In this document: positions 1 to 64,000 of the stretch, piece after piece
Position numbering within the stretch: position 1 is the stretch's first letter
Layout: every line of letters begins with the position of its first letter
Source of the DNA: Opitutales bacterium
GTDB lineage: Bacteria; Verrucomicrobiota; Verrucomicrobiia; Opitutales; JAFGAQ01
Direction of reading: 5' to 3'
Assembly: GCA_033813415.1 (NCBI GenBank)
Contig: JAPXRV010000002.1
Span: 23,432 to 87,431, forward strand
DNA length: 64,000 bases
Translations under genes and position numbers: made by a program
Notes under the pieces: generated by a model
Seen by the model: only the letters and a program-made list of their open reading frames with translations
Database searches by the model: none
Told to the model about the DNA's origin: nothing

Positions 1-142
1 ATTTGCGGTTGAGCAGTGGGTGGGCTGGCGAGCTTACCGAGGATATGGATTGGCCAGTGCCGGGAATGCCACTAAGGTAGCCTTTTTCGCCGAGGTAGTA
101 CAGTCCGCCTAGAATAAGAATAATCACCAGTAGGAATTTCAT
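1..142 (-). CDS. partial CDS (N-terminus only, runs off window start): small protein with hydrophobic N-terminus, unknown function
   Basis: Own minus-strand translation from the ATG (complement of 140-142) reads MKFLLVIILILGGLYYLGEKGYLSGIPGTGQSISSVSSPAHPLLNRK... and stays open to base 1. The start looks like a signal peptide or TM helix. It is absent from the ORF track because it is truncated. Confidence 0.35.
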   Translation of the reverse strand, partial: MKFLLVIILILGGLYYLGEKGYLSGIPGTGQSISSVSSPAHPLLNRK

Positions 143-255
143 AGAAGGTAGAAGGTGTGAAGTTGTTTGGAAGTGCGACCCAACCGCAGCACTATTCGCG
201 ACGCAATTTATTATGACCTCATATTCCCTGCGATCAAGAGCAAACCGTTTTTGGA

Positions 256-1294
256 TCAATTCGAGTCGAGTGCATGCGTGTCTGCCGGTCTGCCGGGTGA
301 ATAGTCCCGATGGTCATAGTAGACGGTTTTCGGGCGTTTTTCATGTTCTCTGTGTGCCTGATCGATCCGGTCACGGTAGGCTTGTGGAGTCTCACCGGTA
401 AACCTCCGGAAAACCCGCGCAAAATAGGCCGGGTCGGAGAATCCGCTGGCCCACGAGATTTCGGACACGTAGAGCGAGGTGGTTTCTAGAGCGTAGATGG
501 CTCCCTGGATGCGGATGCGTTGGATGTAGTGGATGAGTTTCTCACCGGTTTCGGTGTGGAACAGGTGGGAGAGGTAATCTGCGGAACACTGCATGCGTTC
601 GGCGATGGATTTGACGTTGAGTTGGGGATTGGAAATTTGCTCCCGGACGAGCCATTTTACTTGAAAAACCTTTCCGATGTCCCGGTTCACGGCTTCGCCG
701 GCGGTTTCGACAGTGTTGAGCAGGGACCCCAGCAAAGTGATCATCAGTCCCTTGATAACGTATTGTTTGGCTGGGGCATTCATATGGAATGCCTGCGTAA
801 GTTGATTACAGTTTGCCAAAATCTGCACCAGGTGGGGAGCGTCGAAGAAAAGAATATGCTGGATGTCCGGGCGCCCGGGCGCAGCTTCGAACGCAAAATG
901 GAGGCTGATGGAATTACTGTAAAATCCGCCGACAAGATTTCTGAACCCATAGTGATCCGGTGTTACGCTTTCACGATGAGGGAGTCCCGCCGGGATAATG
1001 CAGCAATCATCCGGTTGAACGCATACCTTCTTTCGGAAGGTTGAATCGTGTCTCTCCGTGGATCTGGAAAAATAGTTCGGGGTTGAAGTGGAAGTGCATG
1101 CCAGGATGTTTTTGCATCCGGCCTTCAGACTGAGGGATTTTTAGTGGAAGAGTTCCTTTTTCAGCCCGTTGCAGGTAGGACATGAGGACATCTCTGATCT
1201 CTGCCCGAACAAGCCGGTGAGAATGAGATTCGGGCGCCACAATGGAGGGTAGTGATATCGGGGCAGCCGTTGGGGTTGCGGTGGAGGAAGACAT
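256..1294 (-). pseudogene. AraC family transcriptional regulator interrupted by a single frameshift (pseudogene or assembly indel)
   Basis: ORF 256-828 carries the AraC-type HTH (SEISWASGFSDPAYFARVFRRFTGETPQAYR). ORF 1007-1294 carries the start of a cupin-like sensor domain (HFHFNPELFFQIHGETRF). My translation of the 256-828 frame upstream of its GTG stays open to ~1125 and reads ...VCVQPDDCCIIPAGLPHRE..., which is the rest of the cupin. The two frames meet around 1015-1035. The span is 1039 nt (3n+1), consistent with a one-base indel. Confidence 0.7.
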
Positions 1295-1583
1295 CGGGAT
1301 AGTAGAATGATTTCGAACTAATCATAGTGAACGCCCTCACGAGTGCAAACCAGTAAAACCGGTTTCGGGTTTGTCGGGTCATTTCAGGGATAGAGAGGAG
1401 GGCAGCGACGCATGTATGTGATACAGCCCGGCGCAAAGATAAATTTGCAGCACGAAACTGATTGTAACTGTTGTGGTGTAGGGGGAAAGGCGCTGATTAT
1501 GATTACTAAATAAATAGGCAGTATCTTTGTTGTGGATGGAAATGAATCGACCGGAATGGGGTGTTGATCTATGACTCTGGAGT

Positions 1584-2561
1584 ATGAGGAAATGGATTCG
1601 TTTAGGGCTGATGATGGCTGTGGTGTCGCTGTGGATCGGGTGCTCGCGGCAGGAGAGCAGGCGGGGGTTGTCCGGATTTGCTGATCCGGCGGATGAGCTG
1701 GTGCTGCAGACGGACTGGTTTGCCCAGCCGGAATATGCTGGGTTTTATCAGGCACTGGCCGCTGGGATCTACGAAGCCCACGGGTTGAAGGTCACGATTC
1801 TGGAAGGCGGACCGAATGCGGACCCGATGAAACGGTTGGCATTGAAGCGTGCGCATTTCATCAATGCGCGTTCGGACGATGCGATTGTGGCAGTGGCCCG
1901 CGGAATGCCAATCCGGTTTGTGGGGGTAACCCTACAGCACAATCCTCAGGCCATTCTCTCACATGAGGCAAATGCGATCAGGCGATTCGAGGATCTCGAT
2001 GGCAAGCGGGTAATGGTGGACGTTGGAGCGCCGTGGATCGCATATCTGGAGCGGAAGTATGGAATTGAGATGCAACTGATGCCGCACAATTTCGGTTTGA
2101 ATCATTTTCTGAGCGATCCGGAGTTCGTGATGCAGTGTTTTTTGACCAATGAGCCTTACTATGTGCGTCAGCAAGGAGCGCAACCGTATGTGCTGCCGAT
2201 GTGGGAGTCGGGTTTTGATGCCTATCGGGGTATTCTGGTGCATGAGGAGTTCATCTTGAACTATCCGGATGTTGTAAGGCGTTTTGTGAAGGCAACCCAT
2301 GAAGGGTGGCAGGCATACTTATATGGGGACTACAGTCCGGCTCACAAAATTATCGCGGAGCGGAATCCGATGATGACGGATGATTTCATGGATTTTATCC
2401 GCAAAAGCTTGTTTGAATGGGGAATTGTATCCGGAAAAGAGAATGATCCGGCGTTGGTCGGTAAGGTGGATGAGAGTCGGCTTGAGGGGCAGATAGCGAT
2501 CCTGCACGAGTTGGGTTTGATCGAAAAAAAGATTGATATCCAGGAAGTGTTTGCTTTTTAG
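1584..2561 (+). CDS. lipoprotein, NMT1/THI5-SsuA/TauA-like periplasmic substrate-binding protein
   Basis: 325-aa ORF with a lipobox (VVSLWIGC). The body (LQTDWFAQPEYAGFYQALAAGIYEAHGLKVTILEGGP...) resembles the sulfonate/nitrate/thiamine-precursor binding-protein fold. No permease or ATPase gene is adjacent. Confidence 0.6.
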   Translation: MRKWIRLGLMMAVVSLWIGCSRQESRRGLSGFADPADELVLQTDWFAQPEYAGFYQALAAGIYEAHGLKVTILEGGPNADPMKRLALKRAHFINARSDDAIVAVARGMPIRFVGVTLQHNPQAILSHEANAIRRFEDLDGKRVMVDVGAPWIAYLERKYGIEMQLMPHNFGLNHFLSDPEFVMQCFLTNEPYYVRQQGAQPYVLPMWESGFDAYRGILVHEEFILNYPDVVRRFVKATHEGWQAYLYGDYSPAHKIIAERNPMMTDDFMDFIRKSLFEWGIVSGKENDPALVGKVDESRLEGQIAILHELGLIEKKIDIQEVFAF

Positions 2562-2674
2562 GTCGGAGAGGACCGGTTCCGGTTCAATAATTTGATATAA
2601 ACCATAACAGTCCGTCTTCCGGACGGTAAACCTGCGGGATTTGGGGCAGCATCTTCCGTCAGGGTGAACAACCC

Positions 2675-5302
2675 ATGAATATCCTGATTGATAGAACGTG
2701 GGTGCTCTCCTTGGTGGGGGCACTCGTATTATCTGGTTTGGCGGGTCCTGCTCAAGGGCTAGCCAGCAGCGAGCCGGACGGTAGTGGACCCGTCGAGGAA
2801 CTGGAGGCTTTCAGCATGCGTGAAAGTCAGCGATTCCGTCAAGGCGGGCTGGACCCATCGTCGCGGCCTGTTTCGTCGGTTTTTTCCGGGGATTGGGACG
2901 CGATGGACATCCCTCGATCGGTCACTGTTGTGACATCCGAGCACATGAAGCTTCTGGGGATTGAGGACCTTCGGGGAGTATCTCAGATCGGTGCGGGAAC
3001 TCAGCTGATCAATCACTATGGGGTGACGGGTTCTCCGATTCTGCGTGGGGTAAAGGGTGCAACGCTTTTGAATGGCATGGTGCGTGGTTTCAATCTGAAT
3101 GAGATGCCGCTCTCGCTCGGATCTTGTGAGGCGATGGACATTGTGAAGGGGCCGACTCCTCCACACATCACTCCGACCCACGTTGGTGGGTTCATCAATT
3201 TGCTGCCCAAAAGCCCGCACTTTGATTTGGCCCGGGGTTCGGTGGAGGTGAGCATGGGCAGTTTTGAGCACTACCGCCTGACGGTGGACTATGGCGCACC
3301 GTGGATGTGGGGACGCTGTCCTTCCGCTTGGCGTTTCTCTCACACCCAAAACCGGAGTGGGGGCTACTATGATCGGGTGGGGAACGACTACGAATCGCTG
3401 TATCTGAGCCTCAAGACTCAAATCCGCGAAGGCCTCACGGTCTTTGGAGGAGTGGAAGGGTTTCGCTATCGCAGCAATGAGAATGCCGGGTGGAACCGTC
3501 CAACTCAGGATCTGATCGATCGCGGGCTTTACATCATCGGGGAGCCTGTGAATGTGTCGGATCCTGGCTTCGGAGGGACGGCGAATCGTGATCTGGTTTC
3601 ATTCCCGTGGGGCTTTGGTTTCAAGAATGGAATCGAGGATTTCAATGCCTTGGTTGTTTCGCGCGACGTGGTCGATGCGGCTGTTAATGGCGGGCTTATC
3701 CCAGCATCTGCACGGGATGCCATGTTGGATCTCGCGGATCCGGATGATCGCGCACGGGCCTATGGTCAGGTGTTGCCCTCGACCGGTGAGTACGACCCGA
3801 AGTATCGTGCAAAAGGCCCGGTCGCGGATGTATTGGCCGGGCTCTCGACCAACGATAACAGCGGAGGCTACCGCTACACCCGGGATTACTTTGATCTGGG
3901 TGGGGTGGTTTTCACCAAAGCGATCGAAGGGAATCAGGTGCTTTCAGATTCGGATGACAAGTCGGAGGCTGAAAACTGGGTTGGTTTCCTGAATGTGCGG
4001 TTTGAGGATGGACTGTTGGAGTCGTGGGAGAGCAAGATGCTGGTGGACGTGGTGGATACTGAGAAGCTCTCGTCATATGGCTATGCCATTGAGACCAGTC
4101 AACGGGTTTTCGCGCACAACATTGAACGCAACCGGCCTCTGGATTTCGGGCTGAAAACTGATTTGTCGTATGGTATCGGGTGGCGGGCCACGAAGGCGGA
4201 AATGATTCAGGACTATTATGCTGAGCCATTTTCGCGCCGGGACATTTCCCGTAAGGCAATCAGCCGGAATAGTGTGGTAATCGCTGGCCCGCAGGAAGGG
4301 CCGGATGGACTCAATTACTGGTCGCCCGATATCGGAGCAAACGTGGCCTCGATGTTGTGGCAGGGGGCGGTATTCGGCCAATTGAGCAGTCGCTTGACTG
4401 AGTCGTTTACGGCGACGGTATCGATGCGGGCTGAAAGGGCGTGGTACGATCTGGAAATGCCGGACGAGGTCGAACGAGCCTCGGCAGAAGTCCGTGATTC
4501 ATTGGATAAAAGTGGCGACAAAGATATTTACAGCATCGCCGCGTATGGCTCCTGGGCCTTTCTGGAAGACTGGAGACTGTATGCTGCCGTGCAGGATGGA
4601 GTGGCCGTTGACCTGACACAAGGGGGAGGTGTTATGGGGGAAGAGAATTTCGCCCAGGCCCGTCTTGCGGAGATCGGCATCAAGAACAGCCTTATGGACG
4701 GTCGTTTTCAAGGCGCTCTTTCCGGCTGGGCGTGGGAACAAAGCCGGTACAATGACCGGGATGCCCAATCCGAGCCTTTGGAAGGAAAAGGGGTCGAGTT
4801 CGAGATGACGGCGACCCTGGTGCCCGGGAAGCTTTTCCTGATTGGATCCACCGAATACCAGAAGGTGCGCAGGAAGATTGGATTGGGCTACCGTGCCTTG
4901 CCTTTGACTCAAGAGGAATGGGCTTTGAATGGGGGCGTACTGAATGGAGGCGTAGATCCATTTCCTGAGGGAAATCCGAAGCTGTGTTATCCCGGGTTTC
5001 CTGAGAACACAGTGAAAGCGCATTTGGTTTGGAAACCGCTGCCGATGTGGAATGCCGCGCTCAGTATTGTATACAGTCAGGCCTATTGGCTAAACTTTGA
5101 ACGGACGCTTAGACTACCGTCCTCGTGCATTGTGAATGCCCGGATCGGCTGGCAAGCGAAGCAATGGGAGTGCGCGCTGCAGGTGGAAAATCTCACCGAT
5201 GAGGATCATTATCTTGGCGCGGATCCGCTGTTCTCCTCGAATACGCTTGTGACCAAAGGGGAGCCGATCCGCTATTCCGTAAAGGTTCGCTACGCTTTCT
5301 AG
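2675..5302 (+). CDS. TonB-dependent outer-membrane receptor
   Basis: 875 aa with a signal peptide. A plug-like segment is present (SVTVVTSEHMKLLGIEDLRGVSQ...ILRGVKGATLLNGM...EAMDIVKGPT). A long beta-barrel-like body follows, and the C-terminus ...YSVKVRYAF ends in an aromatic residue as in OM barrels. Confidence 0.7.
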   Translation: MNILIDRTWVLSLVGALVLSGLAGPAQGLASSEPDGSGPVEELEAFSMRESQRFRQGGLDPSSRPVSSVFSGDWDAMDIPRSVTVVTSEHMKLLGIEDLRGVSQIGAGTQLINHYGVTGSPILRGVKGATLLNGMVRGFNLNEMPLSLGSCEAMDIVKGPTPPHITPTHVGGFINLLPKSPHFDLARGSVEVSMGSFEHYRLTVDYGAPWMWGRCPSAWRFSHTQNRSGGYYDRVGNDYESLYLSLKTQIREGLTVFGGVEGFRYRSNENAGWNRPTQDLIDRGLYIIGEPVNVSDPGFGGTANRDLVSFPWGFGFKNGIEDFNALVVSRDVVDAAVNGGLIPASARDAMLDLADPDDRARAYGQVLPSTGEYDPKYRAKGPVADVLAGLSTNDNSGGYRYTRDYFDLGGVVFTKAIEGNQVLSDSDDKSEAENWVGFLNVRFEDGLLESWESKMLVDVVDTEKLSSYGYAIETSQRVFAHNIERNRPLDFGLKTDLSYGIGWRATKAEMIQDYYAEPFSRRDISRKAISRNSVVIAGPQEGPDGLNYWSPDIGANVASMLWQGAVFGQLSSRLTESFTATVSMRAERAWYDLEMPDEVERASAEVRDSLDKSGDKDIYSIAAYGSWAFLEDWRLYAAVQDGVAVDLTQGGGVMGEENFAQARLAEIGIKNSLMDGRFQGALSGWAWEQSRYNDRDAQSEPLEGKGVEFEMTATLVPGKLFLIGSTEYQKVRRKIGLGYRALPLTQEEWALNGGVLNGGVDPFPEGNPKLCYPGFPENTVKAHLVWKPLPMWNAALSIVYSQAYWLNFERTLRLPSSCIVNARIGWQAKQWECALQVENLTDEDHYLGADPLFSSNTLVTKGEPIRYSVKVRYAF

Positions 5303-5518
5303 GGGCTTTGTGCCCCTCCGGCAACCGGCCCCGGGATGTTTTTTCGGGGCAGGGTTACTTCACGCTGCGAAAGCATCGTTTCGATACCGTTTGTTCTTTT
5401 GGGATCGTTATGTGCATCCCAAAAAAGGGAAAAATCCATGGAAGCCGGCGAGCGGGCTTGCAATCTGCGAGAACTGGCATTTATGCATTAGAGAACCTGT
5501 TTGGGTGTATAAGAAATT

Positions 5519-6265
5519 ATGAATGGCACAGCATTAAAAAGTCCACGATTCACAACGGACGACGATTTGGAGGCATTGAATGCCCAATGGTCGCCGCTAT
5601 CCGCTGAAGAACGTGTGATGCGTTGTCTCGCGACCTTTGGAGAGCGGGTGGTGCTATCGACAAGTTTTGGTGTGCAGTCTGCGGTAATGCTGCATATGGT
5701 TACGTTGCAGCAATCCGACATTCCGGTGGTGTTCATCGACACCGGTTATCTTTTCCCTGAGACCTATCGTTTTGCGGAGGCTGTCTCCCAAAGGCTCAAG
5801 CTAAATCTTAAAGTGTATAATCCACTGTACACGGCAGCCCGTCAGGAAGCATTGTTTGGCAAACGCTGGGAAGATGGGAAAGCCGGAATAGAAGCTTACA
5901 ATCGCTTGAATAAGGTTGAGCCGATGAACCGGGCGGTGCTTGAGCTCGGCGCGGAAGCGTGGATTACCGGATTGAGGAGGACGCAGTCCTCCACGCGGCG
6001 GCATTTGGACGTGCTGGTGCGTCAGAACAAGGTGATGAAGGTGCATCCGATTATCGATTGGACGGACCGGGATATCTACGAGTATCTCAAACGTCACGAT
6101 CTGCCTTATCATCCGCTTTGGGAAGACGGCTACGTAACGGTTGGAGACTGGCACAGCACCTCCCGGCTCGCCGAAGCCGGAAGCGAGGAGATGGCACGCT
6201 TTGGCGGTATCAAGCGGGAGTGTGGTCTGCACGAGCTTTCGGGGCAGCCGGACTTCCAGATCTGA
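5519..6265 (+). CDS. cysH: phosphoadenosine phosphosulfate (PAPS) reductase, thioredoxin-dependent type
   Basis: 248 aa in the PAPS_reduct family ([29 protein letters not shown]). The C-terminal redox motif KRECGLHE is present. No CC...CxxC Fe-S motif of APS reductases was seen. Confidence 0.85.
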
Positions 6266-6552
6266 CGGTCCTGGTCCATGGAATGCTTTCCGGGATGGGA
6301 GGATTCAAGACCTCGGATGTCATGTCATTGTGAGGATAGAGGGATAGGGTTGTCCGAGCCTGGTTGTATGGTTACGGGTCCTTTGTTTTTGAAGGGTAAG
6401 TTGCTGGAAATCAATGGAAAGTGGATGAAGCATCGTGAATGACCACCTTCAGTTGACCTAATGACCGATAGGCTAATTGCAGGGGTGGGTTGAAATTCCT
6501 GTGAATTGGAACGAGTATCAGGTTTTTCACACTAACCCTGAAAAACTGATCT

Positions 6553-7386
6553 ATGATGAATCGATTCAACCGAACTGTAAGTGTTATTGCGATGAGTGGA
6601 GCCGTATTGGCTTTTGCATCGTGTAACAAACCATCTGACGCCCCTGCGTCTGATTCAGCCGAGCCAACTGTGGTTCAGAGCGCTCTCGACAAGGCTGCTG
6701 AAGCCGGCAAGTCCGTTCAGGACAAAGCTGTTGAAGTGGGCAAAGCTGTAGAAGAAAAAGCCACTGAAGTGGCGAAAGACGCCCAGAAGGGTGCGGTTGA
6801 CATGACAGCTGCCGCAGCTGGTGAAGTGAAAGAAAAAGCGGCTGCTTTGGAATCGGCCGCCAAGGAAAAGGCTGCCGAACTCGAAAAAGCCGCCAAGGAA
6901 AAGGCTGCTGAAGTTGAAGCGGCACTTCCAGCTGCTGAATTAAAGGGACTGGAAGGCATGACTTCCAAGTTGACAGAAGCTTTTGCCGGAAATGATCAGG
7001 TGAAGGCGCTTGCAGCAGGCATGATGGGATCCCTCGTGAAGCAGGAGTATCTCGATGCCGCCAAGGCATTGGGTTCTCTTTCCAAGATGGAATTCACCAA
7101 GGAACAGATTCCTGCGTATGCCTCGCTCGTGCAGCAGGTAGGACCGATGGTGTTGTCGAAGGTGTTTCCCACATCGGGAGCAGATGCCAATCCGGTAGTG
7201 GTGAAGGCTGTCGAATACATGAAGAAAGGTGAACTGACCAAGGTTGCCTCGCAGCTCACCGCTCTTTCGGAGCTGAAGGACCTGAGTTCGCTTCAGTCGG
7301 GAGTAATCGATAGCTTGTCCAAGAGCTATGGTCCGATCCTGAGCAATCTGATGAACAAAGCTCCGGAAGTTCCGGCTGCTGAGTAA
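6553..7386 (+). CDS. Ala/Lys/Glu-rich repetitive lipoprotein, unknown function
   Basis: 277 aa with a signal peptide and lipobox (LAFASC). It contains a low-complexity helical repeat region (AAKEKAAELEKAAKEKAAEVEAA). A strong terminator follows the gene. Confidence 0.6.
   Translation: MMNRFNRTVSVIAMSGAVLAFASCNKPSDAPASDSAEPTVVQSALDKAAEAGKSVQDKAVEVGKAVEEKATEVAKDAQKGAVDMTAAAAGEVKEKAAALESAAKEKAAELEKAAKEKAAEVEAALPAAELKGLEGMTSKLTEAFAGNDQVKALAAGMMGSLVKQEYLDAAKALGSLSKMEFTKEQIPAYASLVQQVGPMVLSKVFPTSGADANPVVVKAVEYMKKGELTKVASQLTALSELKDLSSLQSGVIDSLSKSYGPILSNLMNKAPEVPAAE
6856..6908 (+). repeat. perfect 20-nt direct repeat with 33-nt period inside the lipoprotein gene
   Basis: gccgccaaggaaaaggctgc occurs at 6856-6875 and again at 6889-6908. 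It encodes the AAKEKAA unit with an 11-aa period. Confidence 0.8.
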
Positions 7387-7417
7387 TCGTTTTGGATCCG
7401 CACTTCTGGTGCGAGAG

Positions 7418-7451
7418 AAGGCTGGCCTCGATGGGGTCGGCCTTTTTTTTT
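7418..7451 (+). terminator. rho-independent terminator
   Basis: A 10-bp stem pairs aaggctggcc (7418-7427) with ggtcggcctt (7435-7444), including two G-U pairs. The loop is 7 nt. The T run of nine Ts at 7443-7451 starts with the last two stem bases. It lies 32 nt after the stop at 7386. Confidence 0.75.
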
Positions 7452-7488
7452 GTTTTGGCAGGAGCGGAACGATGTGCAAGGTTGAGGA

Positions 7489-8223
7489 ATGTGTGCATCG
7501 GTATCTGAACCTACTCCCGCAATCATCCGTGCGGCCCGGGGATTGTCACAATCCGTATCCCGGCTTCGCTTTGCCGACCCTGTTCACACTGTATACAACC
7601 CGCTGGATTATGCATGGGATGCTCATGAAGCCTACCTCCAACGCTATGGTAGAGGGACGAAACGGGTGGTGTTTCTTGGAATGAATCCCGGGCCATGGGG
7701 TATGGCTCAGGTGGGTGTCCCCTTTGGCGAGGTTCCGTCGGTGCGCGATTGGTTGGGGATTGAGGTTCCGGTGCGGCGTCCCGATCCCGAGCATCCGAAA
7801 CGTCCGATTCAAGGGTTCGGATGTAAACGTTCGGAGGTAAGCGGACGGCGGCTGTGGGGGCTCTTTGCAAGGAGGTTTGGAAGTGCGGCGGCCTTCTTCC
7901 AGGATCATTTCGTGCTTAACTACTGTCCCTTGGTCTTTATGCTTGAAAGTGGGGCGAATCATACGCCGGATAAGCTTCCGTCTGCCGAGCGGGAGTCACT
8001 CTACCGGGCGTGTGACGAACACCTTCGGCATGTGATCGAAGCGCTGAATCCGGTTTGGGTGATCGGAGTCGGAAAGTTTGCGGAGACCCGCGCCCGGGAA
8101 TCCTTGCAGGGCGCTTTGTTGAGTTTCGGGTCCATTGCACACCCGAGTCCTGCAAATCCCGCCGCAAACCGGGGTTGGGATGCGCTGGTGATCAAGCAGA
8201 TGGAGGAACTTGGACTTTGGTGA
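7489..8223 (+). CDS. uracil-DNA glycosylase, family 3 (SMUG1-like)
   Basis: 244 aa. The motifs FLGMNPGPWGMAQVGVPFGEV and C-terminal HPSPANPAANRGW match the SMUG1-family signature motifs as I remember them. Confidence 0.75.
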   Translation: MCASVSEPTPAIIRAARGLSQSVSRLRFADPVHTVYNPLDYAWDAHEAYLQRYGRGTKRVVFLGMNPGPWGMAQVGVPFGEVPSVRDWLGIEVPVRRPDPEHPKRPIQGFGCKRSEVSGRRLWGLFARRFGSAAAFFQDHFVLNYCPLVFMLESGANHTPDKLPSAERESLYRACDEHLRHVIEALNPVWVIGVGKFAETRARESLQGALLSFGSIAHPSPANPAANRGWDALVIKQMEELGLW

Positions 8224-8256
8224 TTTCCTGACGACTCCCCGGTGGAGGGCAGACGA

Positions 8257-9075
8257 TCAATCCAGATCCAGTTTGCGCTTTCGTGCCGACTCCTCGTAGA
8301 CGACTACGGCTTCGTCGAGATACTTTTCGATATTCTCGATGCGGGTTTTGCCCGCAGGATGGGTGGATAGGTATTCGTGAAGCCCGCCGGCGCTGCTGTC
8401 CATCTTCTCCATGAAAACGATCGCTCTGCGTGGATCGTAGCCTGCCCGGGCGGCATAAAGGATCCCAATGCGGTCAGCTTCGCGTTCCTGGAGGCGGCTG
8501 TAAGGTAAGGAAACTCCGACGGTGCTTCCCAGCCCGTAAAGCCCAAGCAATAGGTTGCGATCCCCGGAGTCCATGTCGCCGGTGCCTGCAGCCAGTGCCA
8601 GACCGATACCCGCAAAGAGGGTCTGGGCCGATATCCGTTGATTGGCGTGCCGTGCCGTGATATGGGCGATTTCGTGAGCCATCACAAACGCGAGATCATC
8701 CTCTTTTTCGACAATCGAGAATAGGCCCGTGTGGACACCGACCTTACCGCCTGGAAGCGCGAATGCGTTTATGGAGTTGTCTTCGATGAGGACAAACTCC
8801 CATTCCGCCTCGGGCAAATCGCGCCCTACCGAGGATGCGATCCGATTGCCGACCCTCTGGACAATTTCGTTTTTCGGGCGGTTGTTGGAGACCCTCACCT
8901 GCGTCTTGAGCTCGGTGAAGGACTCCTTCCCCATGTTGGCGATCTGAGCCTCGCTGAACAAAACCATCCCGGTCCGGCCTGTCTCCGGCACGGTATAGCA
9001 TCCGCTGATAGTGAATCCTACAGCAAGTATCCCTACGCAAGTGATCAATCGGAGGAAACGGGATGATTTGTTCAT
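8257..9075 (-). CDS. M48 family zinc metalloprotease lipoprotein
   Basis: 272 aa with a lipobox (FTISGC). The HExxH zinc motif is present in FVMAHEIAHITARH, with a downstream E (QEREADRIG). Confidence 0.8.
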   Translation of the reverse strand: MNKSSRFLRLITCVGILAVGFTISGCYTVPETGRTGMVLFSEAQIANMGKESFTELKTQVRVSNNRPKNEIVQRVGNRIASSVGRDLPEAEWEFVLIEDNSINAFALPGGKVGVHTGLFSIVEKEDDLAFVMAHEIAHITARHANQRISAQTLFAGIGLALAAGTGDMDSGDRNLLLGLYGLGSTVGVSLPYSRLQEREADRIGILYAARAGYDPRRAIVFMEKMDSSAGGLHEYLSTHPAGKTRIENIEKYLDEAVVVYEESARKRKLDLD

Positions 9076-9119
9076 GGTGGCATGAATCGGGGTTATGCCG
9101 CTGGCGCGGCGTTTCGAAA

Positions 9120-10667
9120 TCAGTGTTTGAAGTGGCGGTAGCCGGTGAAGACCATCGCCATGCCACGCTCGTTGGCGGCTTGAATGACCTGGTCGTCACG
9201 AACAGACCCGCCGGTCTGGATGCAGGTGGTGGCTCCGGCATCCGCTGCTGCGATGAGCCCATCCGGGAAAGGAATCAGTGCATCGGAAATCATCGCCGAA
9301 CCCCCCAGGTCGAGACCTGCTTCTCCCGCCTTCCACACGGCGACTTTTGAGGAATCGACGCGGGACATTTGTCCGGCTCCAACCCCTAGGGTGCGGGTGC
9401 CTTTGGTGTAGACAATGGCGTTGGATTTGACGTGTTTGACCACCTTCCATCCGAAGAGCATGGAATCCCATTCTTCCTGGGTGGGCTGGCGTTCCGTGAC
9501 GACGCGGAACCCCTCCTTTCCGTATCGGCGGGTGTCGGCTTCCTGCACGAGGAAGCCACCGGCCACTGAGCGGATGTCGAGCAGGCTTGCGGGGTCCGGG
9601 ATTTGGCGGGCTTCGAGCAAGCGCAGGTCCTTCTTTTTGCCGAATCGATCGAGTGAGTAAGCGTCGAATCCCGGAGCGATGATGATCTCGCACCAGATTT
9701 GGCGGATGCGCTCACACAGCTCTTCATCGACGGTGCGGTTGACGACGATGATCCCACCGAAGGGGGCCTGTTTGTCGGTTTCGAAGGCGGCATCCCACGC
9801 TGCAGACAAGGACTCTGCACTGGCGACCCCGCAAGGGTTGGTGTGTTTTAAGATCGCAAGAGTGGGATCCTGGAACTCACCAATGAGGTTGGATGCTGCG
9901 GTAACGTCGAGGATATTGCAGAAGCTGAGTTGCTTGCCCTGAAGCTGATGGAATCGATCGTGGAAGTTTCCGTAGAGAGCGGCCTGCTGGTGCGGGTTTT
10001 CGCCGTAGCGCAGGATGTCAGCCCGTTTCCCGGAAATGGAGAAAACCTCAGGGAGTCCGGCGATTGCGCCGGGTGCGGGTTGCTCGGCAGTGGATGCGAA
10101 GTAGTCGGCGATGATCCGGTCGTAACGTGCGGTGTGGTCAAATACCTTGGCGGCAAATTCCCGGCGCAGGTAGCGCAGGTCGGCGCCGTTGCCGAGTGCC
10201 TCGACCAGCCGATCATAGTCCGCCGGATCCGTGATGACCGAAACATGGCGGTGGTTCTTGGCTGCGCCCCTGAGGAGTGAGGGGCCTCCGATGTCGATGT
10301 TTTCGATGGCTTCCTTGTCGGTGACGCCTGGTTTTGCGATGGTCTGCTCAAACGGGTAAAGATTGACGACGATAACGTCGATCAGGGCGATACCGGCTTT
10401 TGCGGCGGATTCCACGTGGGAGGCGATGTCCCGGTCGCAGAGGATGCCGCCATGAATCTTCGGATGAAGGGTTTTGAGGCGGCCATCCATCATTTCCGGA
10501 AAACCGGTGTGGGACTCAACAAGGGTGACAGGCACCCCTGATTCCTGAAGGAATCGGGCCGTTCCTCCTGTTGAGAGGATGGTGTATCCGAAGCGTTCCA
10601 CCAAAGCTTTGGCAAAGGGCAGAACGCCGGTTTTGTCACTGACGGAAATGATTGCGTATTTATCCAT
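9120..10667 (-). CDS. purH: bifunctional AICAR transformylase / IMP cyclohydrolase
   Basis: 515 aa. The N-terminus is MGS-like ([21 protein letters not shown]). The AICARFT body is present, and the conserved C-terminus reads [14 protein letters not shown]. Confidence 0.95.
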
Positions 10668-10834
10668 GAATCTAACTCCAAAAACCGATCCCTAATCTAA
10701 ACTGGAAAGCTTGGCAAAGAAAGAAAAGCGGATCAAAAAAAATGAAATCGTGTGGGGTGTGTGGTGAGAGTGTTTGCGGAAGTGTGGTTCGGAGTTGCAC
10801 TTTGCCTGCAAGTGTCTTCATCTGGGGAAACGTT

Positions 10835-12031
10835 ATGAACAAGTGTTCCGAGCAATTGGAAGAGCTGATCCGGAAGGTTCAGCCCGAAGTAGTGAGCCTG
10901 CGTCATCGCATTCACGAAGAGCCGGAGCTCTGCTATCAGGAAAAGGAGACCGCGGGAAAGGTGGTCGGGTTTCTGAAGAATGTGCCTGGTGTTGACATCC
11001 GGACGGGTGTGGCCGGCACGGGTGTTGTGGCTGTGCTTGGGCGGGGCAAGCCCGGGCGTTGTGTGGCATTGCGGGCCGACATGGATGCGCTTCCGATCGA
11101 GGAAAAGACCGGCTGTGCTTATGCCTCGAAAAAGCCCGGGTTGATGCATGCATGTGGTCACGATGGCCATACCGCGATTCTGGCGGGGACGGTGAAAGTG
11201 CTGAGTGGTCTGCAAGATAGTCTTAAAGGCCCCGTGAAGTTCATTTTTCAACCGGCTGAGGAAGGCGGCGGAGGCGGCCGCCGGATGGTGGAGGAGGGAG
11301 TCTTGAACGATCCGGATGTGCATGCGATTTATGCCTTGCACGGTTGGCCGGATGTCGAGATTGGAAATGTGGGTTATGGGTATGGCGGAATCATGGCCAG
11401 CACGGATTCATTCACCATTCGGGTGAAAGGGCACGGAGGGCATGCTGCGATTCCGCAGAAGGTGGTGGACCCGGTTGTGATTGCCGCTCATTTGATCGTG
11501 GCATTGCAGACGGTTGTATCCCGCAACACCGATCCGGTGGAGAGTTCGGTGCTCTCGATCTGTAAGCTTGAAGGTGGTTCGGCTTTCAACGTGATTCCGA
11601 ATGAAGTGTCGATGCTGGGAACGCTGCGCACACTCAACGAGACGGTGCGTCAACGGTGTCTGTCGCGGATGCACACGATCATTCAGCATGTTGCGGAAGC
11701 GTTTGGTGGTTCTGCGGAGTTGATTTACCGCGAGGAGTGTTATCCGGTCTGCCACAACACCGATGCTGAGGTTGATTTCTTCAAGGAGGTGATGTCGCAG
11801 TGGATTGGTGTTGATCAGATGGTGAAGATGCCGCCCAGCATGGGAGGCGAGGATTTTGCCTTCTACACCCACCATGTGCCTGCTATGTTTTGGATGCTGG
11901 GTGTGAAAGGCCGGGGCGCGGACAAGTGGCCTCAGTTGCATCAGCCTGACTACAACTTCAATGATGACGCGATTCCGTACGGGATTCGTGGGCATTGCGA
12001 GATGGTGCTCGCCTTCCAGGATCGGCAATAG
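10835..12031 (+). CDS. M20 family amidohydrolase (N-acyl-amino-acid/hippurate hydrolase-like)
   Basis: Motifs MHACGHDGH and FQPAEEGGGG are present and the overall length is typical of the family. The track ORF starts at 10742. I prefer the ATG at 10835 (MNKCSEQLEELIRK) because the upstream extension is a Cys/Val-rich read-through of a GT-rich leader. Confidence 0.85.
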   Translation: MNKCSEQLEELIRKVQPEVVSLRHRIHEEPELCYQEKETAGKVVGFLKNVPGVDIRTGVAGTGVVAVLGRGKPGRCVALRADMDALPIEEKTGCAYASKKPGLMHACGHDGHTAILAGTVKVLSGLQDSLKGPVKFIFQPAEEGGGGGRRMVEEGVLNDPDVHAIYALHGWPDVEIGNVGYGYGGIMASTDSFTIRVKGHGGHAAIPQKVVDPVVIAAHLIVALQTVVSRNTDPVESSVLSICKLEGGSAFNVIPNEVSMLGTLRTLNETVRQRCLSRMHTIIQHVAEAFGGSAELIYREECYPVCHNTDAEVDFFKEVMSQWIGVDQMVKMPPSMGGEDFAFYTHHVPAMFWMLGVKGRGADKWPQLHQPDYNFNDDAIPYGIRGHCEMVLAFQDRQ

Positions 12032-12236
12032 CTGCTGAGACTGCTTTGGGTGAGACGACAGGTTGTGGTAAGTGACCTTCTGGTGCGGGTTTGTTGTCAT
12101 TCTTTCTGTTTAGGTCAATCGGGTTTTTGAAAGTGATGTTCGGAGGGGTCTCCGGATAATCTCCGGGCTGCCTTTGTCCAGGTTTGTAAATTGCATTGCC
12201 TGAACTGTGCCCGCGTATGAATGTGGGAGCTTCGAT

Positions 12237-15215
12237 ATGAGCAGGAGGACAGAGCTGACGGTTGATGCGAAGGAATGGGAAAAGTTGGGATCGCAACTCG
12301 CGGGTGAGTTGGCTCTGGACGACGGTTCCCGGCTGAACTATGCGACGGATGCATCCGTTTACCGGATGTGGCCGTTGGCGGTGGTGTTTCCGAAAGGAGC
12401 GAATGATTGGCGGCATTTGCTCGATTTCGCCCGATGCCACAGCTTGTCGCTGATTCCGCGTGCTGCGGGAACCTCGCTCGCGGGTCAGGTGGTCGGTGCG
12501 GGAATCGTGGTGGATGCCGGCCGCCACAACAACCGGATTCTGGAGGTGAATGAAGCCGGGCGTTGGGTAAGAGTCGAGCCGGGTGTGGTGCGGGATGAAC
12601 TGAACTTGCACCTCAAGCGCTACGGACTGATGTTCGCCCCGGAGACGGCTACCTCAAACCGCTGCATGATCGGCGGTATGATCGGCAACAATTCCTGCGG
12701 GTCGCGTTCAGTGGTTTTCGGGACGACGCGCGATCATGTGTTGGAGGTTAAGGCAATGCTGAGTGACGGAAGCATCACGGTTTTTGGTCCGCTCACTGAG
12801 GATGCCTACGCTGGAAAACTGAGGCAGCCGGGATTGGAAGGCGACCTGTATCGATACATTGATGGATGGCTCCGTGATCCGGAATCGTCTGCCCTTATCC
12901 GAAAAGAGTTTCCCCGTAGAGAAATCAGGCGCCGCAACACGGGCTACGCGGTGGATGTGTTGATGGGTATGCAGCCGTTTGATCCCGAGGGTGAACCTTT
13001 CAACATGGCCAAGTTGTTGTGTGGTTCGGAAGGAACTCTCGCGATCACGTTGGAGGCGAAGCTCAATCTGGTGCCGGTTTTGCCGCCTGTGCAGGCAGTG
13101 GTTCCAGTTCACCTGAACTCGGTGGATGAAGCGATGCTGGCCAATCTGATTGCACTGCGTCTTGGGCCGACTGCTGTGGAGCTCATCGACAGAAATATCC
13201 TCCGGTGCACGGCCGACAATCCTGAGCAAAGCCGCAACCGCAGCTTTGTACAGGGTGATCCGGGTGCATTGCTCGCAGTGGAATTCTGTTGTGCGGATGA
13301 GGACGAGCTTAAGAACAAGGTAAAAGCTCTTGAGGAAGCGTTGAGAAAAGAGGGCTTTGGATACGCCTTCCCGACGCTCCGCGGTCCAGGGATGAAAGCG
13401 GTATGGGACCTGCGTCAGGCCGGACTCGGGCTGCTCTCCAATATGCCGGGTGATCCAAAGCCGGTGGCCTGCATCGAAGATACGTGCGTTCACGTGACGG
13501 ATCAACCTGCCTACATTGCAGGGGTTAGGGAGATCCTTGATCGGCTTGGACTCGACTGTGTGTTCTATGCTCACATAGGCGATGGAGAAATCCATTTGCG
13601 GCCGGTGTTGGATCTGAAGTCGGGTAGGGATCGACAGCTTTTCCGGCAGGTGACCGCTGAGGTGGCGGCCCTGGTGAAACGGTTCCGTGGTTCTCTGAGT
13701 GGTGAACATGGAGATGGACGGGTTCGCGGCGAGTGGTTGCGTCTGATGGTAGGTGGAGAGATTTATGAGCGTTTGGTCCGTCTGAAGCGGGTCTGGGATC
13801 CACAAGGGCTCTTGAATCCGGGCAAGATAGTCGAAGTGCCCCCGATGGACACGGATTTGAGGTACGAGAACGGTCAGGAAACCCGGAGTATCGACACCGT
13901 GTTTGATTTCTCATCCACCCAGGGTCTTCTCCGGATGGCTGAGAAATGCAACGGCACCGCGGTGTGTCGCAAGTCCCATTTGATGGGTGGTACCATGTGT
14001 CCGAGTTACATGGCCACACGGGACGAGTCGAACACCACACGGGCCCGGGCAAATCAGTTGAGGGAGTGGCTGACCCGATCAGACAAGGCAAATCCTTTTG
14101 ATCAGGAGGAGCTCAAGGCCGTAATGGATCTTTGCTTGTCCTGCAAAGCCTGTCGGAGTGAATGCCCGTCCAATGTCGACATGGCGCGCATGAAAGCGGA
14201 ATTCCTGCAGCACTACTATGATGCCAATGGTGTTCCGTTTCGCGCTTGGGTGTTTGCCCACTACGCGCGGATTCAATCCATGTTGGGATCGATTTCGCCA
14301 TCCTTGGTGAACGGAATGTTGCGCGTGCGATGGATCGCCGGATGCGTCAAACGGATCATTGGCATCGATTCGAGGCGATCCATTCCGGCCCTTGCACGGC
14401 GTCCGTTGCGGCGCTTGATCGCTTCGGGTCTAAGTGGGTTGAATCAGCGGACTTCCGGCGATCGGGAAATCTGGTTGTTTGTGGATGAGTTCACGCAATG
14501 GCAGGATGCCCAGGTCGGATGGGCCGCAATTGAGGTGCTGACGGCTCTGGACTATCGGGTCAAGGTGATGCCTCATCCTGAAAGCGCACGCGCAATGATC
14601 AGCAAGGGATTATTGAGAAAGGCCCGCGCGGTTGCGAGAAAACAGGTGTCGCTTTGGGCGGACCGGGTCAGCGGAGAGTCTCCCCTGGTTGGCATTGAGC
14701 CATCTTCCATTCTCGGTTTCCGCGACGAGTTCCCCGATTTGGTTGGCGACGATCTCCGGCATGCCGCACTTGGGCTGGCGTCGCACAGTTACACTTTTGA
14801 GGGATTTTTGGCGCGTGAGCTGGACGCTGGCCGCATTGACCGTTCCCGTTTCAAGGATGAAAAGGCAACTGTGGTGGTGCACGGCCATTGTCAGCAGAAG
14901 GCCCTTGAGGGAACAGCGGCGATGGCTAAGGCGTTGAGTTTGCCGCCAGGGTATCAGGTGAAGATGTTGTCAACCGGATGCTGTGGCATGGCCGGATCAT
15001 TTGGTTACGAGAAGGAACACTACGATCTGTCGATGCGGATTGGCGAATTGGTGTTGTTTCCAGAGGTGCGTCGCATGCCCGAAGGTGCGATTTTATGCGC
15101 GGCAGGAACCAGTTGCCGGCATCAGGTGCTCGACGGAACCGGGTGGATTGCGCTTCATCCGGCGGAGATTCTCAGGGATGCTTTGCGAGAAGAGAACAAA
15201 TCCCACGGATCGTGA
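12237..15215 (+). CDS. FAD-linked oxidase fused to Fe-S and cysteine-rich (CCG-like) domains, YdiJ/GlcD-GlcF fusion type
   Basis: About 990 aa. The N-terminus is a GlcD-like FAD-binding domain (RAAGTSLAGQVVG). Central cysteine clusters are present (CNGTAVCRKSHLMGGTMCPSY; CLSCKACRSECP). C-terminal Cys motifs follow (TGCCGMAGSFGYE; AGTSCRHQ). The track start at 12207 is GTG; an ATG lies at 12237. Confidence 0.8.
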   Translation: MSRRTELTVDAKEWEKLGSQLAGELALDDGSRLNYATDASVYRMWPLAVVFPKGANDWRHLLDFARCHSLSLIPRAAGTSLAGQVVGAGIVVDAGRHNNRILEVNEAGRWVRVEPGVVRDELNLHLKRYGLMFAPETATSNRCMIGGMIGNNSCGSRSVVFGTTRDHVLEVKAMLSDGSITVFGPLTEDAYAGKLRQPGLEGDLYRYIDGWLRDPESSALIRKEFPRREIRRRNTGYAVDVLMGMQPFDPEGEPFNMAKLLCGSEGTLAITLEAKLNLVPVLPPVQAVVPVHLNSVDEAMLANLIALRLGPTAVELIDRNILRCTADNPEQSRNRSFVQGDPGALLAVEFCCADEDELKNKVKALEEALRKEGFGYAFPTLRGPGMKAVWDLRQAGLGLLSNMPGDPKPVACIEDTCVHVTDQPAYIAGVREILDRLGLDCVFYAHIGDGEIHLRPVLDLKSGRDRQLFRQVTAEVAALVKRFRGSLSGEHGDGRVRGEWLRLMVGGEIYERLVRLKRVWDPQGLLNPGKIVEVPPMDTDLRYENGQETRSIDTVFDFSSTQGLLRMAEKCNGTAVCRKSHLMGGTMCPSYMATRDESNTTRARANQLREWLTRSDKANPFDQEELKAVMDLCLSCKACRSECPSNVDMARMKAEFLQHYYDANGVPFRAWVFAHYARIQSMLGSISPSLVNGMLRVRWIAGCVKRIIGIDSRRSIPALARRPLRRLIASGLSGLNQRTSGDREIWLFVDEFTQWQDAQVGWAAIEVLTALDYRVKVMPHPESARAMISKGLLRKARAVARKQVSLWADRVSGESPLVGIEPSSILGFRDEFPDLVGDDLRHAALGLASHSYTFEGFLARELDAGRIDRSRFKDEKATVVVHGHCQQKALEGTAAMAKALSLPPGYQVKMLSTGCCGMAGSFGYEKEHYDLSMRIGELVLFPEVRRMPEGAILCAAGTSCRHQVLDGTGWIALHPAEILRDALREENKSHGS

Positions 15216-16998
15216 ATTCCGTTCCTTTGCCTACCTTGCTCTCAAATGAAACCGATCCGTCCATGATTTGGATCTGACGGCGGATCAGATTCAGTCCAAG
15301 ACCGGTTCCCTTGTGAAGGGAAACAAAGTGGCTCTCTCCATGGAAAAACGGGTCGAAAACCTTGCTTTGGTCCGCTTCGGGAATGCCGATTCCCGTATCC
15401 CTGACGAATAACTCGACATCGGTTTCGCAGCAGCGGCATCCCACGGTCACCGATCCATTTTCGGTGAACTTGAATGCGTTATCGATGAGTTCCTTGAGGA
15501 TAAAGACTGTCTTTTCTCGGTCGGTGAATACCTCTTTGCATTGAACTGTTGGGTCGATTTCCACAATGAGCTGGACCGGATTCTCAGGAGAGGGACGGGT
15601 CTGCGATCCTTTCCATGCGGCCTGAATTGCATCCTGAATGATCCCATCAATTGAGGCAGGATGGATCGTTACAGCATCTGAGACGGCCTCGACCTGGGCA
15701 ACTTTGATAATGTCGTCCATCAGACCAGTCAGGATTTCGCTGTTTTCTACAATCATATCCCGGTAGGTTTTCCACTCAGGGCCCATCTCCGTTTCGCTCG
15801 CAATGACTTCGGCAAGTCCTGAGATGGCATTCAGCGGGGTGCGGATTTCATGACTGATATTGGCCAAAAAGGCAGATTTGAGGCGTTCGCTTTCTTCCGC
15901 TTTTGTCCTCGCTGCAACCAACTGCATTTCAAGTTGCTTGCGGGAGGTCCAATCGCGGACCACCAGGTATTCCTCGCCCGTTTCCGGATTGCGGCTGAGG
16001 CGTCGGATAAGGTAACGCAGATTCCCTGCCGGCGTCCGGTGCCATGCTCCGGTTACGAGGTTCTCGTGAGTGTCGTTATCCTCGAATACTTCCCCATCTT
16101 TCTTCGCGATGAAGTCGGATATCTCCTGATGGGGCGATTGTTCGTTGTATGTTGCCGGATCGTATGGTGTCCCGAGTAGATCGCAGATGCGCTGGTTGCA
16201 GAACACCGGGGTGCCATTCTGGAGAACGGCGAGTCCGTGGGATACATGCTCAGCCATGTTCTGTAGCCGTGTTTCACTCTCTTGCGCAATTCGCAGGTTA
16301 CGGAGACTCCGACTGATTGCGAAGATGATCAGGATTGTGATGAAAACGGTGGCGATTCCCATCCAGCGAAGAAAATTCCGGGTGAGCACTTCGATTTCTG
16401 AAGCGGTTTCGACGTGGTAGAATCCGGATCCGATGATCCAACCCCAAGGCTCGAAGATCTTGAGAAATGAAGTCTTCAGATCTTCCCGGGTAGGATCGTC
16501 ATTGTGTTGCCAGTAGTAAGTGAGAAATGCCTCGCCGGTAGAAGATCCCATAATCTTCCGGTTCATTTCGGACAAGACCCTCACTCCGGTTTTGTCCACG
16601 TATGTCGATAGGTCGATGGTCTCGTGGTAAGGGTGTGAGACAATCACCGAATTCAGGTCGTGAACCCAGAAATAGTCTTTCATGTCGGGACCGAATCTCA
16701 TTGTCCGGATCCTGCGCAGAAACCTCCCTTTGGCCTGTTCCTCCGAGATCTCGCCCGTCACGCTTTGCTGGTGCAGTTCATTCGCGATCGACCATGCGCT
16801 GCGAACGAGGTCGATGTGGGTGCTCTCACGTTGGTTGAATAGGATCCGGTTGACTGCCGGAATGAACCACAAACCGCCCATGCCAATGATTAGCACGAGC
16901 ATCAGCATCATCGGGAGAAGTGAATAGAAGATCTGTTTGCGACGTGAATACCGGCGCTTTGTAAGTTGAACTGGTCTGGACGGTGCCTCACCCATCAT
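15172..16998 (-). CDS. Cache-domain sensor histidine kinase (Cache-TM-PAS-HisKA-HATPase)
   Basis: 608 aa. The periplasmic Cache-like region contains YFWVHDLNSVIVSHPYH. The H-box is FLANISHEIRTPLNAISG, and ATPase G boxes are present (DTGIGIP, GTGLGLNLI). The 3' end overlaps the convergent oxidase gene by 44 nt. Confidence 0.85.
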   Translation of the reverse strand: MMGEAPSRPVQLTKRRYSRRKQIFYSLLPMMLMLVLIIGMGGLWFIPAVNRILFNQRESTHIDLVRSAWSIANELHQQSVTGEISEEQAKGRFLRRIRTMRFGPDMKDYFWVHDLNSVIVSHPYHETIDLSTYVDKTGVRVLSEMNRKIMGSSTGEAFLTYYWQHNDDPTREDLKTSFLKIFEPWGWIIGSGFYHVETASEIEVLTRNFLRWMGIATVFITILIIFAISRSLRNLRIAQESETRLQNMAEHVSHGLAVLQNGTPVFCNQRICDLLGTPYDPATYNEQSPHQEISDFIAKKDGEVFEDNDTHENLVTGAWHRTPAGNLRYLIRRLSRNPETGEEYLVVRDWTSRKQLEMQLVAARTKAEESERLKSAFLANISHEIRTPLNAISGLAEVIASETEMGPEWKTYRDMIVENSEILTGLMDDIIKVAQVEAVSDAVTIHPASIDGIIQDAIQAAWKGSQTRPSPENPVQLIVEIDPTVQCKEVFTDREKTVFILKELIDNAFKFTENGSVTVGCRCCETDVELFVRDTGIGIPEADQSKVFDPFFHGESHFVSLHKGTGLGLNLIRRQIQIMDGSVSFESKVGKGTEFTIRGICSLLAKHP

Positions 16999-17098
16999 CC
17001 GTCGCAGGTTTGCAGAGTATCAGGGCATTCCCTTTTCATGAGCTCAATGGTCTTGGTTTCATTGTGGGGCAAAACGGAGTTATCCAACCCGGGACTCC

Positions 17099-17923
17099 CT
17101 ATTTCGAGGAATCGATTGGCTCAAAGATGAGCTTAACTCCCTTGTTCATGGTCCATGCCTGGAAGAGACCAAAAAGAACGATGAGGATTCCGAGGAACCC
17201 CATGAAAAACGGGGATATCAGGGCGAAGCCGATCAGCATGACGAGTCCGAGCGCGACTGTACCGGCGCCGGCTTCGAATGGTTCCGTTGCGTCCGCTGCT
17301 GTGACATCAGCTGTATTTGCGTCAGAGGCGACAACAGTGAAAGTTTCTTCCCCTCGTCCGGGTTCGATGGTCTCCTCTTCCGGAAATGCGTCTTCCGCGG
17401 AATAGGCAGTGGCATTGGGCTCGTCCAAATATCCATCTTCTTGCGATGTCATGACCAAGAGAGGCACATTCGGAAGCGCAAGTGCAAGATAGGTGAGGAG
17501 CACCGCAAGCGTCTGGTATGGCCAGCCGCCCCTTCGTTCAGAACCGTGCCTGACTGCTGCTCCGACCAGCCACCCGATCCCGATTGCAATGATTGCGTAT
17601 TGATAACCGGTTTTCCATGTGACGAGAAAATACACGGTTGCTCCGATTAATGCCGCAAGCGCACCAAGAATGCTGGCTTTGATGAACCTTTTGCTTTTCG
17701 AGCCTTGAAGAAAGGCCTGTTCAATCGTGACCTTGCATTCCGTACAGACCTTTTCACTGCCCATGGCAAAGTGGGGGCCGGATATTTCTTGTCCACATTG
17801 AAAACAAGTGGGCAATGACACGCTGGCTTGATCCTCTGAACTCACGCGTTCCGGGATGTTGGTTCCCAATTGCGAAGAGGGAGTCGTGTTTTCAGAATCC
17901 TTGTTTTTAAGGGAGAGAGCCAT
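17099..17923 (-). CDS. membrane protein with N-terminal zinc-ribbon, unknown function
   Basis: 274 aa. A CxxC...CxxC ribbon is present (CFQCGQEISGPHFAMGSEKVCTECK). There are several hydrophobic helices and an acidic insert (EDAFPEEETIEPGRGEETF). Confidence 0.5.
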   Translation of the reverse strand: MALSLKNKDSENTTPSSQLGTNIPERVSSEDQASVSLPTCFQCGQEISGPHFAMGSEKVCTECKVTIEQAFLQGSKSKRFIKASILGALAALIGATVYFLVTWKTGYQYAIIAIGIGWLVGAAVRHGSERRGGWPYQTLAVLLTYLALALPNVPLLVMTSQEDGYLDEPNATAYSAEDAFPEEETIEPGRGEETFTVVASDANTADVTAADATEPFEAGAGTVALGLVMLIGFALISPFFMGFLGILIVLFGLFQAWTMNKGVKLIFEPIDSSK

Positions 17924-18572
17924 GGCGGGGTTGGATTAGGGGTATCAACAGCTGGTTCACGAAAGACAACACATGGAATTAGTACAAAACCTGGAGGACT
18001 TGCGAGTTAAAACACACAAGCCAACCGTTTCGGAGATCGGAAATCCGGGTTCAGACGGAGCTTGTTTGTTGGCAGTGGTGAGATACTTCCGAAATAAAAC
18101 GGCGGGCGTTGAGCAAGCGGAGAGCGCGGGCAGCAGCGTTGTTTCGGACATCAGGGGTATGCTGCGTGTGTTTTGCCGAAACGGAAACCCGAACGGCCAA
18201 CAATTCCTATTTGAGGCGAGGGAGCCGGATGGTGGTGAACACAAAAGCTAATCCGACAAGCATCTCTAGAATTTTCATATCGACCAAAGAATGACGTACT
18301 ATCGGCGATTAGGTGAAAACATTGTCAAATTAAACGGGTTTTCAGGCGCAAATGCAAGTGAAATCCAGGGGCGCACTCAAAGGGAATAATTGAAGCCAAT
18401 CTCGCCAAATCTTGGTCAATTCGGTGTGACATTCATTTTTCCGAGACCCGTGATATGGAATATATCAATCTGTAAGAAGTTCTATATTAGACAAATACGA
18501 AATATGTGTAATGATTGTTCGGATGATTGGCATGAGGAATGCAAATGGAGAAAATACCAATCAATCAATACT

Positions 18573-18950
18573 ATGAACACAACACTCGTATTACTAGGTC
18601 AGCTCTTGAGTATGTCATTTGGAGCTTCTGTTGAAGCGGATTCCCTTGTCCGGATTCCGGTCGAACCACTGCACATTGCAGTCAGTCCTCTTGAGGGGGC
18701 ATCGGATGTTTGGGTTGAACACGAAAAGAGCGTTCGCACGATGCTGGCACAGCAGATTTCGGATGTGCTGAATGATGAATCATACCCGTTGATGGGGAGC
18801 GGGGAGAAGAAGATCCGTTTCACTGGAACGGAGCCCGGTCCAGCCATTTGCAAGGAAGCGCCTGAATCGGCATCCAATGCTTCAAACGGGGTTGTTGCCT
18901 CGACGGAGCTCCCATCATCGGGCGCTAAGGATGGTGCGGAGCGTGGCTAA
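18573..18950 (+). CDS. small secreted protein, unknown function
   Basis: The internal ATG at 18573 gives MNTTLVLLGQLLSMSFGASVEADS..., which looks like a signal peptide. The track ORF start at 18390 lies in an AT-rich, non-coding-looking leader. Confidence 0.35.
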   Translation: MNTTLVLLGQLLSMSFGASVEADSLVRIPVEPLHIAVSPLEGASDVWVEHEKSVRTMLAQQISDVLNDESYPLMGSGEKKIRFTGTEPGPAICKEAPESASNASNGVVASTELPSSGAKDGAERG

Positions 18951-19292
18951 CCGAATTCAAGGAGTGTTACCCGAATGTGTTGTGTAAATGCGCGGGAATC
19001 ATGGAGATGCATCACAATTGATGAGGCTGTGCAGGCACTTTTGGCAAGTAACACGATAAAGAAGCAGGCACCTTAATTGACACCAGGTCGTCCGCGACCT
19101 AAAGGTCAATCTATTCGGTTGAAAGAGGATAGGATCATATTTATTTGAGTCTCTGCGCATTCGCGTCGTTTTGATTATCCCGTTTATTCGATGTGACATG
19201 GAGCATTGGGTGCAGTATCGCGAATCCGTTTGACCAAGGGGTAGCCCTTCCATTCGGGTATTGGGGAATGGATGGCCCCAAGCAGAGAAGCG

Positions 19293-19952
19293 TCAGCTGA
19301 TGGAGCGGATGAGGGTAAGAACAGGGCCTTTGCGCTGGGGGAGCTCGCCCTCGTGGATGGATATGGAGTAGCGGTCGGGATCGAGGGATCGGGTCCATGC
19401 CAAGACCGCATCGGATTCGTCCTCGCCTCCTTCATGTCCTCTGTAGGCGAGCACGCTTATAACGCCTCCGGGCGCGAGTAAGGTCAAGCTTTGGCCCAGT
19501 GCCACAAGGGTGCTGTCTTTGCGGGTGATGATGGATTTATCGCCGTGGGGCAGGTATCCGAGGTTGAAGAGGATGGCGTGGATTTGTCCATGTTCTGCCT
19601 GAGGAATCCGGTCGAGCATGTGCGCGTGGCTCTCTTGAAAAAAGGTAACCTGCTTGAGGAGTTTGCGGGTTTTCAGGGCGAAGGTGGTGATGTCGATCGC
19701 GATGGACTGGATGTCGAAACCGTAGACTCTGCCTGTGGCTCCGACTTTTTCGGCCAGGAATGAGGTGTCGGCTCCATTCCCAACGGTTGCATCAATTGCG
19801 AAGTCGCCGGGTTTGAGGTGTTTTGATGCTTCCTGATGGGCGATTTCTACGAGGCGCATGATGGGAATCGGTTTGTGGGGATGATCGGGACGGTGCTTTT
19901 TGAAAGCGGAAGGAACTTTTGCTTTGATGCCGGGCATAAGCCGGTCTCGCAT
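19293..19952 (-). CDS. class I SAM-dependent methyltransferase (YtqB/MnmM-like putative RNA methylase)
   Basis: The SAM-binding region DATVGNGADTSFLAEKVGATGRVYGFDIQ resembles that family. An alternative start is at 19859 (MRLVEIAHQ...). The gene lies directly downstream of ispG on the same strand. Confidence 0.65.
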   Translation of the reverse strand: MRDRLMPGIKAKVPSAFKKHRPDHPHKPIPIMRLVEIAHQEASKHLKPGDFAIDATVGNGADTSFLAEKVGATGRVYGFDIQSIAIDITTFALKTRKLLKQVTFFQESHAHMLDRIPQAEHGQIHAILFNLGYLPHGDKSIITRKDSTLVALGQSLTLLAPGGVISVLAYRGHEGGEDESDAVLAWTRSLDPDRYSISIHEGELPQRKGPVLTLIRSIS

Positions 19953-19955
19953 GAC

Positions 19956-22007
19956 TCAGGAAGCTTCCGGTATGGCCGGCTCCGGATCGGACCACCGGCC
20001 GTGTTGCCGGATGAGGTCGATCAGATGGTCCACGGCTTCCCCCTCTGGGATGCCGGTTTTGACGCAGGTCTTTCCGACGTAGAGATTCACTTTGCCGGGT
20101 GCACCTCCCACGTATCCGAAATCGGCATCGGCCATTTCTCCGGGACCGTTGACGATGCAGCCCATGATGGCTATGGTCACGCCTTTGAGGTGTCCGGTTC
20201 TGGCCCGGATGCGTTGGGTGGTGGATTGCAGGTCAAAAAGGGTGCGTCCACAACTTGGGCATGCCACGAACTCGGTTTTGGAGATCCGGCTGCGTGCTCC
20301 CTGGAGGAGGGTGTAGATCCGGGGCAGTGTCTCCTTGAGTGGTTGGTCGCCTTCAATGCTGACGATGTTGCCGAAGCCATCGCAGAGCAGGGTGCCGGTG
20401 AGAATACTGTGGAGCAAAAGCGCGGACTCCTCCGGGTTTTCGTCGGAATCCCGATTTCGGATCCAGAGCGGAGGATGGCTTCCCTTTCTTGCAAACGTTT
20501 CGACCAGGAGGCGGTGGTATCCCACAGGAGTCAGGTCGTTCGGGATGGCTGCTGTTGTTATGAGAAAGGGTTGGGAACCGGTAATGGAGAGAATCGAGTC
20601 GACAGATTTTTCCTCTATCGGGGCTCCGAACCAATCCACTGCTAACGTGATGCCATCAAGCGGAAGACCGGAAAGAAGTTTCGTCCCTTCTTGGATCAGT
20701 CTTGGCATCGGGAGATTTACGATCCATGACAGCCTGGATCGCATGTCCGCATGGATACAATCCTCCACAGTCAAGCCCTCTGGGAGGCCATCGACGATGA
20801 TCCCGTGAATCGCTCCGGCCAGCGCCTCGGAAAGGCTGTTGAGCGCGGGTAGCGTTGATGCATCTGTTCCATCTACGACCAACCACTCGATAGGAGCGTC
20901 CTTGTTGCGCATTTGGATGGCGGCGATGGATTGGCTGAGCGCTTTTGGATCAAGCGGGGATGGGGCTCTGACCGCGACCATTGGCGGGTTTTTCGCATCC
21001 AACACACATGAATCGGAAATGCGGATGGGTTCAACTGGTCTGCGCCCGGGATGGAAAGGATCAAACACCGCCTCAGTCCATGGAGTGGATGCGGTGTTGT
21101 TGGCCCAAAGGCGGTGAGCCCAGTTGGCGAGTTCACGTGCCACCGGCACCTCGCATTCGGGATCTTCGGTCAGTGAAACCCGCAGGGTGTCGCCGAGTCC
21201 ATCCGCCAGAAGCGAACCCATGCCGATGAAACTCTTGACCCGCGCGTCTTCGCCGTCTCCCGCTTCGGTGACTCCAAGGTGGAGAGGGTAGTGCATGTTT
21301 TCCGCCGCCATTCTAGCGGTTGCCAGACGATAGGCGGCGATCATCACCTTCGGGTTGCTCGCCTTCATGGAAAGAACGAGGTCCCCGAATCCATGGGACT
21401 CCGCGATCCGGACGATCTCAAGCGCACTCTCGACCATTCCTTCGGGTGTATCTCCGAAGCGGTTCATGATCCTGTCGGAAAGGGAGCCGTGGTTGGTGCC
21501 GATGCGCAAGGCTCTTCCAAGTTCTTTGCAGCGGAGAATCAGTGGACTGATTTCCTCATAGAGCTTTTGAAGTGCCTCCTGATAGTCGGACTCGGAGTAG
21601 GTTTTGACCTTGAAGCGTTTGGTGTCGGTGTAGTTTCCGGGGTTGATTCTGACCTTCTCGACATGTTCGGCTGCTTCGAGGGCGGCCTTTGGGAGAAAAT
21701 GAATGTCGGCCACGAGGGGTTGATCGAATCCATCCGCGCTGAGTTTCCTGCGGATATCGGCCAATACGCGGGCAGCTTTGAGTGTCGGAGCGGTGATCCG
21801 GATGATCTCACAACCCGCTTCCGCGAGCCTGCGCGCCTGCGCGACGGTGGCATCGACATCCTCTGTCGGTGTCGTCGTCATGGACTGGATGGCGATCGGA
21901 TGCGTGGCGCCGATGCGGACATTGCCAATTCGCACTTCGGAAGTCATCCGCCTTACTGGATATAGGCGGGATGTGCAGTATTTCGGGTCTGGATTCTGGT
22001 GCGTCAT
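19956..22007 (-). CDS. ispG: 4-hydroxy-3-methylbut-2-en-1-yl diphosphate synthase, long form with insert domain
   Basis: 683 aa. The N-terminal TIM-barrel part is present (IGATHPIAIQSMTTT). The C-terminal Fe-S part contains FVACPSCGRTLFDL and IMGCIVNGPGEMADADFGYVG. A ~300-aa insert separates them, as in plant/chlamydial-type enzymes. Confidence 0.9.
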   Translation of the reverse strand: MTHQNPDPKYCTSRLYPVRRMTSEVRIGNVRIGATHPIAIQSMTTTPTEDVDATVAQARRLAEAGCEIIRITAPTLKAARVLADIRRKLSADGFDQPLVADIHFLPKAALEAAEHVEKVRINPGNYTDTKRFKVKTYSESDYQEALQKLYEEISPLILRCKELGRALRIGTNHGSLSDRIMNRFGDTPEGMVESALEIVRIAESHGFGDLVLSMKASNPKVMIAAYRLATARMAAENMHYPLHLGVTEAGDGEDARVKSFIGMGSLLADGLGDTLRVSLTEDPECEVPVARELANWAHRLWANNTASTPWTEAVFDPFHPGRRPVEPIRISDSCVLDAKNPPMVAVRAPSPLDPKALSQSIAAIQMRNKDAPIEWLVVDGTDASTLPALNSLSEALAGAIHGIIVDGLPEGLTVEDCIHADMRSRLSWIVNLPMPRLIQEGTKLLSGLPLDGITLAVDWFGAPIEEKSVDSILSITGSQPFLITTAAIPNDLTPVGYHRLLVETFARKGSHPPLWIRNRDSDENPEESALLLHSILTGTLLCDGFGNIVSIEGDQPLKETLPRIYTLLQGARSRISKTEFVACPSCGRTLFDLQSTTQRIRARTGHLKGVTIAIMGCIVNGPGEMADADFGYVGGAPGKVNLYVGKTCVKTGIPEGEAVDHLIDLIRQHGRWSDPEPAIPEAS

Positions 22008-22080
22008 GACAACTTTACAATATCAGAGAGCCATGCCTGAAGTGAAGAAGAGCACAAAACCCCGAGTCCGGGTTTTCACT

Positions 22081-23946
22081 TCATTGGTCTGCGGATTGGG
22101 CGTCTTCGGGAGCTGGTCTGGGTATTTCAGGTGCGGACAGAAACTGGGGTTTGATCGCCAGCTTGCGGTACTGTTCGTAGTCATGCTCTTCGCGGACGTC
22201 ACCGTGCCACCTGACGCTGTCCTTAACGATCACAAAGATGATAAGGCCGAACAGCATGATCATGAAAGTGGCCTGAAGGCTGGCGACGATCCTCAAGGGA
22301 AGTGGTTTTTTGCGGAGTTTGCCAATGATTGCGAAAAGAATGTGGCCTCCGTCCAGAACCGGAATTGGCAGCAGGTTCAGGATGCCGAGGTTGACATTCA
22401 TGAGGATCAGGAAGGCCAGGAGCAACCGGACGTCGACCTGGGTGAGGTCGCTGAGGACCCTGACGATTCCCACCGGGCCGCTGAGGTGGCCCACGCTGAT
22501 GTTGGAACCCGGATGGAACAGTGCCTTGAGTATGCGGAAGGTGAGATCGATCTGTTTGTTAAACTGGGTGAGGGGCGGAATGTGCGTGATGCTGATACTG
22601 TCCTGGATTGCGAACCCCACCATGGGTTGGGTTTGCGGTGGGACGGTCCGATGACGGATGGACGAGAACAGCAGGGGTATCGATTGAGTTGCATCGTTTC
22701 GTCCGATTGTGACCTGAGCCATTGGACCTTCCGCTCCGGAAAGCAACGAAACGAGACCTGCAAGGGAGTTAACGGTTTTTCCGTTGATGGCAATGATGCG
22801 GTCTTCCGGTTGAAATGCGCGTAGGCTTTCGGCGTGGTCGCTGTGGATCTGATGAAGCATCAGTGCCACTTCCGCCTCAGGGTTCAGATTGGGGCGATCC
22901 TGACTGTCCGGCCAGTCCGGACGGACCGTGAATCTGGACTCGAGTTGATTGCGCAGGAGCGTAAATTCCAGAACAGGTCGGGTGAGCGCCATGGTTACCG
23001 GCTGAAGGGAAATGACCTCAGTGGCGCCACCGCGTTCGATCGTGAGCGAGGTTGCCTTGTCCGGATGGGCCGTGAGCAGATCCACAAAAGTCTGCAACCT
23101 GAACAACTGAACTCCATCGGCTTCTATCAGACGATCACCGGGTATGAGCCCTGCTTTCTCAGCCGGAGAGTCGGCCGTAACGGAATGGATGATGAGTTGT
23201 TGAGCGGGTTGGATTCCGATTGTGCGTATCGGATCCCGGGATGATACATTGTAGTACGTCAGTATGGGACGAATCTGGAGCTGCAAAACCTCACCGTTGC
23301 GTCCGACTTCGAGATCAAGGCTGGGTTTGCCATCAGAATCCCGTCCCATTCCGGTCATGATCGCCTGCTGGATGTCGCCGAAGCCATCCACCGTGCTGCC
23401 GTCCACTTTCAGGATACGGTCTCCCGGGCGGAGTCCAGCCTGATGTGCAGGCCCTGGGACTTGTTCACCGTCGATACTGAGGGTTGAGCTCACGTATCCG
23501 ATCTGGTTGGTGAGCATTTCATCGGAGGCTGGTTGTCCCGTCCACCAGAGCAGGCATGCAAGGAGGAAAGCGAAAACAAAGTTGAAGAATGCACCTGCCG
23601 CCGAGACAATTACTTTGTCTGCGAAACTGATCGGCGGCAGTTCTACGCTCTCGTCAATCTGATCGGTCGGATTGCCGCCTTCCACCCGGCCCATTTCCGC
23701 GAGTTGGGGCAGTGCGACGTAGCCGCCGAGCGGAAGCCAGGAAATCCGGTAGTCCACTCCATCGCGGGTCCAGCCCATCATTTTAGGGCCCATCCCAATC
23801 GAGAAGCGGGTGACTTTGAGTCCCCGCTTGCGTGCGGCGAGGAAATGCCCGAGCTCATGAATGAAGATTGAGAAACCCAGGGCGAAAATGGCTACCAGCA
23901 TGAATGGGAGGCTGGCGAGGGTGGACATTATACTGGCTAGAATCAT
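22081..23946 (-). CDS. rseP: RIP site-2 metalloprotease (RseP/M50 family) with PDZ domains
   Basis: 621 aa. The HExxH motif is in IHELGHFLAARK, PDZ-like segments are present, and the C-terminal motif is NLLPIPVLDGGH. It overlaps the dxr stop by 4 nt. Confidence 0.85.
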   Translation of the reverse strand: MILASIMSTLASLPFMLVAIFALGFSIFIHELGHFLAARKRGLKVTRFSIGMGPKMMGWTRDGVDYRISWLPLGGYVALPQLAEMGRVEGGNPTDQIDESVELPPISFADKVIVSAAGAFFNFVFAFLLACLLWWTGQPASDEMLTNQIGYVSSTLSIDGEQVPGPAHQAGLRPGDRILKVDGSTVDGFGDIQQAIMTGMGRDSDGKPSLDLEVGRNGEVLQLQIRPILTYYNVSSRDPIRTIGIQPAQQLIIHSVTADSPAEKAGLIPGDRLIEADGVQLFRLQTFVDLLTAHPDKATSLTIERGGATEVISLQPVTMALTRPVLEFTLLRNQLESRFTVRPDWPDSQDRPNLNPEAEVALMLHQIHSDHAESLRAFQPEDRIIAINGKTVNSLAGLVSLLSGAEGPMAQVTIGRNDATQSIPLLFSSIRHRTVPPQTQPMVGFAIQDSISITHIPPLTQFNKQIDLTFRILKALFHPGSNISVGHLSGPVGIVRVLSDLTQVDVRLLLAFLILMNVNLGILNLLPIPVLDGGHILFAIIGKLRKKPLPLRIVASLQATFMIMLFGLIIFVIVKDSVRWHGDVREEHDYEQYRKLAIKPQFLSAPEIPRPAPEDAQSADQ

Positions 23947-25106
23947 GTATGGATGAATTGCTGACTGATGCGGCGTGCTGCGGTGTCGCTTTGAATAATA
24001 TCTTCGATGGATTGTGGAGCGACCTGATCTGCGGACGCAAGCGTATGTGCGATTACTGCCGGGATCCGGTCGAAGGCAATCTTATAGTCAAAAAAGGCCG
24101 AAACCGCAACTTCATTGGCTGCGTTGTATACAGCCGGGGCGGTTCCTCCCGCTTTCAGTGCCTCGATCGCCAGATTGAGGCATGGGAATCGATGCGGATC
24201 CGGAGGCGAGAATTCCAGGTTGATACCGGCTGAAAAATCCAGAGGACGGTCGATTCCGGTGACGCGATCCGGGTAGAGCAGGCAATTCTGGATCGCGAAG
24301 CTCATATTGGGTGGCGACATCTGCGCGAGAACCGACCCGTCCACCCACTGCACCATGGAATGCACGATGCTCTGTGGATGAATGACCACCTCGATCTGGT
24401 CCGGCCTCAGGTCGAAGAGCCACTTGGCTTCGATGACCTCGAGTCCCTTGTTTGCCATGGTGGCGGAATCCAGTGAGATCTTGGGGCCCATTTTCCATTT
24501 TGGGTGCCGGATCGCCTCCTCGGGGGTGATCGATGCGAGGGATTCAAGAGGGGTGTGCAGGTAAGGCCCGCCGGATGCCGTGAGCAGGATTTTTTGGACA
24601 TGCCGGGAGGGTTCATCCCGGATGCATTGAAAGATCGCATTGTGTTCGCTGTCAGTCGGGAGCAGCAGGTTTTTGTGCTCGCGAACCAAGGGCAGGATGA
24701 ATTCTCCAGCCATCACGAGGATTTCCTTGGATGCCAGTGCGATGGATTTGCCGCATCGGATGGCTTGGATGCAGGGAATGAGGGCGGTGGTTCCTACTAC
24801 GGCAACGAGAACCATGTCGGCTTCGGGCATGGTGGCGATCTCGATCAGCCCATCCATACCGGTGTGGATTCTCGACCCTGCGGGAAATCGGGAAGCAAGT
24901 GAAACCGGGGTCTCTGTTCGGGGATCAAAGACCGCGATGTCCCTGACCTTGAACTCATGCGCGATCGCGGCGAGGTTTTCCACCCGTGAGCGGCCCGCGA
25001 TGCCCACCAGTTCAAGCCGGTCACTGTGGGCGCGGATGACGCGAAGGGCGTTGGTTCCGATGGATCCGGTTGCTCCCAGAATGACAATGCGGCGTTTAGG
25101 GTTCAT
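23943..25106 (-). CDS. dxr: 1-deoxy-D-xylulose 5-phosphate reductoisomerase
   Basis: 387 aa. NADPH motif ILGATGSIGTNAL, plus LTASGGPY and HPQSIVHSMVQ. Confidence 0.95.
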   Translation of the reverse strand: MNPKRRIVILGATGSIGTNALRVIRAHSDRLELVGIAGRSRVENLAAIAHEFKVRDIAVFDPRTETPVSLASRFPAGSRIHTGMDGLIEIATMPEADMVLVAVVGTTALIPCIQAIRCGKSIALASKEILVMAGEFILPLVREHKNLLLPTDSEHNAIFQCIRDEPSRHVQKILLTASGGPYLHTPLESLASITPEEAIRHPKWKMGPKISLDSATMANKGLEVIEAKWLFDLRPDQIEVVIHPQSIVHSMVQWVDGSVLAQMSPPNMSFAIQNCLLYPDRVTGIDRPLDFSAGINLEFSPPDPHRFPCLNLAIEALKAGGTAPAVYNAANEVAVSAFFDYKIAFDRIPAVIAHTLASADQVAPQSIEDIIQSDTAARRISQQFIHT

Positions 25107-25150
25107 CGGAATACGGCGGATGGGTGGGTTCGGATGGTCGCAACGGATAG

Positions 25151-26062
25151 CTATCCGAGGATGAAGTATTTGATGATCAAATACCCGGTCGGGCAGGCGG
25201 CCACAAGACTATCGGTCAAATCGTAAATGCCTCCGATTCCCGGCAGTATCCCTCCGGAGTCCTTTGCTGAACATGAACGTTTGACGGATGACTCGAAAAG
25301 ATCGCCGACCATGGCCATGACAGCGATGGCCGCACCGGCAATGACAACCTTTATGGCCCAGATGTGAGGCGTGTGGGTTCCCAGTGTCCGCTCGGGGAAA
25401 TCCCAGAAGGTAAAAAACGCGAGAGCGGCTACCGAAGCAATTACCACGCCTCCGATGGCTCCCTCGATCGTTTTCCCCGGGCTGATGCTGGGCGCCAGCT
25501 TGTGGCGTCCGATTTGAGATCCCACGAGCAGTGCCCCCATGTCCATGATTTTTGCAACTCCGATGACCATCACGCCCCAGCGTAGAACGGTGCCTTGTGG
25601 AAATCCGTGTGCCATTAGCATGTCAAGCTGGAGGATCACGCTGCAAAACGGCAGAGTGATGCCCCATATCGCGAACTCCGGGCGTTTGATGAACGAGGGG
25701 ATTTTGCCTTTGCGTGTGAGGGTGAGGATCTGGGAAAGCAAGAAGAAGAAGAGCATACCATCGATCCACGGAAGCAGTGGATCAGGTTTGAGTTCGCTCC
25801 ATTCGAGAGCGACGTGAAAAACGGGAGGCAGTGCTCCGCAAATCACGAGAATGAAGACAAATACGATAAGCGGTGTCTTGGGGGCGGCGATTCGCATGAA
25901 GTCGCGGGCTGTAAGCGCACACAAAACTGCTACAAGGCCAACCCCACCTTTTAATCCGGAGAGAGCCAGAAACACGGCGATGCCGACAATAAGACAGACG
26001 GTGGTGGTGATGCGGAACCCCCATCGGGTTCCTCCTGTCTGTTTTTTGGGGTGTTCAGTCAT
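25151..26062 (-). CDS. cdsA: phosphatidate cytidylyltransferase
   Basis: 303 aa, polytopic. The C-terminal signature-like region is SSVKRSCSAKDSGGILPGIGGIYDLTDS. Confidence 0.85.
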   Translation of the reverse strand: MTEHPKKQTGGTRWGFRITTTVCLIVGIAVFLALSGLKGGVGLVAVLCALTARDFMRIAAPKTPLIVFVFILVICGALPPVFHVALEWSELKPDPLLPWIDGMLFFFLLSQILTLTRKGKIPSFIKRPEFAIWGITLPFCSVILQLDMLMAHGFPQGTVLRWGVMVIGVAKIMDMGALLVGSQIGRHKLAPSISPGKTIEGAIGGVVIASVAALAFFTFWDFPERTLGTHTPHIWAIKVVIAGAAIAVMAMVGDLFESSVKRSCSAKDSGGILPGIGGIYDLTDSLVAACPTGYLIIKYFILG

Positions 26063-26814
26063 AGGGGAAGTGGGCGTGATGCGATCTGTTCACTGGTCAT
26101 GCCGTAGCGACGCTCGCGGTTCTGGAAATTCTCGAGCGCCTCAGCAAATGCTTTGCGGTCAAAATCGGGCCAGTTGAGCGGACTGTAGATGATCTCGGCA
26201 TAAGCAGCCTGAAGGAGAAGAAAATTGCTGAGTCTGGACTCGCCCGAAGTGCGGATGACGAGATCGGGATCGGGAAGATCTGAGGTGTACAGGCAACGCG
26301 AGAAGGTATCCCAGTCGAGCGCCGCCGGGTCGAGTGCACCCGCCTGTGCCATGGCGATGAGTTTCCGTGCCGCGTCCACTGCTTCCACTCTGGATCCGTA
26401 GTTGAGTGCCAGTGCAAGGGTTCGTGGATACTGCGAGGTCCGGGATTCGACCTGTTCGAGTTGTTCGACGACGCGGGCTGGCAGCTCCTGTTTGCGGCCA
26501 ATCATCCGCAGCCTGACCTGATTTTTGTGCAACAAAGGCTCTTTGATTGTCAGGAACTCGGAAAGGAGGTTCATGAGCGCATCGACTTCTTCGCGGGGAC
26601 GATTCCAGTTTTCGCTGCTGAATGCAAAGAGAGTGAGCACCTCGAGGTTGATTTCGGAAGCGCACTGTAGGATGTTCTCAACATTGATTACTCCCCGGCG
26701 ATGACCTTCAACTCTGGGTAGCCCATGCTGTTTGGCCCAGCGTCCGTTTCCGTCCATGATAATGGCAATGTGACGGGGGATGACAGAAAAACGGTTTGTC
26801 AGCGGCTCTTGCAT
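26059..26814 (-). CDS. uppS: isoprenyl transferase (undecaprenyl diphosphate synthase)
   Basis: 251 aa. Motifs HIAIIMDGNGRWAK and IRTSGESRLSNFLLLQAAYAE. A 4-nt overlap with the cdsA start is present. Confidence 0.95.
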   Translation of the reverse strand: MQEPLTNRFSVIPRHIAIIMDGNGRWAKQHGLPRVEGHRRGVINVENILQCASEINLEVLTLFAFSSENWNRPREEVDALMNLLSEFLTIKEPLLHKNQVRLRMIGRKQELPARVVEQLEQVESRTSQYPRTLALALNYGSRVEAVDAARKLIAMAQAGALDPAALDWDTFSRCLYTSDLPDPDLVIRTSGESRLSNFLLLQAAYAEIIYSPLNWPDFDRKAFAEALENFQNRERRYGMTSEQIASRPLPL

Positions 26815-27108
26815 ACAATGGGAGGTGAGCTAACACGGAAAAATGCGACCCGCCAAGCCTAGAGCGGCTCGATTGGGCATTTTCCTGCTCATGTTGCGGT
26901 GTCCGGGATGTCGCGGATTGGAAGGATACAGTAGGTCGAGATGCGGTTGAGGTGCGAATCCGATGGCATTCGAAGGGGGCATGAACTGCTTTAGGTGGGA
27001 AATCACAGACAAATCCAAATCACCAGGCTTTTGGGTTTGTGGGACGATCGAAGTATCTCATAATCGCGTATAGAACTGATTCCTTCTCCCCACCTCTGAT
27101 CTCATTCC

Positions 27109-28941
27109 ATGGCCTCACCCGCTTTGAATTTGTCTATCCGGATCGCAAGCTTCGGCCTGTTATTTGTTTTGTTCATTTCCTTTCATGCCGGGGGTGCTTT
27201 ACCCGATAGAGAAGCGATCCGGGCTGAACTTACCCGAATTGCCGAGGATCACAACATCCCATCGATCGGCTATGCGTTTGTCAGTCACGAAGACGGTGTG
27301 ATAGCGGATGCCGTGGGTATGGCGGATGTCGAGCGGGGGATTGCGGCGGGTCCGGTGGGGTCGATTACAAAAAGCTTTGTTGCTCTTGGGGTGTTGAAGC
27401 GGGTACATGAAGGTGCGCTTGATCTGGACGCGAGGCTATCCGAGTTGTTGCCGGATTTGGAGTTTCAAAACGATTGGGAGCACTCGCATCCGGTTCGATT
27501 GCGTCACCTGATGGAGCACACATCCGGTTTTCCCGACTTCAAGTTGAAGGACTTTCTGTTGCCCCCGGGGACGCCTCTTCCCGAATTGGAGGCGGTGGTT
27601 CGTATGAGAACCGGGCAATGGCGGTGTCGATGGCAGCCGGGAACGCGTTGGGCCTATTCGAATATTGCGTATACGTTGCTCGCCCACATTTTGGAGCGGA
27701 ACAAAGGTGTCCCGTATCATGATTATCTGACGGATCTGATTTTGAGGCCGGCCGGGATGGACGACGCGGATTTCCTTGGCCGGAATTTGGAGCGCCTTGT
27801 TCGTTCATGCGGCGCATCTGGCAAGCCTGTGCAGGCAGTTCCGATCAACGATCATCCGGCCGGTTATCTGCATGCCACACCGATGGATATGGGGAACTGG
27901 ATGCTATTTCTCCTCGATGAGCCGGATTGGCTACCCGCCGGAGGACTGGAGGCAATCAGCCGGCCGGGTTCAATTGTGGGGGCCGGTAATGGGCTGATGG
28001 GGTATGGACTTGGTTTCTATGGAGGCGAATCAAAGGGGCGTGTTTTGCTCGGGCACAATGGAGGAATAGAGGGTTTCCTGTCGAAATATTTGGTAGCCCC
28101 CGAATCGGGGGTAGGTTACTATTATTCTCTCGCTCGCGCGAATGGCGTGGCATTTGAGGCGGTCAATACCTACTTTCGGAATCTCGTGATGGATAACCGG
28201 AGTGCGGTGGAACCCACTCCGTCCGTTGCGGTGCCTGAGCCTGGAATTGAAGGTTGGTATCGTCCGGCTAGCTACCGTATGGAAGCTATGAAGCTTCCAT
28301 CCGATCTGACCGGTGCGGTTCGCCTCAGGATTGCTGGAGATCAAGTCGTGATGCGCGGACTGACGGGTTTCGAAACAAGGCTAAACGCGCTTGGTCAAGC
28401 ATACTACCGGCTGGCAGATACTGAGCGGCCGACTCACTTCATTGGAAGCTATGAGGGTAAAACTGTGATTTCCACTGGTTTTGCCTATTGGGAGCGTGGA
28501 TCCTTCGTTTCCGTCTGGGCATTGCCGGTGTGTTTCTTTTCCGGCCTACTTGTTTTCCTTTTCCTGCCTGTGGTGCTGTTTGGGATTCATCTTATCCGAA
28601 CGCTTCGAAAACGATGTGAGTTTTCGCAAGTAACATTGTGGCCGTTTCTGGGAAGTCTGACTTTCGTGTTGATAGCGGGCATCATGGTTATTGTAGCGAA
28701 TGCGGCCAACGAATCCGTCAAGATTCTGATCACGCTCAATCCTTACTCCGTGAGCCTGTTGGTATTGTCTTTGTTGTTCCCCTTGCTGTGGTTGTGGAGT
28801 GTGTGTTGCTGGTGGAAGTCCGGACCCCTTATCGGTATGGCGACCCGGGTAATGCTTGGCCTTGCCCTGATCGGGTGGTTTGTGGTGTTGGCCGTATTTA
28901 CCGGATACGGCTACATTCCGGAAATGACATGGCGTTGGTGA
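27109..28941 (+). CDS. beta-lactamase-related serine hydrolase with C-terminal multi-TM region
   Basis: 610 aa with a signal peptide. The SxxK motif is in GSITKSF. The C-terminal ~150 aa contains about four hydrophobic helices. Confidence 0.75.
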   Translation: MASPALNLSIRIASFGLLFVLFISFHAGGALPDREAIRAELTRIAEDHNIPSIGYAFVSHEDGVIADAVGMADVERGIAAGPVGSITKSFVALGVLKRVHEGALDLDARLSELLPDLEFQNDWEHSHPVRLRHLMEHTSGFPDFKLKDFLLPPGTPLPELEAVVRMRTGQWRCRWQPGTRWAYSNIAYTLLAHILERNKGVPYHDYLTDLILRPAGMDDADFLGRNLERLVRSCGASGKPVQAVPINDHPAGYLHATPMDMGNWMLFLLDEPDWLPAGGLEAISRPGSIVGAGNGLMGYGLGFYGGESKGRVLLGHNGGIEGFLSKYLVAPESGVGYYYSLARANGVAFEAVNTYFRNLVMDNRSAVEPTPSVAVPEPGIEGWYRPASYRMEAMKLPSDLTGAVRLRIAGDQVVMRGLTGFETRLNALGQAYYRLADTERPTHFIGSYEGKTVISTGFAYWERGSFVSVWALPVCFFSGLLVFLFLPVVLFGIHLIRTLRKRCEFSQVTLWPFLGSLTFVLIAGIMVIVANAANESVKILITLNPYSVSLLVLSLLFPLLWLWSVCCWWKSGPLIGMATRVMLGLALIGWFVVLAVFTGYGYIPEMTWRW

Positions 28942-29508
28942 CTGGCCAAAGACCGCCAAGCGTCGGCCTCGGCCTTATGACCTTGCGATTCGACCACGCT
29001 CATGATCAAGCAACCGATACCACCTCAGAGGTTGGAATCATGGTGGTCAAAATTTCTGTGGAGGTCAATCACGCGGCGGCTGTATCGGTTGTTCCTCAAT
29101 CGCCTTGTGGGTGCTCAGCATGGGCGTGAAGTTAACGGGGACATATTATGTTCAGTTGCAAGGAGAAAGAAAGCCACGGCTGAAGCCATGGCCCCCGGAG
29201 TTGCATTCCCTTGCTGCGTCGGGTAGGAAGCGGAGTCTTCCGGAGGGGGCGGCTTCAGCCGTCCTCTTCTTCTTACCTCACCGCTACTGGAGGATGAGCT
29301 CCAAGTCGATTGTGCAAATCGCACTCAACAACCGCAGGCTGGAATCCCAGGGAGTTCCCGATCTCAGCGCCATCTGGATTTGTCTTCACTGTGGGCCTAA
29401 AGCCCGTGTCGGATCGGAACCGCTCTGTACGGACCCGTACGCAGGGTGGTGTGGGACCCGTGGCTGTTTGAGATAATCCCTCAATCAGTCCCGGGGACCT
29501 TTTTGGTT

Positions 29509-29847
29509 TCAGGAATTCCCTCCGAGCTTCTCCATCGTGAATGCGACTACTGCGAGAACGAGAAAAAGCGCAACGACGCTCCACATAATGCGCAACGCCC
29601 ACTTTCCCAAGCGCCAAGCCTTCGCCGACTTTGAATCCAAGGCTAAGACCGCAAGAATATTTCCGACGACAAACGAGGGAACGCCGATCGCAAAAGCGGG
29701 CAGAAGAATATCCGGCTCGTATGTCCGGCTGATAACGTGAAGCGCAGGCCAAACGAACAACGCGAAGACGAAAAGCGAAGCACATCCCAACGAACACCCG
29801 CCCGTCGAGGATTCCCGCTCTTGGCTCTTCACATTGTCGATGGTCAT
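29509..29847 (-). CDS. small integral membrane protein, unknown function
   Basis: 112 aa with three or four hydrophobic segments (LFVFALFVWPAL, AFAIGVPSFVVGNILAVLAL, MWSVVALFLVLAVVAF). The overlapping 231-aa ORF in another frame is Arg-rich junk. Confidence 0.4.
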   Translation of the reverse strand: MTIDNVKSQERESSTGGCSLGCASLFVFALFVWPALHVISRTYEPDILLPAFAIGVPSFVVGNILAVLALDSKSAKAWRLGKWALRIMWSVVALFLVLAVVAFTMEKLGGNS

Positions 29848-29980
29848 AGTATTTGCCGAACGTTAAGCTCCGCGACCGCCGACGAAAACGCCCAGTCGGA
29901 TGCAACAGTCGCAGATGACTTATCTGAACCGTCCAACCGACCAGAGGGGCGACGGGTCGCTGCAGCACGTTGGTTGAACG

Positions 29981-30376
29981 TCATGACTTCGTCATCCTCT
30001 TTTTAATATTCTCGTCCATCGTCACAACTGTGAAGTCATCCAAGCTGCTAAATAGCGCCCGACCGTCAGATGATGCGATCCAAAAATGATGATATAGCTC
30101 CAGTTTTCCACTAGCAATCCCACGTTCCACGGTCTCGATGAAGCGGGTAGTAATCGAGTAAGAGTCTGCCTCAAAACTCTTGGGGTCGTCACGATGCGAC
30201 CACTCGCGAAAATTGTGAACAAATGACTCTGTCTCGCTCTGGTCAAAGCTGAGGCGTGAACCTTCCGGGCAAGCACGAAGAAGTGCGACGAAAAACTGCA
30301 TGTCGTCCATACCGAACTCCGTCATCGGATAACTCTTCGGATGTAACAAATTCTTGATGGAGTTGAGAATGCCCAT
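29981..30376 (-). CDS. hypothetical cytoplasmic protein (orphan)
   Basis: 131-aa ORF with a balanced, globular-looking composition and no recognisable motif. The local DNA is AT-richer (24/60 G+C hand count at 29981-30040). Confidence 0.45.
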   Translation of the reverse strand: MGILNSIKNLLHPKSYPMTEFGMDDMQFFVALLRACPEGSRLSFDQSETESFVHNFREWSHRDDPKSFEADSYSITTRFIETVERGIASGKLELYHHFWIASSDGRALFSSLDDFTVVTMDENIKKRMTKS

Positions 30377-30995
30377 GTGTGAATTGACGGCCTGCAGTGT
30401 TATTAGTTGCCATTCAAAGGCAACGAACAGGGGAAACGGGGTAGTGTTTGGTTCACGTGCTCAAGGTTGGAGTGGTTTGGATGGTTTGGCAATTGTAAAA
30501 ATGTATGTTGCTGATGGAGAAACGATTGCTGACGATTGAATGCGAGCTCGCCCGGGTCGAAAATGGGTGAAATTGTAAGAAATGCGGATGGCATCGATTC
30601 CGGCTAAATTGCCATTCGCACTGAGTATGACGACAACCTGCAAAACTGCCATTCGCGAATGGGTTGGCTTTGCCCGATGGGATGGAGTTTTGGATGCTTC
30701 AGATCTGGGATTTCGAACCACGAACGACGCCAAACTCACGAAAATGGATGGAAGGAAGGGCCCGGTGAGGACACCTCCCTCTACCGAGGATGCGGGTGAC
30801 CCCAGGCGTGAGCGGTCCGTTGCGGGTAGGGATGAGCGTCCCCGCTCATCCGCAAGCGTTTGAACGGCTGGAAGGGTATGGCTCCATGATATGGCTGAAG
30901 CCATCCCCGGAAGCGGGCTTTTGGAAGGGATGCTCCCGCAACTGTGGGTTGGGTCCACCAGCTGAGAAGCGGATGCCGGGTTCAAGGGACTCGGT

Positions 30996-31856
30996 TCAGA
31001 AGCTGCTGGTGGCGCAGTCCGGGTCGCGGAGCTCGCGCCCTGCTGCGGATGGGAGGAGTGCTGGATCCGTTCCCATGGCATTGTTACGGTATTGGAGGAA
31101 TTGCTCGTAGGTGAGCACTTCGAAGCCTCCATCGTAGTGCTCGACCAGCGCCGTAAGGGATTCGACCCAATCGCCGCTGTTAAGGTAGTGCATGTCTCCA
31201 AGTTGTTTGTCCGCCGGGCTGTGGATGTGACCGCAAATGATGCCCCGGTAGTTGTGTTGGCGGGCCAGATGCTGGAGTTGTTCTTCATATTTGTCCACAA
31301 AAGCAACCGCCGATTTTACCTTGGATTTCACCCAGCGGCTGAAAGAGCGGTAGGGAAGTCCCCGTTTCTCCCGGATCCGGTTGTAGATCAGGTTCAGGTT
31401 CATGGTGGCCTGATAGGCAACATCGCCCAGAACGGCCAACCACTTGTGTTGGCTGGTGACCGAATCGAATCCGTCGCCGTGCACTACCAGATAGCGCCCC
31501 TCCCGGGTCTTGTGCTCGTATGAATTGCAAACGCGGACGCTCGATAGGTTGAGTTCGAGGAAGAAATCGAGAAAGTCATCGTGGTTTCCGCGAACGTAGG
31601 TGACATCAGTTCCGTTTGAAGCTTTCGAAAGCAGGATGCGGATGCATCGGGTGCAACGGTGGGTCCATCCGCCGCGGCGTCGTAGGCTCCATCCATCCAC
31701 AAAATCGCCGTTCAGGATGAGATGCTCGCACTCAACATGGTTCAGGAAGTCGATCACTTTTTCGACATGACAGTGGGGGGAGCCCAGGTGAACATCCGAA
31801 AGGAAGATTGATTTGAAGCGCAGTTTCCAAGTGGAGGAGTCGTTTTGGTTGTGCAT
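30996..31856 (-). CDS. lpxH: UDP-2,3-diacylglucosamine diphosphatase-like metallophosphoesterase
   Basis: 286 aa. The calcineurin-like motifs occur in LpxH order: FLSDVHLGS, LNGDFVDGW, RGNHDDF, VHGDGFD, CGHIH. Confidence 0.7.
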   Translation of the reverse strand: MHNQNDSSTWKLRFKSIFLSDVHLGSPHCHVEKVIDFLNHVECEHLILNGDFVDGWSLRRRGGWTHRCTRCIRILLSKASNGTDVTYVRGNHDDFLDFFLELNLSSVRVCNSYEHKTREGRYLVVHGDGFDSVTSQHKWLAVLGDVAYQATMNLNLIYNRIREKRGLPYRSFSRWVKSKVKSAVAFVDKYEEQLQHLARQHNYRGIICGHIHSPADKQLGDMHYLNSGDWVESLTALVEHYDGGFEVLTYEQFLQYRNNAMGTDPALLPSAAGRELRDPDCATSSF

Positions 31857-32030
31857 GGCTGCTATGGAATTGTTGCCATGTTATTCACAATCAGTCCCGC
31901 GACTGCAATTTTGAAAGACTATGATGTCGAATAGTTTACGTGAATGCCATAATTGTAACCCAACCGTCACAGAATTATGAATTGTTGATTCTCCTGAGTG
32001 AACAAAGAATTCCGGATTCCAATCCCTTAT

Positions 32031-33500
32031 CTATAGTGCATCAGTGGGCATCTGTGGTGTGTTGGCGCGTGAGGCAGGGCCTTCGGCGATGCGGCGGAGC
32101 ATGCCATTGAAGATGATGCCGTGAACCGGGATGAGCGCATACCAGTAGAGGCGGCCGAGGAGTCCTTTCGGCCGGAAGGTTGCCGTCTGATGGACGGTGT
32201 TATGCTCGTCGATACGAAACTCGAGCCAGGCTTCCCCGGGGAGCTTCATTTCGGCGTAGAGTAAGAGTCGGCGGTTTTCCCGATCCGCCAGGATTACACG
32301 CCAAAAGTCGAGGGCATCCCCGGGCTGGAGCTCGGTGGGATGCTTTCGCCCGCGTCGGAGTCCCACGCCACCGGCCAGACGGTCCAGCCAACCCCGGATG
32401 GCCCAGAGGAAATTGGCGTAGTACCAGCCATTGGTTCCTCCAATTGCCCATATGCGTTCCAGTGCATCGTGTGGCTGAGGGGTGGGTCGGGTCCGGTGAT
32501 CGGACATACAGCCATTGCTCGGGGCGGTGATGAGGCGAGACAGTCCACCCGAGAGCGTGTGGCTGGTGAGGGCGTCCTTCCATGAGGAGATCACTTGATG
32601 TTGCTCGATTTTGTCAAATGCCAGGCGAATGGCGTCCCGATAGGAGACGGGTTGGATCCCGAGGATCCGGGTGAGTTCGTTGTCCCGGCATACCACTTCC
32701 ACTTTCATGCTGTCGACGAGGTTGCGGGCGAGTGCAAAGGAAGTGGAGGTTACAAAGAACAGCCAGTAAGATGAGAGCCGGGGTGTGAACACTGGAACGA
32801 TGAAGATCCAGCGCTTGAGCTTCCGGACATCGGCGAACGCCAAGAGCATCTCCCGATAGGTCAGGACGTCGGGTCCGCCGATATCCCAGTTGCGATTGTA
32901 GGTCTCGGGTTTCAAAAGGACTCCTGTGAGGCAATCGATCACATTCCGTATGGCGATCGGCTGGCACTTTGTCTGAAGCCATTTGGGGGCGACCATGATG
33001 GGAAGTTTCTCAACAAGGTCGCGGATGATCTCGAAAGATGCGCTTCCCGACCCGACGATGATGCCTGCCCGAAGAACGGTAAGGGCATAGTGCTGCGATT
33101 GGAGCAAACTTTCGACCTGCTGCCGTGAGCGCAGGTGTTTGGAGAGTTCCGGATCGTTGGAGATGCCTCCGAGATAGATGACTTGCTTAACGCCGGTTGG
33201 TTCCAGGCGATTTCGAAAGTGGGTCGCTGTGAGGGCCTCCCGCTCGGGAAAGCCCGATCCGGGGTCGGCCATCGAGTGGATGAGGTAGTAGGCCGCGTCG
33301 ATGTCATTCGGAAGGGCATCGAATGCGGATTCGGAAGCCCAATCCCCCTCAATGACACTGAGCCGGGCACCACTGTGTTTGTGCAATGGAAAACGTGCCT
33401 TGTCCCGCACACATGCAATGACCTCATGGCCGGCTTCGAGAAGGACGGGAAGCAGGCGCTGTCCAATGTATCCGGTGGCTCCAGTCAGCAATATTTTCAT
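32031..33500 (-). CDS. NAD(P)-binding SDR-family protein with C-terminal DUF2867-like domain
   Basis: The Rossmann motif is in MKILLTGATGYIGQRLLPVL. I prefer the ATG at 33500 over the track start at 33593. The C-terminal ~150 aa resembles the domain usually fused to such NmrA/SDR proteins, which is a call from memory. Confidence 0.7.
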   Translation of the reverse strand: MKILLTGATGYIGQRLLPVLLEAGHEVIACVRDKARFPLHKHSGARLSVIEGDWASESAFDALPNDIDAAYYLIHSMADPGSGFPEREALTATHFRNRLEPTGVKQVIYLGGISNDPELSKHLRSRQQVESLLQSQHYALTVLRAGIIVGSGSASFEIIRDLVEKLPIMVAPKWLQTKCQPIAIRNVIDCLTGVLLKPETYNRNWDIGGPDVLTYREMLLAFADVRKLKRWIFIVPVFTPRLSSYWLFFVTSTSFALARNLVDSMKVEVVCRDNELTRILGIQPVSYRDAIRLAFDKIEQHQVISSWKDALTSHTLSGGLSRLITAPSNGCMSDHRTRPTPQPHDALERIWAIGGTNGWYYANFLWAIRGWLDRLAGGVGLRRGRKHPTELQPGDALDFWRVILADRENRRLLLYAEMKLPGEAWLEFRIDEHNTVHQTATFRPKGLLGRLYWYALIPVHGIIFNGMLRRIAEGPASRANTPQMPTDAL

Positions 33501-33721
33501 GGGATGAGAGAACGGTATCGAGTCCGGAATTGAATACAAGGAAGCGGGCCTGAATTGTCCTTTTCGGGCATGTGTGGGTGGGTTGTGCTGCACCTGAATG
33601 CCGTTCCGGCCTTATTCCATCGAGGTTTTGATAAATTTATGTCAATATTCGAATTGCCTAATTTGGCAGCCTGTGAATTCCGGACAATTAGACCGCATTA
33701 TAACTAATAATAGGAGGGCTT

Positions 33722-34636
33722 ATGAATACGATGATAATGAAAAGAGGTCTGAGTCTGGCGATAATAGCGGCGTTTGCACCGGTTTCCGGGGTGCAGGCAG
33801 CTGGGGAGGAATCGCAGCCGACGATTGTGGAAGTGGCTCAGTCGGCTGGAATTTTCAACACGTTGCTGGCGGCGGCTGGAGCAGCGGATCTCGTGGGGGT
33901 GATCAACAATGAGGTGCCCAAGACGGTGTTTGCGCCGACAGATGCCGCGTTTGCGGCTTTGCCAGAGGGGACGGTTGAATCTCTGCTGCTTCCGGAAAAC
34001 GTGGACACGCTTCGGAATATTCTTCTTTTCCACGCGCATGCGGGTGGGGTGTATTCATCGGGGCTGAAGGCCGGATGGTTGTCCATGGCGAACGGCGGAT
34101 CGGTGGAAGTGAGTTTGGCGAATGGACCGGCGCTTGTGTTTGAAGGGGGAAGATCCGGAATCGTGGCTGCGGATGGAGTCGCTTCGAACGGGGTGATCCA
34201 TAAACTGGATGCCGTTTTGTTGCCATCGTCGACTAATATAGCTGACACTTTGGTGGGTGACCCGCGCTTTTCCACTTTGGTTGCTGCGGCAAGTGCTGCG
34301 GGTGTGGTGGATGCGCTTGCCGGGTTGAAGGGCTATACGCTGTTTGCGCCGACGGATGAAGCATTCGCAAAACTCCCGGCTGGAACGGTGGAGTTCCTGC
34401 TGAAACCGGAGAACCTTCAGACCTTGCAGTCCATTCTTCTCTTGCATGTTTCCGAAGGAAAGCGCAGTGGAGGCGATTTGCTCGCGGGGGCGACTCCAAC
34501 GCTTGGAGGGCAGGATCTGATGGTTCACTATTCCGGCGGCCACTTGATGATCGGTGATCATGCTGTGATCACCCGTACCGAGATCCCGGTGTGGAACGGA
34601 GTGATTCATGTGATCGACACGGTTCTTCTGCCATAG
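33722..34636 (+). CDS. secreted protein with two fasciclin (FAS1) domains
   Basis: 304 aa with a signal peptide. Paired FAS1 motifs are present: TVFAPTDAAFAAL / NGVIHKLDAVLLP and TLFAPTDEAFAKL / NGVIHVIDTVLLP. An aggaggg Shine-Dalgarno sequence lies just upstream. Confidence 0.85.
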   Translation: MNTMIMKRGLSLAIIAAFAPVSGVQAAGEESQPTIVEVAQSAGIFNTLLAAAGAADLVGVINNEVPKTVFAPTDAAFAALPEGTVESLLLPENVDTLRNILLFHAHAGGVYSSGLKAGWLSMANGGSVEVSLANGPALVFEGGRSGIVAADGVASNGVIHKLDAVLLPSSTNIADTLVGDPRFSTLVAAASAAGVVDALAGLKGYTLFAPTDEAFAKLPAGTVEFLLKPENLQTLQSILLLHVSEGKRSGGDLLAGATPTLGGQDLMVHYSGGHLMIGDHAVITRTEIPVWNGVIHVIDTVLLP

Positions 34637-34700
34637 TATGGGAGGCGTGGGCGCCACTGGGTGGTGCCTCGGCTGTGCTAGCAATCAGTTCAGAAATCGT

Positions 34701-34734
34701 GAAGAAGCCCGGATCCTGAGGTCCGGGCTTCTTC
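34701..34734 (+). terminator. probable intrinsic terminator (13-bp perfect stem)
   Basis: gaagaagcccgga (34701-34713) pairs with tccgggcttcttc (34722-34734), with an 8-nt loop. It is followed by cgtttaattgttt, a weak U tract. It lies 65 nt after the fasciclin stop. Confidence 0.6.
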
Positions 34735-34949
34735 CGTTTAATTGTTTCATAAGATAACGGATTCCAGAGCTCTGTTCGAAAATAGGATCATAATTTTTGA
34801 AATTGACCATTTCGAAACCGGGTGGATAATGAAATCCGTCTATTTCGGGAGTGTTTTGGCCCGAGTGTGGTGAATTTTCTATCTTTCATGCTGTGAATGA
34901 CTCCCATGAGGCTGTCATCCCGTATCACGAATTTCCCTGCCATGCGTCT

Positions 34950-35714
34950 ATGATCAATTTTCTTCGGGTTTGTTTGTGTGTCGCGTATTGTCTGTCGGTT
35001 GAGTCGGTTCTATGGGCAGCAGAATCCGCTCCTTCGAACGAGATCATCCGGGCCGAGCATTTTCTGATCAAGTTTGAGCAGAAAGTGGAGCGGATGAGAG
35101 GTCAGAGCTTTCGCTTGGGATACGAGGAGAACGAGGCCCTGAAGCGGGTGAAGTCCCTTCACGAGCGCTATCCGGATGATCCTGCCGTTCAGGGTCTGTT
35201 TGAGCGAAGTCGCGCCGCACTCATGGCGAGCAAGGGCGAGTTCATGCAGATCTTGCCAGAGATGCTGACCTACAGAGAGAACGAAAAGAAGCTCAAAGAG
35301 GCTTTTGGCGCGCTTGCTGACAAAGAATGGACCTCTTTTTTGGACAGGATCGGCGAGAAGCCCGATGCGATCATTCCAGTGGCGTTCCCTCAGCCCGATT
35401 CTGACAGAGTGTCGATTCTGACTTTGCAGAATCGATATGTGCTATTGGACGAATTCGAGTATCCAACCAATCAGTTTTTTGATCTGGGAAGGGAGTTTGT
35501 GTGGGTCGGAAGTGGAACCAAGGGATACTACTATGTCGAAATTGGAAGTGCGGGATGGTTGGGTGCTTATGAAGCATTCAAGCGATACCGGCGTCTGGTG
35601 AACCGGAGCCTTCCGGAAAGCGGGAAATGGACGCTTCTCGGGCAGATTTCCGGAGTGGATATGATCATTCCTCAGGCGGAAAAGGTGAAGACGATTGCGG
35701 GCCGTTGGGGTTGA
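34950..35714 (+). CDS. secreted protein, unknown function (possibly the 5' part of a frameshifted longer gene)
   Basis: The ATG at 34950 gives the signal peptide MINFLRVCLCVAYCLSVESVLWA. The track start at 34851 adds an implausible leader. The ORF stops at TGA 35712-35714, inside an overlap with the next open frame. Confidence 0.5.
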   Translation: MINFLRVCLCVAYCLSVESVLWAAESAPSNEIIRAEHFLIKFEQKVERMRGQSFRLGYEENEALKRVKSLHERYPDDPAVQGLFERSRAALMASKGEFMQILPEMLTYRENEKKLKEAFGALADKEWTSFLDRIGEKPDAIIPVAFPQPDSDRVSILTLQNRYVLLDEFEYPTNQFFDLGREFVWVGSGTKGYYYVEIGSAGWLGAYEAFKRYRRLVNRSLPESGKWTLLGQISGVDMIIPQAEKVKTIAGRWG

Positions 35715-36283
35715 TTGTTCAGCCAGTTGCCATCTATGTTCCGGGGCATGTTTTTGCGATCCGGGATTCCGGACATCCGGAAGGTGGAAGTTTCGCCGGT
35801 GAGGAGCAGATGGAAGCCGTCAAAGGGCCGATGTATACGGTTCGGGCTGTCCCGGAGGATGTGACCGCCGAGCGTTTGGTGGAGATTTTCTCGGTGGCGA
35901 TTAAAGAAAAAAACTACCCTCTCTATCTGGATTGCATATTGCCCGACAGGAGAAAGACGCGGAATGCGGAATCCCTGGCACGCTATCATTGGGACCTGCA
36001 TCTGGAGCGCTTTGCGGAGCTATATGTCCATGTTACCGTGGACCCTGCCAAAGTTGAAGTTATCCGTGGCTTTGATGACAAAGGAGAGTGGGAGACCTAC
36101 TTTCTCGATGAAGAGCAGCGGGCCACCGTGGGACAGATCTCGGATGCGCTTGTGGAACAAGCAACTGTCTTGAGTATGGCATGGGATGAGCGTGGGAGGC
36201 AGTATGGATCTCCCAAACCGCATTTTTTGAGGCGTATGGATAAAGGACGCTGGTATATCGAAAACTATGAGCAGCCTTTCTGA
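35711..36283 (+). CDS. unknown protein; either a TTG-initiated coupled gene or the 3' part of the preceding gene
   Basis: The frame is open from 35627. TTG at 35711-35713 overlaps the upstream TGA (TTGA). The product reads LIVQPVAIYVPGHVFAIRDSGHPEGG...RWYIENYEQPF and has no signal peptide. The span 34950-36283 is 1334 nt (3n+2). Confidence 0.4.
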   Translation: MIVQPVAIYVPGHVFAIRDSGHPEGGSFAGEEQMEAVKGPMYTVRAVPEDVTAERLVEIFSVAIKEKNYPLYLDCILPDRRKTRNAESLARYHWDLHLERFAELYVHVTVDPAKVEVIRGFDDKGEWETYFLDEEQRATVGQISDALVEQATVLSMAWDERGRQYGSPKPHFLRRMDKGRWYIENYEQPF

Positions 36284-36290
36284 GCACCGT

Positions 36291-37637
36291 ATGAAAATGA
36301 GCCCAGGAAACACCCGTTGGTTAGGATTTATCCGAATGCTGTTGGTTATTGCTTTGGTGGCTCCGTCGCCATTATGGGGATTTCAGGAGCGGGTGGGCGA
36401 GATCATGCGGTATGAGCATGAGCTGGCAAAAGTAGGGCTTGAAGCCACCGAGCGCCTGTTGAAGACCAGGAAATGGGAAAAGGCGGATACCGAAGGGGTC
36501 TGGGATGAGCTCAATGAGAAGTATTTCACCGCTTGGGATAGGCTCGGGCATGTCGAGTTTGATAGCTTGCTCAAGGGCAAACAGGGCTCGGATGTGACGA
36601 AGGCGTTGGAATGGGCGAATGCGATGAAGCTCTTCCGGCATGAGATGCAGAGTATGGGTCGGGTGGTCAAGTGGCAGCGGCAGATGAAGGCGGATGCGTT
36701 CTCGATCGAAATCACGATGCGGGACCTTCCGGCGAAGATTGAAGAGTGGCTGAAAAAGGCGGGAGATGCCGAAACACTTGTGGGGAAACTCAATCAGGAG
36801 ATGGCCGGGGGGAAGCTCACCAGTGACGATCTCAATTCGAGACTTGATGATATCCGTGCTATCAGGAGCAAGATGGAGAACGTGTCGAGTGCTGTGTTGA
36901 GGACGGTCAAGGATATCGATGAATGGCTTTATTTGAATCCCGATTTACCCAAAGACATAGGCAAGATTATCGAGAATTTCGGGAATGCGAAAGCACGCCA
37001 TCCATTGGTGGATGCAGAGCTAACCGATTGGATGGTTGCATGTCCTGCGTTGATGAAGAAGAGCCGGGAGGACTATGAGGAGGTTCGAAAGGACTTTGAT
37101 GCGATTTATCAGCCCGTGAAGAGCGGGAAGGCTTTGGACGGGGTAATGCTCTTCAAGGGATTGGCCTACAATAAGCTGCCTGATCCCGTGATGAAGTGCG
37201 AATCCGAGCTCAAGCTGATGATTGCGAAAACCGTTCAGAAAGAGGCTTCGGATGCTCAGTTGAAAAAGGATCTTGAAGAGGACGAAAGACTATCCCGACA
37301 GGAGCGTGACCGTATTCTGGAAATCGCGCGGTTGACTGGCCCTGAGCCGCGGAGAGCGCTGGAACTTGAGTTGGTGCGGGCCGGAGGACCGGACCGGATT
37401 CGGGATATTCAGCTTCGACTGTCGAGGATGGAGCCCGGTAGTCCGGATTACGAAAAACTTCGGGAGGAATTTCTTCTATTGGATCGGGAAGAGCATCCGG
37501 ATCAGCTTGCCGTGAAAAAGAAGATCAAGGAATTCGAGGATCTCGCCGTGCGACTGGGTGAGGAGTCAAGGGAGATTGCGTTGGCTCATGAAGCGCGGAG
37601 AAAGAAGCTCGGGCTAAAGCCGACCTTCGCATATTGA
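36291..37637 (+). CDS. secreted coiled-coil-rich protein, unknown function
   Basis: The ATG at 36291 (MKMSPGNTRWLGFIRMLLVIALVAPSPLWG) lies 8 nt after the previous stop. An alternative ATG is at 36267. The protein is Lys/Glu/Arg/Leu-rich and looks helical. Confidence 0.55.
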   Translation: MKMSPGNTRWLGFIRMLLVIALVAPSPLWGFQERVGEIMRYEHELAKVGLEATERLLKTRKWEKADTEGVWDELNEKYFTAWDRLGHVEFDSLLKGKQGSDVTKALEWANAMKLFRHEMQSMGRVVKWQRQMKADAFSIEITMRDLPAKIEEWLKKAGDAETLVGKLNQEMAGGKLTSDDLNSRLDDIRAIRSKMENVSSAVLRTVKDIDEWLYLNPDLPKDIGKIIENFGNAKARHPLVDAELTDWMVACPALMKKSREDYEEVRKDFDAIYQPVKSGKALDGVMLFKGLAYNKLPDPVMKCESELKLMIAKTVQKEASDAQLKKDLEEDERLSRQERDRILEIARLTGPEPRRALELELVRAGGPDRIRDIQLRLSRMEPGSPDYEKLREEFLLLDREEHPDQLAVKKKIKEFEDLAVRLGEESREIALAHEARRKKLGLKPTFAY

Positions 37638-37725
37638 TAATCGATTCGGATTGTTGTGGCCAGAGTTGGAATTCGGATAGGGTTGCTTTTCGGGTTTTGC
37701 ATTTTTGGCCGCAGACACCAGTGTT

Positions 37726-38151
37726 TTACTCGTTGGGAAGGTCGTCCTCAAAGCTTTTCCGAACGCAGTGGAAGTTCGGCACATCGACTGAAAGAATGTG
37801 GTCTTTGATCCAGGCGATCATTTCGTAATAGACATCCAGTGCTTCCGGGCGTGTGAAAGGTTTGCGCGAATATTGATCCCGTATCTCGCGGACCCGGATT
37901 TCGAATTCGCGATGAGCTTCCTTGTTTTTCAGGGCATTCGGACAGTGATACCGCTCCGCGCAGTTTTCTTCGAAATGGAAATGCTTGTGGACGTAGTTAT
38001 CGAGGAATTCGAGTATGGCCGGCATTTCCTCGATGATTTTCCCTGCTTCGACCGCGGCATGAATTTGGTTCATTGCATTGATGATGCTGCGATGCTGGTT
38101 GTCGATGGCATCGTGTCCGGTTTGGTATGAATCGTTCCAGTGGAGTAGCAT
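37726..38151 (-). CDS. hemerythrin-like metal-binding protein (bacteriohemerythrin)
   Basis: 141 aa. His/Asp ligand pattern: WNDSYQTGHDAIDNQHRSII, HKHFHFEE, EAHREF, DHILSVD. Confidence 0.8.
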   Translation of the reverse strand: MLLHWNDSYQTGHDAIDNQHRSIINAMNQIHAAVEAGKIIEEMPAILEFLDNYVHKHFHFEENCAERYHCPNALKNKEAHREFEIRVREIRDQYSRKPFTRPEALDVYYEMIAWIKDHILSVDVPNFHCVRKSFEDDLPNE

Positions 38152-38359
38152 AAGGGAAAAATTGAGCAGGAAAACTCAGGCGCGCAATGTATATTATGAA
38201 GCAGATTTTGAATACGATCGCCTGAGTAAATTTATGTGCTGTGTTCTTTGTTGAACGTCCGCAGTCTTGCGTGATTGAAAGGCACTTGCGTGCTCCTTTG
38301 TGTGTATTCCCTTAGTCGCCCTGAGCCAGGGGGTTGTCAATATGTGGCCCAAACAATCC

Positions 38360-39451
38360 TCAGAGCATGAAAGAGGGGTCGGAGTCGTAGTCGGCGGGCT
38401 TGGGGGTGCGTTGGGTGAGTAATTTCAGGCTGGTGCGGACAATTGCCCCCATACGGTCACATTTGAGAAATTCGGATGCCTCGTGGTGTTCGGCGAGGGC
38501 CTCGCGCAGTTCGACCACTTTGCGGTGTTCGGAGATGGTGTCGCTCTCCATGGTGTCGAGCAGGGTGTCGAGGCGATCCTGAATGGCCTGAATCCTCCGG
38601 ACCATGAGTGCATGCTCTTCCCTTTGATACTGCACGATGGAGTCCGGATCGAGGTTCTCGAGACAATACATTGCCAGATTCCGGTTCTCCTTGAAGAATT
38701 GGGGAAGATAGAAGTTTTTGCGGCCGCTATAGGATTGTTGATCGAAATCCATGCTGCGGATGCGGATTTGGAAGTCCTCGATGTCCGGGGTGATGTCCAC
38801 CACGAAGTTGTAGGATCGCATGTCTCCAAGCAGCCGGATGAAACAGCGCTCGTTGAATTTGATGAGCTCTTTACCCATGCGGACAGGATTGATTTCGCGG
38901 CGGGTCAGCCATTCGGCGATGAACACATCGCCCGGAATACCCACCACGTGTTCCTCAATGAGAGTGTTCTCATGAGTCAGATAGTGCATGCGGTTGGGCG
39001 ACAGCAGGTGCTCCAGCTCCAATCCGTATAGGCGTGAGGCATCGGCGCTTTTGACGTAATAGTAGTCGTAGTTATCGTTTTGTGCGTTTACGATCCGGAT
39101 GCGGAAAGGATTGGAATTCCCGAAGGTGCAGTAGTCGATGCGGTCGACGTATAGGTGATGGATGAGATCCATGTTTCCATCGGCCCTCAATATCGCATAG
39201 ATCTCACGAAGCCCGTTGTTGATATCCGCGACTTCGTGCGCATCGTAGCCGACTGTTTCCCATAAGGTATCCTGTCCCTCTTTGTTATAGAGCGGAACCG
39301 AATTTTTGAAGCGCATGAGTTGCCGGTATGAGATCGGCAGTTTGCGTTCGCGGTTGAATTCCACCAGATAGTCCCGCAGAACCGGACTCACCGGAAAGCT
39401 CGGCTTTTTCTTGGTGACGAGGATGTTCTGGGACTTGCTGGCGGGCTGCAT
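38360..39451 (-). CDS. conserved-looking unknown protein, possibly protein-kinase-like fold, co-operonic with ppk1
   Basis: 363 aa. The start lies 7 nt downstream of the ppk1 stop on the same strand. The segments LLGDMRSYNFVVD and IRSMDFDQ resemble a kinase catalytic loop (D-x4-N) and a DFG-like metal-binding motif. This is inference only. Confidence 0.55.
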   Translation of the reverse strand: MQPASKSQNILVTKKKPSFPVSPVLRDYLVEFNRERKLPISYRQLMRFKNSVPLYNKEGQDTLWETVGYDAHEVADINNGLREIYAILRADGNMDLIHHLYVDRIDYCTFGNSNPFRIRIVNAQNDNYDYYYVKSADASRLYGLELEHLLSPNRMHYLTHENTLIEEHVVGIPGDVFIAEWLTRREINPVRMGKELIKFNERCFIRLLGDMRSYNFVVDITPDIEDFQIRIRSMDFDQQSYSGRKNFYLPQFFKENRNLAMYCLENLDPDSIVQYQREEHALMVRRIQAIQDRLDTLLDTMESDTISEHRKVVELREALAEHHEASEFLKCDRMGAIVRTSLKLLTQRTPKPADYDSDPSFML

Positions 39452-39458
39452 GGTCGGG

Positions 39459-41663
39459 CTACTTTCTGGCAGAGTTTCCGCCTGGATGCGTCTTGATCAC
39501 AGGAGTCGGACTCTTCTTGCTTTCGTTTAGCTTGCGCCGCTCCGTAGCCTCCTGCATGAAAAACTCCTGAGCACTGAGATCAGGTGCTTTGTCTTTTCCG
39601 GTGACGGGTGCATAGGCTCCATTGGAACGGAGAAGCCGTGCGTTCACGTTGTCCCCGAGGTAAGTGTTGAGGATGTCCATGATGCGCTGGCGGATGGGCT
39701 CATGATAGATTGGCACCACGGCCTCTATGCGGCGGTAGAAATTCCGGGGCATCCAGTCCGAACTTCCTACTAGTATCCTCGGTTGATCCCCTGCGTTTTC
39801 GAAGTAGAAGATCCGGTGATGCTCAAGAAACCGCCCGAGGATGCTGCGCACCCGGATGTTCTGGCTGAGTGTCTTGAGGCCGGGGACGATTCCGCAGATT
39901 CCACGTATGATGAGGTCGATTTGGACGCCGGCGTGAGATGCTGCATAGAGCAGGTCAATGGTCTCACGGTCGATGAGGCTATTCGCCTTGACGATGATGC
40001 GGGCGGGGCGACCGGCCAAGGCGTTCTCGGTCTCCTTCCGGATGTAGGAGCAGAGGGTTGAGTGGAGGTTGAATGGTGCAACGAGAAGGTGTTCGAACTT
40101 GGGTGCGCGCGAGAATCCCGTGAGGGTGTTGAAGAGCAAGGCCACATCCGCCGTGATCGCGTCATTTGCAGTGAAATAACTCAGGTCGGTGTAGAGGCGG
40201 GCGGTTTTCGGATTGTAGTTTCCAGTGCCGATGTGGGCATAACGCTTCATGCCGTCGTCCTCCCTTCGGACCACCAGGCAGCATTTACAGTGGGTTTTAA
40301 GTCCTACCAGTCCGTAGACCACGTGAACACCGGCTTCTTCAAGGCGCTTGGCCCACTGGATGTTGTTTTCCTCATCGAAACGGGCCATGATCTCGATGAG
40401 TGCGGCGACCTGCTTGCCGTTCATGGAAGCCTTGATCAATGCATCGACAATCGGGGAGTCGCCGCTGGTGCGGTAGAGGGTTTGCTTGATGGCAAAGACC
40501 TTGGGATCGACTGATGCCCGATTGAGGAAGTCGACGAACGGCTCAAAGCTTTCGAATGGATGGTGCAGCAGTTTATCTTCTTTGCGGATCGCTGCAAAAA
40601 AATCGTTGGGCGGAGTGAGCGCCGGGGGAGTGTATGGGACGAATGGAGCGAATTTCAGGTCGGGTCGCTGGATGATGTCACAGATCGAGGTGATCCTCAT
40701 CATGTTGATCGGCCCGTCGATGAGGTAAAGGTTCTCGCTGTCTAGATGGTTGGCGTCCATCAGCTTGCGCAGATTGTCCTCGCTGACGCTTTTCTCGATC
40801 TCCAGGCGCACGGCGTCTCCCCGCTTGATTTTATGGAGCTCCTTTTCGATGGTTTTGAGAAGATTCTGGGATTCTTCCTCATCCACGTATAGGTCGGAAT
40901 TGCGGGTGATGCGAAATGCGTGGGCTGCCGCCACTTTGAGTCCGGGGAAGAGTCGACCGGCGTAGCGTTTGACCAATGAACTGATGAGGACAAGGGTGGT
41001 GCCATCGCCATCCGTCTCGGGGATCCGGAGCACACGAGGTAGAATCCTTGGAACCGGGATAATTGCGTTGAGGGGATGCGCCGGGTCATCCGGGTTCTCC
41101 AATTCGACAAAAATATTAAGCGATTTGTTGAGAAGTGAAGGGAAGGGGTGGCAAGGATCGATCGCCAAAGGGGTGATTACGGGATAGATCTCAGACTCAA
41201 AATAGGACTCTGCCCAATGGGATTCGCGTTCCCCGAGTTCATTGAAAAGCTTGAGAAAGATTCTTTCCTTGGCGAGGTCGGGAATGAGGTTTTTGTGCCA
41301 ACAGAGGTATTGGTCTGCCACCAGTTGCGAGGTCACCTCGCGAATGCGTTTGAGCTGTTCCTTGGGTTCCAGCCCATCCGGACTTGGGTCCGTTATGCCC
41401 GATGCATCCTGCTGGATGAGTCCGGCCACGCGAATTTCGAAAAACTCATCGAGATTCGATGCGACGAAGCCGAGGTAACGCACCCTTTCGAGGAGTGGAA
41501 CTGCGGGATTCATGGATTGTTCGAGTACCCTTCGGTTGAAGGATAACCAGCTCAGCTCCCGATTGAAAAACGGAATCTTTCGTGTCGGCTTGCGGATCTC
41601 CGCACGCGTCACCGACCGGATCCCACTCCCAAAATCCACTCTTTGCTCCGCTTTTGGCTGCAT
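39459..41663 (-). CDS. ppk1: polyphosphate kinase 1
   Basis: 734 aa. The N-terminus contains [18 protein letters not shown]. The length and C-terminal PLD-like halves are typical of PPK1 ([13 protein letters not shown]..., [13 protein letters not shown]). Confidence 0.95.
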
Positions 41664-41747
41664 AGTTGAAGTGAAAAGAAGAGCAGTGGCGAAATCGAGA
41701 ATATTCGCGAAATCGGAGCCGTGGGCGCGCGCTATCCCGGAATCACC

Positions 41748-42488
41748 TTAATGGGCGGTATCTGGAGCGCGGTGCCGTTCACCGGACCACACGATATACT
41801 GCTTCTCTTCGGGAGAATAGATGGGCCAGGATGTTGCTGGAGAAAGGAGTCGGGCCCGCTGGACTGGATTGGTGAGGCAATCCGGATCCGGTGTGATACG
41901 TGCAACGTCCGGGGGAAGGGGCGTCCACTGTTTGCGCTGCTCGATCACGTGAAGGCGGTGTGGCCAGGATGCCATTTTGTCGGGATCCCAGATTTCAATA
42001 GGAGTCCGGCCGTGTCCGGAATCCGGGAATACCGTGAGGGCGTTCCACGCATTCTTCTTCCATTCAGCCACGATCGCGAAAGGCTCGGTTGGGTTGTCGG
42101 AATTGTTTGCGATGGTTTCCGCTGCGATTTCGAGTGAGGTGAATGCATAGACGGGCACCGCATCCCGCCCCGCAGGGCGGAGTGCTCGCCACGCCTTGAT
42201 CGAGATGATGGCAAGCCTGATCCCGAGAATGCTTCCCGGGCCTTGGCAGTAGACAAATCCAGCCATGTGATGTGGAGGGCGCGAACAGGTGGCGCACACC
42301 TCGCGGACGGCCCAGTCCAATGCTTCGTGTGTCGGGCGGTCGGATGATACATAAGCGACCCAGCGGTTGTCATGCAGGATTCCTGCCCTGACGATTGGGG
42401 TGCTGGTGTCAAGGATCAGCCAATGGCCGTGTTTTTCGCCGGTTTCGAGCGGATCGCTTGCGGCGGTAGACATGGATGCAGATGTCAT
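41748..42488 (-). CDS. tsaB: tRNA t6A biosynthesis protein TsaB-like (YeaZ family)
   Basis: 246 aa. Motifs WLILDTSTP and YCQGPGSILGIRLAIISIKAW match the ASKHA-fold YeaZ pattern (GPGSFTGxRI). Confidence 0.6.
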   Translation of the reverse strand: MTSASMSTAASDPLETGEKHGHWLILDTSTPIVRAGILHDNRWVAYVSSDRPTHEALDWAVREVCATCSRPPHHMAGFVYCQGPGSILGIRLAIISIKAWRALRPAGRDAVPVYAFTSLEIAAETIANNSDNPTEPFAIVAEWKKNAWNALTVFPDSGHGRTPIEIWDPDKMASWPHRLHVIEQRKQWTPLPPDVARITPDPDCLTNPVQRARLLSPATSWPIYSPEEKQYIVWSGERHRAPDTAH

Positions 42489-42511
42489 GGAAAAGAGACG
42501 CTGAAGTCGAT

Positions 42512-43984
42512 TCAGTTACGGTAGCGTCGACGCAGATTTGTCGGAAGGATGCCCATTTCCTCGCGGTATTTGGCGACTGTTCTACGGGCAATCCGGACCC
42601 CTTTTTCGCCAAGAATTCCTACAATCTCCTGATCGCTGAGCGGTTTTGCAGGGTCTTCCGCTTCGATGATGAGCGCGATGGACTCCTTAACGCTCTTGTT
42701 TGAGACGCTTTCTCCGTCGTTGGAATGAAGACCTGGAGTGAAGAAATATTTGTACTCAAATATTCCGTGAGGTGTTTCCAGATACTTGTTCGCGATCGCC
42801 CGACTCACAGTCGTCTCATGCACCCCGACTTTGTCGGCCACCTGACTCATGGTCAGTGGCTTCAGAGAAGCTATTCCGTTTTCGAAGAATTCCATCTGAA
42901 ACTCGAGTAACTGCCTGGTGATCCGCTCAATGGTCTGCTGGCGTTGCTCGATGGAGCTCATAAGAAAGCGTCCAGAGCGCATTTTGTCCTGAATGTAAGC
43001 CTTCTCCTTCGCTGGTATTTGCCCTTTGGCGAGCATTTCCTTGTAGGCGCTGCTGATCCGGAGTCGCGGAATGAGTTCGCTGTTGAGGGATACTTCCCAT
43101 CCGTTTTCTCCTTTGAAAACACGGGCATCGGGGATCACGACCCGGTTGGTGTCCTCTGAAAACTCGCTGGCTGGTGCCGGATCGAGAGTGGCGATTTCCT
43201 CAAAAGCGGTTTGGGTTTCATAAAGGGTCGAAGATGTTTTGCGTGCGATTTCGGGAATCCGACGCCTCAGGAGCAGCTTGAAATGGTCTCGGATGACCTC
43301 GTAGGCAAGCGACTTCTCGCGTCCCTTGAGTCTTAGCTGGTGCAGGAGGCTTTCCTTGAGGTCTGAGCACCCGATTCCGTGTGGCTCGAAGGTGAGCAGG
43401 ATGCGGTGGGCGCCCTGAATAATGTGGAGAGGAATCTTGGAAAGCAGCGCGATGTCGGAAAGACTGTTGGTGAGAAACCCGCGGCGATCCAGGCTGCCTA
43501 TCAGGAAAGGCATGGCTTCCATCTCCTCCGGGCTTGCCTCCGATAGTTCGGCCTGCCGCATGAGGTGTTCCTGGAGAGAGGTTTCGCTCACGAGTGAGTC
43601 AAAGAAATGCTGACGCCTTTCAGCGTCCTCGGAAGTGTAAACCTGCTGCCCGCTCGCTTGGGAGAAGTAATCCCTCCAATCCTCATCCAGTTTGGCGAAA
43701 ACCTCGAAATCGTCCTTGAATCGCAGTTCTTCGGAACCGTTTTCCGAGCCGTCGGAGGAGACGGTTTCTCCGTTGCTGTCCGGGGACTGTGGTGAGGTTG
43801 TCTCGATGGATATACCTTCTATCGGGAGCTCCTCCAGCAGAGGATTGGTTTGCAGCTCTTCGAGAATGGTTGAGCGAAGTTCCTGTGCGGGTACCTGAAG
43901 GATTTTCAGAGACTGGCGCAACTGTGGTGCAAGCACCATTGTTTGCGCTTGTTTCTGAACCTGATGAAATCCTTGGGCCGACAT
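42512..43984 (-). CDS. rpoN: RNA polymerase sigma-54 factor
   Basis: 490 aa. Region I is MVLAPQLRQSLKILQ. An acidic region II is present. The C-terminal HTH and RpoN box read ARRTVAKYREEMGI. Confidence 0.95.
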   Translation of the reverse strand: MSAQGFHQVQKQAQTMVLAPQLRQSLKILQVPAQELRSTILEELQTNPLLEELPIEGISIETTSPQSPDSNGETVSSDGSENGSEELRFKDDFEVFAKLDEDWRDYFSQASGQQVYTSEDAERRQHFFDSLVSETSLQEHLMRQAELSEASPEEMEAMPFLIGSLDRRGFLTNSLSDIALLSKIPLHIIQGAHRILLTFEPHGIGCSDLKESLLHQLRLKGREKSLAYEVIRDHFKLLLRRRIPEIARKTSSTLYETQTAFEEIATLDPAPASEFSEDTNRVVIPDARVFKGENGWEVSLNSELIPRLRISSAYKEMLAKGQIPAKEKAYIQDKMRSGRFLMSSIEQRQQTIERITRQLLEFQMEFFENGIASLKPLTMSQVADKVGVHETTVSRAIANKYLETPHGIFEYKYFFTPGLHSNDGESVSNKSVKESIALIIEAEDPAKPLSDQEIVGILGEKGVRIARRTVAKYREEMGILPTNLRRRYRN

Positions 43985-44129
43985 GAAAATGCAGTTGAGC
44001 TGGGTATAGTCTCGGTATTCGGGTTCAGATCATAGAAAGGATAAGAGTGGATTCAAGCCGCATTGACGGATGAGCATGAAAAATGCTCCACAATGACGGT
44101 TGTCTGAAGGAGGTATCGGGAAAACCCGA

Positions 44130-45863
44130 TCATGAAAACACAAGCGAAGGAGTCCTTGCGAGAGAAGGGAGGCGAAGCAGCCGGTATAGCATAGCCGAGG
44201 TCTCTTCCTTGTTAGGAATGCGGATCAACCGTTGGAAGGTGGATGCTTCGGATCGCAGTTGTCCCATGATATTGTCAACCCCGGTAGCGGTCGAGTAGGG
44301 AAGGCCGCCCAGAAAAACCTGCTCGCCATATGCGGAGTCGGATGGATAGGCGACCGGAATGCCCCGGGCAAGCGCATCCCAGACTCTGAGTGAGGCGTTG
44401 GTATCACTGGTTTCGATCCGGATGGGATCGGGGTTTTCGACAAAGGCCGGACTGGACTCGACCAGCGGAAGCACAACTGACGGATTGGGTAAACCACGGT
44501 TTCTGAGTTCCAGCACATCTTGGACCGAAGGAGCAACGATGAGGGCCCCGGGCAGAATCCTGGATGCGGGAAGCTCAGGCGTGATCCATTGGATGGCAGG
44601 TGCCCTGGGGAGAAACGGTTGGCTTGATTCGGGAGGATTCCCGATAAGGATGAGATCCGGATGATCCGAGTCCGGGTTCAATCCCATTTCGAGCAAGAGA
44701 TCGGAAAGCCGCTTGATGAGTTGATCCATCGAATCGATAACGCCTTTCTGGTGTATGATCCGGACAGATCGTGCGGGGGCAGGCGGATCCCATCGGTTCA
44801 GGAGGCGGAAAGCCAGCGATTGCGTCTGGGCTTTGATCGGATGAGACCGTGTGGGTCCAGGGCGGGCTCGCATCTTTTCCGGCAGTTCCTCGTACAAGGC
44901 GCGCAACCCATCAGCCATACGGGCGGTGGTGTGGTTGGCCTCCCATCTTGCGAACTGGGGTTCGATCGTATCCCTTAGCGTGCGATCGTGAATATCCGAT
45001 GCGATGCAGTCGACGGCTTCAGTGGCCGACCGGAACAGGCTTTTGGGTTCAAGAATATCGAGTCCGACTCCAAGTGGTGTACTGAGGACTGGGATTTTGC
45101 ACGCGGCTGCCTCCATGACCGATTGTGGGCCTCCTTCCCAACGGGATGGGATGAGATACAAGTCGGCCGCATTGGTAAGCTCATTGAGGGTTGGCCGGTC
45201 CAGAATGTTGGCCCCGAAGTCGTCGCGTTCACCGGTGTCTTTGCCGATGAATGAGAATGGAATTCCGTTGAGCTTCAACTGATTGCGCATCCAGTGTCGG
45301 CGGGGGCCCGCGATCAGCGCATGAACAGGAAGCCCTTTTTCGATTAGAGCCTTGAGGATGATGACAAACAGCTCGGGCGCCTTCTGGAATTTGGGGGTGT
45401 GGAGGTCGGACCCTTCCGCATCGCGATGGAAGTTGGCGATGATGTAGGCATCGGCCGGGAGTCCATATTTTTGGCGCAGCTCCGCTTTGTTGGGAATCGG
45501 AAAAAACAGTTCCGGATCGATGGAATACGGAATATGCACTACCGGTAGGCCCAGTTTGGAAAACTGGGAGTGGGCTTCTCGTGATCGGGCCACCCAAAGG
45601 TCGACCCATTGGCATCCGAGGCCGAACTCAACCTGCTTGAGTGAATAGAACGGAGGATTATCCGCATGAGCAATGACGTAGCGTTCGCGCAGGATAGATG
45701 GAGCGACTTGAAGCAGATTTCCCCAATATGCGGCGTGAATGATATCTGCCTTGGCAGGTCCAGAGATCTGAACCGCGGATCCAAGCGATGCTTTTATCTG
45801 GCGCAAGTCTTCGTCAAGCGCCCATCCTTTTCCATCTCCGGCTGTGAAGTGAACCTTAAGCAT
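44130..45863 (-). CDS. glycosyltransferase (GT-B, GT4-like) with extra C-terminal domain
   Basis: 577 aa. An E-x7-E motif is present in RWEGGPQSVMEAAACKIPVLSTPLGV. The C-terminal ~230 aa is unassigned. Confidence 0.65.
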   Translation of the reverse strand: MLKVHFTAGDGKGWALDEDLRQIKASLGSAVQISGPAKADIIHAAYWGNLLQVAPSILRERYVIAHADNPPFYSLKQVEFGLGCQWVDLWVARSREAHSQFSKLGLPVVHIPYSIDPELFFPIPNKAELRQKYGLPADAYIIANFHRDAEGSDLHTPKFQKAPELFVIILKALIEKGLPVHALIAGPRRHWMRNQLKLNGIPFSFIGKDTGERDDFGANILDRPTLNELTNAADLYLIPSRWEGGPQSVMEAAACKIPVLSTPLGVGLDILEPKSLFRSATEAVDCIASDIHDRTLRDTIEPQFARWEANHTTARMADGLRALYEELPEKMRARPGPTRSHPIKAQTQSLAFRLLNRWDPPAPARSVRIIHQKGVIDSMDQLIKRLSDLLLEMGLNPDSDHPDLILIGNPPESSQPFLPRAPAIQWITPELPASRILPGALIVAPSVQDVLELRNRGLPNPSVVLPLVESSPAFVENPDPIRIETSDTNASLRVWDALARGIPVAYPSDSAYGEQVFLGGLPYSTATGVDNIMGQLRSEASTFQRLIRIPNKEETSAMLYRLLRLPSLARTPSLVFS

Positions 45864-46830
45864 GAGCGAGCAATCGGTGAAGGATGGATTCGTAGGATGC
45901 GGACATGCGTGCTCCGGAAGGCGGGTTATTCAGAAGGGCGGTCCTGAGTTTTGAAATGGATTTCCTGAACTCCAACAGGCTTTCGGATAGGTTATCGCCG
46001 ATGGGAAGCCCGGCGTCGTTTGCCATTTCGGGGGTTCCGCCTGTGTCCCGGTGATAGAGGATCGGGAGCCCGCATTGAAGTCCTTCGGCGACGTGCATGG
46101 CGCCGGGTTCATATCTCGATGCGCTGACATACCCGTGGCATTGACGGAGAATGGACGCCAGCTTATGTCCGGATGCAGGAGCGAAAGTCCGGGCTGATTT
46201 CCATTTAAGGTCCTTTGGCCATCGTCCGATCACCCAGAGTTCGAAACCTTTGTCCGGGTTATCGTGGATCCATTCATCGATTTCCGCATAGACATCGAAG
46301 CCCTTGTTCCAATTGTCCGACCAGTGGTGCGTGACGATCCGGAAGGGCTGGTCCGGTAACCATGGAAGGTTTCCCAAGGGGTGGAAGACCCGGGTGTCCG
46401 CACCCGGCAAAATCACGGAGTGGGGGCGGTTGCCGTCGAACCAGCGTCCGGCGTGATAGGCTTGTAACCAGGACGAAACAAATACCGTGTGATCGGCCAC
46501 GGAGCTGCTTTTCGCAAGGAAATCATCCATTTCGGAAGTCTCCTTGCGAATGTCATTGTCGTTGATGCGATGGATACATGGAATCCCGGGATGTTTGTCT
46601 TTCAGTTTCCGGACATGCTCGAATCCGAATGAAGTCATCGGTGCCAAGCCGGTGTGTGTCATGATCACCGCATCCGGAACCTGCTTCAGGTCATGCACGA
46701 CCCTCCAGCCTTGATGCCGGAGCCAACGGGTAAGCTGGGTAGTCCACTGGTTGGCGCCTCCCCAGGACCCCTTGATGGGTTTGAGGTTGATGGCGACCGT
46801 GCCGGTCTTGGTTCTGAGTATGGAAAGCAT
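45856..46830 (-). CDS. glycosyltransferase (GT-B, GT4-like)
   Basis: An E-x7-E motif is present in SRYEPGAMHVAEGLQCGLPILY. I prefer the ATG at 46830 (MLSILRTK...). The track start at 46923 would overlap the GH9 gene. It overlaps the downstream GT start by 8 nt. Confidence 0.7.
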   Translation of the reverse strand: MLSILRTKTGTVAINLKPIKGSWGGANQWTTQLTRWLRHQGWRVVHDLKQVPDAVIMTHTGLAPMTSFGFEHVRKLKDKHPGIPCIHRINDNDIRKETSEMDDFLAKSSSVADHTVFVSSWLQAYHAGRWFDGNRPHSVILPGADTRVFHPLGNLPWLPDQPFRIVTHHWSDNWNKGFDVYAEIDEWIHDNPDKGFELWVIGRWPKDLKWKSARTFAPASGHKLASILRQCHGYVSASRYEPGAMHVAEGLQCGLPILYHRDTGGTPEMANDAGLPIGDNLSESLLEFRKSISKLRTALLNNPPSGARMSASYESILHRLLAHA

Positions 46831-46907
46831 GGGCGAATTCTTGAGCAATGTCCCCGTGAGGCTGGAACAATGCCCACTCCCATGATTGCCTGATTCGGTC
46901 TGCGGCG

Positions 46908-49262
46908 TCAAGGAAAGGCCCACCAGGCAATGCCTTCGTAGCGAAGAACGGACTCCGGCACGTTGTTCTGAACATACTGCTTCTCAGCCTCGCTGATCGT
47001 GAAGAAGTGCGAGGCTGTGCGGCTCGCGTAGAAACGGTAGACAGGGAGTGCTCCTGACACAGGTCCCGCAAGCGCATGGAAGGCGATTCCTTCGAGCGAG
47101 AACACATCCGGCATGTCGCTGAGCACAGAGTCGCGCTCCGAAACGGTCATTGTGTAGAAGTGGCTTCCGGAAATCCGGTTGTAAAGGCGGTAGACTGGCA
47201 TCGCATGAGGGGTTGCGCCAGCGAGCACATGGTGGGATATCCCTTCGAGTGCGTAGGTTGCGGACATGGTTGCGATAACATTGGATTTCTCCGCTTCAGA
47301 TGCCGTGAAAAAGTGGCTGTTGTTGTCCGCCCGATGGAATCGGTAGAGTGGAACCCGGGAAGGATCTCCGGAGGGCTGAGGTGGCGTGGTCGGGCCTGAT
47401 GCAAAGGCCGCGAGCACGAAGGTGTAGCGCGACTGGTAGCCAGTTGAGTTTTCGGTGACCGACCATGAGTTCTCGGGCCATGAAGCATTCCAATCCTTGT
47501 AGGACTTCATCGGAGGCTGGTTTTGGGGCGGGGAGATGATCCCACGGTAGGAACTGTCGGGGGAGAAATACTGGTTGGGTCCCCCGGCGAGTATGCCCGG
47601 TGCCGGGTTGGTATCCCATTTTGTGCCATCATGGAACCATCCGTGGTAGATCTGGGTGATCGGTTTGTCTGCGCCGAACCGTTGGGCTTGAGTAATAAAG
47701 GTCCATCCCAAAGGGTTTCGCCCGTGGTAGTAGTGCAGGTATTCTTCAGCCAGCGCAAGGTAGGTGCCGGTCATGCCCGGGTTTGTCTGGAGTTTTGCCG
47801 CCCACAAAGCGATCATGGCCCATTGGGCTTTGAGTCCATTCGAGCTCCAAGTGTAGTGCCCATCCCACATAAAGCACTTGTATGGATCATTGTGGCGCTG
47901 CCCGTAGGTTTGGCGGCGAACCCCCTCGTCGAGTGACTGCCGGATGGCGGCGGTGATCGACGGGGTGGCGCCTGCGGACTGACAATACGTGATCATGGCC
48001 CGCTGTAAGTCAAAGGATCCGCCAGATTCGAAATAGGCGTTGATTATGGGATTATGGGAGCTGTCAGAGGTGGAAGGGTGCGCGTGGTATTGGTCAAACC
48101 AATCCCGGTACGCCGCATCGCCGGTCAGCCGGAAGAGCTCAGCCGCGGCGAGTACCCGGAGCCGCAACTCTGCGCCGGCGTTTTTGTTCGCATCGGCGTT
48201 GTCGAATCCGCTGTGGTCGTAGTGGATGGGTGATGGATGGTTTGCGAGAAATTGCCAGGCACGGATAGCCGCTTCGCGCAACCTTGCGGATGCTCCGGGC
48301 GAGGATGATTCAAATGGGGCGAGCAGCCGGGATGCTATGGCGAAGGATGCTGCGCCGGATGCGGTGGCGGAAGTGGAGATGTTGGCGTAGTAGTAGGGAC
48401 GATCCTCAGTGGATGGATCCCCGACTCCGTTTCCAAAGCCCTGGTCGCGTCTGATGACGAATACACCGGAGTAGAGCGCCCCGTCGGGACGCTGCATTTT
48501 GAGCATCCACTGGATTTCCCACATGATCTCATCGAGAATGTCGGGTGTGCCGTTGCCGCTCTCCGGGATTCCGGATTGATCCCCGAATACGGATGGCCAC
48601 CATTCGTAGGCGGTGCCCAGATCCCATATGATTTCGGCCATCCAGGATGTGTATTTGCGATAATCGCCGGCATCATACCAGCCTCCGGTGATGTCAAGGG
48701 CTGTGGATTCGGGCTGGATCCCGCCGAGGGAGTTGTCAAACATTCTCGATGCCAGCTGGTTCGCGATGTGAGCGGGTCCGTGGGTCCATTGTTCTCCGTA
48801 TTCGGGAGTTATCGCGGTTCCGCTTCGCTGATAGTAGTAGGATTTGGTGGAAGCCGTGAGGATGGAGTTGTAGGCATCTTCGCGGATGTCGAAATCGAAG
48901 GACTGGACATCGTTGGCGGGATCATAGATGTGATAGGTTCCCGGACTCCTGAGGTTGGAGAATTCGCCCTGCCACACCCTGTCCCCTGATGAAGAGTGGA
49001 CGGCACCATTACTCCATCTCTGGAGCGAAATGGACTGGATAACAGCGAGATCGCTGGTCCTTCGAATCTGCACTTCGCTTGCGGGTGGGCGGCCTTGGCC
49101 GGCGTTTTGCCCGGTCACCGGGACTGCGATCATGAACCATTTGTCCGATGCGGGACGGTATCCGAGTTGATCTACGACGATGAGCTCAGAGATCTGAGCT
49201 GCGTTCAATGAATAGGCCAATATCAGCACCAGCGCATGAAGGAGAGAAGTTTGGATTCGCAT
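46908..49262 (-). CDS. glycoside hydrolase family 9 (endoglucanase-like) with N-terminal Ig-like domain and C-terminal triple repeat
   Basis: 784 aa with a signal peptide. The GH9 signature DITGGWYDAGDYRKY is present, followed by the (alpha/alpha)6-type body (AGGPNQ). The C-terminal repeats are listed as a separate feature. Confidence 0.85.
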   Translation of the reverse strand: MRIQTSLLHALVLILAYSLNAAQISELIVVDQLGYRPASDKWFMIAVPVTGQNAGQGRPPASEVQIRRTSDLAVIQSISLQRWSNGAVHSSSGDRVWQGEFSNLRSPGTYHIYDPANDVQSFDFDIREDAYNSILTASTKSYYYQRSGTAITPEYGEQWTHGPAHIANQLASRMFDNSLGGIQPESTALDITGGWYDAGDYRKYTSWMAEIIWDLGTAYEWWPSVFGDQSGIPESGNGTPDILDEIMWEIQWMLKMQRPDGALYSGVFVIRRDQGFGNGVGDPSTEDRPYYYANISTSATASGAASFAIASRLLAPFESSSPGASARLREAAIRAWQFLANHPSPIHYDHSGFDNADANKNAGAELRLRVLAAAELFRLTGDAAYRDWFDQYHAHPSTSDSSHNPIINAYFESGGSFDLQRAMITYCQSAGATPSITAAIRQSLDEGVRRQTYGQRHNDPYKCFMWDGHYTWSSNGLKAQWAMIALWAAKLQTNPGMTGTYLALAEEYLHYYHGRNPLGWTFITQAQRFGADKPITQIYHGWFHDGTKWDTNPAPGILAGGPNQYFSPDSSYRGIISPPQNQPPMKSYKDWNASWPENSWSVTENSTGYQSRYTFVLAAFASGPTTPPQPSGDPSRVPLYRFHRADNNSHFFTASEAEKSNVIATMSATYALEGISHHVLAGATPHAMPVYRLYNRISGSHFYTMTVSERDSVLSDMPDVFSLEGIAFHALAGPVSGALPVYRFYASRTASHFFTISEAEKQYVQNNVPESVLRYEGIAWWAFP
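46911..47354 (-). repeat. three tandem ~48-aa protein repeats at the GH9 C-terminus
   Basis: The three units are VPLYRFHRADNNSHFFTASEAEKSNV...LEGI, MPVYRLYNRISGSHFYTMTVSERDSV...LEGI and LPVYRFYASRTASHFFTISEAEKQYV...YEGI. The shared pattern is P-[LV]-YR-[FL]-x6-SHF-[FY]-T-x3-SE. Confidence 0.8.
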
Positions 49263-49561
49263 TGTGGAAGAGGGGTTAGGATCTAGTCTATTCCGTAGTG
49301 CCAGGGTATCAATGCAAAAGCGGTGCTTGGGTTTGCGTGAACACCGGCTTTGGTATCAGGGATTGCTTCATACTGCCTAAGGTGGCAAGTAAGAACGGCT
49401 TATGACTGGATGATTGACAGCAGGGCGCTGGGATTCAGGATAAGGGTGAACGGATAACCGCTGCCCGTGGTCTCATCAACTGGATCATCGCGATTTGGAT
49501 TGATTCAGATGAGACTCTTTTTCTACCTCTGCTACCGTCATCAATTAGCCCCAATATAACC

Positions 49562-50602
49562 GTGTCTCTACTCGAAAACCTCCAGAACCAGCTTAGACGC
49601 CATCCCAAGCGGATTGTCTTTCCTGAAGGGGCGGACCCCCGGATCATTCAGGCCGCACGTCAGTTTGTAACGCATCAGCTCGGAATTCCTGTTTTGTTGG
49701 GCGATCGGAGTGTGATTAAGGAACGGGCGATGCAGTTGAATATCAATCTCGACCACATCCGCCTGATTGAGCCTGAACGGACGGATGAACTTGAGTTGTA
49801 TGTCGAACGGTTGTCGGCGATTTCGCATTTCTCGGATTTATCGCGGGCCCAGCTTCGGGATATCGCCTTGGACAAGAACGCTTACGCTGCTCTCATGGTC
49901 GCCAACGGGCAGGCCGATGGCCTGGTATCGGGTGCGACCACCACGGCTTCGAGCGCTTTGCGGCCGATGCTTCGGATCATACCGCGTCAGGATCATGTGA
50001 GCACCGTGTCATCTCTCCTGATATTGGATATTCCAATGGAGGAAAATGAGCGGCGGGTTTTGGCACTTGCCGATTCGGCGGTCATTCCGGATCCGAGTGC
50101 CGATCAGCTCAGTGACATTGCGATCACCACAGCGTTGCTGCGCTACCACCTGACCAATGAAGTGTCCAAGGTGGCGATGTTGAGCTACACCACACATTCG
50201 GAGCATGTGCATCACCCGGCTGTAAGGAAAATGCGGGAAGCAACTGCGAAGGTTAAAAACAGGATCCGCGAGCTGGATTTGCCGATTCTGGTGGAAGGTG
50301 AAATTCAGGCTGATGCGGCTCTCGATCCCTTCTCTGCCCGGATTAAACAATTGAGTGGAGATGTGGCTGGGGACGCGAATGTGTTGATCTTTCCCGATCT
50401 CGTGTCCAGCAACATCGCCTCCAAGATGGTGCAGTTTTTGTCGACCTGCAGGTCATACGGTCAGATCCTGACCGGATTCAATCGGCCGGCGGCAGAAATC
50501 AGCCGCAGTGCAAGTGCCCATGATATTCTCGGCACAGCGGTTATCGTCGCGGCGCAGGCAGTGGACCGCCGGCTCCTTTTTGGATTGAGCGGGCAGGGAT
50601 AA
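49562..50602 (+). CDS. pta: phosphate acetyltransferase, catalytic (PTA_PTB) domain only
   Basis: 346 aa with a GTG start. The typical N-terminus KRIVFPEGADPRIIQAA and the rest of the PTA_PTB-like body are present. No N-terminal regulatory domains are fused. Confidence 0.85.
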   Translation: MSLLENLQNQLRRHPKRIVFPEGADPRIIQAARQFVTHQLGIPVLLGDRSVIKERAMQLNINLDHIRLIEPERTDELELYVERLSAISHFSDLSRAQLRDIALDKNAYAALMVANGQADGLVSGATTTASSALRPMLRIIPRQDHVSTVSSLLILDIPMEENERRVLALADSAVIPDPSADQLSDIAITTALLRYHLTNEVSKVAMLSYTTHSEHVHHPAVRKMREATAKVKNRIRELDLPILVEGEIQADAALDPFSARIKQLSGDVAGDANVLIFPDLVSSNIASKMVQFLSTCRSYGQILTGFNRPAAEISRSASAHDILGTAVIVAAQAVDRRLLFGLSGQG

Positions 50603-50621
50603 TCGGACATTTCCGGTTTTC

Positions 50622-51791
50622 ATGGCAAACGCAGCTTCTTCCAATGCTCCATCGGGCGAATTGCTCAAGGGACCGCTCAATAGCACAACGAAACGCATTT
50701 TTGTTGCCGGAACCCGTATGAATGAAGGCAAGACAACGACTTGCCTCGGGCTGTTTTCCGCTCTTCAGTCGGTTCATCCAAAGGTGGGTTACATCAAGCC
50801 TGTCGGGCAGCGTTTTGTGGAAATCGGGGGCTCAATGATTGATGAGGACTCGGTATTGTTTGACCGGACCTATGAGATCTCGACGCCGATTGAAGCGATG
50901 AGTCCGGTCGCGATTGATCCGACTTTGACCCGGCGGTACCTGGATGACCCCGACTCGTATTCGCCTGCTTTGGTGGATCGGATCAGTCGGGGTTTTGACC
51001 GGGCCGCCTATGAGAAAGACTACATCATCATCGAAGGGAGCGGGCATGCCGGCGTGGGTTCGGTGATTGATATGTCCAACGCCTCGGTTGCCAAACTACT
51101 CGGGGCCAAGGTGATTATCGTGTCCTCAGGCGGGATCGGCCGGCCCGTGGACGAGATTGCGACCAACCGTGCCTTATTCCGGGAGCATGGCGTCGAGGTG
51201 ATCGGAGCGATCCTCAACAAGGTGTTTCCGGAGAAGCTCGAGTTCATCCGGGAGTATGGGCGTAAGGGATTGGCGCGCCTGGGTATCGATCTCTTGGGGG
51301 TGATTCCAGTGGTGAAGGAGCTTACCGCCCCGAATCTTACTCAGATTGTCGATGAGATCGGAGGGCGTTGGCTGAACGGAGAGGCGACTGGGCGGAATAC
51401 CCGTGTGCTTCGGGTCGTTATCGGCGCAATGACGGCAAGGGTGGCTTTGGAGTATTTCAAGCCAGGGGTTCTGGTGATTGTTCCGGGCGACCGCGAGGAC
51501 ATATTGTTCGCGGCTATGGCGTCGGAGCGGATGCTCGAGAACGCGGGCAGCGTGGCTGGTATTATTCTGACAAGGAATGTGCTTCCAAGTCCCCGTATGA
51601 TGGACTTGATCCGGCAGACTTCTTTGCCGGTGGTGATTTCGGAGGATGAGAGTTATGGAGTGGCTTCGAAGATCAATGGAATGACCATCAAGACTCAGCC
51701 GGAAGATTGTGACAAGATCCCGCTGATTCAGAAGACCATCATGGAGAATATTGACCTGGAGCGCATCCTGCAGGCTTTTGATGCTGAGTGA
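50622..51791 (+). CDS. BioD-like P-loop + DRTGG domain protein (equivalent to the N-terminal half of long-form Pta)
   Basis: 389 aa. The P-loop-like start is IFVAGTRMNEGKTTTCLGL...GYIKPVGQ. A DRTGG-like segment follows (VLVIVPGDREDILFAAM). It starts 19 nt after the pta stop. Confidence 0.7.
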   Translation: MANAASSNAPSGELLKGPLNSTTKRIFVAGTRMNEGKTTTCLGLFSALQSVHPKVGYIKPVGQRFVEIGGSMIDEDSVLFDRTYEISTPIEAMSPVAIDPTLTRRYLDDPDSYSPALVDRISRGFDRAAYEKDYIIIEGSGHAGVGSVIDMSNASVAKLLGAKVIIVSSGGIGRPVDEIATNRALFREHGVEVIGAILNKVFPEKLEFIREYGRKGLARLGIDLLGVIPVVKELTAPNLTQIVDEIGGRWLNGEATGRNTRVLRVVIGAMTARVALEYFKPGVLVIVPGDREDILFAAMASERMLENAGSVAGIILTRNVLPSPRMMDLIRQTSLPVVISEDESYGVASKINGMTIKTQPEDCDKIPLIQKTIMENIDLERILQAFDAE

Positions 51792-51906
51792 GTGTGGCTG
51801 GCGGAGGGCCTCGGGTGTTTGGTTTTGTGGGGATACCTGCTGAACTGAACCAGCTTTCGTTGATCCCGGGAATCCATGGGAGTTCTGTCATTACGCGTTC
51901 CTGCTG

Positions 51907-53796
51907 TCACTTCCGCATTAACGTCTGGATTCGGGCGATTTGGCAGCTTCTCGCTAGTCGAAGCAGTAGGTTGAGTCCGGAATCATTTGGGTATCCGGAT
52001 GCAACGCTGGACAAGTATTCTGCCAGTGTGGCGACGTCTCCCTCTTCGGCGTAAGCGCGGATATTGGCTTGAATGTGATCCGGCAGCGAGTGGACATTTG
52101 TGTGGAGTGTGCTGGAGTTGTCTGTTTCGAACGCATCTGCGGGACTCCGATCCGCCACACAGGGAGTGGCACAGGGCCCCATGTTTGTAAGGATGAAGTC
52201 TGTAGGTGGCGCGTGTAGGATTTCGCCACAGGATCCGGAATCTGATGCAGCGCTTTGGCTTATGAGCTTTCCCGATTCGATGCGCGACGTGTCGAGGATG
52301 TTGTTGATCAGCTTTAGAAGGTGGTCACCGCACTGGTGGATGACTTCGATCTGTTTGGTCACTTCCGGCTGGATGGTTTGGTTTCGGCGAAGGATCTGGG
52401 TGAAACCAAGAATTCCGTTGAGCGGCGTGCGGAGTTCGTGGCTGACTGATGCCAGAAAAATGGATTTTGCGCGGTTGGCCGACTCGGCTTTGTCCTTTTG
52501 AATGAGCAGGGCTTCCGATGTGACCCGAAGCGAATGGGTTCGCTCGTCCACCAGTCTTTCAAGCTTATCCCGGTGGGTTTTAAGTTCTTCGGATTGCGCC
52601 TCGAGGAGATGGGTTTTTTTGGCGAGGTCACGCCGGTTCTCAACGGATTGAATGGTCTGTTTGTATCCTATCAGCATGAGGAATGACATCATCCCAAGAT
52701 AGAAGGAGCTGGTTGTGATCCGGGATAGTCCCAATAGAGTCAGGATCACAAAGCTGAGGTCCAGACAGGCAGTAGCTACCAGAATTGAAAACGCCCAGCG
52801 GATGTAGGCTTGGTCGGGTCTTTGTCTTTCCCGAAGGAATCTCCAGAGCGAGGGCGAAACCAATCCAAGCGTGACTGGCATCATTCCCCAAAAGATGCAG
52901 ACCAGTACCGATGATATCAGTTGAGGGCTGGCCAAAAGGACGGCGGCAATCCAGACGTGAAGGATAGCAAGCTTGTGAACCCGGTTGGGTCTCCTCATTC
53001 CAAGCAGATTTTCGATGTATAGGAGAAACGCCACAGGAAGCAGAAACATGGAGCCATTGGTGAGATACCAGATGAGCCATGGATTCGGATTCCGGATGCT
53101 GAGAACTTCCGAATCGAGCATGTTGAGTCCGGTGAGCAGCGATAGGGTTCCAATGTGGATGAATGTGCGCCGGTTTTCCTCATCATGGACCGCTACCACA
53201 ATCAGGCAGTATACTCCCGAGAGGATCATGAGCATGCGGATGATTGCGATCGGCAGTTCCTGTTTTAACGCCTGAATGCTCCATTGGTTAACGGATCCGA
53301 AATGTGGAAACTCGGTGAAACCGCTTGATTCATACGGCTTGGAGGTGAACTCGATCAGGATCTGTTTGCCGGGTGCCCCATCCGGGAGCGGGATTGAGTG
53401 GGAGCTGGAGGATAGATACTGACGTGCAAACCAGGATTTGTCTTCGCCGTAGCTGTAGATGAGACCGTCCTCTACGAAGACACTGAACGGTCCGTGGGCA
53501 GAGTTTGTGAGGAGGACAATCCCTGCATCGTGAGGTAGTGTTTCGGGTAAGGTATTGCGGAAACAGAGGCGGCCTTCGTGACTGGAGAATCGAAGTTTGG
53601 GTTGCTTGGTTTCGATCCAGATGGACCCGGAATGTTGATCATCCAGTTGGAACGCCCAAGGGGTTCCTAATGGACGCAGGCCATATGGTCCCTCGCCGTT
53701 TTTCGCTTCATTCCAGAATCTTCCCCGGACACCTGTCACAACACATAGCAACAGCACAATGCTGATGATGGTCCATATGTGTTTCTTGGGATGCAT
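51907..53796 (-). CDS. 7TM-receptor (7TMR-DISM-like) HisKA protein lacking a recognisable HATPase_c domain
   Basis: I prefer the ATG at 53796 (MHPKKHIWTIISIVLLLCVV). It has an extracytoplasmic region, seven hydrophobic helices, a coiled coil and the H-box FLASVSHELRTPLNGILGF. It ends ~120 aa after the HisKA domain with no N/G1/F/G2 boxes. Confidence 0.7.
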   Translation of the reverse strand: MHPKKHIWTIISIVLLLCVVTGVRGRFWNEAKNGEGPYGLRPLGTPWAFQLDDQHSGSIWIETKQPKLRFSSHEGRLCFRNTLPETLPHDAGIVLLTNSAHGPFSVFVEDGLIYSYGEDKSWFARQYLSSSSHSIPLPDGAPGKQILIEFTSKPYESSGFTEFPHFGSVNQWSIQALKQELPIAIIRMLMILSGVYCLIVVAVHDEENRRTFIHIGTLSLLTGLNMLDSEVLSIRNPNPWLIWYLTNGSMFLLPVAFLLYIENLLGMRRPNRVHKLAILHVWIAAVLLASPQLISSVLVCIFWGMMPVTLGLVSPSLWRFLRERQRPDQAYIRWAFSILVATACLDLSFVILTLLGLSRITTSSFYLGMMSFLMLIGYKQTIQSVENRRDLAKKTHLLEAQSEELKTHRDKLERLVDERTHSLRVTSEALLIQKDKAESANRAKSIFLASVSHELRTPLNGILGFTQILRRNQTIQPEVTKQIEVIHQCGDHLLKLINNILDTSRIESGKLISQSAASDSGSCGEILHAPPTDFILTNMGPCATPCVADRSPADAFETDNSSTLHTNVHSLPDHIQANIRAYAEEGDVATLAEYLSSVASGYPNDSGLNLLLRLARSCQIARIQTLMRK

Positions 53797-54125
53797 GAAC
53801 GGCCCGTTTTTGAATGGGTATGAATCCGTGGTGTGGCATATCCCGTGCCATAGTGGTGGAAAATGTGTCCAATATGAACAAAACGCAGTGTGCATCGGGA
53901 TTGATGTCTGGACAGACAATCCCGATGCACCACAGGGGCGGCACGAGGGATCGTGGGCAATCGATCCTATATCGCTCCATTGGAACGAGAAGTCGTGGGC
54001 GTACGCCCACAAACCAACGGCTTCGTGCGGGCCGTGTGGTTTGCCTTATACCCTATGGGCGATCAACTGTTGGGTGGCGTTTCGACGGATACCTATCGGG
54101 CATGTCCTGTATAAAACTGCGCCAA

Positions 54126-55310
54126 TCAGGCGCCCGTGGATTTCCGCGTTTCCAGGAAATGCTCAATGCGGTTGCAGGCTTCGATCAAGGTTTCGTAGGC
54201 CGTTGAAAAACTTACCCTTACGAATCCTTCGCCAGCCGGTCCAAAGGCGTTTCCAGGAACGAGCGCCACGTTCTCGCTGTCCAGCAGTGATGTGGCAAAT
54301 GCTTTTGAATCCAGACCGGTGCTCTTGATGCACGGGAATACGTAGAAACTTCCTCCCGGAGAATGGCACTTGAGCCCCATTCCATTGAAGCGTTCCACCA
54401 GAAAATCGCGCCGGCGATGATACTGGGCTTTCATTCTGGCCACGCTGTCATCTCCATTCCGGAGTGCCTCAATGGCGGCTTCCTGGCTCAGGATGGGAGC
54501 GCACAGCATGCTGTATTGGTGGACCTTCATCATGGCCTCGATCAGCTCGCGTGGACCGCAGGCATAGCCGATGCGGAATCCGGTCATGGCAAATGCCTTC
54601 GAGAATCCGTGCAGGAGCAGGGTGCGATCCCGCATGCCCGGCAGGCTGGCAATGCTCACATGTGGCCGATCGAACGATAGCTCACTGTAAATCTCATCGC
54701 TGATGACCAGCAGGTCTTTTTCGATAGCGAAATCGGCGATCTTCTGGAGGGTTTCCATGTCGGCGGTGCCACCGGTCGGGTTGGTCGGGAAGTTCAGCAC
54801 CAGAACCTTGCAACCCGGAGTCCATGCCTGCCTGAGTTTCTCAGGATTGAGCATGAACGCATCGTCGGGAGATGTCGATACTCCGACCCCTTCCCCGTGC
54901 ACCAGACTGATGCTCGGATGGTAGGAGACGTAGCAGGGTTCATGATAGATGACTTTCTCGCCGGGGTTGACCACTGACCTCAGCGCGAGATCCAGCGCCT
55001 CCGATACTCCAACCGTTACCAATACCTCGTTTTGCGGGGCGTAGGATACGTGGAAGAAGCGCTCAACATAGGCGCATATCTCCCGGCGCAGCCGGATGAG
55101 GCCGAGGTTGTCGGTGTAACTCGTGCGCCCGCGTTCAAGGGCGAACCAGGCGGCCTCGCGGATATGCCATGGGGTGACGAAATCGGGTTCCCCTATGGCC
55201 AGCGATATGGCGTCCGGACGCTGGGCGACCAGCCCGAAGAAATCGCGGATTCCGGAACGCGGAAGAACTTTGACGTGATGAGCAACAAACTCAGATGGGT
55301 TGCGTGGCAT
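54126..55310 (-). CDS. PLP-dependent aminotransferase, class I/II (aspartate/aromatic-type)
   Basis: The PLP-lysine motif is in LHGFSKAFAMTGFRIGY, and NPTNPTG-like FPTNPTGG is present. I prefer the ATG at 55310; the track start is 55352. Confidence 0.85.
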   Translation of the reverse strand: MPRNPSEFVAHHVKVLPRSGIRDFFGLVAQRPDAISLAIGEPDFVTPWHIREAAWFALERGRTSYTDNLGLIRLRREICAYVERFFHVSYAPQNEVLVTVGVSEALDLALRSVVNPGEKVIYHEPCYVSYHPSISLVHGEGVGVSTSPDDAFMLNPEKLRQAWTPGCKVLVLNFPTNPTGGTADMETLQKIADFAIEKDLLVISDEIYSELSFDRPHVSIASLPGMRDRTLLLHGFSKAFAMTGFRIGYACGPRELIEAMMKVHQYSMLCAPILSQEAAIEALRNGDDSVARMKAQYHRRRDFLVERFNGMGLKCHSPGGSFYVFPCIKSTGLDSKAFATSLLDSENVALVPGNAFGPAGEGFVRVSFSTAYETLIEACNRIEHFLETRKSTGA

Positions 55311-55425
55311 GGATCTGAAAAAGGTGAGAAGAATGGTTTGGGTAGAACCCACGGTCTGCCAACTCCTGCGTTGTCCTCATCGGACAGACAATGCATTTGA
55401 AGGATGCCGTGAGGACCGCTTGCTT

Positions 55426-55908
55426 TTAAGCGCTGACGGTCGGCTTGTCCGGATCGTGACTGGTTTTGACCAGTTCAAATCCTTGTTCCTTGTAGGCCCT
55501 CAGGAGGAAGTGGGTGGCAGTGGAAAGGACGCCATCCATGGTTGAGAGGCGCTCCGATATAAAGCGTGCGACCTGATGGAGCGAGTGTCCCGACACGATC
55601 GCCATGAGATCGTATCCACCCGACATGAGGTAGCAGCTCTCCACTTCCTGAAAACGGGCAATCCGCAGTGCCAGACGGTCAAACCCCCCGTCTCTTTCGG
55701 GGCGGATGCGGATTTCGATCACAGCCCGCACCACTTCTGAATCGATCTTGGTCGGATCGATCACCGGCCTCCAACCAAGGAAGATACCCTTTTCCTTCAA
55801 CGCCGCCAGACCCGCTTCAATTTCCGCTTCGGTGCGATGCAGAATTTCCGCGATTTGGCCAATGGAGAGAGGCTCTCCATCCAGGATCAGTTTGAGTATC
55901 TCGTTCAT
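55426..55908 (-). CDS. Lrp/AsnC family transcriptional regulator
   Basis: An N-terminal HTH (MNEILKLILDGEPLSIGQIAEILHRTEAEIEAGL) is followed by a RAM/AsnC-type ligand domain (CYLMSGGYDLMAIV). I prefer the ATG at 55908 over the track start at 55965. Confidence 0.8.
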   Translation of the reverse strand: MNEILKLILDGEPLSIGQIAEILHRTEAEIEAGLAALKEKGIFLGWRPVIDPTKIDSEVVRAVIEIRIRPERDGGFDRLALRIARFQEVESCYLMSGGYDLMAIVSGHSLHQVARFISERLSTMDGVLSTATHFLLRAYKEQGFELVKTSHDPDKPTVSA

Positions 55909-56192
55909 TGAAAAACAAAGCATGCGAGGGTGTTTTGACCGTGTCAAGGGGACAGTTGACGCCATCGGAGTCCGTCGAATGTCGTCGAATACTGTCGGAG
56001 TCCATCGGGTGCTATCGGGCGATGATTTGTGCTCGCATTCTTGAGACGTCTATCTAGATTAGGCTAAGTTTAACCTACCGAACGGGCATCTGGGAAACGG
56101 GATGGATGCATTCCTCTTTCCATCAGATGGCGACCAATCAAAGTGTTGAGATCAGAAGAGTAGTTGTTCGCAAAATGACTGGATGATTCAAG

Positions 56193-57800
56193 ATGACAGA
56201 GACAACGGGAGCAAATCTGGGTTTTGAGGACAAGCTGTGGAACGCGGCGGACAAGATGCGGGGCACGATGGATGCGGCCGAGTATAAACATGTCGTCCTT
56301 GGACTGATCTTCCTAAAATACATCTCGGATGCTTTTCAGGAGCGCTACGACCAGTTGAAGGCAGAGGCTTTTGCCGACCCCGAAGATCGCGACGAATACA
56401 TGGCCCTCAATGTCTTCTGGGTTCCGCCTGAGGCCCGTTGGCTCTATCTCCAGAGCCGCGCTAAAGACCCGAAGATTGGCCAGCTCCTGGACGAGGGAAT
56501 GACCGCCATCGAGCGTGACAACCCTCCGCTAAAGGGTGTGCTTCCCAAAGACTACGCCCGGCCTTCTCTCGACAAAGCGCGGCTTGGGCAACTCATCGAT
56601 TTAATCGCTACGATTGGCTTGGGAGACGAGCAGAGCCGTCAGCGTGACGTCCTCGGGCGCGTTTACGAGTACTTTCTTGCCAGGTTTGCCGAAAAGGAAG
56701 GCAAACTTGGCGGTGAGTTCTATACTCCGCAGTGCGTGGTCCAGCTGCTCGTGGAGATGCTGGAGCCCTACAAGGGCCGCGTCTTTGACCCCTGCTGTGG
56801 CTCGGGTGGCATGTTTGTGCAAGCGGTGCGCTTCGTGAAGGCCCACGCCACCGGCAATGGCAACGGCGCAGCCGCCCTGAGGCAGATTTCCATCTATGGG
56901 CAAGAGTCGAACTATACAACTTGGCGGCTGGCCATCATGAATCTGGCCATTCGGGGCATTGATGCTGATATCCGTTGGGGCGACTCTTTCCTTCAGAATA
57001 AGCATCCCGACCTTCGGGCCGACTACATCATCGCCAACCCGCCTTTCAATATGGAGGATTGGGGTTTTTCCAAGGTGAAGGATGACGTGCGCTGGGCTTA
57101 CGGCACTCCTCCCGGAGGCGGGCAACGGAAGCAGAAGGATGGCTCCGTTGTTTCGGTGGACGGCGGCAACGCCAACTACGCCTGGATTCAGCATTTCATT
57201 CACCATCTGGCTTCAGACGGCCTTGCGGGCTTTGTTCTTGCCAACGGCTCCATGTCCACCCAGACGGGCGGAGAGGGAGAGATCCGCAAAGCCCTGATCG
57301 AAGCTGACATGGTGGACTGCATGATCGCGCTGCCCGGCCAGCTCTTCTACACCACGCAGATTCCCGTCTGCCTGTGGTTCCTCACGCGATCGAAGCGTCC
57401 GGACAACAAGCGGGGCTTCCGGGGGCGCGTTGGAGAGACCCTTTTTATCGATGCCCGCAAGCTTGGCACCCTTATAGATCGCACTCACCGTGAGCTGTCT
57501 GCTGCTGAAATCGTGGAAGTCGCCCGTACCTACCATGCCTGGCGCGGCGAAGCTAAGGATGGTGCTTACGAGGATAAGCCCGGCTTCTGCCAGTCGGCGA
57601 CCCTCGAGGATATCCGCAAGCACCATCATGTGCTGACACCTGGCCGGTATGTGGGCTCCGAAGCGATCGAAGACGATGGCATTCCCTTTGAGGAAAAGAT
57701 GGCCGAACTCGCCGACCGCCTGCAGCAGCAGATGCGGGAATCCATCGAACTCGATGCCACCATCCGCAAGAATCTGGAGGTTTTGGGCTATGGAGAGTGA
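56193..57800 (+). CDS. hsdM: Type I restriction-modification system, DNA methyltransferase subunit
   Basis: 535 aa with an HsdM_N-like N-terminus. Motifs: [17 protein letters not shown] motif [11 protein letters not shown], and catalytic IANPPFNM (NPPF at 57036-57047). Confidence 0.9.
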
Positions 57801-59079
57801 GTGGACAAAGAGCACTTGGGGTGACGAGGTTTCCTTGGAATACGGCAAGGGCATTCGCGGGTATCAAACTGCCAAGGGTCGGTATCGCGTGTTTGGCGCT
57901 AACGGTCCAGTCGGTTGGACAAGCAAACCACTTGTGCAGGGTTCAGGGGTGATTTTAGGTAGGAAGGGAGCATATCGAGGGGTTGAGTATTCGAAGGAAC
58001 CGTTCTTCGTCATCGATACAGCGTATTACGTGCAGCCCAAGAAGCCTCTCGATATGAGGTGGCTTTATTACGCCATAAAGTACTATAGGCTTGGGGAAAT
58101 AGACGATGGCTCGCCAATTCCATCTACGACAAGGGCTGCTGTCTATGTTCGCGATTTGAGCGTTCCCCCGCTTCCCGAGCAGAAGGCTATTGCGCACGTG
58201 CTCGGGTCGTTGGATGACAAGATAGAAGCGAACCGGCAGATGAACTCCACGCTGGAGGCGATGGCGCAGGCGCTCTTCAAGAGCTGGTTCGTGGACTTCG
58301 ACCCCGTGATCGACAACGCCCTCGCCGCAGGCAACCCCATTCCCGACGAACTCCAGGCCCGCGCCGCAGCCCGTGAATCCCTCGGCGACGCCCGCAAACC
58401 CCTCCCCGAACACCTCCAGAACCTCTTCCCCGCCTCCTTCACCCAAACCGAAGAACTCGGCTGGATTCCGGAGGGGTGGGCGGTAGGCCGCATTCGTGAC
58501 TGTTGTGAAAAGATTCAGAATGGCGGAACCCCAAAACGAAACATCAAGGATTATTGGCAGCCGCTCCAAGTGCCCTGGTTGACTTCCGGCGAGGTAAGAC
58601 GCGGTTTCATTACCAGAACTGAAACTTTCATTTCTGAGCTTGGACTGCAAAAAAGTGCGGCAAAATGGGTTCCTGAAGATGCGACCGTAGTCGCCCTTTA
58701 CGGAGCGACTGCCGGTCAGGTTGCTTTCTGCGCCTCAAGGCTTACTACTAACCAAGCAGTATGTGCCTTGATCAGCAAAGAGAACTATCGCTTCTTTAGT
58801 TACATTTTTCTGTCTCGATCTATTGGTTCCTTAGCCAATCAGGCAAGAGGTTCAGCTCAGCAGAACATAAGTAAGGGCATTGTTGAGGAACTCCCAGTGA
58901 TCCTCCCAAATACATCTGTCGTTCAAACCTTTGACAAACTACTTGAACCAGTCTTCGCCAAGTGGAAGCTGAACGAATCGTATAGCTCCGACCTCGCCAA
59001 GACCCGTGACACACTGCTGCCCAAACTCCTCTCCGGCGAACTCCGCCTGCCAATCGAAGAATTGGAGGTGGCGGTATGA
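57790..59079 (+). CDS. hsdS: Type I restriction-modification system, specificity subunit
   Basis: The ATG at 57790 ([14 protein letters not shown]) overlaps the hsdM stop by 11 nt. Two variable TRD-like halves are separated by conserved helices: [46 protein letters not shown] and the C-terminal [16 protein letters not shown]. Confidence 0.85.
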
Positions 59080-61001
59080 GCAGGGAAACGACGCTGTCCA
59101 GCTTGGCCATGCTGAAGGTGCGTGTGGACCAAGGGGGCGATTATCTGGAGTATCTCAGGCCTTTCATCCTCCATGTCCTGCCGAAGCTTCAGAATGGCGT
59201 CGTCACGGATGAAAGCGTCTCATTGGCCCTGCTCAACGAGTTCGGGCTCTCGATACCTCGCAGAACAACCCAGATCGTTCTCAAGCGGCTAACGAAGAAG
59301 GCCGGGCCTCTCCGCAAGGACAACAACACTTACGTCCTGGAAAAAGACATCTCGTCGGGCGATCTTGCCACTCGCCGGGCTGACGCATCCCGGCGCATCT
59401 CAGCAGTCGCCCATGCTCTGATTCGATTTGCAAAGGAGTTCCACGACAAAGACCTATCGGAAGACAGCGCTTTTGAGGCCCTGACTCTCTTCCTTTCAAG
59501 GTTTTCCGTCAGCTGCATTCGCTCCTACCTTCGCGGAACAGCTCTGCCCAACAATCTCACCGCGAAGGATGGAGATCTTCTGTTGGTCTGCCAATTTGTG
59601 AAACAGATCCAGTCGATATGTCCCGAACGTTTCGAGGATTTCATCCTTCTCGTTCAAGGGCACATGCTCGCCAATGCTCTGCTCTGTCCTGACCTCAAGT
59701 CTGTTTCCAAGACCTATGCAGGTGTTTCGTTTTTCCTCGATACGCCTCTGCTACTTCAGGTTTTGGGGCTTGAAGGCGAAACGAAGGAACAATCTGTAAA
59801 GGAGTTGATTCGATTGCTTCAAAGCCTAAGTGGAACGGTTGGATATTTCATTCACACTTTCGATGAGTTGAGGAGTGTCATCCGGAAAACCTCAGATTAC
59901 ATCGACTCTACAGATGGACGCGGATCAATCGTTTACGAAGCCAGACGTTTAGGCAAATCCAGGTCAGACCTACTACTGGAGGCAGATAATGCCAAGGAAA
60001 GTCTGGATAGGCTGAAGCTCGTACCACATAACACCCCGCCTTACATTGCGAAATTCCAAATCGATGAAAGCGCGTTCGGGGATGAATTAGATGATTCAGT
60101 TTCGTACAACAATCCGAATGCTCGCCAGAATGATATAAACTCTGTGCGCAGTATCTACGTGCTTAGGCAAGGGACGATTCCACATTCCATCGAGTCTTCG
60201 AAGGCCATCTTTGTCACCAGCAACACCGGTTTCGCGAGAGCAGCTTTTGAATACGGAAGAAACTTCGAACAAACGCGGGAGGTCTCCGCTGTAATCTCTG
60301 ATTTCAGCTTGGCAAATACCGCTTGGCTAAAGGCTCCTCAGGGCGCACCGTCTCTTCCGAGAAAGGAGGTTCTGGCTTATTCATACGCAGCTCTTCGCCC
60401 CAGCGAGGAGTTTCTCAGGAAGACGCTTGTCGAAGCCGAAAAGCTCGAAAGGGAAGGCAAGATCTCTGAGCGATCCCACCAGATGCTCCGAAGCAATCAC
60501 ATCATCCAAGAAGATCTGCTGTCTCATACTCTTGGAGAGGAAGATGCGCTCACGGAGCGGTCAATCACTGCAGTTTTAGAAAAAGCTGAGGCGGAGATAA
60601 AAAAGGAGGAGTCGGCGAAACTCCGACAAGAGAAGGCGGCTCGCACACGAGCTGAAACAGATCTGCAGGAAGAAAGAACAAAAAGAGAGGAAATATCTCG
60701 TCGAATCTATTGGGATTGCGATACGCAAGCAAAGAGGTGGTCAGATATTGGGGCCGGAACATTGGTCTTTTTCGTCTTGGCGGGTGCCGTTTGCGGATTA
60801 CTCAAGCTTCCTGATAACCTGTTGGCGGGAGTGGTTATTCTTTCTGTCCCTCTGGTCTTTGCTGTTCTGACCGTTTGTAACCTCATCTGGGGAACCACAG
60901 TAAAGCAGTTGAGGGACAATGCCCAAGTGAATCTTAGGCAAAGATTTCTTAAGAGGGAGTCGCAGAGGCTGGGAATTGAATTTGAGAATCTTGCAGAATA
61001 A
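59076..61001 (+). CDS. unknown 641-aa protein: winged-helix-like N-terminus, PIN-like central region, coiled coil, C-terminal two-TM hairpin (defence-locus cargo)
   Basis: ATGA overlap with the hsdS stop (59076-59079). wHTH-like stretch: GLSIPRRTTQIVLKRLTKKAGPLRKDNNTYVL. PIN-like landmarks: FFLDTPLLLQVLG, HTFDELRSVI, QNDINSV, IFVTSNTGF. Hydrophobic helices at aa 558-578 and 582-606 (nt 60747-60893). I do not recognise the family. Confidence 0.7.
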   Translation: MSRETTLSSLAMLKVRVDQGGDYLEYLRPFILHVLPKLQNGVVTDESVSLALLNEFGLSIPRRTTQIVLKRLTKKAGPLRKDNNTYVLEKDISSGDLATRRADASRRISAVAHALIRFAKEFHDKDLSEDSAFEALTLFLSRFSVSCIRSYLRGTALPNNLTAKDGDLLLVCQFVKQIQSICPERFEDFILLVQGHMLANALLCPDLKSVSKTYAGVSFFLDTPLLLQVLGLEGETKEQSVKELIRLLQSLSGTVGYFIHTFDELRSVIRKTSDYIDSTDGRGSIVYEARRLGKSRSDLLLEADNAKESLDRLKLVPHNTPPYIAKFQIDESAFGDELDDSVSYNNPNARQNDINSVRSIYVLRQGTIPHSIESSKAIFVTSNTGFARAAFEYGRNFEQTREVSAVISDFSLANTAWLKAPQGAPSLPRKEVLAYSYAALRPSEEFLRKTLVEAEKLEREGKISERSHQMLRSNHIIQEDLLSHTLGEEDALTERSITAVLEKAEAEIKKEESAKLRQEKAARTRAETDLQEERTKREEISRRIYWDCDTQAKRWSDIGAGTLVFFVLAGAVCGLLKLPDNLLAGVVILSVPLVFAVLTVCNLIWGTTVKQLRDNAQVNLRQRFLKRESQRLGIEFENLAE

Positions 61002-61798
61002 TGAACCTCTCCTGCACTAAAACTGAGTATGAGGACAACCACGCCTGCGTGTCGTGGCGTGGTCACTCGTTCTCGGTAGGCAGTGAGTTCGACGGATTTC
61101 TGAAGGGAAGCGTTCGCTCGCGACTGGACGATGAGGAGGGTTCGGACGATTTCCGCAGCCATGTGAGAGGATTGGAACTGACTGGGATGGGGAAGACCAC
61201 ACTGGAGGCGGTGCTGGCAGCCGAAGCCCCCGAGGAACGGGATTGGGCCGCTGGCGAGGCTTTGGCCGAAGCATTCTTGATGGAGACCCATGGGATCGCC
61301 TTCCCCTGGAACATGGAGCGCGATAAGCGCAATCCGTTTGGATCCCTGCCGGGTGCTGATCTAGTAGGCTTCCTCTCCGAAGGCGATGGCTACCGGCTGG
61401 CGCTTGGCGAGGTCAAAACATCCTCCGAGGAAGCCTATCCGCCGCAGGTCATGTCGGGCAGGTCGGGACACATGGGTCATCAGATTGACACGCTCGGGAG
61501 TGACTTGACGACCCTATGCCAGCTTCTCAAATGGTTGCACCCGCGCACTAAAGGTGGGCAGTTTGAGGATGCGTTTGACAGGTCCTGTGTTGCATACTTC
61601 AATTCGGGCCGAAAGGCGATAGCGCTTTTTGGCGTGCTCATCCGTGACACGCAACCGAACGCTCGGGACCTCTCCGCCAGGGGATCAGCCTTGCGGAATC
61701 GGCTCGCTGCGCCGACGCAGTGCGACCTCATCGCCCTTTACCTTCCCTGGAAATCGGACCAACTAATCCCCGCGATCCGGCAAGGAGGTGACGCATGA
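61001..61798 (+). CDS. PD-(D/E)xK-type nuclease-like protein, HamA/DUF1837-like candidate
   Basis: 265 aa. The start shares base 61001 with the upstream stop (TAATG). The core reads PGAD120LVGFLSEGDGYRLALGE137VK139TSS, a D...ExK arrangement. It is ATGA-coupled to the downstream helicase. Confidence 0.6.
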   Translation: MNLSCTKTEYEDNHACVSWRGHSFSVGSEFDGFLKGSVRSRLDDEEGSDDFRSHVRGLELTGMGKTTLEAVLAAEAPEERDWAAGEALAEAFLMETHGIAFPWNMERDKRNPFGSLPGADLVGFLSEGDGYRLALGEVKTSSEEAYPPQVMSGRSGHMGHQIDTLGSDLTTLCQLLKWLHPRTKGGQFEDAFDRSCVAYFNSGRKAIALFGVLIRDTQPNARDLSARGSALRNRLAAPTQCDLIALYLPWKSDQLIPAIRQGGDA

Positions 61799-64000
61799 GC
61801 CACTGGTTGCTGGATGGAATCGCGGAGCGCCGCCGCGCGGCCTTGAAGGCTGCGGACAAGGCGCAGGTTTACCGTGAGCTGCTGTCTACCGAGGCGGAGA
61901 CAGACTATGATCTGATCCGGAATGTCGCCGACGCGTTGGAGCTGGCCTCGCTCGACCTCATCTTGGAACGCTTTGAAGAGGACGAGGAGAAAGAGAAGCT
62001 TTTCCGCGCCGCTGCGCGTGATGCTTTCCGCCTTTCCAAGAGTCTGCCAGCGGCGGATATCCCCCTCCAAGAAGGCATGGCGCTGCTGCGGGCATCCTGT
62101 CTGGCAGTGCTCGGGGATCGGGGCTCTGATGCCGCTCGTTGGCTTCGCGCCTTGGAAGACTCCGGGACCTGGCCAGAACTGCCCTTTGAATCGGAAAACT
62201 GGGGCGAGCGAACCTGGGCGACCATCATCGACGTGTGGCTTCGTTTGATTCGGAAACGGGGTTGGACTGACCGTGACCTGGTGCTGCAACGCATCGCGAG
62301 TTTGCGCGAAAGCCAGAGTGAATTCGAGAAGACCTACCTGGACGGCATCCCGGCCCAATCCGCAAAAGCGACGGCCCTTGAACTTATCGGGCTCTACCAT
62401 TTGGCCAAAGCGGCGGATATTCTTGCGCACTTCATCACGGATGGAGTCGTGGAAGGGAACCATCAGGTGCAGCAGCTCCTCGACACCCATTTCGACCGGG
62501 CATTGGCGGCTTGCGAACCAGCCCGCTTGATTGAGCTGGAGCCCATGACGCGTCTATTGGCGGCTGCCTCGGCGCAACTGGTCAACAATTCGATCTGGAC
62601 GGTGACCCGGGCGGTGAACTCACGAGTGACTCAGTTTGTGCGGACGCTCGTATCTCGTGGACGTGGGGACAAAGCGATCTTCGATGTTCTACCGCCGCAA
62701 CGCCGAACTCTCGCTGAAAAGGGACTCTTGGGCTCAAGCCGCCGTGCAGTGGTGGTCAGTTTGCCAACATCTAGCGGCAAGACGCTGATTGCGCAGTTCC
62801 GCATTTTGCAGGCACTGAATCAGTTTGATGACCCGGGCAGTGAAGGCTGGGTCGCTTACCTCGCTCCCACCCGGGCATTGGTCAATCAGGTGACGAGGCA
62901 ATTGCGCAGGGACTTTAAGCCATTGGGCATCGTGGTCGAGCGGGTGAGCCCCGCACTCGAAGTTGATGGCGTGGAAATGGAATTGCTGACAGAAACAGAA
63001 ACGGACTCCAAGTTTCGCGTTCTGGTGACCACTCCGGAGAAACTCGATCTCATGCTCCGGCAAGGATGGGAGAGCAAGATTGGCAGGCCGCTGACGCTGG
63101 TTATTGTCGACGAAGCCCATAATTTGGCCAGTTCGCGCCGAGGCCTGAAACTCGAACTACTCCTCGCCAACATCAACAAGGAGTGCGAATACGCGCAGTT
63201 TCTCCTGCTCACGCCTTTTGTTTCCAATGCGCGTGAAGTAGCCAGATGGCTTGGCGGACAGAATTCTGACGACATTAGCCTCGCCCTCGATTGGCAGCCC
63301 AATGACCGTACAATCGGAATCGTGCAAGCAGTTCAGGGTGACCCGCTGAATGGGCGCAGCTATGACTATTCTTTGGAGTTCGAAAGTGTCCACACGACCC
63401 GGAAGACCATTGCCCTCGATGATCGGGTTCCTTTCCCGAAGACCGAGGAAATAGCACCGACTTTTTCCAAGGCAAAGAATCAAGGCACAATAGCAGCGGT
63501 CGCGGCACAGTATCTGAAACAGCGTGGCCCCGTCATTCTCATGCACGCGAGGCCGGATTGGGTTTGGTCCTTGGCAGACCAGCTCAAGATCGTCTCGAAT
63601 CGGAAAATTGCTGTTCACGCAGACATTGCTTTTGTGCAGCGATATCTGGCGCTCGAATTGGGAGAAGCATTTCCCCTCATCGAGTTATTGTCGTTTGGCA
63701 TCGGAATCCATCATTCGGGATTGCCCGAGGAGGTTAGGGTTTTGGTCGAGTGGTTATTCGAGTCCTCGCACCTCGACTTTCTGGTTGCTACGACGACCAT
63801 CGCTCAAGGTATCAATTTTCCCGTCAGTGGTGTAGTGATGGCATCCCACCAGTATTTCAGCGCGAGGGGCGCAGAAGACATGCCACCGGAAGACTTCTGG
63901 AATATCGCGGGTAGAGCAGGGAGAATATCTCAGGGCCAACTCGGAATAGTCGCTTTGGCCGCCGACAGTCACGAAAAGGCCAGTGCTTTGCGGACCTACA
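61795..64000 (+). CDS. Ski2/Hel308-like DExH-box SF2 helicase with ~320-aa N-terminal extension (partial, runs off window end); HamB-like candidate
   Basis: Own translation: ATG at 61795, open for 735 codons to 64000. It is not in the track because no stop is reached. Motifs: PTSSGKT (62764-62784), TTPEK, VIVDEAH (DEAH 63109-63120), LLLTPF, IGIHHSGL, VATTTIAQGINFP, NIAGRAGR (63907-63924). Confidence 0.85.
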   Translation, partial: MSHWLLDGIAERRRAALKAADKAQVYRELLSTEAETDYDLIRNVADALELASLDLILERFEEDEEKEKLFRAAARDAFRLSKSLPAADIPLQEGMALLRASCLAVLGDRGSDAARWLRALEDSGTWPELPFESENWGERTWATIIDVWLRLIRKRGWTDRDLVLQRIASLRESQSEFEKTYLDGIPAQSAKATALELIGLYHLAKAADILAHFITDGVVEGNHQVQQLLDTHFDRALAACEPARLIELEPMTRLLAAASAQLVNNSIWTVTRAVNSRVTQFVRTLVSRGRGDKAIFDVLPPQRRTLAEKGLLGSSRRAVVVSLPTSSGKTLIAQFRILQALNQFDDPGSEGWVAYLAPTRALVNQVTRQLRRDFKPLGIVVERVSPALEVDGVEMELLTETETDSKFRVLVTTPEKLDLMLRQGWESKIGRPLTLVIVDEAHNLASSRRGLKLELLLANINKECEYAQFLLLTPFVSNAREVARWLGGQNSDDISLALDWQPNDRTIGIVQAVQGDPLNGRSYDYSLEFESVHTTRKTIALDDRVPFPKTEEIAPTFSKAKNQGTIAAVAAQYLKQRGPVILMHARPDWVWSLADQLKIVSNRKIAVHADIAFVQRYLALELGEAFPLIELLSFGIGIHHSGLPEEVRVLVEWLFESSHLDFLVATTTIAQGINFPVSGVVMASHQYFSARGAEDMPPEDFWNIAGRAGRISQGQLGIVALAADSHEKASALRTY

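Follow-up and report, generated by a model that had tools for sequence, protein, structure and literature searches.

The window, that is, the whole 64,000-nt stretch of DNA analysed here, ends in five plus-strand ORFs (56193-64000): hsdM and hsdS of a Type I restriction-modification (R-M) system, followed by genes for a 641-aa protein (orf641), a small putative nuclease (orf265) and a helicase. A previous reading of this DNA from its letters alone (the sequence-only reading) placed the last three genes where hsdR would be expected, and proposed that they form a new three-gene system or an R-M-wired Hachiman variant. The locus raises the question whether a methylase without hsdR has been joined to a novel trio. 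We favour another composition, with a probability of about 85%, in which the operon is a complete Type I R-M system that holds, between hsdS and hsdR, two cargo modules which are independent of each other and move separately. The main value of the analysis would then be a correction: an apparent hsdR-less methylase with a novel trio becomes a complete Type I R-M system with two stacked passengers, one of which is already catalogued.

Organization of the operon

All five ORFs, described previously as lacking intergenic space, and the four overlaps between them were verified (Table 1). Overlapping start and stop codons join every pair of neighbours: hsdM and hsdS overlap by 11 nt (57790-57800, GGCTATGGAGAGTGA), the hsdS stop and the orf641 start have ATGA at 59076-59079 in common, orf641 and orf265 share base 61001 through TAATG, and an ATGA at 61795-61798 links orf265 to the helicase gene. 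A Shine-Dalgarno sequence (GGAGG or AGGAGG) is located 7-9 nt 5' of the starts of hsdS, orf641 and the helicase gene. Within the operon, sequences resembling promoters or terminators were no more frequent than expected from shuffled sequence. Given the overlaps, and since promoter and terminator matches stay at chance level, we infer that the operon is probably read as a single transcript.

Table 1. Features of the operon, in window coordinates.
Feature	Position	Strand	Evidence or remark
hsdM, Type I R-M methyltransferase, 535 aa	56193..57800	+	Pfam N6_Mtase 6.8e-98, HsdM_N 2.9e-27; PADLOC MTase_I 2.3e-210
hsdS, specificity subunit, 429 aa	57790..59079	+	Pfam Methylase_S, two stretches; PADLOC Specificity_I 6.4e-100, residues 1-423
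Conserved hsdS 3' junction, GGAGGTGGCGGTATGA	59060..59079	+	Shine-Dalgarno sequence and ATG overlapping the hsdS stop
orf641, cargo module 1, 641 aa	59076..61001	+	Uncharacterised family
orf641 residues 1-95, predicted winged helix-turn-helix (wHTH)	59076..59360	+	AF2 model: helix bundle, then beta hairpin
orf641 residues ~214-425, PIN-like alpha/beta domain	59715..60350	+	Local Foldseek matches, conserved residues
orf641 residues ~555-606, C-terminal transmembrane (TM) hairpin	60738..60893	+	Hydropathy; a long helix (model residues 494-573) lies before it
PDC-M23A (orf265), PD-(D/E)xK-type nuclease candidate, 265 aa, cargo module 2	61001..61798	+	PADLOC PDC-M23A 6.2e-97
PDC-M23B, Ski2-like SF2 helicase	61795..64000; 735 of 1061 aa lie in the window	+	Pfam DEAD, Helicase_C

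The hsd genes

The Pfam and PADLOC matches agree with the earlier assignment of hsdM and hsdS as canonical Type I subunits. HsdS has two variable target-recognition domains, and its gene has a conserved central region (~58165-58480) and a conserved 3' end (58989-59079); in the sibling contig L085, only the conserved hsdS regions are kept. The hsdS start at 57790 is preferred over the upstream in-frame ATG at 57649, because the PADLOC specificity-subunit model aligns from residue 1, and gene calls made independently on four other assemblies also place it there.

The sequence-only reading was right that no gene resembling hsdR is reached by the end of the window; the stretch simply stops too early. 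Extension past position 64000 was achieved with L001, an independent assembly of the same locus that differs from the window by 4 mismatches in 6,557 nt. Both the C-terminus of the helicase (1061 aa in total) and a full-length HsdR of 1059 aa, joined to it by a TAATG overlap, were recovered there. The hsdR start lies 980 nt beyond base 64000 (window-equivalent 64980; 7537-10716 in L001). The protein contains HSDR_N, SWI2_SNF2, ResIII, T1R_D3 and T1RH-like_C, and matches the PADLOC REase_I model with 1098.8 bits. The cargo therefore does not stand in the place of hsdR. Since hsdR directly follows the helicase gene, the Type I R-M system is complete in gene content, and the locus is a full hsdM, hsdS and hsdR operon.

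The nuclease/helicase pair

The PD-(D/E)xK assignment of orf265 was borne out by its motif: D120 (61358-61360) and E137-V-K139 (61409-61417), in which D120, E137 and K139 are invariant in 30 homologues. The helicase, previously taken to be Ski2-like, indeed carries Walker A GKT (62776), DEAH (63109) and motif VI GRAGR (63910), and matches HamB models and HamB in PDB entry 8vx9 (chain B). Both proteins match the PADLOC candidate PDC-M23 over their full length: M23A aligns from residue 1 to 260 with positions 1-259 of the 263-position PDC-M23A model, and full-length M23B, taken from L001, aligns from residue 2 to 1059 with positions 4-1060 of the 1060-position PDC-M23B model (1384.6 bits). M23B adjoins M23A, in A-then-B order, at 73 of 74 M23A loci, and hsd genes lie on the same strand at 34 of 80 M23A loci. 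The pair thus resembles PDC-M23 in the end-to-end match of both proteins, in the A>>B order and in the R-M-embedded context, and nothing material differs. We consider the two genes a self-contained module and, by these matches, a member of PDC-M23, rather than part of a novel system as had been suggested. PDC-M23 is cassette CAS_00096 (FAM_02460>>FAM_00699, 161 instances; the order is given in supplement file 8 of Payne et al. 2024, 10.1101/2024.01.29.577857). It was found by guilt-by-embedding among genes embedded in R-M, BREX and DISARM loci (Payne et al. 2024), and no mention of it by name was found in the literature searched. The pair is a candidate for an anti-phage role.

The pair could also be a genuine divergent Hachiman, in which case PDC-M23 should be merged into that family; we regard this as a serious possibility, although somewhat short of even odds. 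Like Hachiman (HamA with DUF1837, plus HamB; PDB 8vx9; PMC12278908), the pair encodes a small D...ExK protein directly 5' of a large helicase that is Ski2-like and extended at its N-terminus, and the helicase core of M23B is homologous to that of HamB. HamB models are the best PADLOC matches of M23B after PDC-M23B itself (HamB1, 2.3e-67), and its PDB matches include 8vx9_B (2e-24) as well as Brr2, Hel308 and Ski2. In HamB, HamA is bound by a helical bundle at the N-terminus; in M23B, about 290 residues precede the helicase core, and the alignment with the HamB model PDLC00192 begins at residue 175. On the nuclease side, D120/E137-x-K139 mirrors the D-E(X)K of HamA with E138/K140 (PMC12278908) in a protein of similar size, two M23A homologues are named "HamA C-terminal domain-containing" in UniRef, and the faint type IIS endonuclease fold matches of M23A fall in the class of the closest structural relatives of HamA. 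However, DUF1837 homology of M23A was detected neither by profile nor by Foldseek. The Pfam HamA family (PF08878, DUF1837) does not match M23A and touches 1 of 30 family members (E 0.23), no PADLOC HamA model matches M23A at E<=0.01, a profile search of PDB sequences with M23A finds no HamA, chain A of 8vx9 is absent among the best 50 Foldseek matches of M23A, and PADLOC keeps the families separate. Of the earlier description of the pair as Hachiman-like, the architecture and the HamB-like helicase hold up, whereas a HamA DUF1837 in M23A was not found.

The orf641 family

Orf641 had been called unrecognisable, and Pfam, NCBIfam, PADLOC and PHROGs all returned no match for it. It nevertheless belongs to a very large family outside these four collections, with 4,271 cluster representatives (50% identity clusters, E<=1e-3) of ~640 aa and constant architecture. 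Its GC content of 0.50 differs from the 0.58-0.59 of its neighbours, forming a compositional seam.

The predicted architecture comprises an N-terminal winged helix, a helical linker, a PIN-like domain, a long helix and a C-terminal TM hairpin, in agreement with the earlier view of a membrane wHTH/PIN-like protein. The wHTH region shows local Foldseek matches to GntR-type regulators and I73R (probability 0.98, target-length-normalised TM-score 0.75), and a profile search gave a weak match to the winged helix of Rok (E 0.56). The TM hairpin corresponds to a hydropathy maximum that lies at the same conserved place in each of the 36 family members compared, and the AF2 model contains long helices. 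In this model, which has a pLDDT of 75, the middle region shows local fold similarity to the PIN-domain nucleases VapC (7vwo, probability 0.96), PAE2754 (0.94) and HARP (0.69), all at E>0.1. A comparison of the family with the Pfam PIN families gave nothing significant; PIN_12 was touched by 2 of 36 members (E 0.67). Residues D222, E264, D353, R364, T381-x-N383, D409 and W417-L-K-x-P421 do not vary, or hardly vary, in relatives down to 22-30% identity; among the acidic ones, D222, E264 and D353 never vary, and D409 is ~90% conserved. In partial likeness to PIN domains, whose active site has four conserved acidic residues, an Asp ends beta-1, a Glu follows ~42 residues on, and further acidic residues are conserved. 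In contrast to PIN domains, the T-x-D position reads T381-x-N383, so that the canonical third Asp is Asn383, and the domain sits inside a 640-aa protein predicted to be membrane-anchored. The deeply conserved acidic cluster on this modelled PIN-like fold suggests catalysis.

At the 80 orf641 loci surveyed, recurrent neighbours are confined to hsdS (at 30 loci), hsdM (26) and hsdR (24), and any other family occurs at no more than 6 loci. The gene lies directly after hsdS in 25 of the 80, and at 34 there are same-strand hsd genes no farther than 10 kb away. In operons of this type it is often the sole passenger. The other cargo in orf641-bearing hsd operons (RhuM, DUF1016, GmrSD, AlbA/Schlafen) is the usual embedded set. 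Because about 46 of the 80 copies are solitary, some of them beside housekeeping genes (ribonucleotide reductase, PutA), the defence context is not universal. Plasmid homologues are solitary as well, lying among IS elements and resolvases, and a search for phage-borne homologues found none. Six of the 80 loci come from RefSeq isolate records; in each of these the gene is solitary, one having only a short hsdR-like fragment nearby, and the clearly hsd-embedded copies are all in MAGs; for this reason, orf641 has probably been missed as a defence candidate.

The nesting of foreign cargo in hsd operons, invoked by the sequence-only reading, is established (Payne et al. 2024, bioRxiv 10.1101/2024.01.29.577857), and the guilt-by-embedding logic has led to seven validated systems (Payne et al. 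2024). By the same logic, orf641 is a reasonable candidate for a defence role. The present operon resembles those of Payne et al. and TgvAB on VPI-2 of V. cholerae (PMC11411939) in that same-orientation cargo lies between hsdS and hsdR with the R-M system intact, and that the cargo is independently mobile and varies among relatives. It differs in stacking two unrelated modules with every junction overlapped, and the 145 PADLOC candidates do not include orf641.

Possible functions of the cargo

In the arrangement that we favour, all six genes would be transcribed from the hsdM promoter, so the defence layers would be co-expressed. HsdMSR would restrict unmethylated DNA. M23AB would act like HamAB, the helicase loading on DNA ends or damage and licensing the nuclease. 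Orf641 would be autonomous, a membrane-tethered nuclease effector of an abortive-infection or entry-site type, and its location after hsdS would bring co-regulation with the R-M system, which it possibly guards.

Alternatively, orf641 may have no immune function and be a membrane-anchored DNA-binding regulator, or a maintenance or exclusion factor of mobile elements, hitch-hiking in variable regions including hsd operons. The N-terminal wHTH, a JGI record naming a homologue "predicted transcriptional regulator", the solitary copies beside housekeeping genes, the plasmid copies among IS elements and resolvases, and the Asn in place of the third PIN Asp are all compatible with this. We nevertheless consider it unlikely, at perhaps one chance in a few, since hsd genes are the sole recurrent neighbours, the co-cargo is typical of defence, the acidic cluster points to catalysis and phage-borne homologues were not found.

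A further alternative is a fail-safe that depends on the R-M system, as in PrrC: orf641 would be kept latent by the HsdMS(R) complex encoded on its own transcript, and would cause abortive infection, through nuclease or membrane action, once a phage anti-restriction protein disables the enzyme. PrrC of EcoprrI, an anticodon nuclease in a Type Ic R-M locus (PMC1484252), is likewise encoded by a single nuclease-type gene between hsdS and hsdR. The frequent position of orf641 directly after hsdS, with 16 of 24 such junctions in other genomes overlapping the hsdS stop by 1-11 nt, fits such a dependence. PIN-type domains are typically RNases, as in VapC, which also counts for this reading. However, orf641 has predicted wHTH, PIN-like and TM parts, and lacks homology to the ABC ATPase and anticodon-nuclease domains of PrrC. 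Moreover, prrC is always R-M-linked according to PMC3458546, whereas more than half of the orf641 copies lack hsd genes up to 10 kb away and the plasmid homologues are solitary. The fail-safe is thus improbable, and orf641 was rejected as a PrrC-type gene, there being no PADLOC, Pfam or NCBIfam match and same-strand hsd genes within 10 kb at only 34 of the 80 loci. Equally doubtful is the broader proposal that the family is a new, widespread single-gene immune effector: a PIN-like nuclease, anchored in the membrane and sensing through its winged helix, that plugs into the hsdS 3' junction and fires, like PrrC, when the Type I enzyme is neutralised. If it were true, the catalogues would have missed orf641 because hardly any embedded copies of it occur outside uncultivated lineages.

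Relationship between the two cargo modules

Linkage between the modules was surveyed from both sides. M23A or M23B was found within 10 kb of orf641 in 0 of 80 genomes, and orf641 was found upstream of M23A at 1 of the 70 M23A loci with enough upstream DNA, plus one short contig; both cases come from the window's own lineage or one closely related to it. L087, the nearest relative in the hsd genes, has hsdM(82%)-hsdS-M23A(78%)-M23B(86%)-hsdR(71%), with the pair in the same socket but without orf641. Among long contigs, L165 carries the nearest relative of orf641 (71% identity), in the order hsdM-hsdS-orf641-Dcm-HATPase-receiver-hsdR, with unrelated cargo. The idea that orf641, nuclease and helicase are one system, whether as Hachiman with an added membrane protein or as a new trio replacing HsdR after hsdMS, is therefore very improbable: the trio is contiguous and translationally coupled in the window, its TAATG junction recurs in L085 and L086, and three-gene Hachiman variants (hamC-hamA-hamB) are known (PMC13064477), but the linkage surveys show orf641 and M23AB apart, hsdR is present, and the GC content of orf641 is unlike that of the pair. 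The absence of conserved linkage to such nuclease/helicase pairs was also what the sequence-only reading had named as grounds for giving up its proposal. Judged from these gene neighbourhoods, orf641 and M23A/B are modularly independent cargoes.

The two modules seem to use the same entry point. The conserved hsdS 3' junction recurs nearly identically in L087, with M23A next, and in L165, with orf641 next, and the cargo gene after hsdS begins at the ATG within it. The hsdS 3' end thus appears to serve either cargo as a shared junction, and its Shine-Dalgarno sequence plus ATGA, as a common start point, offers a concrete picture of cargo swap and co-expression in hsd operons. Neither this junction nor the orf641 family, whose only recurrent genomic partner is hsdS/hsdR, would overturn current understanding.

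A local functional interaction between orf641 and M23AB may still exist, since two lineages, those of the window and L086, keep orf641 directly 5' of M23A; in L086, M23A is 88% and the orf641 C-terminus 72% identical to those of the window.

Organization of the hsd operon

The operon is real, and hsd operons in which defence cargo is embedded are of a kind already known. It holds two stacked, independent cargoes: orf641, a 641-aa protein with predicted wHTH, PIN-like and TM regions that belongs to a large uncharacterised family, and the catalogued nuclease/helicase pair PDC-M23. Its value lies in orf641 as a candidate and in a shared hsdS junction, rather than in a new three-gene system.

The sequence-only reading described five plus-strand genes joined by overlaps, and this is confirmed by the ORF positions and junction sequences. 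The hsdM/hsdS overlap is 11 nt, and GGAGG-type ribosome-binding sites lie ahead of three of the four internal starts. The first two genes were correctly taken for canonical Type I subunits, since domain and PADLOC matches agree for both: HsdM has N6_Mtase and HsdM_N domains (MTase_I, 2.3e-210), and HsdS matches Methylase_S in two stretches (Specificity_I, 6.4e-100).

Features of the operon and its surroundings (window positions unless another contig is named)
Feature	Position	Strand	Basis or sequence
Sensor kinase ORF	51907-54012	-	7TMR-DISM/HisKA, 701 aa
hsdM	56193-57800	+	ORF call
hsdS	57790-59079	+	ORF call
hsdS 3' junction	59060-59079; L087 9985-10004; L165 about 9985-10004		GGAGGTGGCG(G/A)TATGA, kept between distant relatives
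hsdS/orf641 junction	59076-59079		ATGA
orf641	59076-61001	+	ORF call
orf641/orf265 junction	60999-61003		TAATG
orf265 (M23A)	61001-61798	+	ORF call
orf265/helicase junction	61795-61798		ATGA
Helicase (M23B)	61795, open at window end	+	ORF call

The same reading saw no HsdR-like gene up to the window end, and cargo in the place expected for hsdR. An identical-protein look-up with orf641 recovered four independent assemblies, one of which, L001, shares 6,557 nt with the window (4 mismatches) and extends beyond position 64000. There the helicase is followed, via a TAATG overlap, by a full HsdR of 1059 aa (HSDR_N, SWI2_SNF2, ResIII, T1R_D3 and T1RH-like_C; REase_I, 1098.8 bits). The apparent lack of hsdR is therefore an artefact of the window edge, and the R-M system is complete. 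Six genes follow one another in the order hsdM-hsdS-orf641-M23A-M23B-hsdR and overlap at each of the five junctions.

A TonB-dependent receptor gene directly follows hsdR in L001, and an AsnC/Lrp regulator and an aminotransferase are encoded on the opposite strand upstream of hsdM. No flanking tRNA genes, sought as mobility marks, were found in window 45000-64000 or L001, and scans for internal promoters and terminators gave nothing beyond shuffled expectation. Residues 914-1048 of HsdR (L001 7537-10713) weakly match the PADLOC single-gene candidate PDC-S15 (4.8e-08), which may have been derived from the HsdR C-terminal domain. The sensor kinase ORF has no HATPase_c match at E<=1e-4 and so may encode a kinase that is truncated or atypical.

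The nuclease/helicase pair

The product of orf265 matches PADLOC PDC-M23A at 6.2e-97 (residues 1-260 on model positions 1-259 of 263), and the window's helicase matches PDC-M23B; the 1061-aa helicase of L001 covers model positions 4-1060 of 1060 (1384.6 bits). Judged by these profile matches, the pair is already catalogued, as candidate PDC-M23. The PDC-S and PDC-M candidates of PADLOC originate from Payne et al. 2024 (bioRxiv 10.1101/2024.01.29.577857), who collected and curated genes residing within BREX, DISARM and Type I R-M systems; the 145 candidates that they released are untested. PDC-M23 is their cassette CAS_00096 (FAM_02460>>FAM_00699), with 161 instances. A literature search for PDC-M23 by name gave nothing relevant.

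In a survey of 80 metagenome loci anchored on M23A, M23B adjoined M23A in 73 of the 74 with enough downstream DNA, and same-strand hsd genes were present in 34 of the 80. In L109, L113, L114, L116-L118, L121, L129, L130, L133, L143 and L160, the pair has hsdR upstream and hsdM downstream, both distant from the window's proteins (25-29% identity). This hsdR-pair-hsdM order is a second recurrent nesting mode of PDC-M23, in a different Type I family.

The pair had been read as Hachiman-like, Hachiman being the system of the nuclease HamA and the helicase HamB. M23A, a small nuclease candidate with invariant D120, E137 and K139, is encoded, as in Hachiman, ahead of a Ski2-like helicase that carries GKT, DEAH and GRAGR motifs. 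The best relatives of M23B outside M23 are the HamB models of PADLOC (2.3e-67) and a solved HamB, 8vx9_B (2e-24). HamA has a D-E(X)K catalytic motif that includes E138 and K140, and the folds closest to it are those of type IIS endonucleases (PMC12278908); the faint Foldseek matches of M23A include FokI and Nt.BspD6I. The defining domain of Hachiman is DUF1837 (PMC13064477), and neither it nor HamA was detected in M23A by Pfam scan (30 members), PADLOC, PDB sequence profile or, among the matches listed, Foldseek against PDB, leaving M23A unsupported as a HamA member by these searches. We therefore file the pair under PDC-M23 and term it Hachiman-like: motifs and HamB homology uphold the general architecture, and the two proteins would work like Hachiman, which is an analogy rather than a demonstrated membership.

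Linkage between orf641 and the pair

A pattern scan with one genome per species yielded 80 orf641 loci from many phyla, whose neighbourhoods (±10 kb) were probed by tblastn with six operon proteins. None of the 80 contained an M23A relative (E<=1e-3) or an M23B-like helicase (at least 150 bits). The hsdS gene was directly upstream of orf641 in 25 loci, any same-strand hsd gene was found in 34, and hsdR was downstream in 23 (13 directly, 10 past further cargo). All-against-all clustering of the 1,397 neighbouring ORFs showed that the only recurrent neighbours were hsdS (30 loci), hsdM (26) and hsdR (24), any other family being confined to at most six loci. Reciprocally, orf641 adjoined M23A in one of 70 M23A loci (L085, where the orf641 protein has 100% identity to that of the window) and, in addition, on the short contig L086 (M23A 88% identical, orf641 C-terminus 72%).

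The closest hsd relatives, in L087, are arranged as hsdM(82%)-hsdS-M23A(78%)-M23B(86%)-hsdR(71%), without orf641. The closest orf641 on a long contig (L165, 71% identity) stands in the order HTH-hsdM-hsdS-orf641-Dcm methylase-HATPase/HEF_HK protein-Response_reg_2 protein-hsdR. The GC and GC3 values are 0.50 and 0.55 for orf641, 0.58 and 0.69 for hsdM, and 0.59 and 0.68 for M23A. The proposal that orf641, nuclease and helicase form one system is rejected on the two reciprocal surveys, in which conserved linkage is absent; the side-by-side placement of the three genes is specific to a lineage, and the two cargo modules are independent of each other. The L165 cargo between orf641 and hsdR (11925-17690) encodes a C5 DNA methylase, a 1001-aa HATPase_c_3/HEF_HK/HATPase_c protein and a 557-aa Response_reg_2 protein, and the gene ahead of hsdM in that locus is of the HTH_3 family.

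The hsdS 3' end as a cargo junction

The final 20 nt of hsdS (GGAGGTGGCGGTATGA) hardly differ between the window, L087 and L165, and provide both a Shine-Dalgarno sequence and an ATG that overlaps the stop codon of hsdS. At this ATG, orf641 starts in the window and L165, and M23A in L087. Among 24 hsdS-orf641 junctions in other genomes, 16 have an overlap of 1-11 nt and most of the others a gap of at most 22 nt. In DNA comparison, homology between relatives resumes at 58989, within the conserved hsdS C-terminus. The sibling L085 is 98.8% identical from this point on (orf641 and downstream), whereas its hsdS (L085 1-1432) differs in the target-recognition domains and matches the window's only in the central region 58165-58480 (85%) and the conserved C-terminal region, a pattern that points to specificity shuffling within the population. 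The same conserved segments of hsdS would therefore appear to serve both the exchange of cargo and the shuffling of specificity.

Family, predicted structure and possible role of orf641

Attempts to name orf641 by sequence gave nothing significant in Pfam (single protein and 36 members at E<=5), NCBIfam, PADLOC (distant plasmid homologues included), PHROGs or a PDB profile search. An exhaustive profile search returned 4,271 cluster representatives at E<=1e-3, 1,909 of them at <=1e-30; of the best 150 among the 4,271, most have a length of about 600-700 aa and cover almost all of the profile. Homologues are annotated as "hypothetical protein" in the source databases, none were found in phages, and a literature search for wHTH/PIN/TM single-gene defence gave nothing relevant.

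The AF2 model (pLDDT 75) comprises a winged helix (residues 1-95), a helical region, an alpha/beta domain (about 214-425) and further helices, one of about 80 residues, before two terminal helices. By hydropathy, each of the 36 aligned members has a TM hairpin, at about residues 555-606. When plasmid homologues of 22-33% identity (Klebsiella, E. faecium, Sporosarcina) are aligned together with the most divergent copies from genomes, D222, E264, D353, R364, T381, N383 and W417-L-K-x-P421 are invariant and D409 is about 90% conserved. These residues would fit the acidic site of a PIN-like domain in which Asn stands where the third Asp usually lies.

Within hsd operons, orf641 is accompanied by the classic embedded set of co-cargo: RhuM, DUF1016/YhcG, GmrSD, AlbA/Schlafen, IrrE-like peptidase and DUF3644. 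Its position makes a role as a PrrC-like guard of the R-M system (PMC1484252) attractive, but this is weakened by the many solitary copies. The neighbours of these are heterogeneous, some being housekeeping genes (ribonucleotide reductase, PutA, tRNA synthetases) and others methylases, UvrD-like helicases, DUF1156 or Schlafen/AlbA; no conserved partner emerged from the clustering of 1,397 ORFs or from Pfam and PADLOC scans of 106 neighbours. We infer that orf641 most likely acts on its own, as a nuclease-type effector tethered to the membrane that serves defence or abortive infection, and that it is often co-expressed with Type I R-M. The 80 loci include six RefSeq isolate records, every one of them solitary, although one has a short hsdR-like fragment nearby; this may be the reason for the family's absence from the list of an embedding screen based on RefSeq.

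Several MAG copies, most of them from long-read assemblies (L053, L062, L068, L082, L083), are frameshift-split or interrupted, in L062 and L068 by a Mutator or IS-like gene; the cause is either misassembly or true decay of the gene. Plasmid copies lie among IS elements and resolvases. One of them, a distant homologue of 27% identity on the Sporosarcina plasmid pSporoP37 (L170 10178-14793), neighbours a type II CBASS-like operon (nucleotidyltransferase, ThiF-family, MPN, SAVED) that lies about 1.2 kb downstream, past a resolvase gene.

Follow-up and report, generated by a model that had tools for sequence, protein, structure and literature searches.

The Type I restriction operon on contig JAPXRV010000002.1 of an Opitutales bacterium carries, immediately after its specificity-subunit gene, an open reading frame for a 641-amino-acid protein, raising the question of what this protein is and whether it takes part in defence. 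We addressed this question starting from a stretch of 64,000 nucleotides of the contig (hereafter the window) and from an earlier note made on its sequence.

A gene inside a Type I restriction operon

The ORF (59076-61001, forward strand, 641 aa and a TAA stop) is a real gene. Translation bore out its limits as given in the earlier note, and every motif quoted there was recovered at its residues. A GGAGGTG ribosome-binding site lies ahead of it at 59064-59070, its ATG start codon shares bases with the TGA stop codon of hsdS (ATGA), and the last base of its own stop codon is the first base of the next gene's ATG. The operon, entirely on the forward strand, has the gene order hsdM-hsdS-ORF-PDC-M23A-PDC-M23B. 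It opens with hsdM, encoding the Type I methyltransferase (56193-57800), followed by hsdS, encoding the specificity subunit (57790-59079), for which the ATG at 57790 is the probable start, the mechanical ORF listing beginning at 57649. On the 3' side of the ORF are PDC-M23A (61001-61798, 265 aa), a phage-defence candidate of the same operon, and PDC-M23B (61795-64000), which encodes a HamB-like DEAD/DEAH helicase and continues past the end of the window; these two genes were found beside members of the ORF family only in this window and in its near-identical metagenome contig. A promoter and terminator scan from 55.8 to 62 kb returned nothing exceeding shuffle expectation, which is consistent with a single operon, and no tRNA was found near the ORF.

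A large and unnamed family

Sequence searches of the 641-aa protein against Pfam, NCBIfam, PADLOC, PHROGs and the PDB gave nothing usable, in a search where the flanking hsdM and hsdS had strong Pfam matches. None of the 5,027 models of PADLOC-DB v2 matched the protein at E≤0.1, and three plasmid homologues had no relevant match in the same database. Profile searches of the PDB with full-length and domain alignments produced chance-level matches only (syntaxin, histone H4), and a Foldseek comparison with viral structures produced only low-probability, tape-measure-like matches caused by the long helices. The signatures of systems that could be expected at this position were also sought. No Pfam match to the domains of Type I subunits (HSDR_N/ResIII, N6_Mtase, Methylase_S) was found in the protein, nor any above threshold to the DUF4041 and GIY-YIG pair that defines SNIPE. 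The N-terminal ABC-ATPase with Walker A that marks PrrC and RloC is likewise missing, the protein having no Walker A and no Pfam or PADLOC match. The earlier note was thus right in reporting neither a Walker nor a HEPN motif, the five R-x4-6-H strings of the protein all falling at non-conserved positions.

By contrast, its description of the protein as an orphan has to be abandoned. A profile search collected 4,282 clusters (50% identity) at E≤1e-3 from many phyla, nearly all of them 620-690 aa long and matched end to end, with one fixed architecture of about 640 aa and no usable sequence match in Pfam, NCBIfam, PADLOC or the PDB for any of them; close homologues of the protein number more than 1,090. 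These sequence comparisons place the ORF in a large bacterial family, as yet unnamed and uncharacterised, which has probably been overlooked because its members are mostly found in uncultured environmental bacteria. Plasmid copies occur in Enterococcus and Klebsiella.

Domain architecture

The protein begins with a highly conserved segment (aa 1-27, 59076-59156; SLAMLKV..D.G.DYL.YL.PF) with 10 invariant columns, modelled as a helix with low confidence. It is followed by a winged helix-turn-helix (aa 28-90, 59157-59345), already suspected in the earlier note from the translation: the AlphaFold2 model shows three helices (28-37, 45-56 and 62-73) and then a beta-hairpin wing (strands 79-82 and 85-88), and Foldseek matched this part to the Z-alpha domain of ASFV I73R (probability 0.97), Rok (0.72) and the Cdt1 winged helix (0.54). 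Several members of the family additionally have weak Pfam matches to SelB-wing_2 and TrmB. The model and the alignment next delimit an all-helical domain (aa 97-210, 59364-59705), whose 25 invariant columns include CLR.YLRGT and GHMLANALLCPD and for which no relative was recognised. A PIN-like alpha/beta domain of 215 residues (aa 211-425, 59706-60350), discussed below, and a conserved helical region (aa 426-493, 60351-60554; RDHQLLRS, LTLGEE.ALTE) complete the conserved part of the protein.

The remainder is dominated by a long helix that runs continuously in the model from aa 494 to 573, into the first hydrophobic helix. Its first 64 or so residues (aa 494-557, 60555-60746) are 50% D, E, K and R. 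The earlier note had taken this part for a coiled coil, but a crude heptad test gave a hydrophobic fraction at positions a and d of 0.33 versus 0.28 elsewhere, and with this composition "ER/K-type charged single helix" seems the more apt description. Two hydrophobic helices follow, TM1 (aa 558-578, 60747-60809) and TM2 (aa 584-606, 60825-60893), separated by a loop of five residues (PDNLL), with 19-residue Kyte-Doolittle means of 2.29 and 2.72. This pair, also recognised at the outset, is kept as a feature of the family: hydropathy profiles show both helices in 38 of 41 homologues, and among 133 full-length cluster representatives at least one C-terminal hydrophobic peak is present in all and two in 113. 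Hydropathy, together with K/R-rich flanks on both sides, points to a transmembrane hairpin whose two ends would both face the cytoplasm. The chain ends with a K/R-rich helix (aa 607-641, 60894-60998), predicted to be cytoplasmic, with a weak L.RE...G(I/L)D motif. Conservation is lowest in the hairpin, the stalk and the C-terminal tail, and the transmembrane region has no invariant column.

From G+C counts in six 60-nt samples, all exact upon recounting, the gene had been described as a compositional mosaic whose central module had a separate origin. The difference in composition is real, with a third-position G+C content (GC3) of 0.76 in codons 1-95 versus 0.50-0.57 in every later segment (Fisher p = 1e-5), but it is a 5' step and not a central dip, the low-GC3 part extending from about codon 180 through to the stop codon. 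As GC3 stays low up to the stop, the profile gives no support to a foreign central module; the whole winged helix-PIN-helix-TM architecture is moreover inherited as a unit in essentially every full-length homologue. Recent recombination was considered as the cause of the step and set aside, since synonymous sites are saturated with respect to the closest homologue (71% amino acid identity, third-position identity 0.3-0.5) and no breakpoint is visible.

The PIN-like domain and its candidate active site

The domain model of the central region (pLDDT 83, pTM 0.83) has the three-layer alpha/beta/alpha arrangement of PIN proteins, with a five-stranded parallel sheet and large insertions. Whether the full-length or the domain model was used, the top-probability PDB matches in Foldseek were PIN proteins, namely PAE2754 (probability 0.96-0.98, TM-score 0.57-0.61), VapC (7vwo, 0.87-0.99) and HARP (7og5, 0.60-0.92), but at E-values of only 0.17-0.5; the alignments cover about 200 of 241 domain residues. 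The PIN-like landmarks read from the translation are thus matched by the predicted fold, with D222/T223, E264, D353/S356 and N383 as candidate active-site residues. In alignments that include plasmid homologues at 19-24% identity, D222, E264, E331, D353, T381 and N383 are invariant, and D298 is invariant or nearly so. The observation that asparagine replaces the last acidic residue therefore holds for the family: three acidic positions (D222, E264, D353) never vary, and the fourth is always Asn (N383), in a segment (N383-T-G-F386) with the spacing of D118-R-D-F121 in a PF01850 VapC alignment.

At the sequence level, the 641-aa protein had no PIN-clan match in Pfam at E≤0.1, and the signals seen in other members were below threshold: PIN_3 (5.9e-4, from an E. 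faecium plasmid homologue), PIN (0.05) and PIN_12 (0.11). Profile-profile comparisons with one DUF4411 sequence and with a 4-sequence VapC profile were non-significant, and hhalign against a 52-sequence PF01850 VapC profile gave a probability of 2.3%. The latter alignment pairs D298, instead of D353, with the third Asp of VapC, a pairing that is probably spurious, because both the span of about 200 residues aligned by Foldseek and the N383-x-x-F386 spacing favour D353. On the strength of the models, residues 211-425 are probably a PIN-type nuclease domain.

The Asn at the fourth catalytic position implies that the site could be weakened or non-catalytic, which opens the way to another explanation, in which the protein is an abortive-infection membrane effector whose hairpin oligomerises and depolarises the membrane, with the PIN-like domain as a non-catalytic nucleic-acid sensor. 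Weak matches to S_4TM and DUF2207_C in some members and the C-terminal hydrophobic helix common to all representatives would agree with it. However, the three acidic residues together with E331 and D298, invariant or nearly so, are what is expected of a working metal site, and the poor conservation of hairpin, stalk and tail is more in keeping with an anchor than with a specific pore, making this explanation quite unlikely.

Genomic contexts of the family

The neighbourhoods of the family were surveyed at 80 genome loci. The gene has hsdS directly upstream in 24 of them and lies between hsdS and hsdR in about 28; embedded copies are always the first gene after hsdS, and 16 of the 27 embedded loci have a start codon that shares 1 or 4 nt with the stop codon of hsdS. 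A single HsdM lineage, 55-85% identical to the HsdM of the window, accompanies 21 of 24 embedded copies. Other copies are embedded between HmaA and HmaB, or have a Type III-like methylase on one side and a UvrD-like helicase on the other, and still others adjoin defence genes of further kinds. Nevertheless, about two thirds of the loci are devoid of Type I genes within 10 kb and about half have no obvious defence neighbour. Plasmid copies stand alone, some of them beside IS elements, resolvases and resistance genes, and one adjoins CBASS-type genes (nucleotidyltransferase, ThiF-family, MPN/JAB and SAVED-domain proteins). Some copies sit amid housekeeping genes, e.g. ribonucleotide reductase and polA. 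A conserved partner gene was sought by an all-against-all comparison of the neighbours at 46 solitary loci, and none emerged. In the tree, embedded and solitary copies interleave.

The hsdS-hsdR interval is the slot of prrC, and the constant position, the usual translational coupling, the single HsdM lineage and the presence inside two other methylase-based systems would all suit a PrrC-like guardian, held latent by HsdM/HsdS or other methylase complexes and acting as a suicide nuclease once a phage anti-restriction protein disables the complex. PrrC itself occurs almost only inside Type I systems (10.1101/2024.01.29.577857), unlike this family, whose plasmid copies are solitary, whose embedded and free copies are mixed in the tree and most of whose loci have no Type I genes nearby; neither an ABC-ATPase nor any other PrrC-like domain was found in the 641-aa protein. 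We therefore regard the guardian as unlikely. Somewhat less probable again is a broader role as a dedicated companion of methylation-based restriction (Type I, Type III-like and Hma), in which a PIN-type nuclease tethered to the membrane, its synthesis coordinated with that of the specificity or methylase subunits, would guard the complexes against anti-restriction proteins or cut the invader at its entry site; if true, it would represent a new class of restriction partner with PIN chemistry. Coupling to hsdS and joint transfer with a single HsdM lineage between phyla could also suggest a structural accessory subunit that tethers the Type I complex to the membrane, but most copies have no adjacent Type I genes and an invariant catalytic-type pocket would be superfluous in such a subunit, which we consider very improbable.

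Finally, the family might have no role in phage defence and act as a membrane-tethered regulator, or in the maintenance or exclusion functions of mobile elements, hitch-hiking in variable regions. The winged helix, the name "predicted transcriptional regulator" given to a homologue by one source, the plasmid copies near mobile and resistance genes, those amid housekeeping genes and the lack of any tblastn match in 50,697 phage genomes lean in this direction. Yet a regulator would not be expected to be embedded so strongly, and so specifically by position, in three kinds of restriction system, nor would it need an invariant PIN-type pocket, and solitary copies have no conserved adjacent target gene. 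This account, too, appears unlikely.

Proposed function

The reading that we favour, at slightly under an even chance, is that the ORF encodes an autonomous, single-polypeptide, membrane-tethered PIN-like nuclease defence module. Through its hairpin the protein would be anchored in the inner membrane, its two termini facing the cytoplasm, and the charged helix would serve as a stalk that keeps the N-terminal part off the membrane. The winged helix and the helical domain may sense nucleic acid or protein of the invader and license cutting by the PIN-like site, the putative effector, which would cleave nucleic acid. VapC, PAE2754 and HARP, its nearest structural neighbours, are RNases, so that RNA is slightly favoured over incoming DNA as the substrate. 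Tethering could keep the nuclease away from host targets, place it where foreign nucleic acid enters, or both. As many copies are solitary, the gene would function on its own; it may have been captured repeatedly into restriction operons, where, translated together with hsdS, it would provide a second layer of protection.

The role in defence is inferred from this "guilt by embedding" in restriction systems, and the family is a good candidate for a new single-gene anti-phage defence. Of the function suggested in the earlier note, a membrane-tethered, DNA-binding-type, nuclease-like and probably defence-related protein stands as an inference from predicted fold, invariant residues, hairpin and embedding, shorn of its orphan status and foreign centre. 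If correct, a widespread defence gene is absent from current catalogues, and its fixed slot after hsdS offers a tractable way to ask whether embedded genes cooperate with their host operon or merely share its promoter.

Comparison with known systems

The best predicted-fold match of the PIN-like domain is to the PIN RNases of the VapC/PAE2754 type (PF01850; PDB 1v8o, 1v8p, 7vwo). As in VapC, an Asp ends strand 1 (hhhDT), a Glu lies in the helix past strand 2, an Asp is placed at a helix start, and the hhhTxN..F segment after strand 4 is spaced as the hhhxND.DF of VapC. Unlike VapC, the domain is about 215 aa long, with large insertions, versus about 135 aa, the fourth acidic residue is an Asn, antitoxin gene and significant sequence-profile match are both lacking, and the domain shares its polypeptide with a winged helix, an all-helical domain, a charged stalk and a membrane hairpin. 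A PIN-type domain joined to transmembrane helices is also found in PIN.COG4956, a membrane-anchored PIN-TRAM group (Matelska et al. 2017, PMC5499597); that group differs in having four N-terminal TM helices, a TRAM domain and a Pfam PIN match.

PrrC, a soluble protein that joins an ABC-ATPase to an anticodon-nuclease domain, resembles the family as the product of a nuclease-type gene flanked by hsdS and hsdR within one operon, whereas the ORF family has neither of these domains, is predicted to be membrane-anchored and is solitary at most loci. Genes embedded in this way are often defences (bioRxiv 10.1101/2024.01.29.577857, PMC11411939), and the family shares the embedding signature in Type I, Hma and related systems with TgvAB (PMC11411939) and with the candidates of Payne et al. 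(HEC-03 PIN, HEC-09 NYN and the PADLOC PDC series; bioRxiv 10.1101/2024.01.29.577857), several of which also carry PIN or NYN nuclease domains; it departs from them by its winged helix and membrane hairpin and by matching no PADLOC model at E≤0.1.

[quoted passage not shown] Like SNIPE, the ORF product unites a predicted membrane anchor with domains of DNA-binding and nuclease type in a single polypeptide, with a poorly conserved anchor and a conserved enzymatic part. The resemblance would be one of logic only; the ORF has a PIN-like domain in place of GIY-YIG, a winged helix in place of DUF4041 and a C-terminal hairpin in place of an N-terminal single pass. If our proposal is right, the family would be a second case, assembled from unrelated domains, of the recently demonstrated principle by which a nuclease anchored in the membrane can tell self from invader.

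The ORF641 gene and its operon

ORF641 (59076-61001, + strand) is a genuine ORF with a 641-amino-acid product. A strong ribosome-binding site (GGAGGTG) lies upstream of its ATG, which shares an ATGA with the hsdS stop codon, and its TAA stop overlaps the ATG of the next gene by 1 nt. Given these overlaps with both neighbours, ORF641 is a member of a tight operon, entirely on the + strand, consisting of hsdM (56193-57800), hsdS (probable start 57790, end 59079), ORF641, PDC-M23A (61001-61798) and PDC-M23B (61795-64000, continuing past the window end), within which no promoter-like or terminator-like site was found above shuffle expectation. The last two genes match PADLOC phage-defence-candidate models: PDC-M23A encodes a 265-amino-acid protein without Pfam domain (E 6e-97) and PDC-M23B a HamB-like DEAD/DEAH helicase (E 2e-301). 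With overlapping stop and start codons, they form a second embedded candidate system in the same operon; all 80 genome loci examined for the ORF641 family lack the pair, and no hsdR was met downstream of PDC-M23B before the window end.

The hsdS ORF, delimited mechanically, begins at 57649, within hsdM. Since the family match starts only at residue 48, and the ATG at 57790 has an upstream GGAG site and overlaps the hsdM stop, the latter is the likely start. The GC content of hsdS is patchy (0.62-0.64 at 58150-58600 vs 0.47 at 58600-59050). Elsewhere in the window, a 701-amino-acid ORF (51907-54012, - strand) for which the Pfam scan reported 7TMR-DISM_7TM and HisKA, and no HATPase_c, could be a sensor kinase that is either truncated or divergent.

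An earlier note had described ORF641 as a compositional mosaic, with a central GC dip marking a module of foreign origin, and its six hand G+C counts are all exact. ORF641 (GC 0.50, GC3 0.55) is indeed G+C-poorer than its neighbours (GC3 of 0.69, 0.68 and 0.65 for hsdM, PDC-M23A and PDC-M23B). Along the gene, GC3 starts at 0.76 (codons 1-95), falls to 0.57 (codons 96-210) and levels off at 0.49-0.50 in all segments beyond. The difference between codons 1-95 and the rest is real (Fisher p = 1e-5), but GC3 stays low through to the stop, so it represents a step close to the 5' end and not a central dip. In L005, the locus of the closest homologue, the gene has a uniformly low GC3 (0.44 vs 0.66 for hsdM); synonymous sites between this homologue and ORF641 are saturated, so that no recombination breakpoint could be located. 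As the architecture is fixed over thousands of clusters, nothing in these sequences suggests a separate acquisition of the central domain.

A widespread, unnamed family

The protein, previously called an orphan, has no match in Pfam, NCBIfam, PADLOC, PHROGs or PDB sequences, but it has company: a protein search returned more than 1,090 homologues, and a profile run against 1.84 billion cluster representatives retrieved 4,282 clusters at E<=1e-3 (1,923 at E<=1e-30), nearly all of 620-690 amino acids and aligned end to end. The best 120 of the homologues are 618-673 amino acids long, 46-100% identical, cover 85-100% of the query (97-100% for most) and bear no informative name. With one genome scanned per species, at least 91 species have a family member; among them are members of the Chloroflexota, Acidobacteriota, Planctomycetota, Bdellovibrionales, Nitrospirota and Verrucomicrobiota as well as Pseudomonas, Methylovulum and Microbulbifer. 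A separate search of 50,697 phage genomes gave no match. Distant plasmid relatives (22-33% identity, ~650-665 amino acids, labelled "hypothetical protein") occur in Enterococcus faecium, Klebsiella quasipneumoniae, Pantoea, Sporosarcina, Arthrobacter and Hymenobacter. None of the libraries searched names or characterises the family.

Predicted architecture

The domain layout, residue conservation, hairpin and context statistics were all obtained with computational tools. A full-length AlphaFold2 model, built from a 41-sequence alignment (mean pLDDT 75), predicts an N-terminal helix (aa 3-17), a winged helix of three helices and a beta-hairpin (28-88), a helical domain (97-210), an alpha/beta domain (218-420), further helices (426-485), a single uninterrupted helix (494-573), a second hydrophobic helix (582-605) and a final helix (609-632). 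The winged helix, already suspected in the earlier note, is backed by this topology and by Foldseek matches to ASFV I73R (prob 0.97) and Rok (0.72).

The alpha/beta domain, modelled separately (pLDDT 83, pTM 0.83), shows five strands alternating with helices. PIN proteins are the highest-probability PDB matches of both models: PAE2754 (prob 0.96-0.98, TM 0.57-0.61 on target), VapC 7vwo (0.87-0.99) and HARP 7og5 (0.60-0.92), with PAE0151 and FEN1 as weaker PIN-type matches and E-values that are weak (0.17-0.5). The PIN-like motifs quoted in the earlier note, like its other motifs, lie at the residues stated. D222, T223, H260, E264, D298, D353, S356, R358 and N383 are invariant in 41 close homologues, and D222, E264, E331, D353, T381 and N383 remain so once the alignment includes plasmid homologues of 19-24% identity. 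Compared with a genuine PF01850 VapC alignment, FFLD222TPLL resembles lvDTsvw, and FVTSN383TGF resembles LLHND118RDF, the latter pair having identical spacing. Against this, sequence-profile tests were not significant: Pfam matches are below threshold (PIN_3 5.9e-4, PIN 0.05, PIN_12 0.11), and hhalign against a 52-sequence VapC profile gave Prob 2.3%, aligning D298 instead of D353. From its predicted fold and motifs we call the domain PIN-like, an assignment we consider quite probable, with either D353 or D298 as the third acidic residue.

Residues 494-557 (60555-60746), previously read as a coiled coil, are 50% D/E/K/R, with sparse hydrophobics (about one per turn-and-a-half to two heptads) and, by a crude test, no a/d enrichment (0.33 vs 0.28). 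As this segment is also modelled as one helix running unbroken into the first hydrophobic helix, it is possibly a spacer or stalk formed by one charged helix of the ER/K type, some 95 Å long, and not a classical coiled coil. The two hydrophobic segments noticed earlier are borne out (19-residue Kyte-Doolittle scores 2.29 and 2.72); separated by five residues and flanked on both sides by K/R-rich stretches, they fit a C-terminal hairpin with both ends cytoplasmic. Both occur in 38/41 close homologues and 113/133 full-length cluster representatives, at least one being present in all 133. Conservation is high up to residue 493 and lowest in stalk, hairpin and tail, and the membrane region, which has no invariant column, is selected for hydrophobicity only. 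A rival explanation, a membrane-disrupting effector using the PIN-like domain only as a sensor, would have to be weighed against invariant residues concentrated in a putative PIN-type pocket and an anchor kept only as a feature.

Genomic context

Among the 80 loci, hsdS lies directly upstream on the same strand in 24, and in about 28 the gene sits between hsdS (or hsdM) and hsdR. The hsdR alignment starts within 30 nt of the gene end in eight loci and within 80 nt in two more, giving a plain M-S-X-R operon (X, the family member). Of 27 embedded loci, the window among them, 16 have a start that overlaps the hsdS stop by 1 or 4 nt, and in 23 it lies within 20 nt. HsdM is 55-85% identical to that of the window in 21/24 embedded loci, compared with ~27-33% for unrelated Type I methylases at these loci, which argues that a single Type I lineage carries the family through many phyla. 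The cargo between X and hsdR is variable: PDC-M23 in the window, a C5 methylase and a HEF_HK/Response_reg_2 pair in L005, SLFN/AlbA_2 proteins in L007. The L005 operon (7025-20868; 71% identity), ordered hsdM-hsdS-X-C5 methylase-HATPase/HEF_HK-Response_reg_2-hsdR, adjoins MobA/MobL and ParB-like genes, suggesting a mobile element.

Such embedding is where two rival explanations apply, a Type I accessory subunit or a guardian like PrrC, the anticodon nuclease of Type I operons; about 46 other loci share no conserved partner gene. Two belong to Hma systems (HmaA-127aa-X-169aa-HmaB, L054 5950-15832; X-HmaB, L060 8172-14892), and in two (L024 2041-8866, L044 6831-13967) X follows a Type III-like methylase (PADLOC PDLC03632, E = 0) and precedes a UvrD-like helicase, all on one strand and 6-17 nt apart. 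Elsewhere neighbours are mixed (DUF4411 and M78 pairs, TIR_2 proteins, transposases), and plasmid copies stand alone among IS elements and resolvases or next to CBASS-type genes. On the Sporosarcina plasmid pSporoP37 (L091, 6974-14793), a distant homologue (27% identity) is followed, after ~1.2 kb that include a recombinase gene, by a CBASS-type cluster encoding nucleotidyltransferase, ThiF-family, MPN/JAB and SAVED-domain proteins.

A non-defence role is the remaining rival, and some loci have plain housekeeping neighbours, e.g. ribonucleotide reductase in three gammaproteobacteria. There (L016, Methylovulum; L045, Porticoccaceae; L049, Microbulbifer), the solitary copy (10001-11900) is directly 3' of the reductase genes, which may stem from common ancestry or mark an insertion hotspot; two of the three also have NYN-domain genes within a few kb. 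In a neighbour-joining tree, embedded copies are intermingled with solitary ones. ORF641 and its relatives behave as an autonomous single-gene cassette, recurrently captured in methylase-based restriction systems.

Comparison with known systems

We propose that ORF641 encodes a PIN-like nuclease that is tethered to the membrane and carries a recognition module at its N-terminus, because the invariant residues concentrate in the putative PIN-type pocket, conservation of the anchor is limited to its presence as a feature, and SNIPE, a membrane-bound GIY-YIG nuclease defence, provides a precedent in which anchoring can serve to hold the nuclease back as well as to place it (PMC13190303). The putative site would cut nucleic acid, with RNA slightly favoured by the structural neighbours; the trigger, the membrane topology and the defence role of the protein are likewise inferred. 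The domain reading of the earlier note was good, and its inference of defence reasonable.

Payne et al. (bioRxiv 10.1101/2024.01.29.577857) showed that embedding is a highly successful predictor of defence function and released 145 untested candidates as PADLOC PDC models; the neighbouring PDC-M23 is among the PDC models of PADLOC, and the ORF641 family matches none of them. A Type I operon also hosts TgvAB, an embedded system that has been tested (PMC11411939). Hundreds of untested candidates already exist in this field; the ORF641 family is a concrete, widespread and testable one. What is new is its architecture within the nuclease-type defence candidates, and it is not a new kind of system.

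What the first reader, a model, noticed from the sequence alone, without database searches (positions are those of the whole stretch)
61001..61798. Stand-alone PD-(D/E)xK nuclease-like protein (D120 / E137-x-K139) coupled to the helicase: HamA-like?
Seen: the catalytic-type arrangement is directly readable as ...SLPGAD120LVGFLSEGDGYRLALGE137VK139TSS. The D codon is at 61358-61360, E at 61409-61411 and K at 61415-61417. This is a strand ending in D, then about 17 aa later a hydrophobic strand followed by ExK. The N-terminal ~110 aa are acidic and carry no motif I recognise.
Established: the restriction-endonuclease-like fold uses D...(D/E)xK. Hachiman HamA (DUF1837) is a protein of roughly this size with that fold, encoded directly upstream of the Ski2-like helicase HamB.
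Inference: this is a HamA-like effector. The alternative is a Shedu- or Cap4-like nuclease that has been recruited independently.
Basis: partly seen in the sequence, partly recalled or inferred. Interest (0 to 1): 0.6.

Follow-up and report, generated by a model that had tools for sequence, protein, structure and literature searches.

The report
Divergent Hachiman nuclease inside restriction operon
This 265-residue protein is a highly diverged relative of HamA, the DNA-cutting half of the Hachiman anti-phage system; it sits directly before its partner helicase inside a type I restriction-modification operon, and the pair is already catalogued as the untested defence candidate PDC-M23.

Summary
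ORF 61001-61798 (+, 265 aa) exists as written, D120/E137/K139 are at the stated codons, and its stop overlaps the start of a Ski2-like helicase. The D...ExK string alone is not evidence, because 61% of shuffles of this protein contain one. Conservation is the evidence: K139 is invariant and D120 and E137 are at least 90% conserved across 66 diverse relatives.

Single-sequence HMM scans do not call it HamA. Other evidence does:
- Profile-profile comparison with nine bona fide HamA proteins gives 95-97% probability. D120, E137 and K139 fall on ECOR31 HamA D119, E138 and K140. Shuffled controls stay at or below 1.6%.
- The only significant Foldseek hit in the viral library is a HamA-domain protein.
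- UniProt already names two relatives as HamA-domain proteins.

PADLOC files the pair full-length as PDC-M23A/B. The helicase follows the nuclease gene in 80 of 80 related genomic loci. A 99.94% identical contig shows the full operon: hsdM, hsdS, a 641-aa gene, A, B (1061 aa), hsdR.

Verdict: a divergent, catalytically intact Hachiman-type nuclease-helicase pair embedded in a type I RM operon. Function is inferred by homology and is untested. Interest is modest.

The parts
61001..61798 (+). Gene for the 265-aa HamA-like PD-(D/E)xK nuclease (PADLOC PDC-M23A). The ATG overlaps the TAA of the upstream gene (TAATG), and the stop overlaps the helicase ATG (ATGA).
   Evidence: The ORF is shown. PADLOC PDC-M23A matches at 6e-97 over the full length. 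hhalign against HamA gives 95-97% probability. The AF2 model has pLDDT 88.3. The top Foldseek BFVD hit is a HamA-domain protein.
61256..61270 (+). Codons E86-E90 (GEALAE helix). E86 is invariant and aligns with E84 of the ECOR31 HamA motif G-D-x-x-E. The Asp of that motif corresponds to A83 here.
   Evidence: The alignment is and the conservation. The motif residues are essential in S. thermophilus HamA (PMC13064477).
61358..61360 (+). Codon D120, the putative metal-binding Asp, which aligns with ECOR31 HamA D119.
   Evidence: Read directly, aligned, and at least 90% conserved.
61409..61417 (+). Codons E137-V138-K139, the ExK motif, which aligns with ECOR31 HamA E138-A-K140.
   Evidence: Aligned. 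K139 is invariant and E137 at least 90% conserved. The HamA E138A/K140A mutant loses defence (PMC12278908).
61795..64000 (+). HamB-like Ski2-type SF2 helicase (PADLOC PDC-M23B). The window holds the first 735 of 1061 aa. Walker A TSSGKT is at 62767-62784, DEAH at 63109-63120, and motif VI AGRAGR at 63907-63924.
   Evidence: Pfam finds DEAD, ResIII and Helicase_C. PADLOC gives PDC-M23B at 2e-301 and HamB1 at 3e-63. PDB HamB 8vx9_B matches at 6e-24. The full length comes from the 99.94% identical contig L098.
56193..57800 (+). Context: hsdM, the type I RM methyltransferase and first gene of the operon that hosts the pair.
   Evidence: ORF. Its homolog in L001 is 82% identical. Pfam finds HsdM_N and N6_Mtase on equivalent genes.
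57790..59079 (+). Context: hsdS, the specificity subunit. The start is approximate and taken from the 429-aa call on L098.
   Evidence: ORF. Methylase_S is found on the L098 gene.
59076..61001 (+). Context, not part of the conserved module: a 641-aa uncharacterised protein with a C-terminal coiled coil and two hydrophobic segments. It is translationally coupled to hsdS and to the nuclease gene.
   Evidence: It has no Pfam, PADLOC or NCBIfam hit. It is absent from 80 of 80 other loci that carry the A-B pair. Its homologs occur independently in other RM or defence contexts.

Best explanation
The 265-aa protein is a highly diverged, catalytically intact member of the HamA (DUF1837) branch of PD-(D/E)xK nucleases. 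Together with the 1061-aa Ski2-like helicase encoded immediately downstream, it forms a Hachiman-type nuclease-helicase anti-phage module. This module is the one PADLOC lists as the untested candidate PDC-M23.

By analogy with characterised HamAB, the inferred mechanism is as follows. The helicase holds the nuclease in a 1:1 complex and keeps it quiet on intact DNA. When phage infection or DNA damage exposes ssDNA ends, these enter the helicase, and ATP hydrolysis activates or releases the nuclease. The nuclease then degrades DNA indiscriminately through the E86/D120/E137/K139 metal site, giving abortive infection.

In this genome the pair is inserted between hsdS and hsdR of a type I RM operon and is co-transcribed and translationally coupled with it.

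Shown here: homology, conservation of the catalytic residues, obligate gene pairing, and embedding in the RM operon. Inferred only: complex formation, DNase activity, the trigger, and defence itself.
For: Profile-level homology
- hhalign of 66 diverse family members against 9 Pfam- or PADLOC-confirmed HamA proteins gives probability 95.4-97.1% and E 2e-8 to 1e-10 over 156-243 columns.
- D120, E137, K139 and E86 fall on ECOR31 HamA D119, E138, K140 and E84.
- Reversed and 20 column-shuffled controls score 10.6-21.3 (probability at most 1.6%), against 62-65 for the real alignment.
- BLASTP of the window protein against ECOR31 HamA gives E 3e-4.

Bridging sequences
- 13 of 66 family members hit Pfam HamA, best 2.4e-5.
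- Member P0252 hits PADLOC HamA1 at 4e-6 while scoring 243 bits on PDC-M23A.
- Kitasatospora and Streptomyces HamA proteins match both profiles.

Structure
- The AF2 model (pLDDT 88.3, pTM 0.87) has the order helix(81-97), loop, hairpin(121-127/130-141), helices, strand, helix, strand.
- It has a helix-loop-helix at 28-56, a long loop at 98-120, and helices at 158-201. HamA contacts HamB through residues 30-63, 102-117 and 159-199 (PMC12278908).
- The only BFVD Foldseek hit with E<=1e-3 is a HamA C-terminal domain protein (E 8.6e-5, probability 1.00).

The helicase partner
- It matches PDC-M23B over its full length and more than 20 HamB models, and PDB HamB 8vx9_B.
- Its ATPase motifs are intact.

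Gene pairing
- The helicase gene follows directly on the same strand in 80 of 80 loci.
- Identities of A and B to the window proteins correlate at r=0.88 across loci.

Other
- UniProt names the relatives A0A0E3L7P9 and WP_053814612 'Anti-bacteriophage protein A/HamA C-terminal domain-containing protein'.
- 14 of 46 loci with adequate flanks have type I RM genes on both sides, and the cassette was picked up by guilt-by-embedding.
Against: - The window protein has no hit to Pfam HamA or any PADLOC HamA model at E<=1, nor to PDB HamA by phmmer or hmmsearch.
- Foldseek against the PDB gave nothing at E<=1e-3, and 8vx9_A was not in the top 50. The best nuclease hits were FokI (E 0.16) and Nt.BspD6I.
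- The Asp of HamA motif I (G-D-x-x-E), which is essential in S. thermophilus HamA, corresponds to Ala here.
- The N-terminal ~230 aa of the helicase show no profile similarity to HamB N-termini. Only the last ~70 aa before the core do, at 64% probability.
- No experiment on PDC-M23 exists in the searched literature.
- Two other PADLOC PDC candidates tested elsewhere showed no activity (PMC12409345).
Confidence: 0.78

Rival explanations
1. The protein is a PD-(D/E)xK nuclease of another lineage (Shedu DUF4263, Cap4, Mrr or type II REase-like) that was recruited independently to a Ski2-like helicase. On this reading it is convergent with Hachiman rather than homologous to HamA.
For: Single-sequence HMMs fail to call HamA. 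The PDB Foldseek top nuclease hits are FokI and Nt.BspD6I rather than HamA. The motif-I Asp is missing.
Confidence: 0.06
2. The protein is a non-catalytic scaffold or regulator of the helicase, like the inactive DUF1837 domains of Hachiman types I-B to I-D. The effector would be something else, for example the neighbouring 641-aa membrane-anchored protein or HsdR.
For: Inactive DUF1837 domains exist and act as scaffolds (PMC11914072). One essential HamA residue, the motif-I Asp, is absent. A predicted membrane protein is translationally coupled just upstream.
Against: E86, D120, E137 and K139 are invariant or at least 90% conserved across the family, whereas inactive DUF1837 domains lack the (D/E)xK. 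No extra effector domain is fused. The 641-aa gene is absent from 80 of 80 other loci, and most loci have no RM genes nearby, so no alternative effector travels with the pair.
Confidence: 0.07
3. The pair is a functional accessory of the type I RM enzyme rather than an autonomous system. It could be a PrrC-like guard fired when the RM complex is inhibited, or a processor of DNA ends made by HsdR.
For: In this genome the pair lies between hsdS and hsdR, with overlapping stop and start codons throughout. 14 of 46 well-flanked loci are embedded in the same way. PrrC sets a precedent for RM-embedded guards (bioRxiv 10.1101/2024.01.29.577857).
Against: 27 of 46 well-flanked loci show no type I RM gene within 4-10 kb with the queries used. 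The flanking RM genes are very diverse (21-82% identity) and their gene order varies. Characterised Hachiman systems work alone (PMC12278908). Embedding is common for many autonomous systems.
Confidence: 0.08

Closest known systems
Hachiman type I-A / type III-A (HamA of DUF1837 only, plus HamB), e.g. E. coli ECOR31 HamAB (PDB 8VX9) and E. coli DEC14B
   Same: Both are two-gene operons with a nuclease of about 260 aa directly upstream of a Ski2-like SF2 helicase of about 1000-1200 aa. Profile-level homology covers most of the nuclease. The D...ExK residues align (D120/E137/K139 with D119/E138/K140), as does the helix Glu (E86 with E84). The secondary-structure order is the same, including elements at the positions of the HamB-contacting segments. 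Walker A lies at nearly the same position in the helicase (residue 325, against 264-331 in nine HamB proteins).
   Different: The window protein is below detection for Pfam PF08878 and every PADLOC HamA model. Identity to ECOR31 HamA is about 15% over the hhalign-aligned region (25% in the 96-aa BLASTP segment). The motif-I Asp is replaced by Ala. The family has its own invariant motifs (PWNxxRDxRNP loop, PPxV...G, Q161, R215-D216, D223). The helicase forms a separate, tightly conserved clade (PDC-M23B at 1001 bits against the best HamB model at 212 bits), and its first ~230 aa show no detectable similarity to HamB N-termini. The pair is often embedded in type I RM operons.
PADLOC phage defence candidate PDC-M23 (cassette CAS_00096, FAM_02460>>FAM_00699; Payne et al., bioRxiv 10.1101/2024.01.29.577857)
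   Same: This locus is an instance of it. Both proteins match the PDC-M23A and PDC-M23B HMMs end to end. It is embedded in a type I RM system, which is how the candidate was discovered.
   Different: PDC-M23 is listed as an untested candidate separate from Hachiman, and I found no text linking the two. This locus additionally carries an unrelated 641-aa gene between hsdS and the A gene.
AbpAB / Hachiman type I-B (E. coli K-12)
   Same: It also pairs a DUF1837-containing protein with a Ski2-like helicase and responds to DNA damage.
   Different: In AbpA the DUF1837 domain is catalytically dead and an N-terminal Cap4-type nuclease is the effector. The protein here is a single domain with the (D/E)xK motif intact.
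PrrC / EcoprrI (a defence gene embedded in a type I RM locus)
   Same: It is embedded within a type I RM operon.
   Different: PrrC is an anticodon nuclease that is physically regulated by the RM enzyme. There is no sequence or fold relationship, and the pair here is found without RM genes in most loci.

Membership tests
HamA / DUF1837 (Pfam PF08878) | The protein matches the Pfam HamA model at or above its gathering score (25 bits). | tested here: not met
   The window protein has no hit at E<=1. Among close homologs, 1 of 37 hits (E 0.085). Among diverse relatives, 13 of 66 hit, best E 2.4e-5.
HamA / DUF1837 | The protein matches PADLOC HamA1 or HamA2 models. | tested here: not met
   The window protein hits only PDC-M23A. 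Family member P0252 hits HamA1 at 4e-6.
HamA / DUF1837 | The protein shows profile-profile homology to bona fide HamA proteins. | tested here: met
   hhalign gives probability 95.4-97.1% and E 2e-8 to 1e-10 over 156-243 columns. Shuffled and reversed controls give at most 1.6%.
HamA / DUF1837 | The catalytic D...E-x-K is conserved and in register with HamA (ECOR31 D119, E138, K140). | tested here: met
   D120, E137 and K139 align with D119, E138 and K140. K139 is invariant, and D120 and E137 are at least 90% conserved in 66 relatives.
HamA / DUF1837 | Motif I, G-D-x-x-E, is present in the preceding helix. Both D and E are essential in S. thermophilus HamA. | tested here: not met
   E86 aligns with E84 and is invariant, but the Asp position is A83 here. 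The family motif is W-x-x-G-E.
HamA / DUF1837 | The fold is like HamA: a PD-(D/E)xK core with HamB-binding insertions. | tested here: inconclusive
Hachiman system | The nuclease gene lies immediately upstream of, and is co-oriented with, a HamB (Ski2-like SF2) helicase gene. | tested here: met
   The two genes overlap by ATGA in the window. The arrangement holds in 80 of 80 related loci. The helicase hits more than 20 HamB models down to 3e-63, and PDB HamB at 6e-24.
Hachiman system | The helicase has the HamB N-terminal alpha-helical (NAH) domain that binds HamA. | tested here: inconclusive
   An N-terminal extension of the same length is present (Walker A at residue 325, against 264-331 in nine HamB proteins). 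hhalign finds only the last ~70 aa similar, at 64% probability. One HamB model aligns from residue 175.
Hachiman system | A and B form a complex, the complex has ATP- and DNA-end-activated DNase activity, and it protects against phage. | not testable with these tools
   This needs biochemistry and plaque assays. No published test of PDC-M23 was found.
PADLOC PDC-M23 | Both proteins match the PDC-M23A and PDC-M23B HMMs and the genes are adjacent. | tested here: met
   PDC-M23A matches at 6e-97 (residues 1-260 of 265). PDC-M23B matches at 1385 bits over residues 2-1059 of the full-length protein from L098.
Shedu (DUF4263) / Cap4-type nucleases | The protein matches the family HMMs. | tested here: not met
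   Pfam and PADLOC give no hit at E<=1 for the window protein. Neither family is among the 25 recurrent families listed for the 66 relatives; every family other than HamA hit at most 2 members.

The most novel reading that the evidence does not exclude
The PDC-M23 pair may not be just another autonomous Hachiman. It could be functionally wired to the type I RM enzyme whose operon it occupies. One possibility is that it loads on the DNA ends or stalled translocation loops made by HsdR and so turns limited restriction into complete DNA clearance. Another is that it acts as a PrrC-like guard that fires when a phage anti-restriction protein disables the RM complex. The 641-aa membrane-anchored protein in this operon could then be a further layer.
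Probability: 0.1. Interest if true: 0.6.

Novelty: new variant of a known kind. Interest (0 to 1): 0.3.

Why it matters
The finding links an untested PADLOC candidate, PDC-M23 (161 RefSeq instances; 571 cluster representatives at 50% identity across many bacterial phyla and methanogenic archaea), to a mechanistically understood system, Hachiman. That gives immediate testable predictions: named catalytic residues, ATPase dependence, and a DNA-damage trigger. It also extends the known sequence space of HamA beyond what Pfam and PADLOC HamA models detect.

The divergence is informative in its own right. This clade dispenses with an Asp that is essential in S. thermophilus HamA, and its helicase N-terminus has diverged beyond recognition. 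It is therefore a natural comparison case for how HamB restrains and releases HamA.

It does not reveal a new kind of system.

Tried and rejected
- **Direct scans.** Direct Pfam, NCBIfam and PDB-sequence scans of the window protein returned nothing useful.
- **PDB Foldseek.** Foldseek against the PDB gave no significant hit.
- **Wasted structure job.** The model was unusable (pLDDT 42.6).
- **HamA homolog search.** The search seeded with Klebsiella HamA returned only relatives at or above 78% identity in the listed set. I instead built the HamA profile from nine diverse HamA proteins next to HamB homologs on annotated plasmids.
- **Plasmids and phages.** tblastn of the protein against the plasmid and phage collections found no match.
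- **641-aa gene as a third component.** I rejected this because the gene is absent from 80 of 80 other loci.
- **Literature.** A search for 'PDC-M23' found no paper.
Full report
**1. The observation**

ORF 61001..61798 on the + strand encodes 265 aa and contains the quoted string. D120, E137 and K139 are at 61358-61360, 61409-61411 and 61415-61417. The ATG overlaps the TAA of an upstream 641-aa ORF (TAATG). The TGA overlaps the ATG (61795) of a DEAD/DEAH-box helicase ORF that runs off the window end. The N-terminal 110 aa are acidic, with pI 4.73.

The motif alone is weak evidence. D-x(10-25)-[DE]-x-K appears in 61% of shuffles of this protein. Conservation is what counts. The family is large:
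- 2288 clusters at 90% identity.
- 571 representatives at 50% identity with E<=1e-3.

Among 66 representatives that are only 27-51% identical to the query, K139, E86, G118, G123, S141, Q161, R215 and D223 are invariant, and D120, E137, D108 and D216 are at least 90% conserved.

**2. Family searches**

Pfam, NCBIfam and PDB sequence searches find nothing for the window protein. PADLOC matches it end to end to PDC-M23A (6e-97). PADLOC matches the helicase to PDC-M23B (2e-301), followed by more than 20 HamB models down to 3e-63.

[quoted passage not shown] It is cassette CAS_00096, with 161 RefSeq instances. No paper in the library mentions PDC-M23 by name.

**3. Is it HamA?**

I collected nine bona fide HamA proteins. 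Eight were the genes upstream of HamB homologs on annotated plasmids. The ninth was ECOR31 HamA, read from the PDB alignment. Three of the nine were checked directly with Pfam (all hit PF08878) and two with PADLOC HamA models; the others are PGAP-annotated as HamA, apart from the Piscirickettsia protein, which is annotated 'virulence associated protein'.

Sequence evidence:
- BLASTP of the window protein against ECOR31 HamA gives E 3e-4 over residues 62-152 against 57-151.
- hhalign with the 37-sequence close alignment gives 91% probability.
- hhalign with the 66-sequence diverse alignment gives 95.4-95.8% (E 2e-8 to 8e-9, 156-175 columns) in local mode and 97.1% in global mode.
- The register puts D120, E137 and K139 on ECOR31 D119, E138 and K140. 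The E138A/K140A double mutant loses defence (PMC12278908).
- The register puts E86 on E84 of the HamA G-D-x-x-E motif. That motif's residues are essential in S. thermophilus HamA (PMC13064477).
- One reversed and twenty column-shuffled HamA templates scored 10.6-21.3 (at most 1.6% probability), against 62-65 for the real one.

Bridging sequences:
- 13 of 66 family members hit Pfam HamA weakly, best 2.4e-5.
- Member P0252 hits PADLOC HamA1 at 4e-6 and my HamA HMM at 31.7 bits.
- Two actinomycete HamA proteins match both profiles.
- UniProt already names two relatives, 61-64% identical to the query, as HamA C-terminal domain proteins, while NCBI calls them hypothetical.

**4. Structure**

The AF2 model built on 37 sequences is confident (pLDDT 88.3, pTM 0.87). 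Its order is:
- an N-terminal hairpin;
- a helix-loop-helix (28-56) and helix 62-73;
- helix 81-97, which carries E86 and E90;
- a long loop (98-120, partly low confidence);
- a hairpin (121-127 and 130-141) with D120 at its start and ExK in the second strand;
- three helices (158-201);
- strand 207-215, helix, strand 240-247, helix.

This is the alpha-beta-beta-beta-alpha-beta logic of PD-(D/E)xK enzymes. Elements sit at the positions of the three HamB-contacting segments of ECOR31 HamA, which are residues 30-63, 102-117 and 159-199.

**5. Context**

In 80 of 80 genomic loci encoding a relative, the helicase gene follows directly on the same strand. These loci span many bacterial phyla and methanogenic archaea. 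Identities of A and B to the window proteins correlate across loci (r=0.88). B is the better conserved of the two, at a mean of 66% against 56%.

A contig that is 99.94% identical to window 57444-64000 shows what lies beyond the window. The helicase is 1061 aa and is followed, with a TAATG overlap, by a 1059-aa HsdR. The operon is therefore hsdM, hsdS, p641, A, B, hsdR, and every junction from hsdS onward overlaps.

Of 46 related loci with at least 4 kb on both sides, 14 have type I RM genes on both sides and 27 have none detected. Embedding is frequent but not obligatory.

The 641-aa gene is absent from all 80 other loci. It has its own distribution in other RM or defence contexts, so it is not part of the module.

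**6. Mechanism (inferred)**

By homology with HamAB, the helicase binds and restrains the nuclease. ssDNA ends produced during infection or DNA damage trigger ATP hydrolysis. The nuclease is then activated and degrades DNA (PMC12278908; PMC11914072; PMC13064477).

What is shown here is homology, an intact catalytic set in A, intact Walker A (TSSGKT), DEAH and motif VI in B, and obligate pairing. Everything biochemical is inference.

**7. Differences from canonical Hachiman**

- The window protein is undetectable by HamA HMMs.
- The motif-I Asp is replaced by Ala.
- The family has its own invariant motifs.
- The helicase forms a separate clade, and its first ~230 aa are not recognisably like HamB N-termini.
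- The pair has a strong tendency to sit inside type I RM operons.

**8. Verdict**

This is a divergent Hachiman-type nuclease, already catalogued as an untested candidate and already auto-annotated as HamA-domain for some relatives. It is a new variant of a known kind and of modest interest. Its main value is that it assigns a concrete, testable mechanism to PDC-M23.

Noticed in passing
window 59076-61001 (+): A 641-aa protein has no Pfam, PADLOC or NCBIfam match. It has a lysine- and glutamate-rich coiled-coil stretch and two C-terminal hydrophobic (transmembrane-like) segments. It is wedged between hsdS and the nuclease gene with overlapping stop and start codons. It has about 1090 homologs of about 638 aa. 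One homolog (71% identical) sits between hsdS and hsdR of a different type I RM operon. Another lies next to a SIR2 protein, and another stands alone between nrd and polA. It looks like an independent, uncharacterised RM-embedded defence candidate.
   Followed up: partly
L098 7537-10716 (continuation of the window beyond 64000): A contig 99.94% identical to the window tail shows that the helicase is 1061 aa and is followed directly (TAATG overlap) by a 1059-aa HsdR. A TonB-dependent receptor gene comes next. The window therefore cuts a six-gene type I RM operon carrying three embedded genes.
   Followed up: yes
L082 2740-6712 (Rhizobium etli plasmid pRetMIM1e): A PDC-M23B-type helicase (591 bits) is paired with a different 284-aa upstream protein that hits neither HamA nor PDC-M23A HMMs. 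That protein aligns to the PDC-M23A family at 76% hhalign probability and has Q-V-K where ExK would be. The pair lies directly after a CBASS operon. It may be a further diverged or inactivated partner.
   Followed up: partly
L083 1429-5658 (Nostoc sp. UHCC 0926 plasmid pn3): A single 1409-aa ORF annotated as HamA has an N-terminal Pfam HamA domain and matches the window's helicase further downstream (match at locus 3001-4284). It appears to be a natural HamA-HamB fusion.
   Followed up: no
L009 9333-10190: In a Leptospirales MAG the A-B pair is embedded as hsdM, hsdS, A, B, then a 285-aa ORF with an IS200-like transposase fragment, then hsdR and a GmrSD-type enzyme. The transposase remnant hints at how cassettes enter RM operons.
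   Followed up: no
window 61795-64000 versus 61001-61798, across L001-L080: The helicase is consistently more conserved than its nuclease partner (mean 66% against 56% identity to the window proteins). This is the reverse of what one might expect for a sensor and an effector.
   Followed up: partly

What the first reader, a model, noticed from the sequence alone, without database searches (positions are those of the whole stretch)
61795..64000. Ski2/Hel308-like DExH helicase with an unassigned ~320-aa N-terminal extension, absent from the ORF track
Seen: the ATG at 61795 opens a frame that stays open for 735 codons to the window edge. It carries a complete SF2 motif set:
- motif I, PTSSGKT;
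- TTPEK;
- motif II, VIVDEAH, followed by NLASSRRGLKLELLL;
- LLLTPF;
- motif IV, IGIHHSGL;
- motif V, VATTTIAQGINFP;
- motif VI, NIAGRAGR.
Established: this motif flavour (DExH, RG..LE after motif II, HH[AS]GL, T.T[LI]A.G[VI]N.P) is typical of Ski2/Hel308/Lhr-type helicases, the class to which Hachiman HamB belongs.
Seen: the helicase core starts only at about codon 315. The preceding 61795-62750 encodes a helical-looking region (…ETDYDLIRNVADALELASLDLILERFEEDEEKEKLFRAAARDAF…) with no motif I can assign. It could be a sensor or partner-binding domain.
Basis: partly seen in the sequence, partly recalled or inferred. Interest (0 to 1): 0.6.

Follow-up and report, generated by a model that had tools for sequence, protein, structure and literature searches.

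The report
Hachiman-like nuclease–helicase defence pair (PDC-M23)
The open frame is the first 735 residues of a 1,061-residue helicase that, with the small nuclease gene just upstream, forms a divergent relative of the Hachiman anti-phage system nested inside a Type I restriction-modification operon; its "unassigned" N-terminal domain is most likely where the nuclease docks.

Summary
A 99.94%-identical metagenomic contig shows the full protein is 1,061 aa and is followed directly by hsdR.

It is not unassigned. It fits PADLOC's untested candidate PDC-M23B end to end (1,385 bits), and the 265-aa upstream ORF is PDC-M23A. The two genes are adjacent in 80 of 80 genomes sampled.

M23B is a full-length HamB relative: Foldseek's best PDB hit is 8vx9_B (E 1.8e-26, TM 0.65), and hhalign gives E 9.5e-65. 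M23A is a remote HamA-type PD-(D/E)xK nuclease with invariant D120 and E137-x-K139 (hhalign P 3e-6).

The N-terminal 264 residues form an all-helical bundle where HamB has its HamA-binding NAH domain. Sequence similarity to HamB starts only around residue 210.

This domain follows M23A rather than the motor. In three Latescibacterota species it is fused to a DrmD/SNF2 helicase, and elsewhere it is a free-standing gene beside M23A.

Verdict: a divergent Hachiman-like variant, already catalogued but uncharacterised. Interest is moderate, and the portable docking domain is the most novel lead.

The parts
61795..64000 (+). PDC-M23B helicase, residues 1-735 of 1,061 (the gene would end at window-equivalent position 64980)
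   Evidence: Open frame. PADLOC PDLC04531 E 1.9e-301 for the window part and 1,384.6 bits end to end for the full length. L001 supplies the missing 326 residues.
61795..62589 (+). N-terminal all-helical domain (res 1-265), the proposed M23A-docking module and positional counterpart of the HamB NAH
   Evidence: AF2 gives 11 helices over res 2-264 with block-mean pLDDT mostly 76-94. Alone it matches only PDC-M23B models. It is fused to a DrmD/SNF2 helicase or free-standing next to M23A in other genomes.
62590..62739 (+). Conserved linker (res 266-315) with the invariant NS.W..R.VN…PPQR segment just upstream of motif I
   Evidence: Many invariant columns but pLDDT 41-59. This is the first region that aligns with confidence to HamB.
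62740..63264 (+). RecA1 domain (res 316-490) with Walker A PTSSGKT (62764-62784) and DEAH (63109-63120)
   Evidence: Pfam DEAD 315-473 at 4e-23. Motifs read. AF2 secondary structure.
63481..63963 (+). RecA2 domain (res 563-723) with HHSGL, TTTIAQGINFP and GRAGR, preceded by a beta-hairpin insertion (res 505-547)
   Evidence: Pfam Helicase_C 611-711. AF2 secondary structure.
61001..61798 (+). PDC-M23A, a 265-aa HamA-like PD-(D/E)xK nuclease. Catalytic D120 is at 61358-61360 and E137-V-K139 at 61409-61417. The invariant loop 102-118 is at 61304-61354.
   Evidence: PADLOC PDLC04527 at 6.2e-97. Invariant residues in 60 homologues. hhalign to HamA 87.9%, P 3.3e-6, against shuffled scores of 10-20. 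A custom HamA HMM hits 136 of 140 family members. AF2 pLDDT 86.8.
59076..61001 (+). 641-aa protein of unknown function, a second and independent embedded gene that is not part of PDC-M23
   Evidence: No Pfam, PADLOC or NCBIfam hit. Absent from all 80 M23 loci. Large family of its own, seen embedded in another Type I R-M operon.
56193..57800 (+). hsdM, Type I R-M methyltransferase, first gene of the host operon
   Evidence: Pfam N6_Mtase 6.8e-98 and HsdM_N. PADLOC MTase_I 2.3e-210.
57790..59079 (+). hsdS, Type I specificity subunit (429 aa as called on L001; the longest ORF from 57649 overlaps hsdM)
   Evidence: Pfam Methylase_S. PADLOC Specificity_I 9.5e-100. Gene call on L001.

Best explanation
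The frame encodes the helicase subunit of a two-gene nuclease-helicase anti-phage system. It is catalogued by PADLOC as PDC-M23 and is a divergent relative of Hachiman (HamAB). The pair is nested, with one unrelated gene, between hsdS and hsdR of a Type I R-M operon.

Shown here: M23A is a PD-(D/E)xK nuclease with intact catalytic residues. M23B is a Ski2/Hel308-type motor with all ATPase motifs intact, and it is HamB-like from about residue 210 to its C-terminus. The two genes are always adjacent and co-oriented.

Inferred by analogy with the solved HamAB complex: the all-helical N-terminal domain of M23B binds M23A and holds it inactive, probably through M23A's invariant basic loop 102-118. 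M23B surveys DNA. When it loads on damaged or free-ended DNA made during infection, ATP-driven movement of RecA2 against the N-domain releases or activates M23A. The nuclease then degrades DNA indiscriminately, which is abortive defence. DNA ends made by the flanking Type I enzyme could be one trigger, but that is speculation.
For: Family assignment:
- PDC-M23B scores 1,384.6 bits end to end and PDC-M23A 6.2e-97.
- HamB models are the next tier at 3e-63 to 2.3e-67.
- PDC-M23 is cassette CAS_00096 of the guilt-by-embedding screen.

Helicase:
- Foldseek's best PDB hit is HamB 8vx9_B (E 1.8e-26, TMq 0.65, 1,191 columns), against TMq 0.42-0.49 for Hel308, Hjm and Pol theta.
- hhalign against 7 HamB sequences gives 100%, E 9.5e-65, co-linear over residues 8-1047.
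- Walker A sits at residue 328, against 334 in E. coli-type HamB.

Nuclease:
- hhalign to HamA gives 87.9%, P 3.3e-6, with the E-helix, D and ExK in register. Twenty shuffled controls score 10-20 against 48.9.
- A custom HamA HMM scores 136 of 140 M23A proteins at E<=0.01, while reversed controls score 2.9 bits or less.
- Loop 102-118 aligns with the HamA segment that docks into the NAH.

Linkage and context:
- A->B adjacency holds in 80 of 80 loci from many phyla, including archaea.
- The N-domain follows M23A when the motor is swapped for DrmD/SNF2 or is absent.
- hsdM, hsdS, the 641-aa gene, M23A, M23B and hsdR overlap or directly abut one another.
- 19 of 46 well-flanked loci have Type I genes nearby, in two different gene orders.
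Against: - No curated HamA model (Pfam PF08878, NCBIfam, PADLOC HamA) reaches threshold on the window's M23A.
- Foldseek does not find HamA for the M23A model; the best hit is FokI at E 0.065.
- The first ~200 residues of the N-domain have no detectable sequence relationship to the HamB NAH.
- TM 0.65 could be reached by the motor plus C-terminal region alone, so superposition of the N-domains is not proven.
- M23B appears to lack HamB's C-terminal OB-like barrel.
- No complex model, no biochemistry and no phage assay exists for PDC-M23.
Confidence: 0.72

Rival explanations
1. The N-terminal domain is mainly a sensor that recognises a phage protein or nucleic-acid feature, and the nuclease docks elsewhere on the helicase.
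For: Residues 1-200 are unrelated in sequence to the HamB NAH yet conserved within the family. Free-standing copies occur without M23A in phage-like contigs, so the domain can exist apart from the nuclease.
Against: The domain stays next to M23A when the motor changes to DrmD/SNF2 or is lost. That is what a nuclease-docking module would do. It occupies the position of the HamA-binding NAH in a protein otherwise homologous to HamB.
Confidence: 0.13
2. The pair is an accessory module of the surrounding Type I R-M enzyme, for example processing or extending HsdR cleavage, and not an autonomous system.
For: It is nested in the operon with overlapping or directly abutting genes, between hsdS and hsdR. 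19 of 46 well-flanked loci have Hsd genes nearby, in two independent orders, MS-AB-R and R(S)-AB-M. M23A plus a free N-domain sits directly before hsdR in L057 and beside a Type III R-M system in L052.
Against: 27 of 46 loci with at least 4 kb on both sides show no Hsd gene within 7 kb, although the single-sequence phmmer used may miss divergent ones. Payne et al. show that many autonomous systems are found embedded in Type I R-M. A related helicase (core 40% identical) on a Rhizobium plasmid sits next to CBASS with no R-M nearby, though its upstream partner matches neither M23A nor HamA.
Confidence: 0.1
3. It is a housekeeping DNA-repair helicase of the Hel308 or Lhr type with an accessory domain.
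For: There are partial NCBIfam hits to Hel308 and to the ligase-associated DEXH helicase, and good structural similarity to Hel308, Hjm and Pol theta.
Against: All NCBIfam scores are far below the curated cut-offs, for example 121 bits against 887. The gene is always paired with a nuclease gene. It is distributed patchily across unrelated phyla, including archaea, at 65-95% identity, which is the pattern of horizontal transfer. It is nested in R-M operons.
Confidence: 0.03

Closest known systems
PADLOC candidate system PDC-M23 (Payne et al. 2024, bioRxiv 10.1101/2024.01.29.577857; cassette CAS_00096)
   Same: Both proteins match its models end to end. The gene order and the embedding in a Type I R-M operon are the context in which the candidate was defined.
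   Different: Nothing differs; this is a member. The candidate itself is untested, and its authors did not link it to Hachiman.
Hachiman HamAB (E. coli ECOR31; PDB 8VX9, 8VXA, 8VXY; Tuck et al. 2024, PMC12278908)
   Same: A ~260-aa PD-(D/E)xK nuclease gene overlaps the start of a ~1,100-aa Ski2-like helicase gene. The catalytic D…ExK sits at nearly the same residue numbers. The helicase has an N-terminal helical bundle, RecA1, RecA2 and a C-terminal helical region, co-linear over 947 profile columns. HamB is the best structural match.
   Different: Curated HamA and HamB models do not claim it. Residues 1-200 of the N-bundle have no detectable sequence similarity to HamB. The OB-like C-terminal barrel seems absent. 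M23A does not retrieve HamA by Foldseek.
Archaeal Hel308/Hjm and the Pol theta helicase domain
   Same: The same SF2 Ski2-like motor and helical C-terminal architecture (TMt 0.6-0.7) with the same motif flavour.
   Different: They have no N-terminal 265-aa bundle and no nuclease partner, and they are housekeeping repair enzymes.
DISARM DrmD (SNF2 helicase)
   Same: In three Latescibacterota species the same N-terminal domain is fused to a DrmD-type SNF2 motor directly downstream of M23A.
   Different: The window's protein has a Ski2-type motor, not an SNF2 motor. No DISARM genes were identified around those fusions; the next gene has a sacsin-like GHKL ATPase domain.

Membership tests
PADLOC PDC-M23 (candidate two-gene system) | Helicase matches the PDC-M23B HMM over its full length | tested here: met
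   PDLC04531: 1,384.6 bits, res 2-1059 against profile 4-1060 of 1060. The window part alone gives E 1.9e-301.
PADLOC PDC-M23 (candidate two-gene system) | Upstream partner matches the PDC-M23A HMM and is adjacent on the same strand | tested here: met
   PDLC04527: 6.2e-97, res 1-260 against profile 1-259 of 263. The ATGA overlap is seen. Adjacency holds in 80 of 80 loci.
Hachiman (HamAB) | HamA: DUF1837/HamA domain (Pfam PF08878, NCBIfam HamA, PADLOC HamA) above threshold | tested here: not met
   No Pfam, NCBIfam or PADLOC HamA hit on the window protein even at E<=10. PF08878 touches 2 of 60 family members at E~0.09. Remote homology is nevertheless supported by hhalign (87.9%, P 3.3e-6) and by a custom HamA HMM (11.3 bits for the window protein, 136 of 140 members at E<=0.01, reversed controls 2.9 bits or less).
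Hachiman (HamAB) | HamA: conserved D-E(X)K nuclease active site | tested here: met
   D120 and E137-V138-K139 are invariant in 60 homologues. They align to D118, E137 and K139 of Enterobacter HamA.
Hachiman (HamAB) | HamB: Ski2-like SF2 helicase with intact motifs, homologous to HamB | tested here: met
   Motifs read. PADLOC HamB1 at 3e-63. PDB 8vx9_B by sequence at 2.1e-24. Foldseek top hit 8vx9_B at 1.8e-26. hhalign E 9.5e-65.
Hachiman (HamAB) | HamB: N-terminal alpha-helical bundle (NAH) that binds HamA | tested here: inconclusive
Hachiman (HamAB) | HamB: C-terminal OB-like barrel | tested here: not met
   The AF2 model has no beta strand after residue 723. M23B ends about 84 residues before the C-terminus of E. 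coli-type HamB in the profile alignment.
Hachiman (HamAB) | Anti-phage activity that needs both the nuclease and helicase active sites, triggered by DNA damage | not testable with these tools
   No experimental report on PDC-M23 was found.
Ski2-like / Hel308 SF2 helicases | DExH motor with a post-motor helical (WH/ratchet-type) region | tested here: met
   Pfam DEAD and Helicase_C. Foldseek to Hel308, Hjm and Pol theta gives TMt 0.60-0.71. NCBIfam Hel308 models match only partially and far below cut-off, so it is not an equivalog.
Type I restriction subunit HsdR | HSDR_N nuclease domain plus SWI2/SNF2-type motor plus T1RH C-terminal domain | tested here: not met
   None of these domains is present in the ORF. 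They are all in the next gene, L001:7537-10716.
DrmA / Lhr-type helicases with DUF1998 | C-terminal DUF1998 (MrfA Zn-binding) domain | tested here: not met
   A Pfam scan of the full-length 1,061-aa protein at E<=10 shows only DEAD, ResIII, Helicase_C and a weak AAA_22.

The most novel reading that the evidence does not exclude
The ~265-aa N-terminal domain is a portable nuclease-docking and nuclease-restraining adaptor. It couples the HamA-like nuclease M23A to whichever SF2 motor it is fused to: Ski2-like here, DrmD/SNF2 in Latescibacterota. It also works as a free-standing partner of M23A, giving a two-gene, toxin-antitoxin-like minimal form. Orphan copies carried by phages, such as the one inside a head-morphogenesis module in L105, could be decoys that neutralise the nuclease and so act as anti-defence proteins against this Hachiman-like family.
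Probability: 0.3. Interest if true: 0.7.

Novelty: new variant of a known kind. Interest (0 to 1): 0.45.

Why it matters
Four reasons:

1. It ties an uncharacterised but widespread PADLOC candidate to a system with a known mechanism. The link gives testable active-site and interface predictions.
2. It shows which Hachiman features vary. The OB-like barrel and the sequence of most of the nuclease-binding bundle differ, while the nuclease core, its docking loop and the motor with its C-terminal helical region are kept.
3. The same N-domain occurs on two unrelated SF2 motors and as a separate gene beside the nuclease. That suggests nuclease-helicase defence systems are assembled from an exchangeable "nuclease plus dock" unit and a motor.
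4. If the phage-borne orphan copies are decoys, they would be a new type of counter-defence.

Tried and rejected
- **Exact full-length protein for AF2.** The 96%-identical orthologue P0001 was used instead.
- **M23A against solved structures.** The single sequence and the family profile both found nothing by sequence. Foldseek found only weak Type IIS nuclease hits.
- **N-domain against family libraries.** No Pfam hit. In PADLOC only the M23B models hit. No PHROG family matched.
- **N-domain against HamB N-termini.** hhalign gave 5% probability, so there is no sequence support for the first ~200 residues.
- **Phage search for N-domain homologues.** A mixed profile was too divergent for the pattern scan. 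Three single-protein IMG/VR scans found none. tblastn against 50,697 deposited phage genomes found none. The phage association therefore rests on one clear metagenomic contig and two suggestive ones.
- **Literature.** No paper mentions PDC-M23 in its main text. The only anti-Hachiman protein found in the indexed literature is Had1.
- **Rejected readings.** It is not HsdR, which is the next gene. It has no DUF1998 and so is not DrmA- or Lhr-like. The 641-aa neighbour is not a third component of the system, because it is absent from all 80 M23 loci.
Full report
**1. The observation**

A GGAGGTGA ribosome-binding site lies 8 nt upstream. The ATG overlaps the stop codon of the preceding ORF as ATGA. 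Pfam places the DEAD domain at residues 315-473 and Helicase_C at 611-711, so about 315 residues do precede the motor. The ORF is missing from the mechanical ORF list only because that tool omits ORFs that run off the window.

**2. Getting past the window edge**

The complete upstream gene was looked up in public assemblies. Contig L001 is 99.94% identical to the window over 6,557 bp and encodes the same 735 residues. There the helicase continues to residue 1,061.

It is followed, with overlapping stop and start, by a 1,059-aa HsdR with HSDR_N, SWI2_SNF2 and T1RH-like_C domains (PADLOC REase_I, 1,099 bits). Upstream in the window lie hsdM (56193-57800), hsdS (57790-59079), a 641-aa unknown (59076-61001) and a 265-aa ORF (61001-61798). 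All overlap or directly abut one another. The helicase is therefore one of three genes nested between hsdS and hsdR of a Type I R-M operon.

**3. What it is**

- PADLOC assigns the helicase to PDC-M23B. The window part scores E 1.9e-301, and the full length scores 1,384.6 bits over profile positions 4-1060 of 1060.
- The 265-aa ORF is PDC-M23A at 6.2e-97.
- HamB models form the next tier, at 3e-63.
[quoted passage not shown] Cassette CAS_00096 (two families, count 161) is marked "Assign as candidate PDC-M23" in their supplementary file 8. No indexed paper mentions PDC-M23 in its main text.
- The family is large and well conserved. There are 2,563 helicase homologues, the top 120 at 66-95% identity and ~1,050-1,060 aa, from many bacterial phyla and archaea.
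- In 80 species-level genome loci, M23A is followed by an M23B-type gene on the same strand in every case. The 641-aa protein occurs in none of them.
- Of 46 loci with at least 4 kb on both sides, 19 have Type I genes within 7 kb. Two gene orders occur: M/S upstream with R downstream, and R(/S) upstream with M downstream. The other 27 have no detectable Type I gene.

**4. Relationship to Hachiman: the helicase**

An AF2 model was made of the 96%-identical full-length orthologue P0001 (pLDDT 82.5, pTM 0.79). Its layout is:

| Residues | Element |
|---|---|
| 2-264 | all-helical bundle |
| 265-315 | conserved linker, low confidence |
| 316-490 | RecA1 |
| 505-547 | beta-hairpin insertion |
| 563-723 | RecA2 |
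| 726-1057 | purely helical C-terminal region |

Foldseek against the PDB ranks HamB first: 8vx9_B at E 1.8e-26, TMq 0.65, 1,191 alignment columns. Hel308, Hjm and Pol theta reach TMq 0.42-0.49 over ~800-860 columns.

A profile-profile alignment against seven annotated HamB proteins from plasmids gives 100% probability, E 9.5e-65 and 947 columns, co-linear from residue 8 to 1047. The C-terminal helical region aligns with confidence. M23B ends about 84 residues before HamB and has no beta structure there, so HamB's OB-like barrel appears to be absent.

**5. Relationship to Hachiman: the nuclease**

- M23A has invariant D120 and E137-V-K139 in 60 homologues.
- Curated HamA models do not reach it.
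- Foldseek finds only weak Type IIS nuclease hits: FokI at E 0.065 and Nt.BspD6I. Tuck et al. report that HamA itself is most similar to a Type IIS enzyme.
- hhalign of the M23A family against nine annotated HamA/DUF1837 proteins gives 87.9% probability and P 3.3e-6. The upstream Glu-helix, the Asp and the ExK are in register. Twenty column-shuffled controls score 10-20 against 48.9.
- An HMM built from those nine HamAs scores 136 of 140 M23A proteins at E<=0.01. The range is 11-30 bits, with the window's protein at 11.3 bits. Reversed sequences score 2.9 bits or less.
- UniRef already names two 61-64% identical homologues "Anti-bacteriophage protein A/HamA…".

M23A is therefore a remote HamA-type nuclease.

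**6. The N-terminal extension**

[quoted passage not shown] It contacts HamA over a 3,038 Å² interface. The centre of that interface is an extended HamA loop, residues 102-117.

M23B has an all-helical bundle of the same size in the same place. Walker A is at residue 328, against 334 in E. coli-type HamB.

M23A's most conserved segment is PWNMERDKRNPFGSLPG (102-118). AF2 cannot place part of it in the isolated protein (pLDDT below 50 for 109-114). It aligns with the E. coli-type HamA segment PIKRLRWKDHRNMAMRG, which is that docking loop.

The limits of this evidence:
- The N-domain alone matches only M23B models.
- hhalign of the N-terminal regions gives only 5% probability.
- In the full-length alignment, per-column confidence is near zero before about residue 210.
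- TM 0.65 × 1,061 is about 690 residue-equivalents. The 745-residue motor plus C-terminal region could supply that alone, so Foldseek does not prove the N-bundles superpose.

Equivalence to the NAH is therefore shown for position, composition and the last quarter of the domain, and inferred for the rest.

**7. Independent comparative evidence for a docking role**

- In three Latescibacterota species (L071, L073, L083) M23A keeps GADLVG…GEVK. It is followed by a 1,265-1,298-aa protein. The first ~265-285 residues are the M23B N-domain (PDLC04531, 1.6e-55). The rest is a DrmD-type SNF2 helicase (PADLOC DrmD 1.9e-119; Pfam SNF2-rel_dom and Helicase_C). The three proteins are 85-97% identical to each other, so this is one fusion event that has been retained.
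- An exhaustive phmmer search with the N-domain against 1.84 billion representatives finds 343 proteins. At least 23 clusters are complete stand-alone proteins of 256-308 aa. That is far more than contig-end truncation at random lengths would give.
- In L057 a stand-alone copy sits between M23A and hsdR, with a genuine stop codon and a separate RBS for hsdR. In L052 one sits between M23A and a Type III R-M system. In L099-101 one follows a shortened M23A-like gene downstream of an AAA_15/AAA_21-type ATPase gene.

The N-domain is linked to M23A, not to a particular motor. That is the behaviour expected of the nuclease's docking partner.

**8. Proposed mechanism**

Shown here:
- an intact PD-(D/E)xK nuclease;
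- an intact Ski2-type ATPase that is HamB-like from about residue 210 onward;
- obligatory gene pairing;
- repeated embedding in R-M operons.

Inferred from HamAB: the N-domain holds M23A in an inactive 1:1 complex. The motor loads on damaged or free-ended DNA. ATP-driven ratcheting then remodels the interface between RecA2 and the N-domain and activates the nuclease, which degrades DNA indiscriminately. Whether Type I cleavage products feed this sensor is speculation. Confidence in the overall reading is about 0.7.

**9. Rivals**

- **A sensor role for the N-domain.** This is possible for residues 1-200 but is less well supported than docking.
- **A dedicated accessory of the Type I enzyme.** This is disfavoured by the 27 of 46 loci without Hsd genes, and by a related helicase beside CBASS on a Rhizobium plasmid.
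- **A housekeeping Hel308/Lhr-type helicase.** This is excluded by the pairing, the context, the patchy phylogenetic distribution and NCBIfam scores far below cut-off.

**10. Novelty and score**

The locus is a member of a catalogued but uncharacterised candidate family. The analysis places that family as a divergent Hachiman-like variant. It has a remote HamA, no OB barrel, and an N-bundle that differs in sequence over most of its length.

This would not greatly surprise a specialist, so overall interest is 0.45. The more novel lead is the portability of the N-domain, including orphan copies in phage-like contigs.

One such copy, P0297, lies between the portal/head-morphogenesis genes and the prohead protease and capsid genes. 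But nothing was found in IMG/VR pattern scans, in 50,697 deposited phage genomes or in PHROGs. That part remains a low-probability hypothesis.

Noticed in passing
window 59076-61001 (+): A 641-aa protein with no Pfam, PADLOC, NCBIfam or PHROG match lies between hsdS and M23A, overlapping hsdS by 4 nt and sharing one base with the M23A start. It belongs to a family of over 1,000 'hypothetical' proteins of ~638 aa. A homologue is again embedded between hsdS and hsdR in L109 (next to GmrSD). Another sits beside a 1,245-aa SIR2 protein in L106, and a third stands alone among housekeeping genes in L107. It is absent from all 80 M23 loci, so it is a separate single-gene defence candidate.
   Followed up: partly
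L071:10762-14628, L073:10762-14628, L083:10762-14559 (Latescibacterota genomes OZ253462.1, OZ242361.1, OZ244561.1): The M23B N-terminal domain is fused to a DrmD-type SNF2 helicase instead of a Ski2-like motor, directly downstream of an intact M23A. The next gene, which overlaps or directly abuts the fusion gene, is 753-1,062 aa, and in L071 its N-terminus matches the sacsin GHKL/Hsp90-like ATPase domain. The three fusion proteins are 85-97% identical to each other.
   Followed up: yes
L057:10776-11618; L052:10762-11547; L099:3817-4644: Free-standing N-domain genes of 261-280 aa lie immediately after an M23A-like gene, with no dedicated helicase. In L057 the pair is between hsdS and hsdR, with a genuine stop and a separate RBS for hsdR. 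In L052 it is upstream of DUF4391, Type III Mod, a RhuM-family gene and Type III Res. In L099 it lies downstream of an AAA_15/AAA_21-type ATPase gene and a 208-aa gene. At least 23 representative clusters of such stand-alone proteins exist.
   Followed up: partly
L105:7578-8390 (JGI 3300041074 Ga0451568_083429); also L104:2146-2949 and L097:757-1620: A stand-alone N-domain homologue (P0297, E 2.5e-29 to the window's N-domain) lies inside a phage head module: portal, a head-morphogenesis protein, the homologue, then Peptidase_S78 and the major capsid gene. No M23A is on the contig. Two other orphan copies lie among small unannotated co-oriented genes or directly after thyX. They may be decoys or anti-defence proteins. 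No relatives were found in IMG/VR pattern scans, deposited phage genomes or PHROGs.
   Followed up: partly
80 genome loci L007-L086: PDC-M23 is embedded in Type I R-M operons in two different gene orders: hsdM-hsdS-[M23AB]-hsdR, and hsdR(-hsdS)-[M23AB]-hsdM. This implies repeated independent insertion into R-M operons.
   Followed up: partly
L010:9926-13980 (Arenicellales MAG OY282380.1): Here both M23A and M23B are split into two ORF pieces each (M23A at residue ~136, M23B at residue ~702). This is either a decaying copy or long-read assembly errors.
   Followed up: no
L090:3266-7238 (Rhizobium etli plasmid pRetMIM1e, NC_021909.1): A 1,041-aa helicase lies between M23B and HamB1 in similarity (PDC-M23B 9.9e-178, HamB1 1.8e-78; core 40% identical to the window's). 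It sits next to a CBASS operon. Its 284-aa upstream partner matches neither the M23A nor the HamA profile convincingly.
   Followed up: partly
window 62590-62739 (M23B residues 266-315): The linker between the N-domain and RecA1 is among the most conserved stretches of the protein (invariant N265, S266, W268, R272, V274, N275, P300, P301, Q302, R303), yet AF2 gives it pLDDT 41-59. It may become ordered only on binding the partner or DNA.
   Followed up: no
window 57649-57800: The longest hsdS ORF (from ATG 57649) overlaps the end of hsdM by 152 nt. The gene call on the near-identical contig starts at window position 57790 (429 aa), which is more plausible.
   Followed up: no
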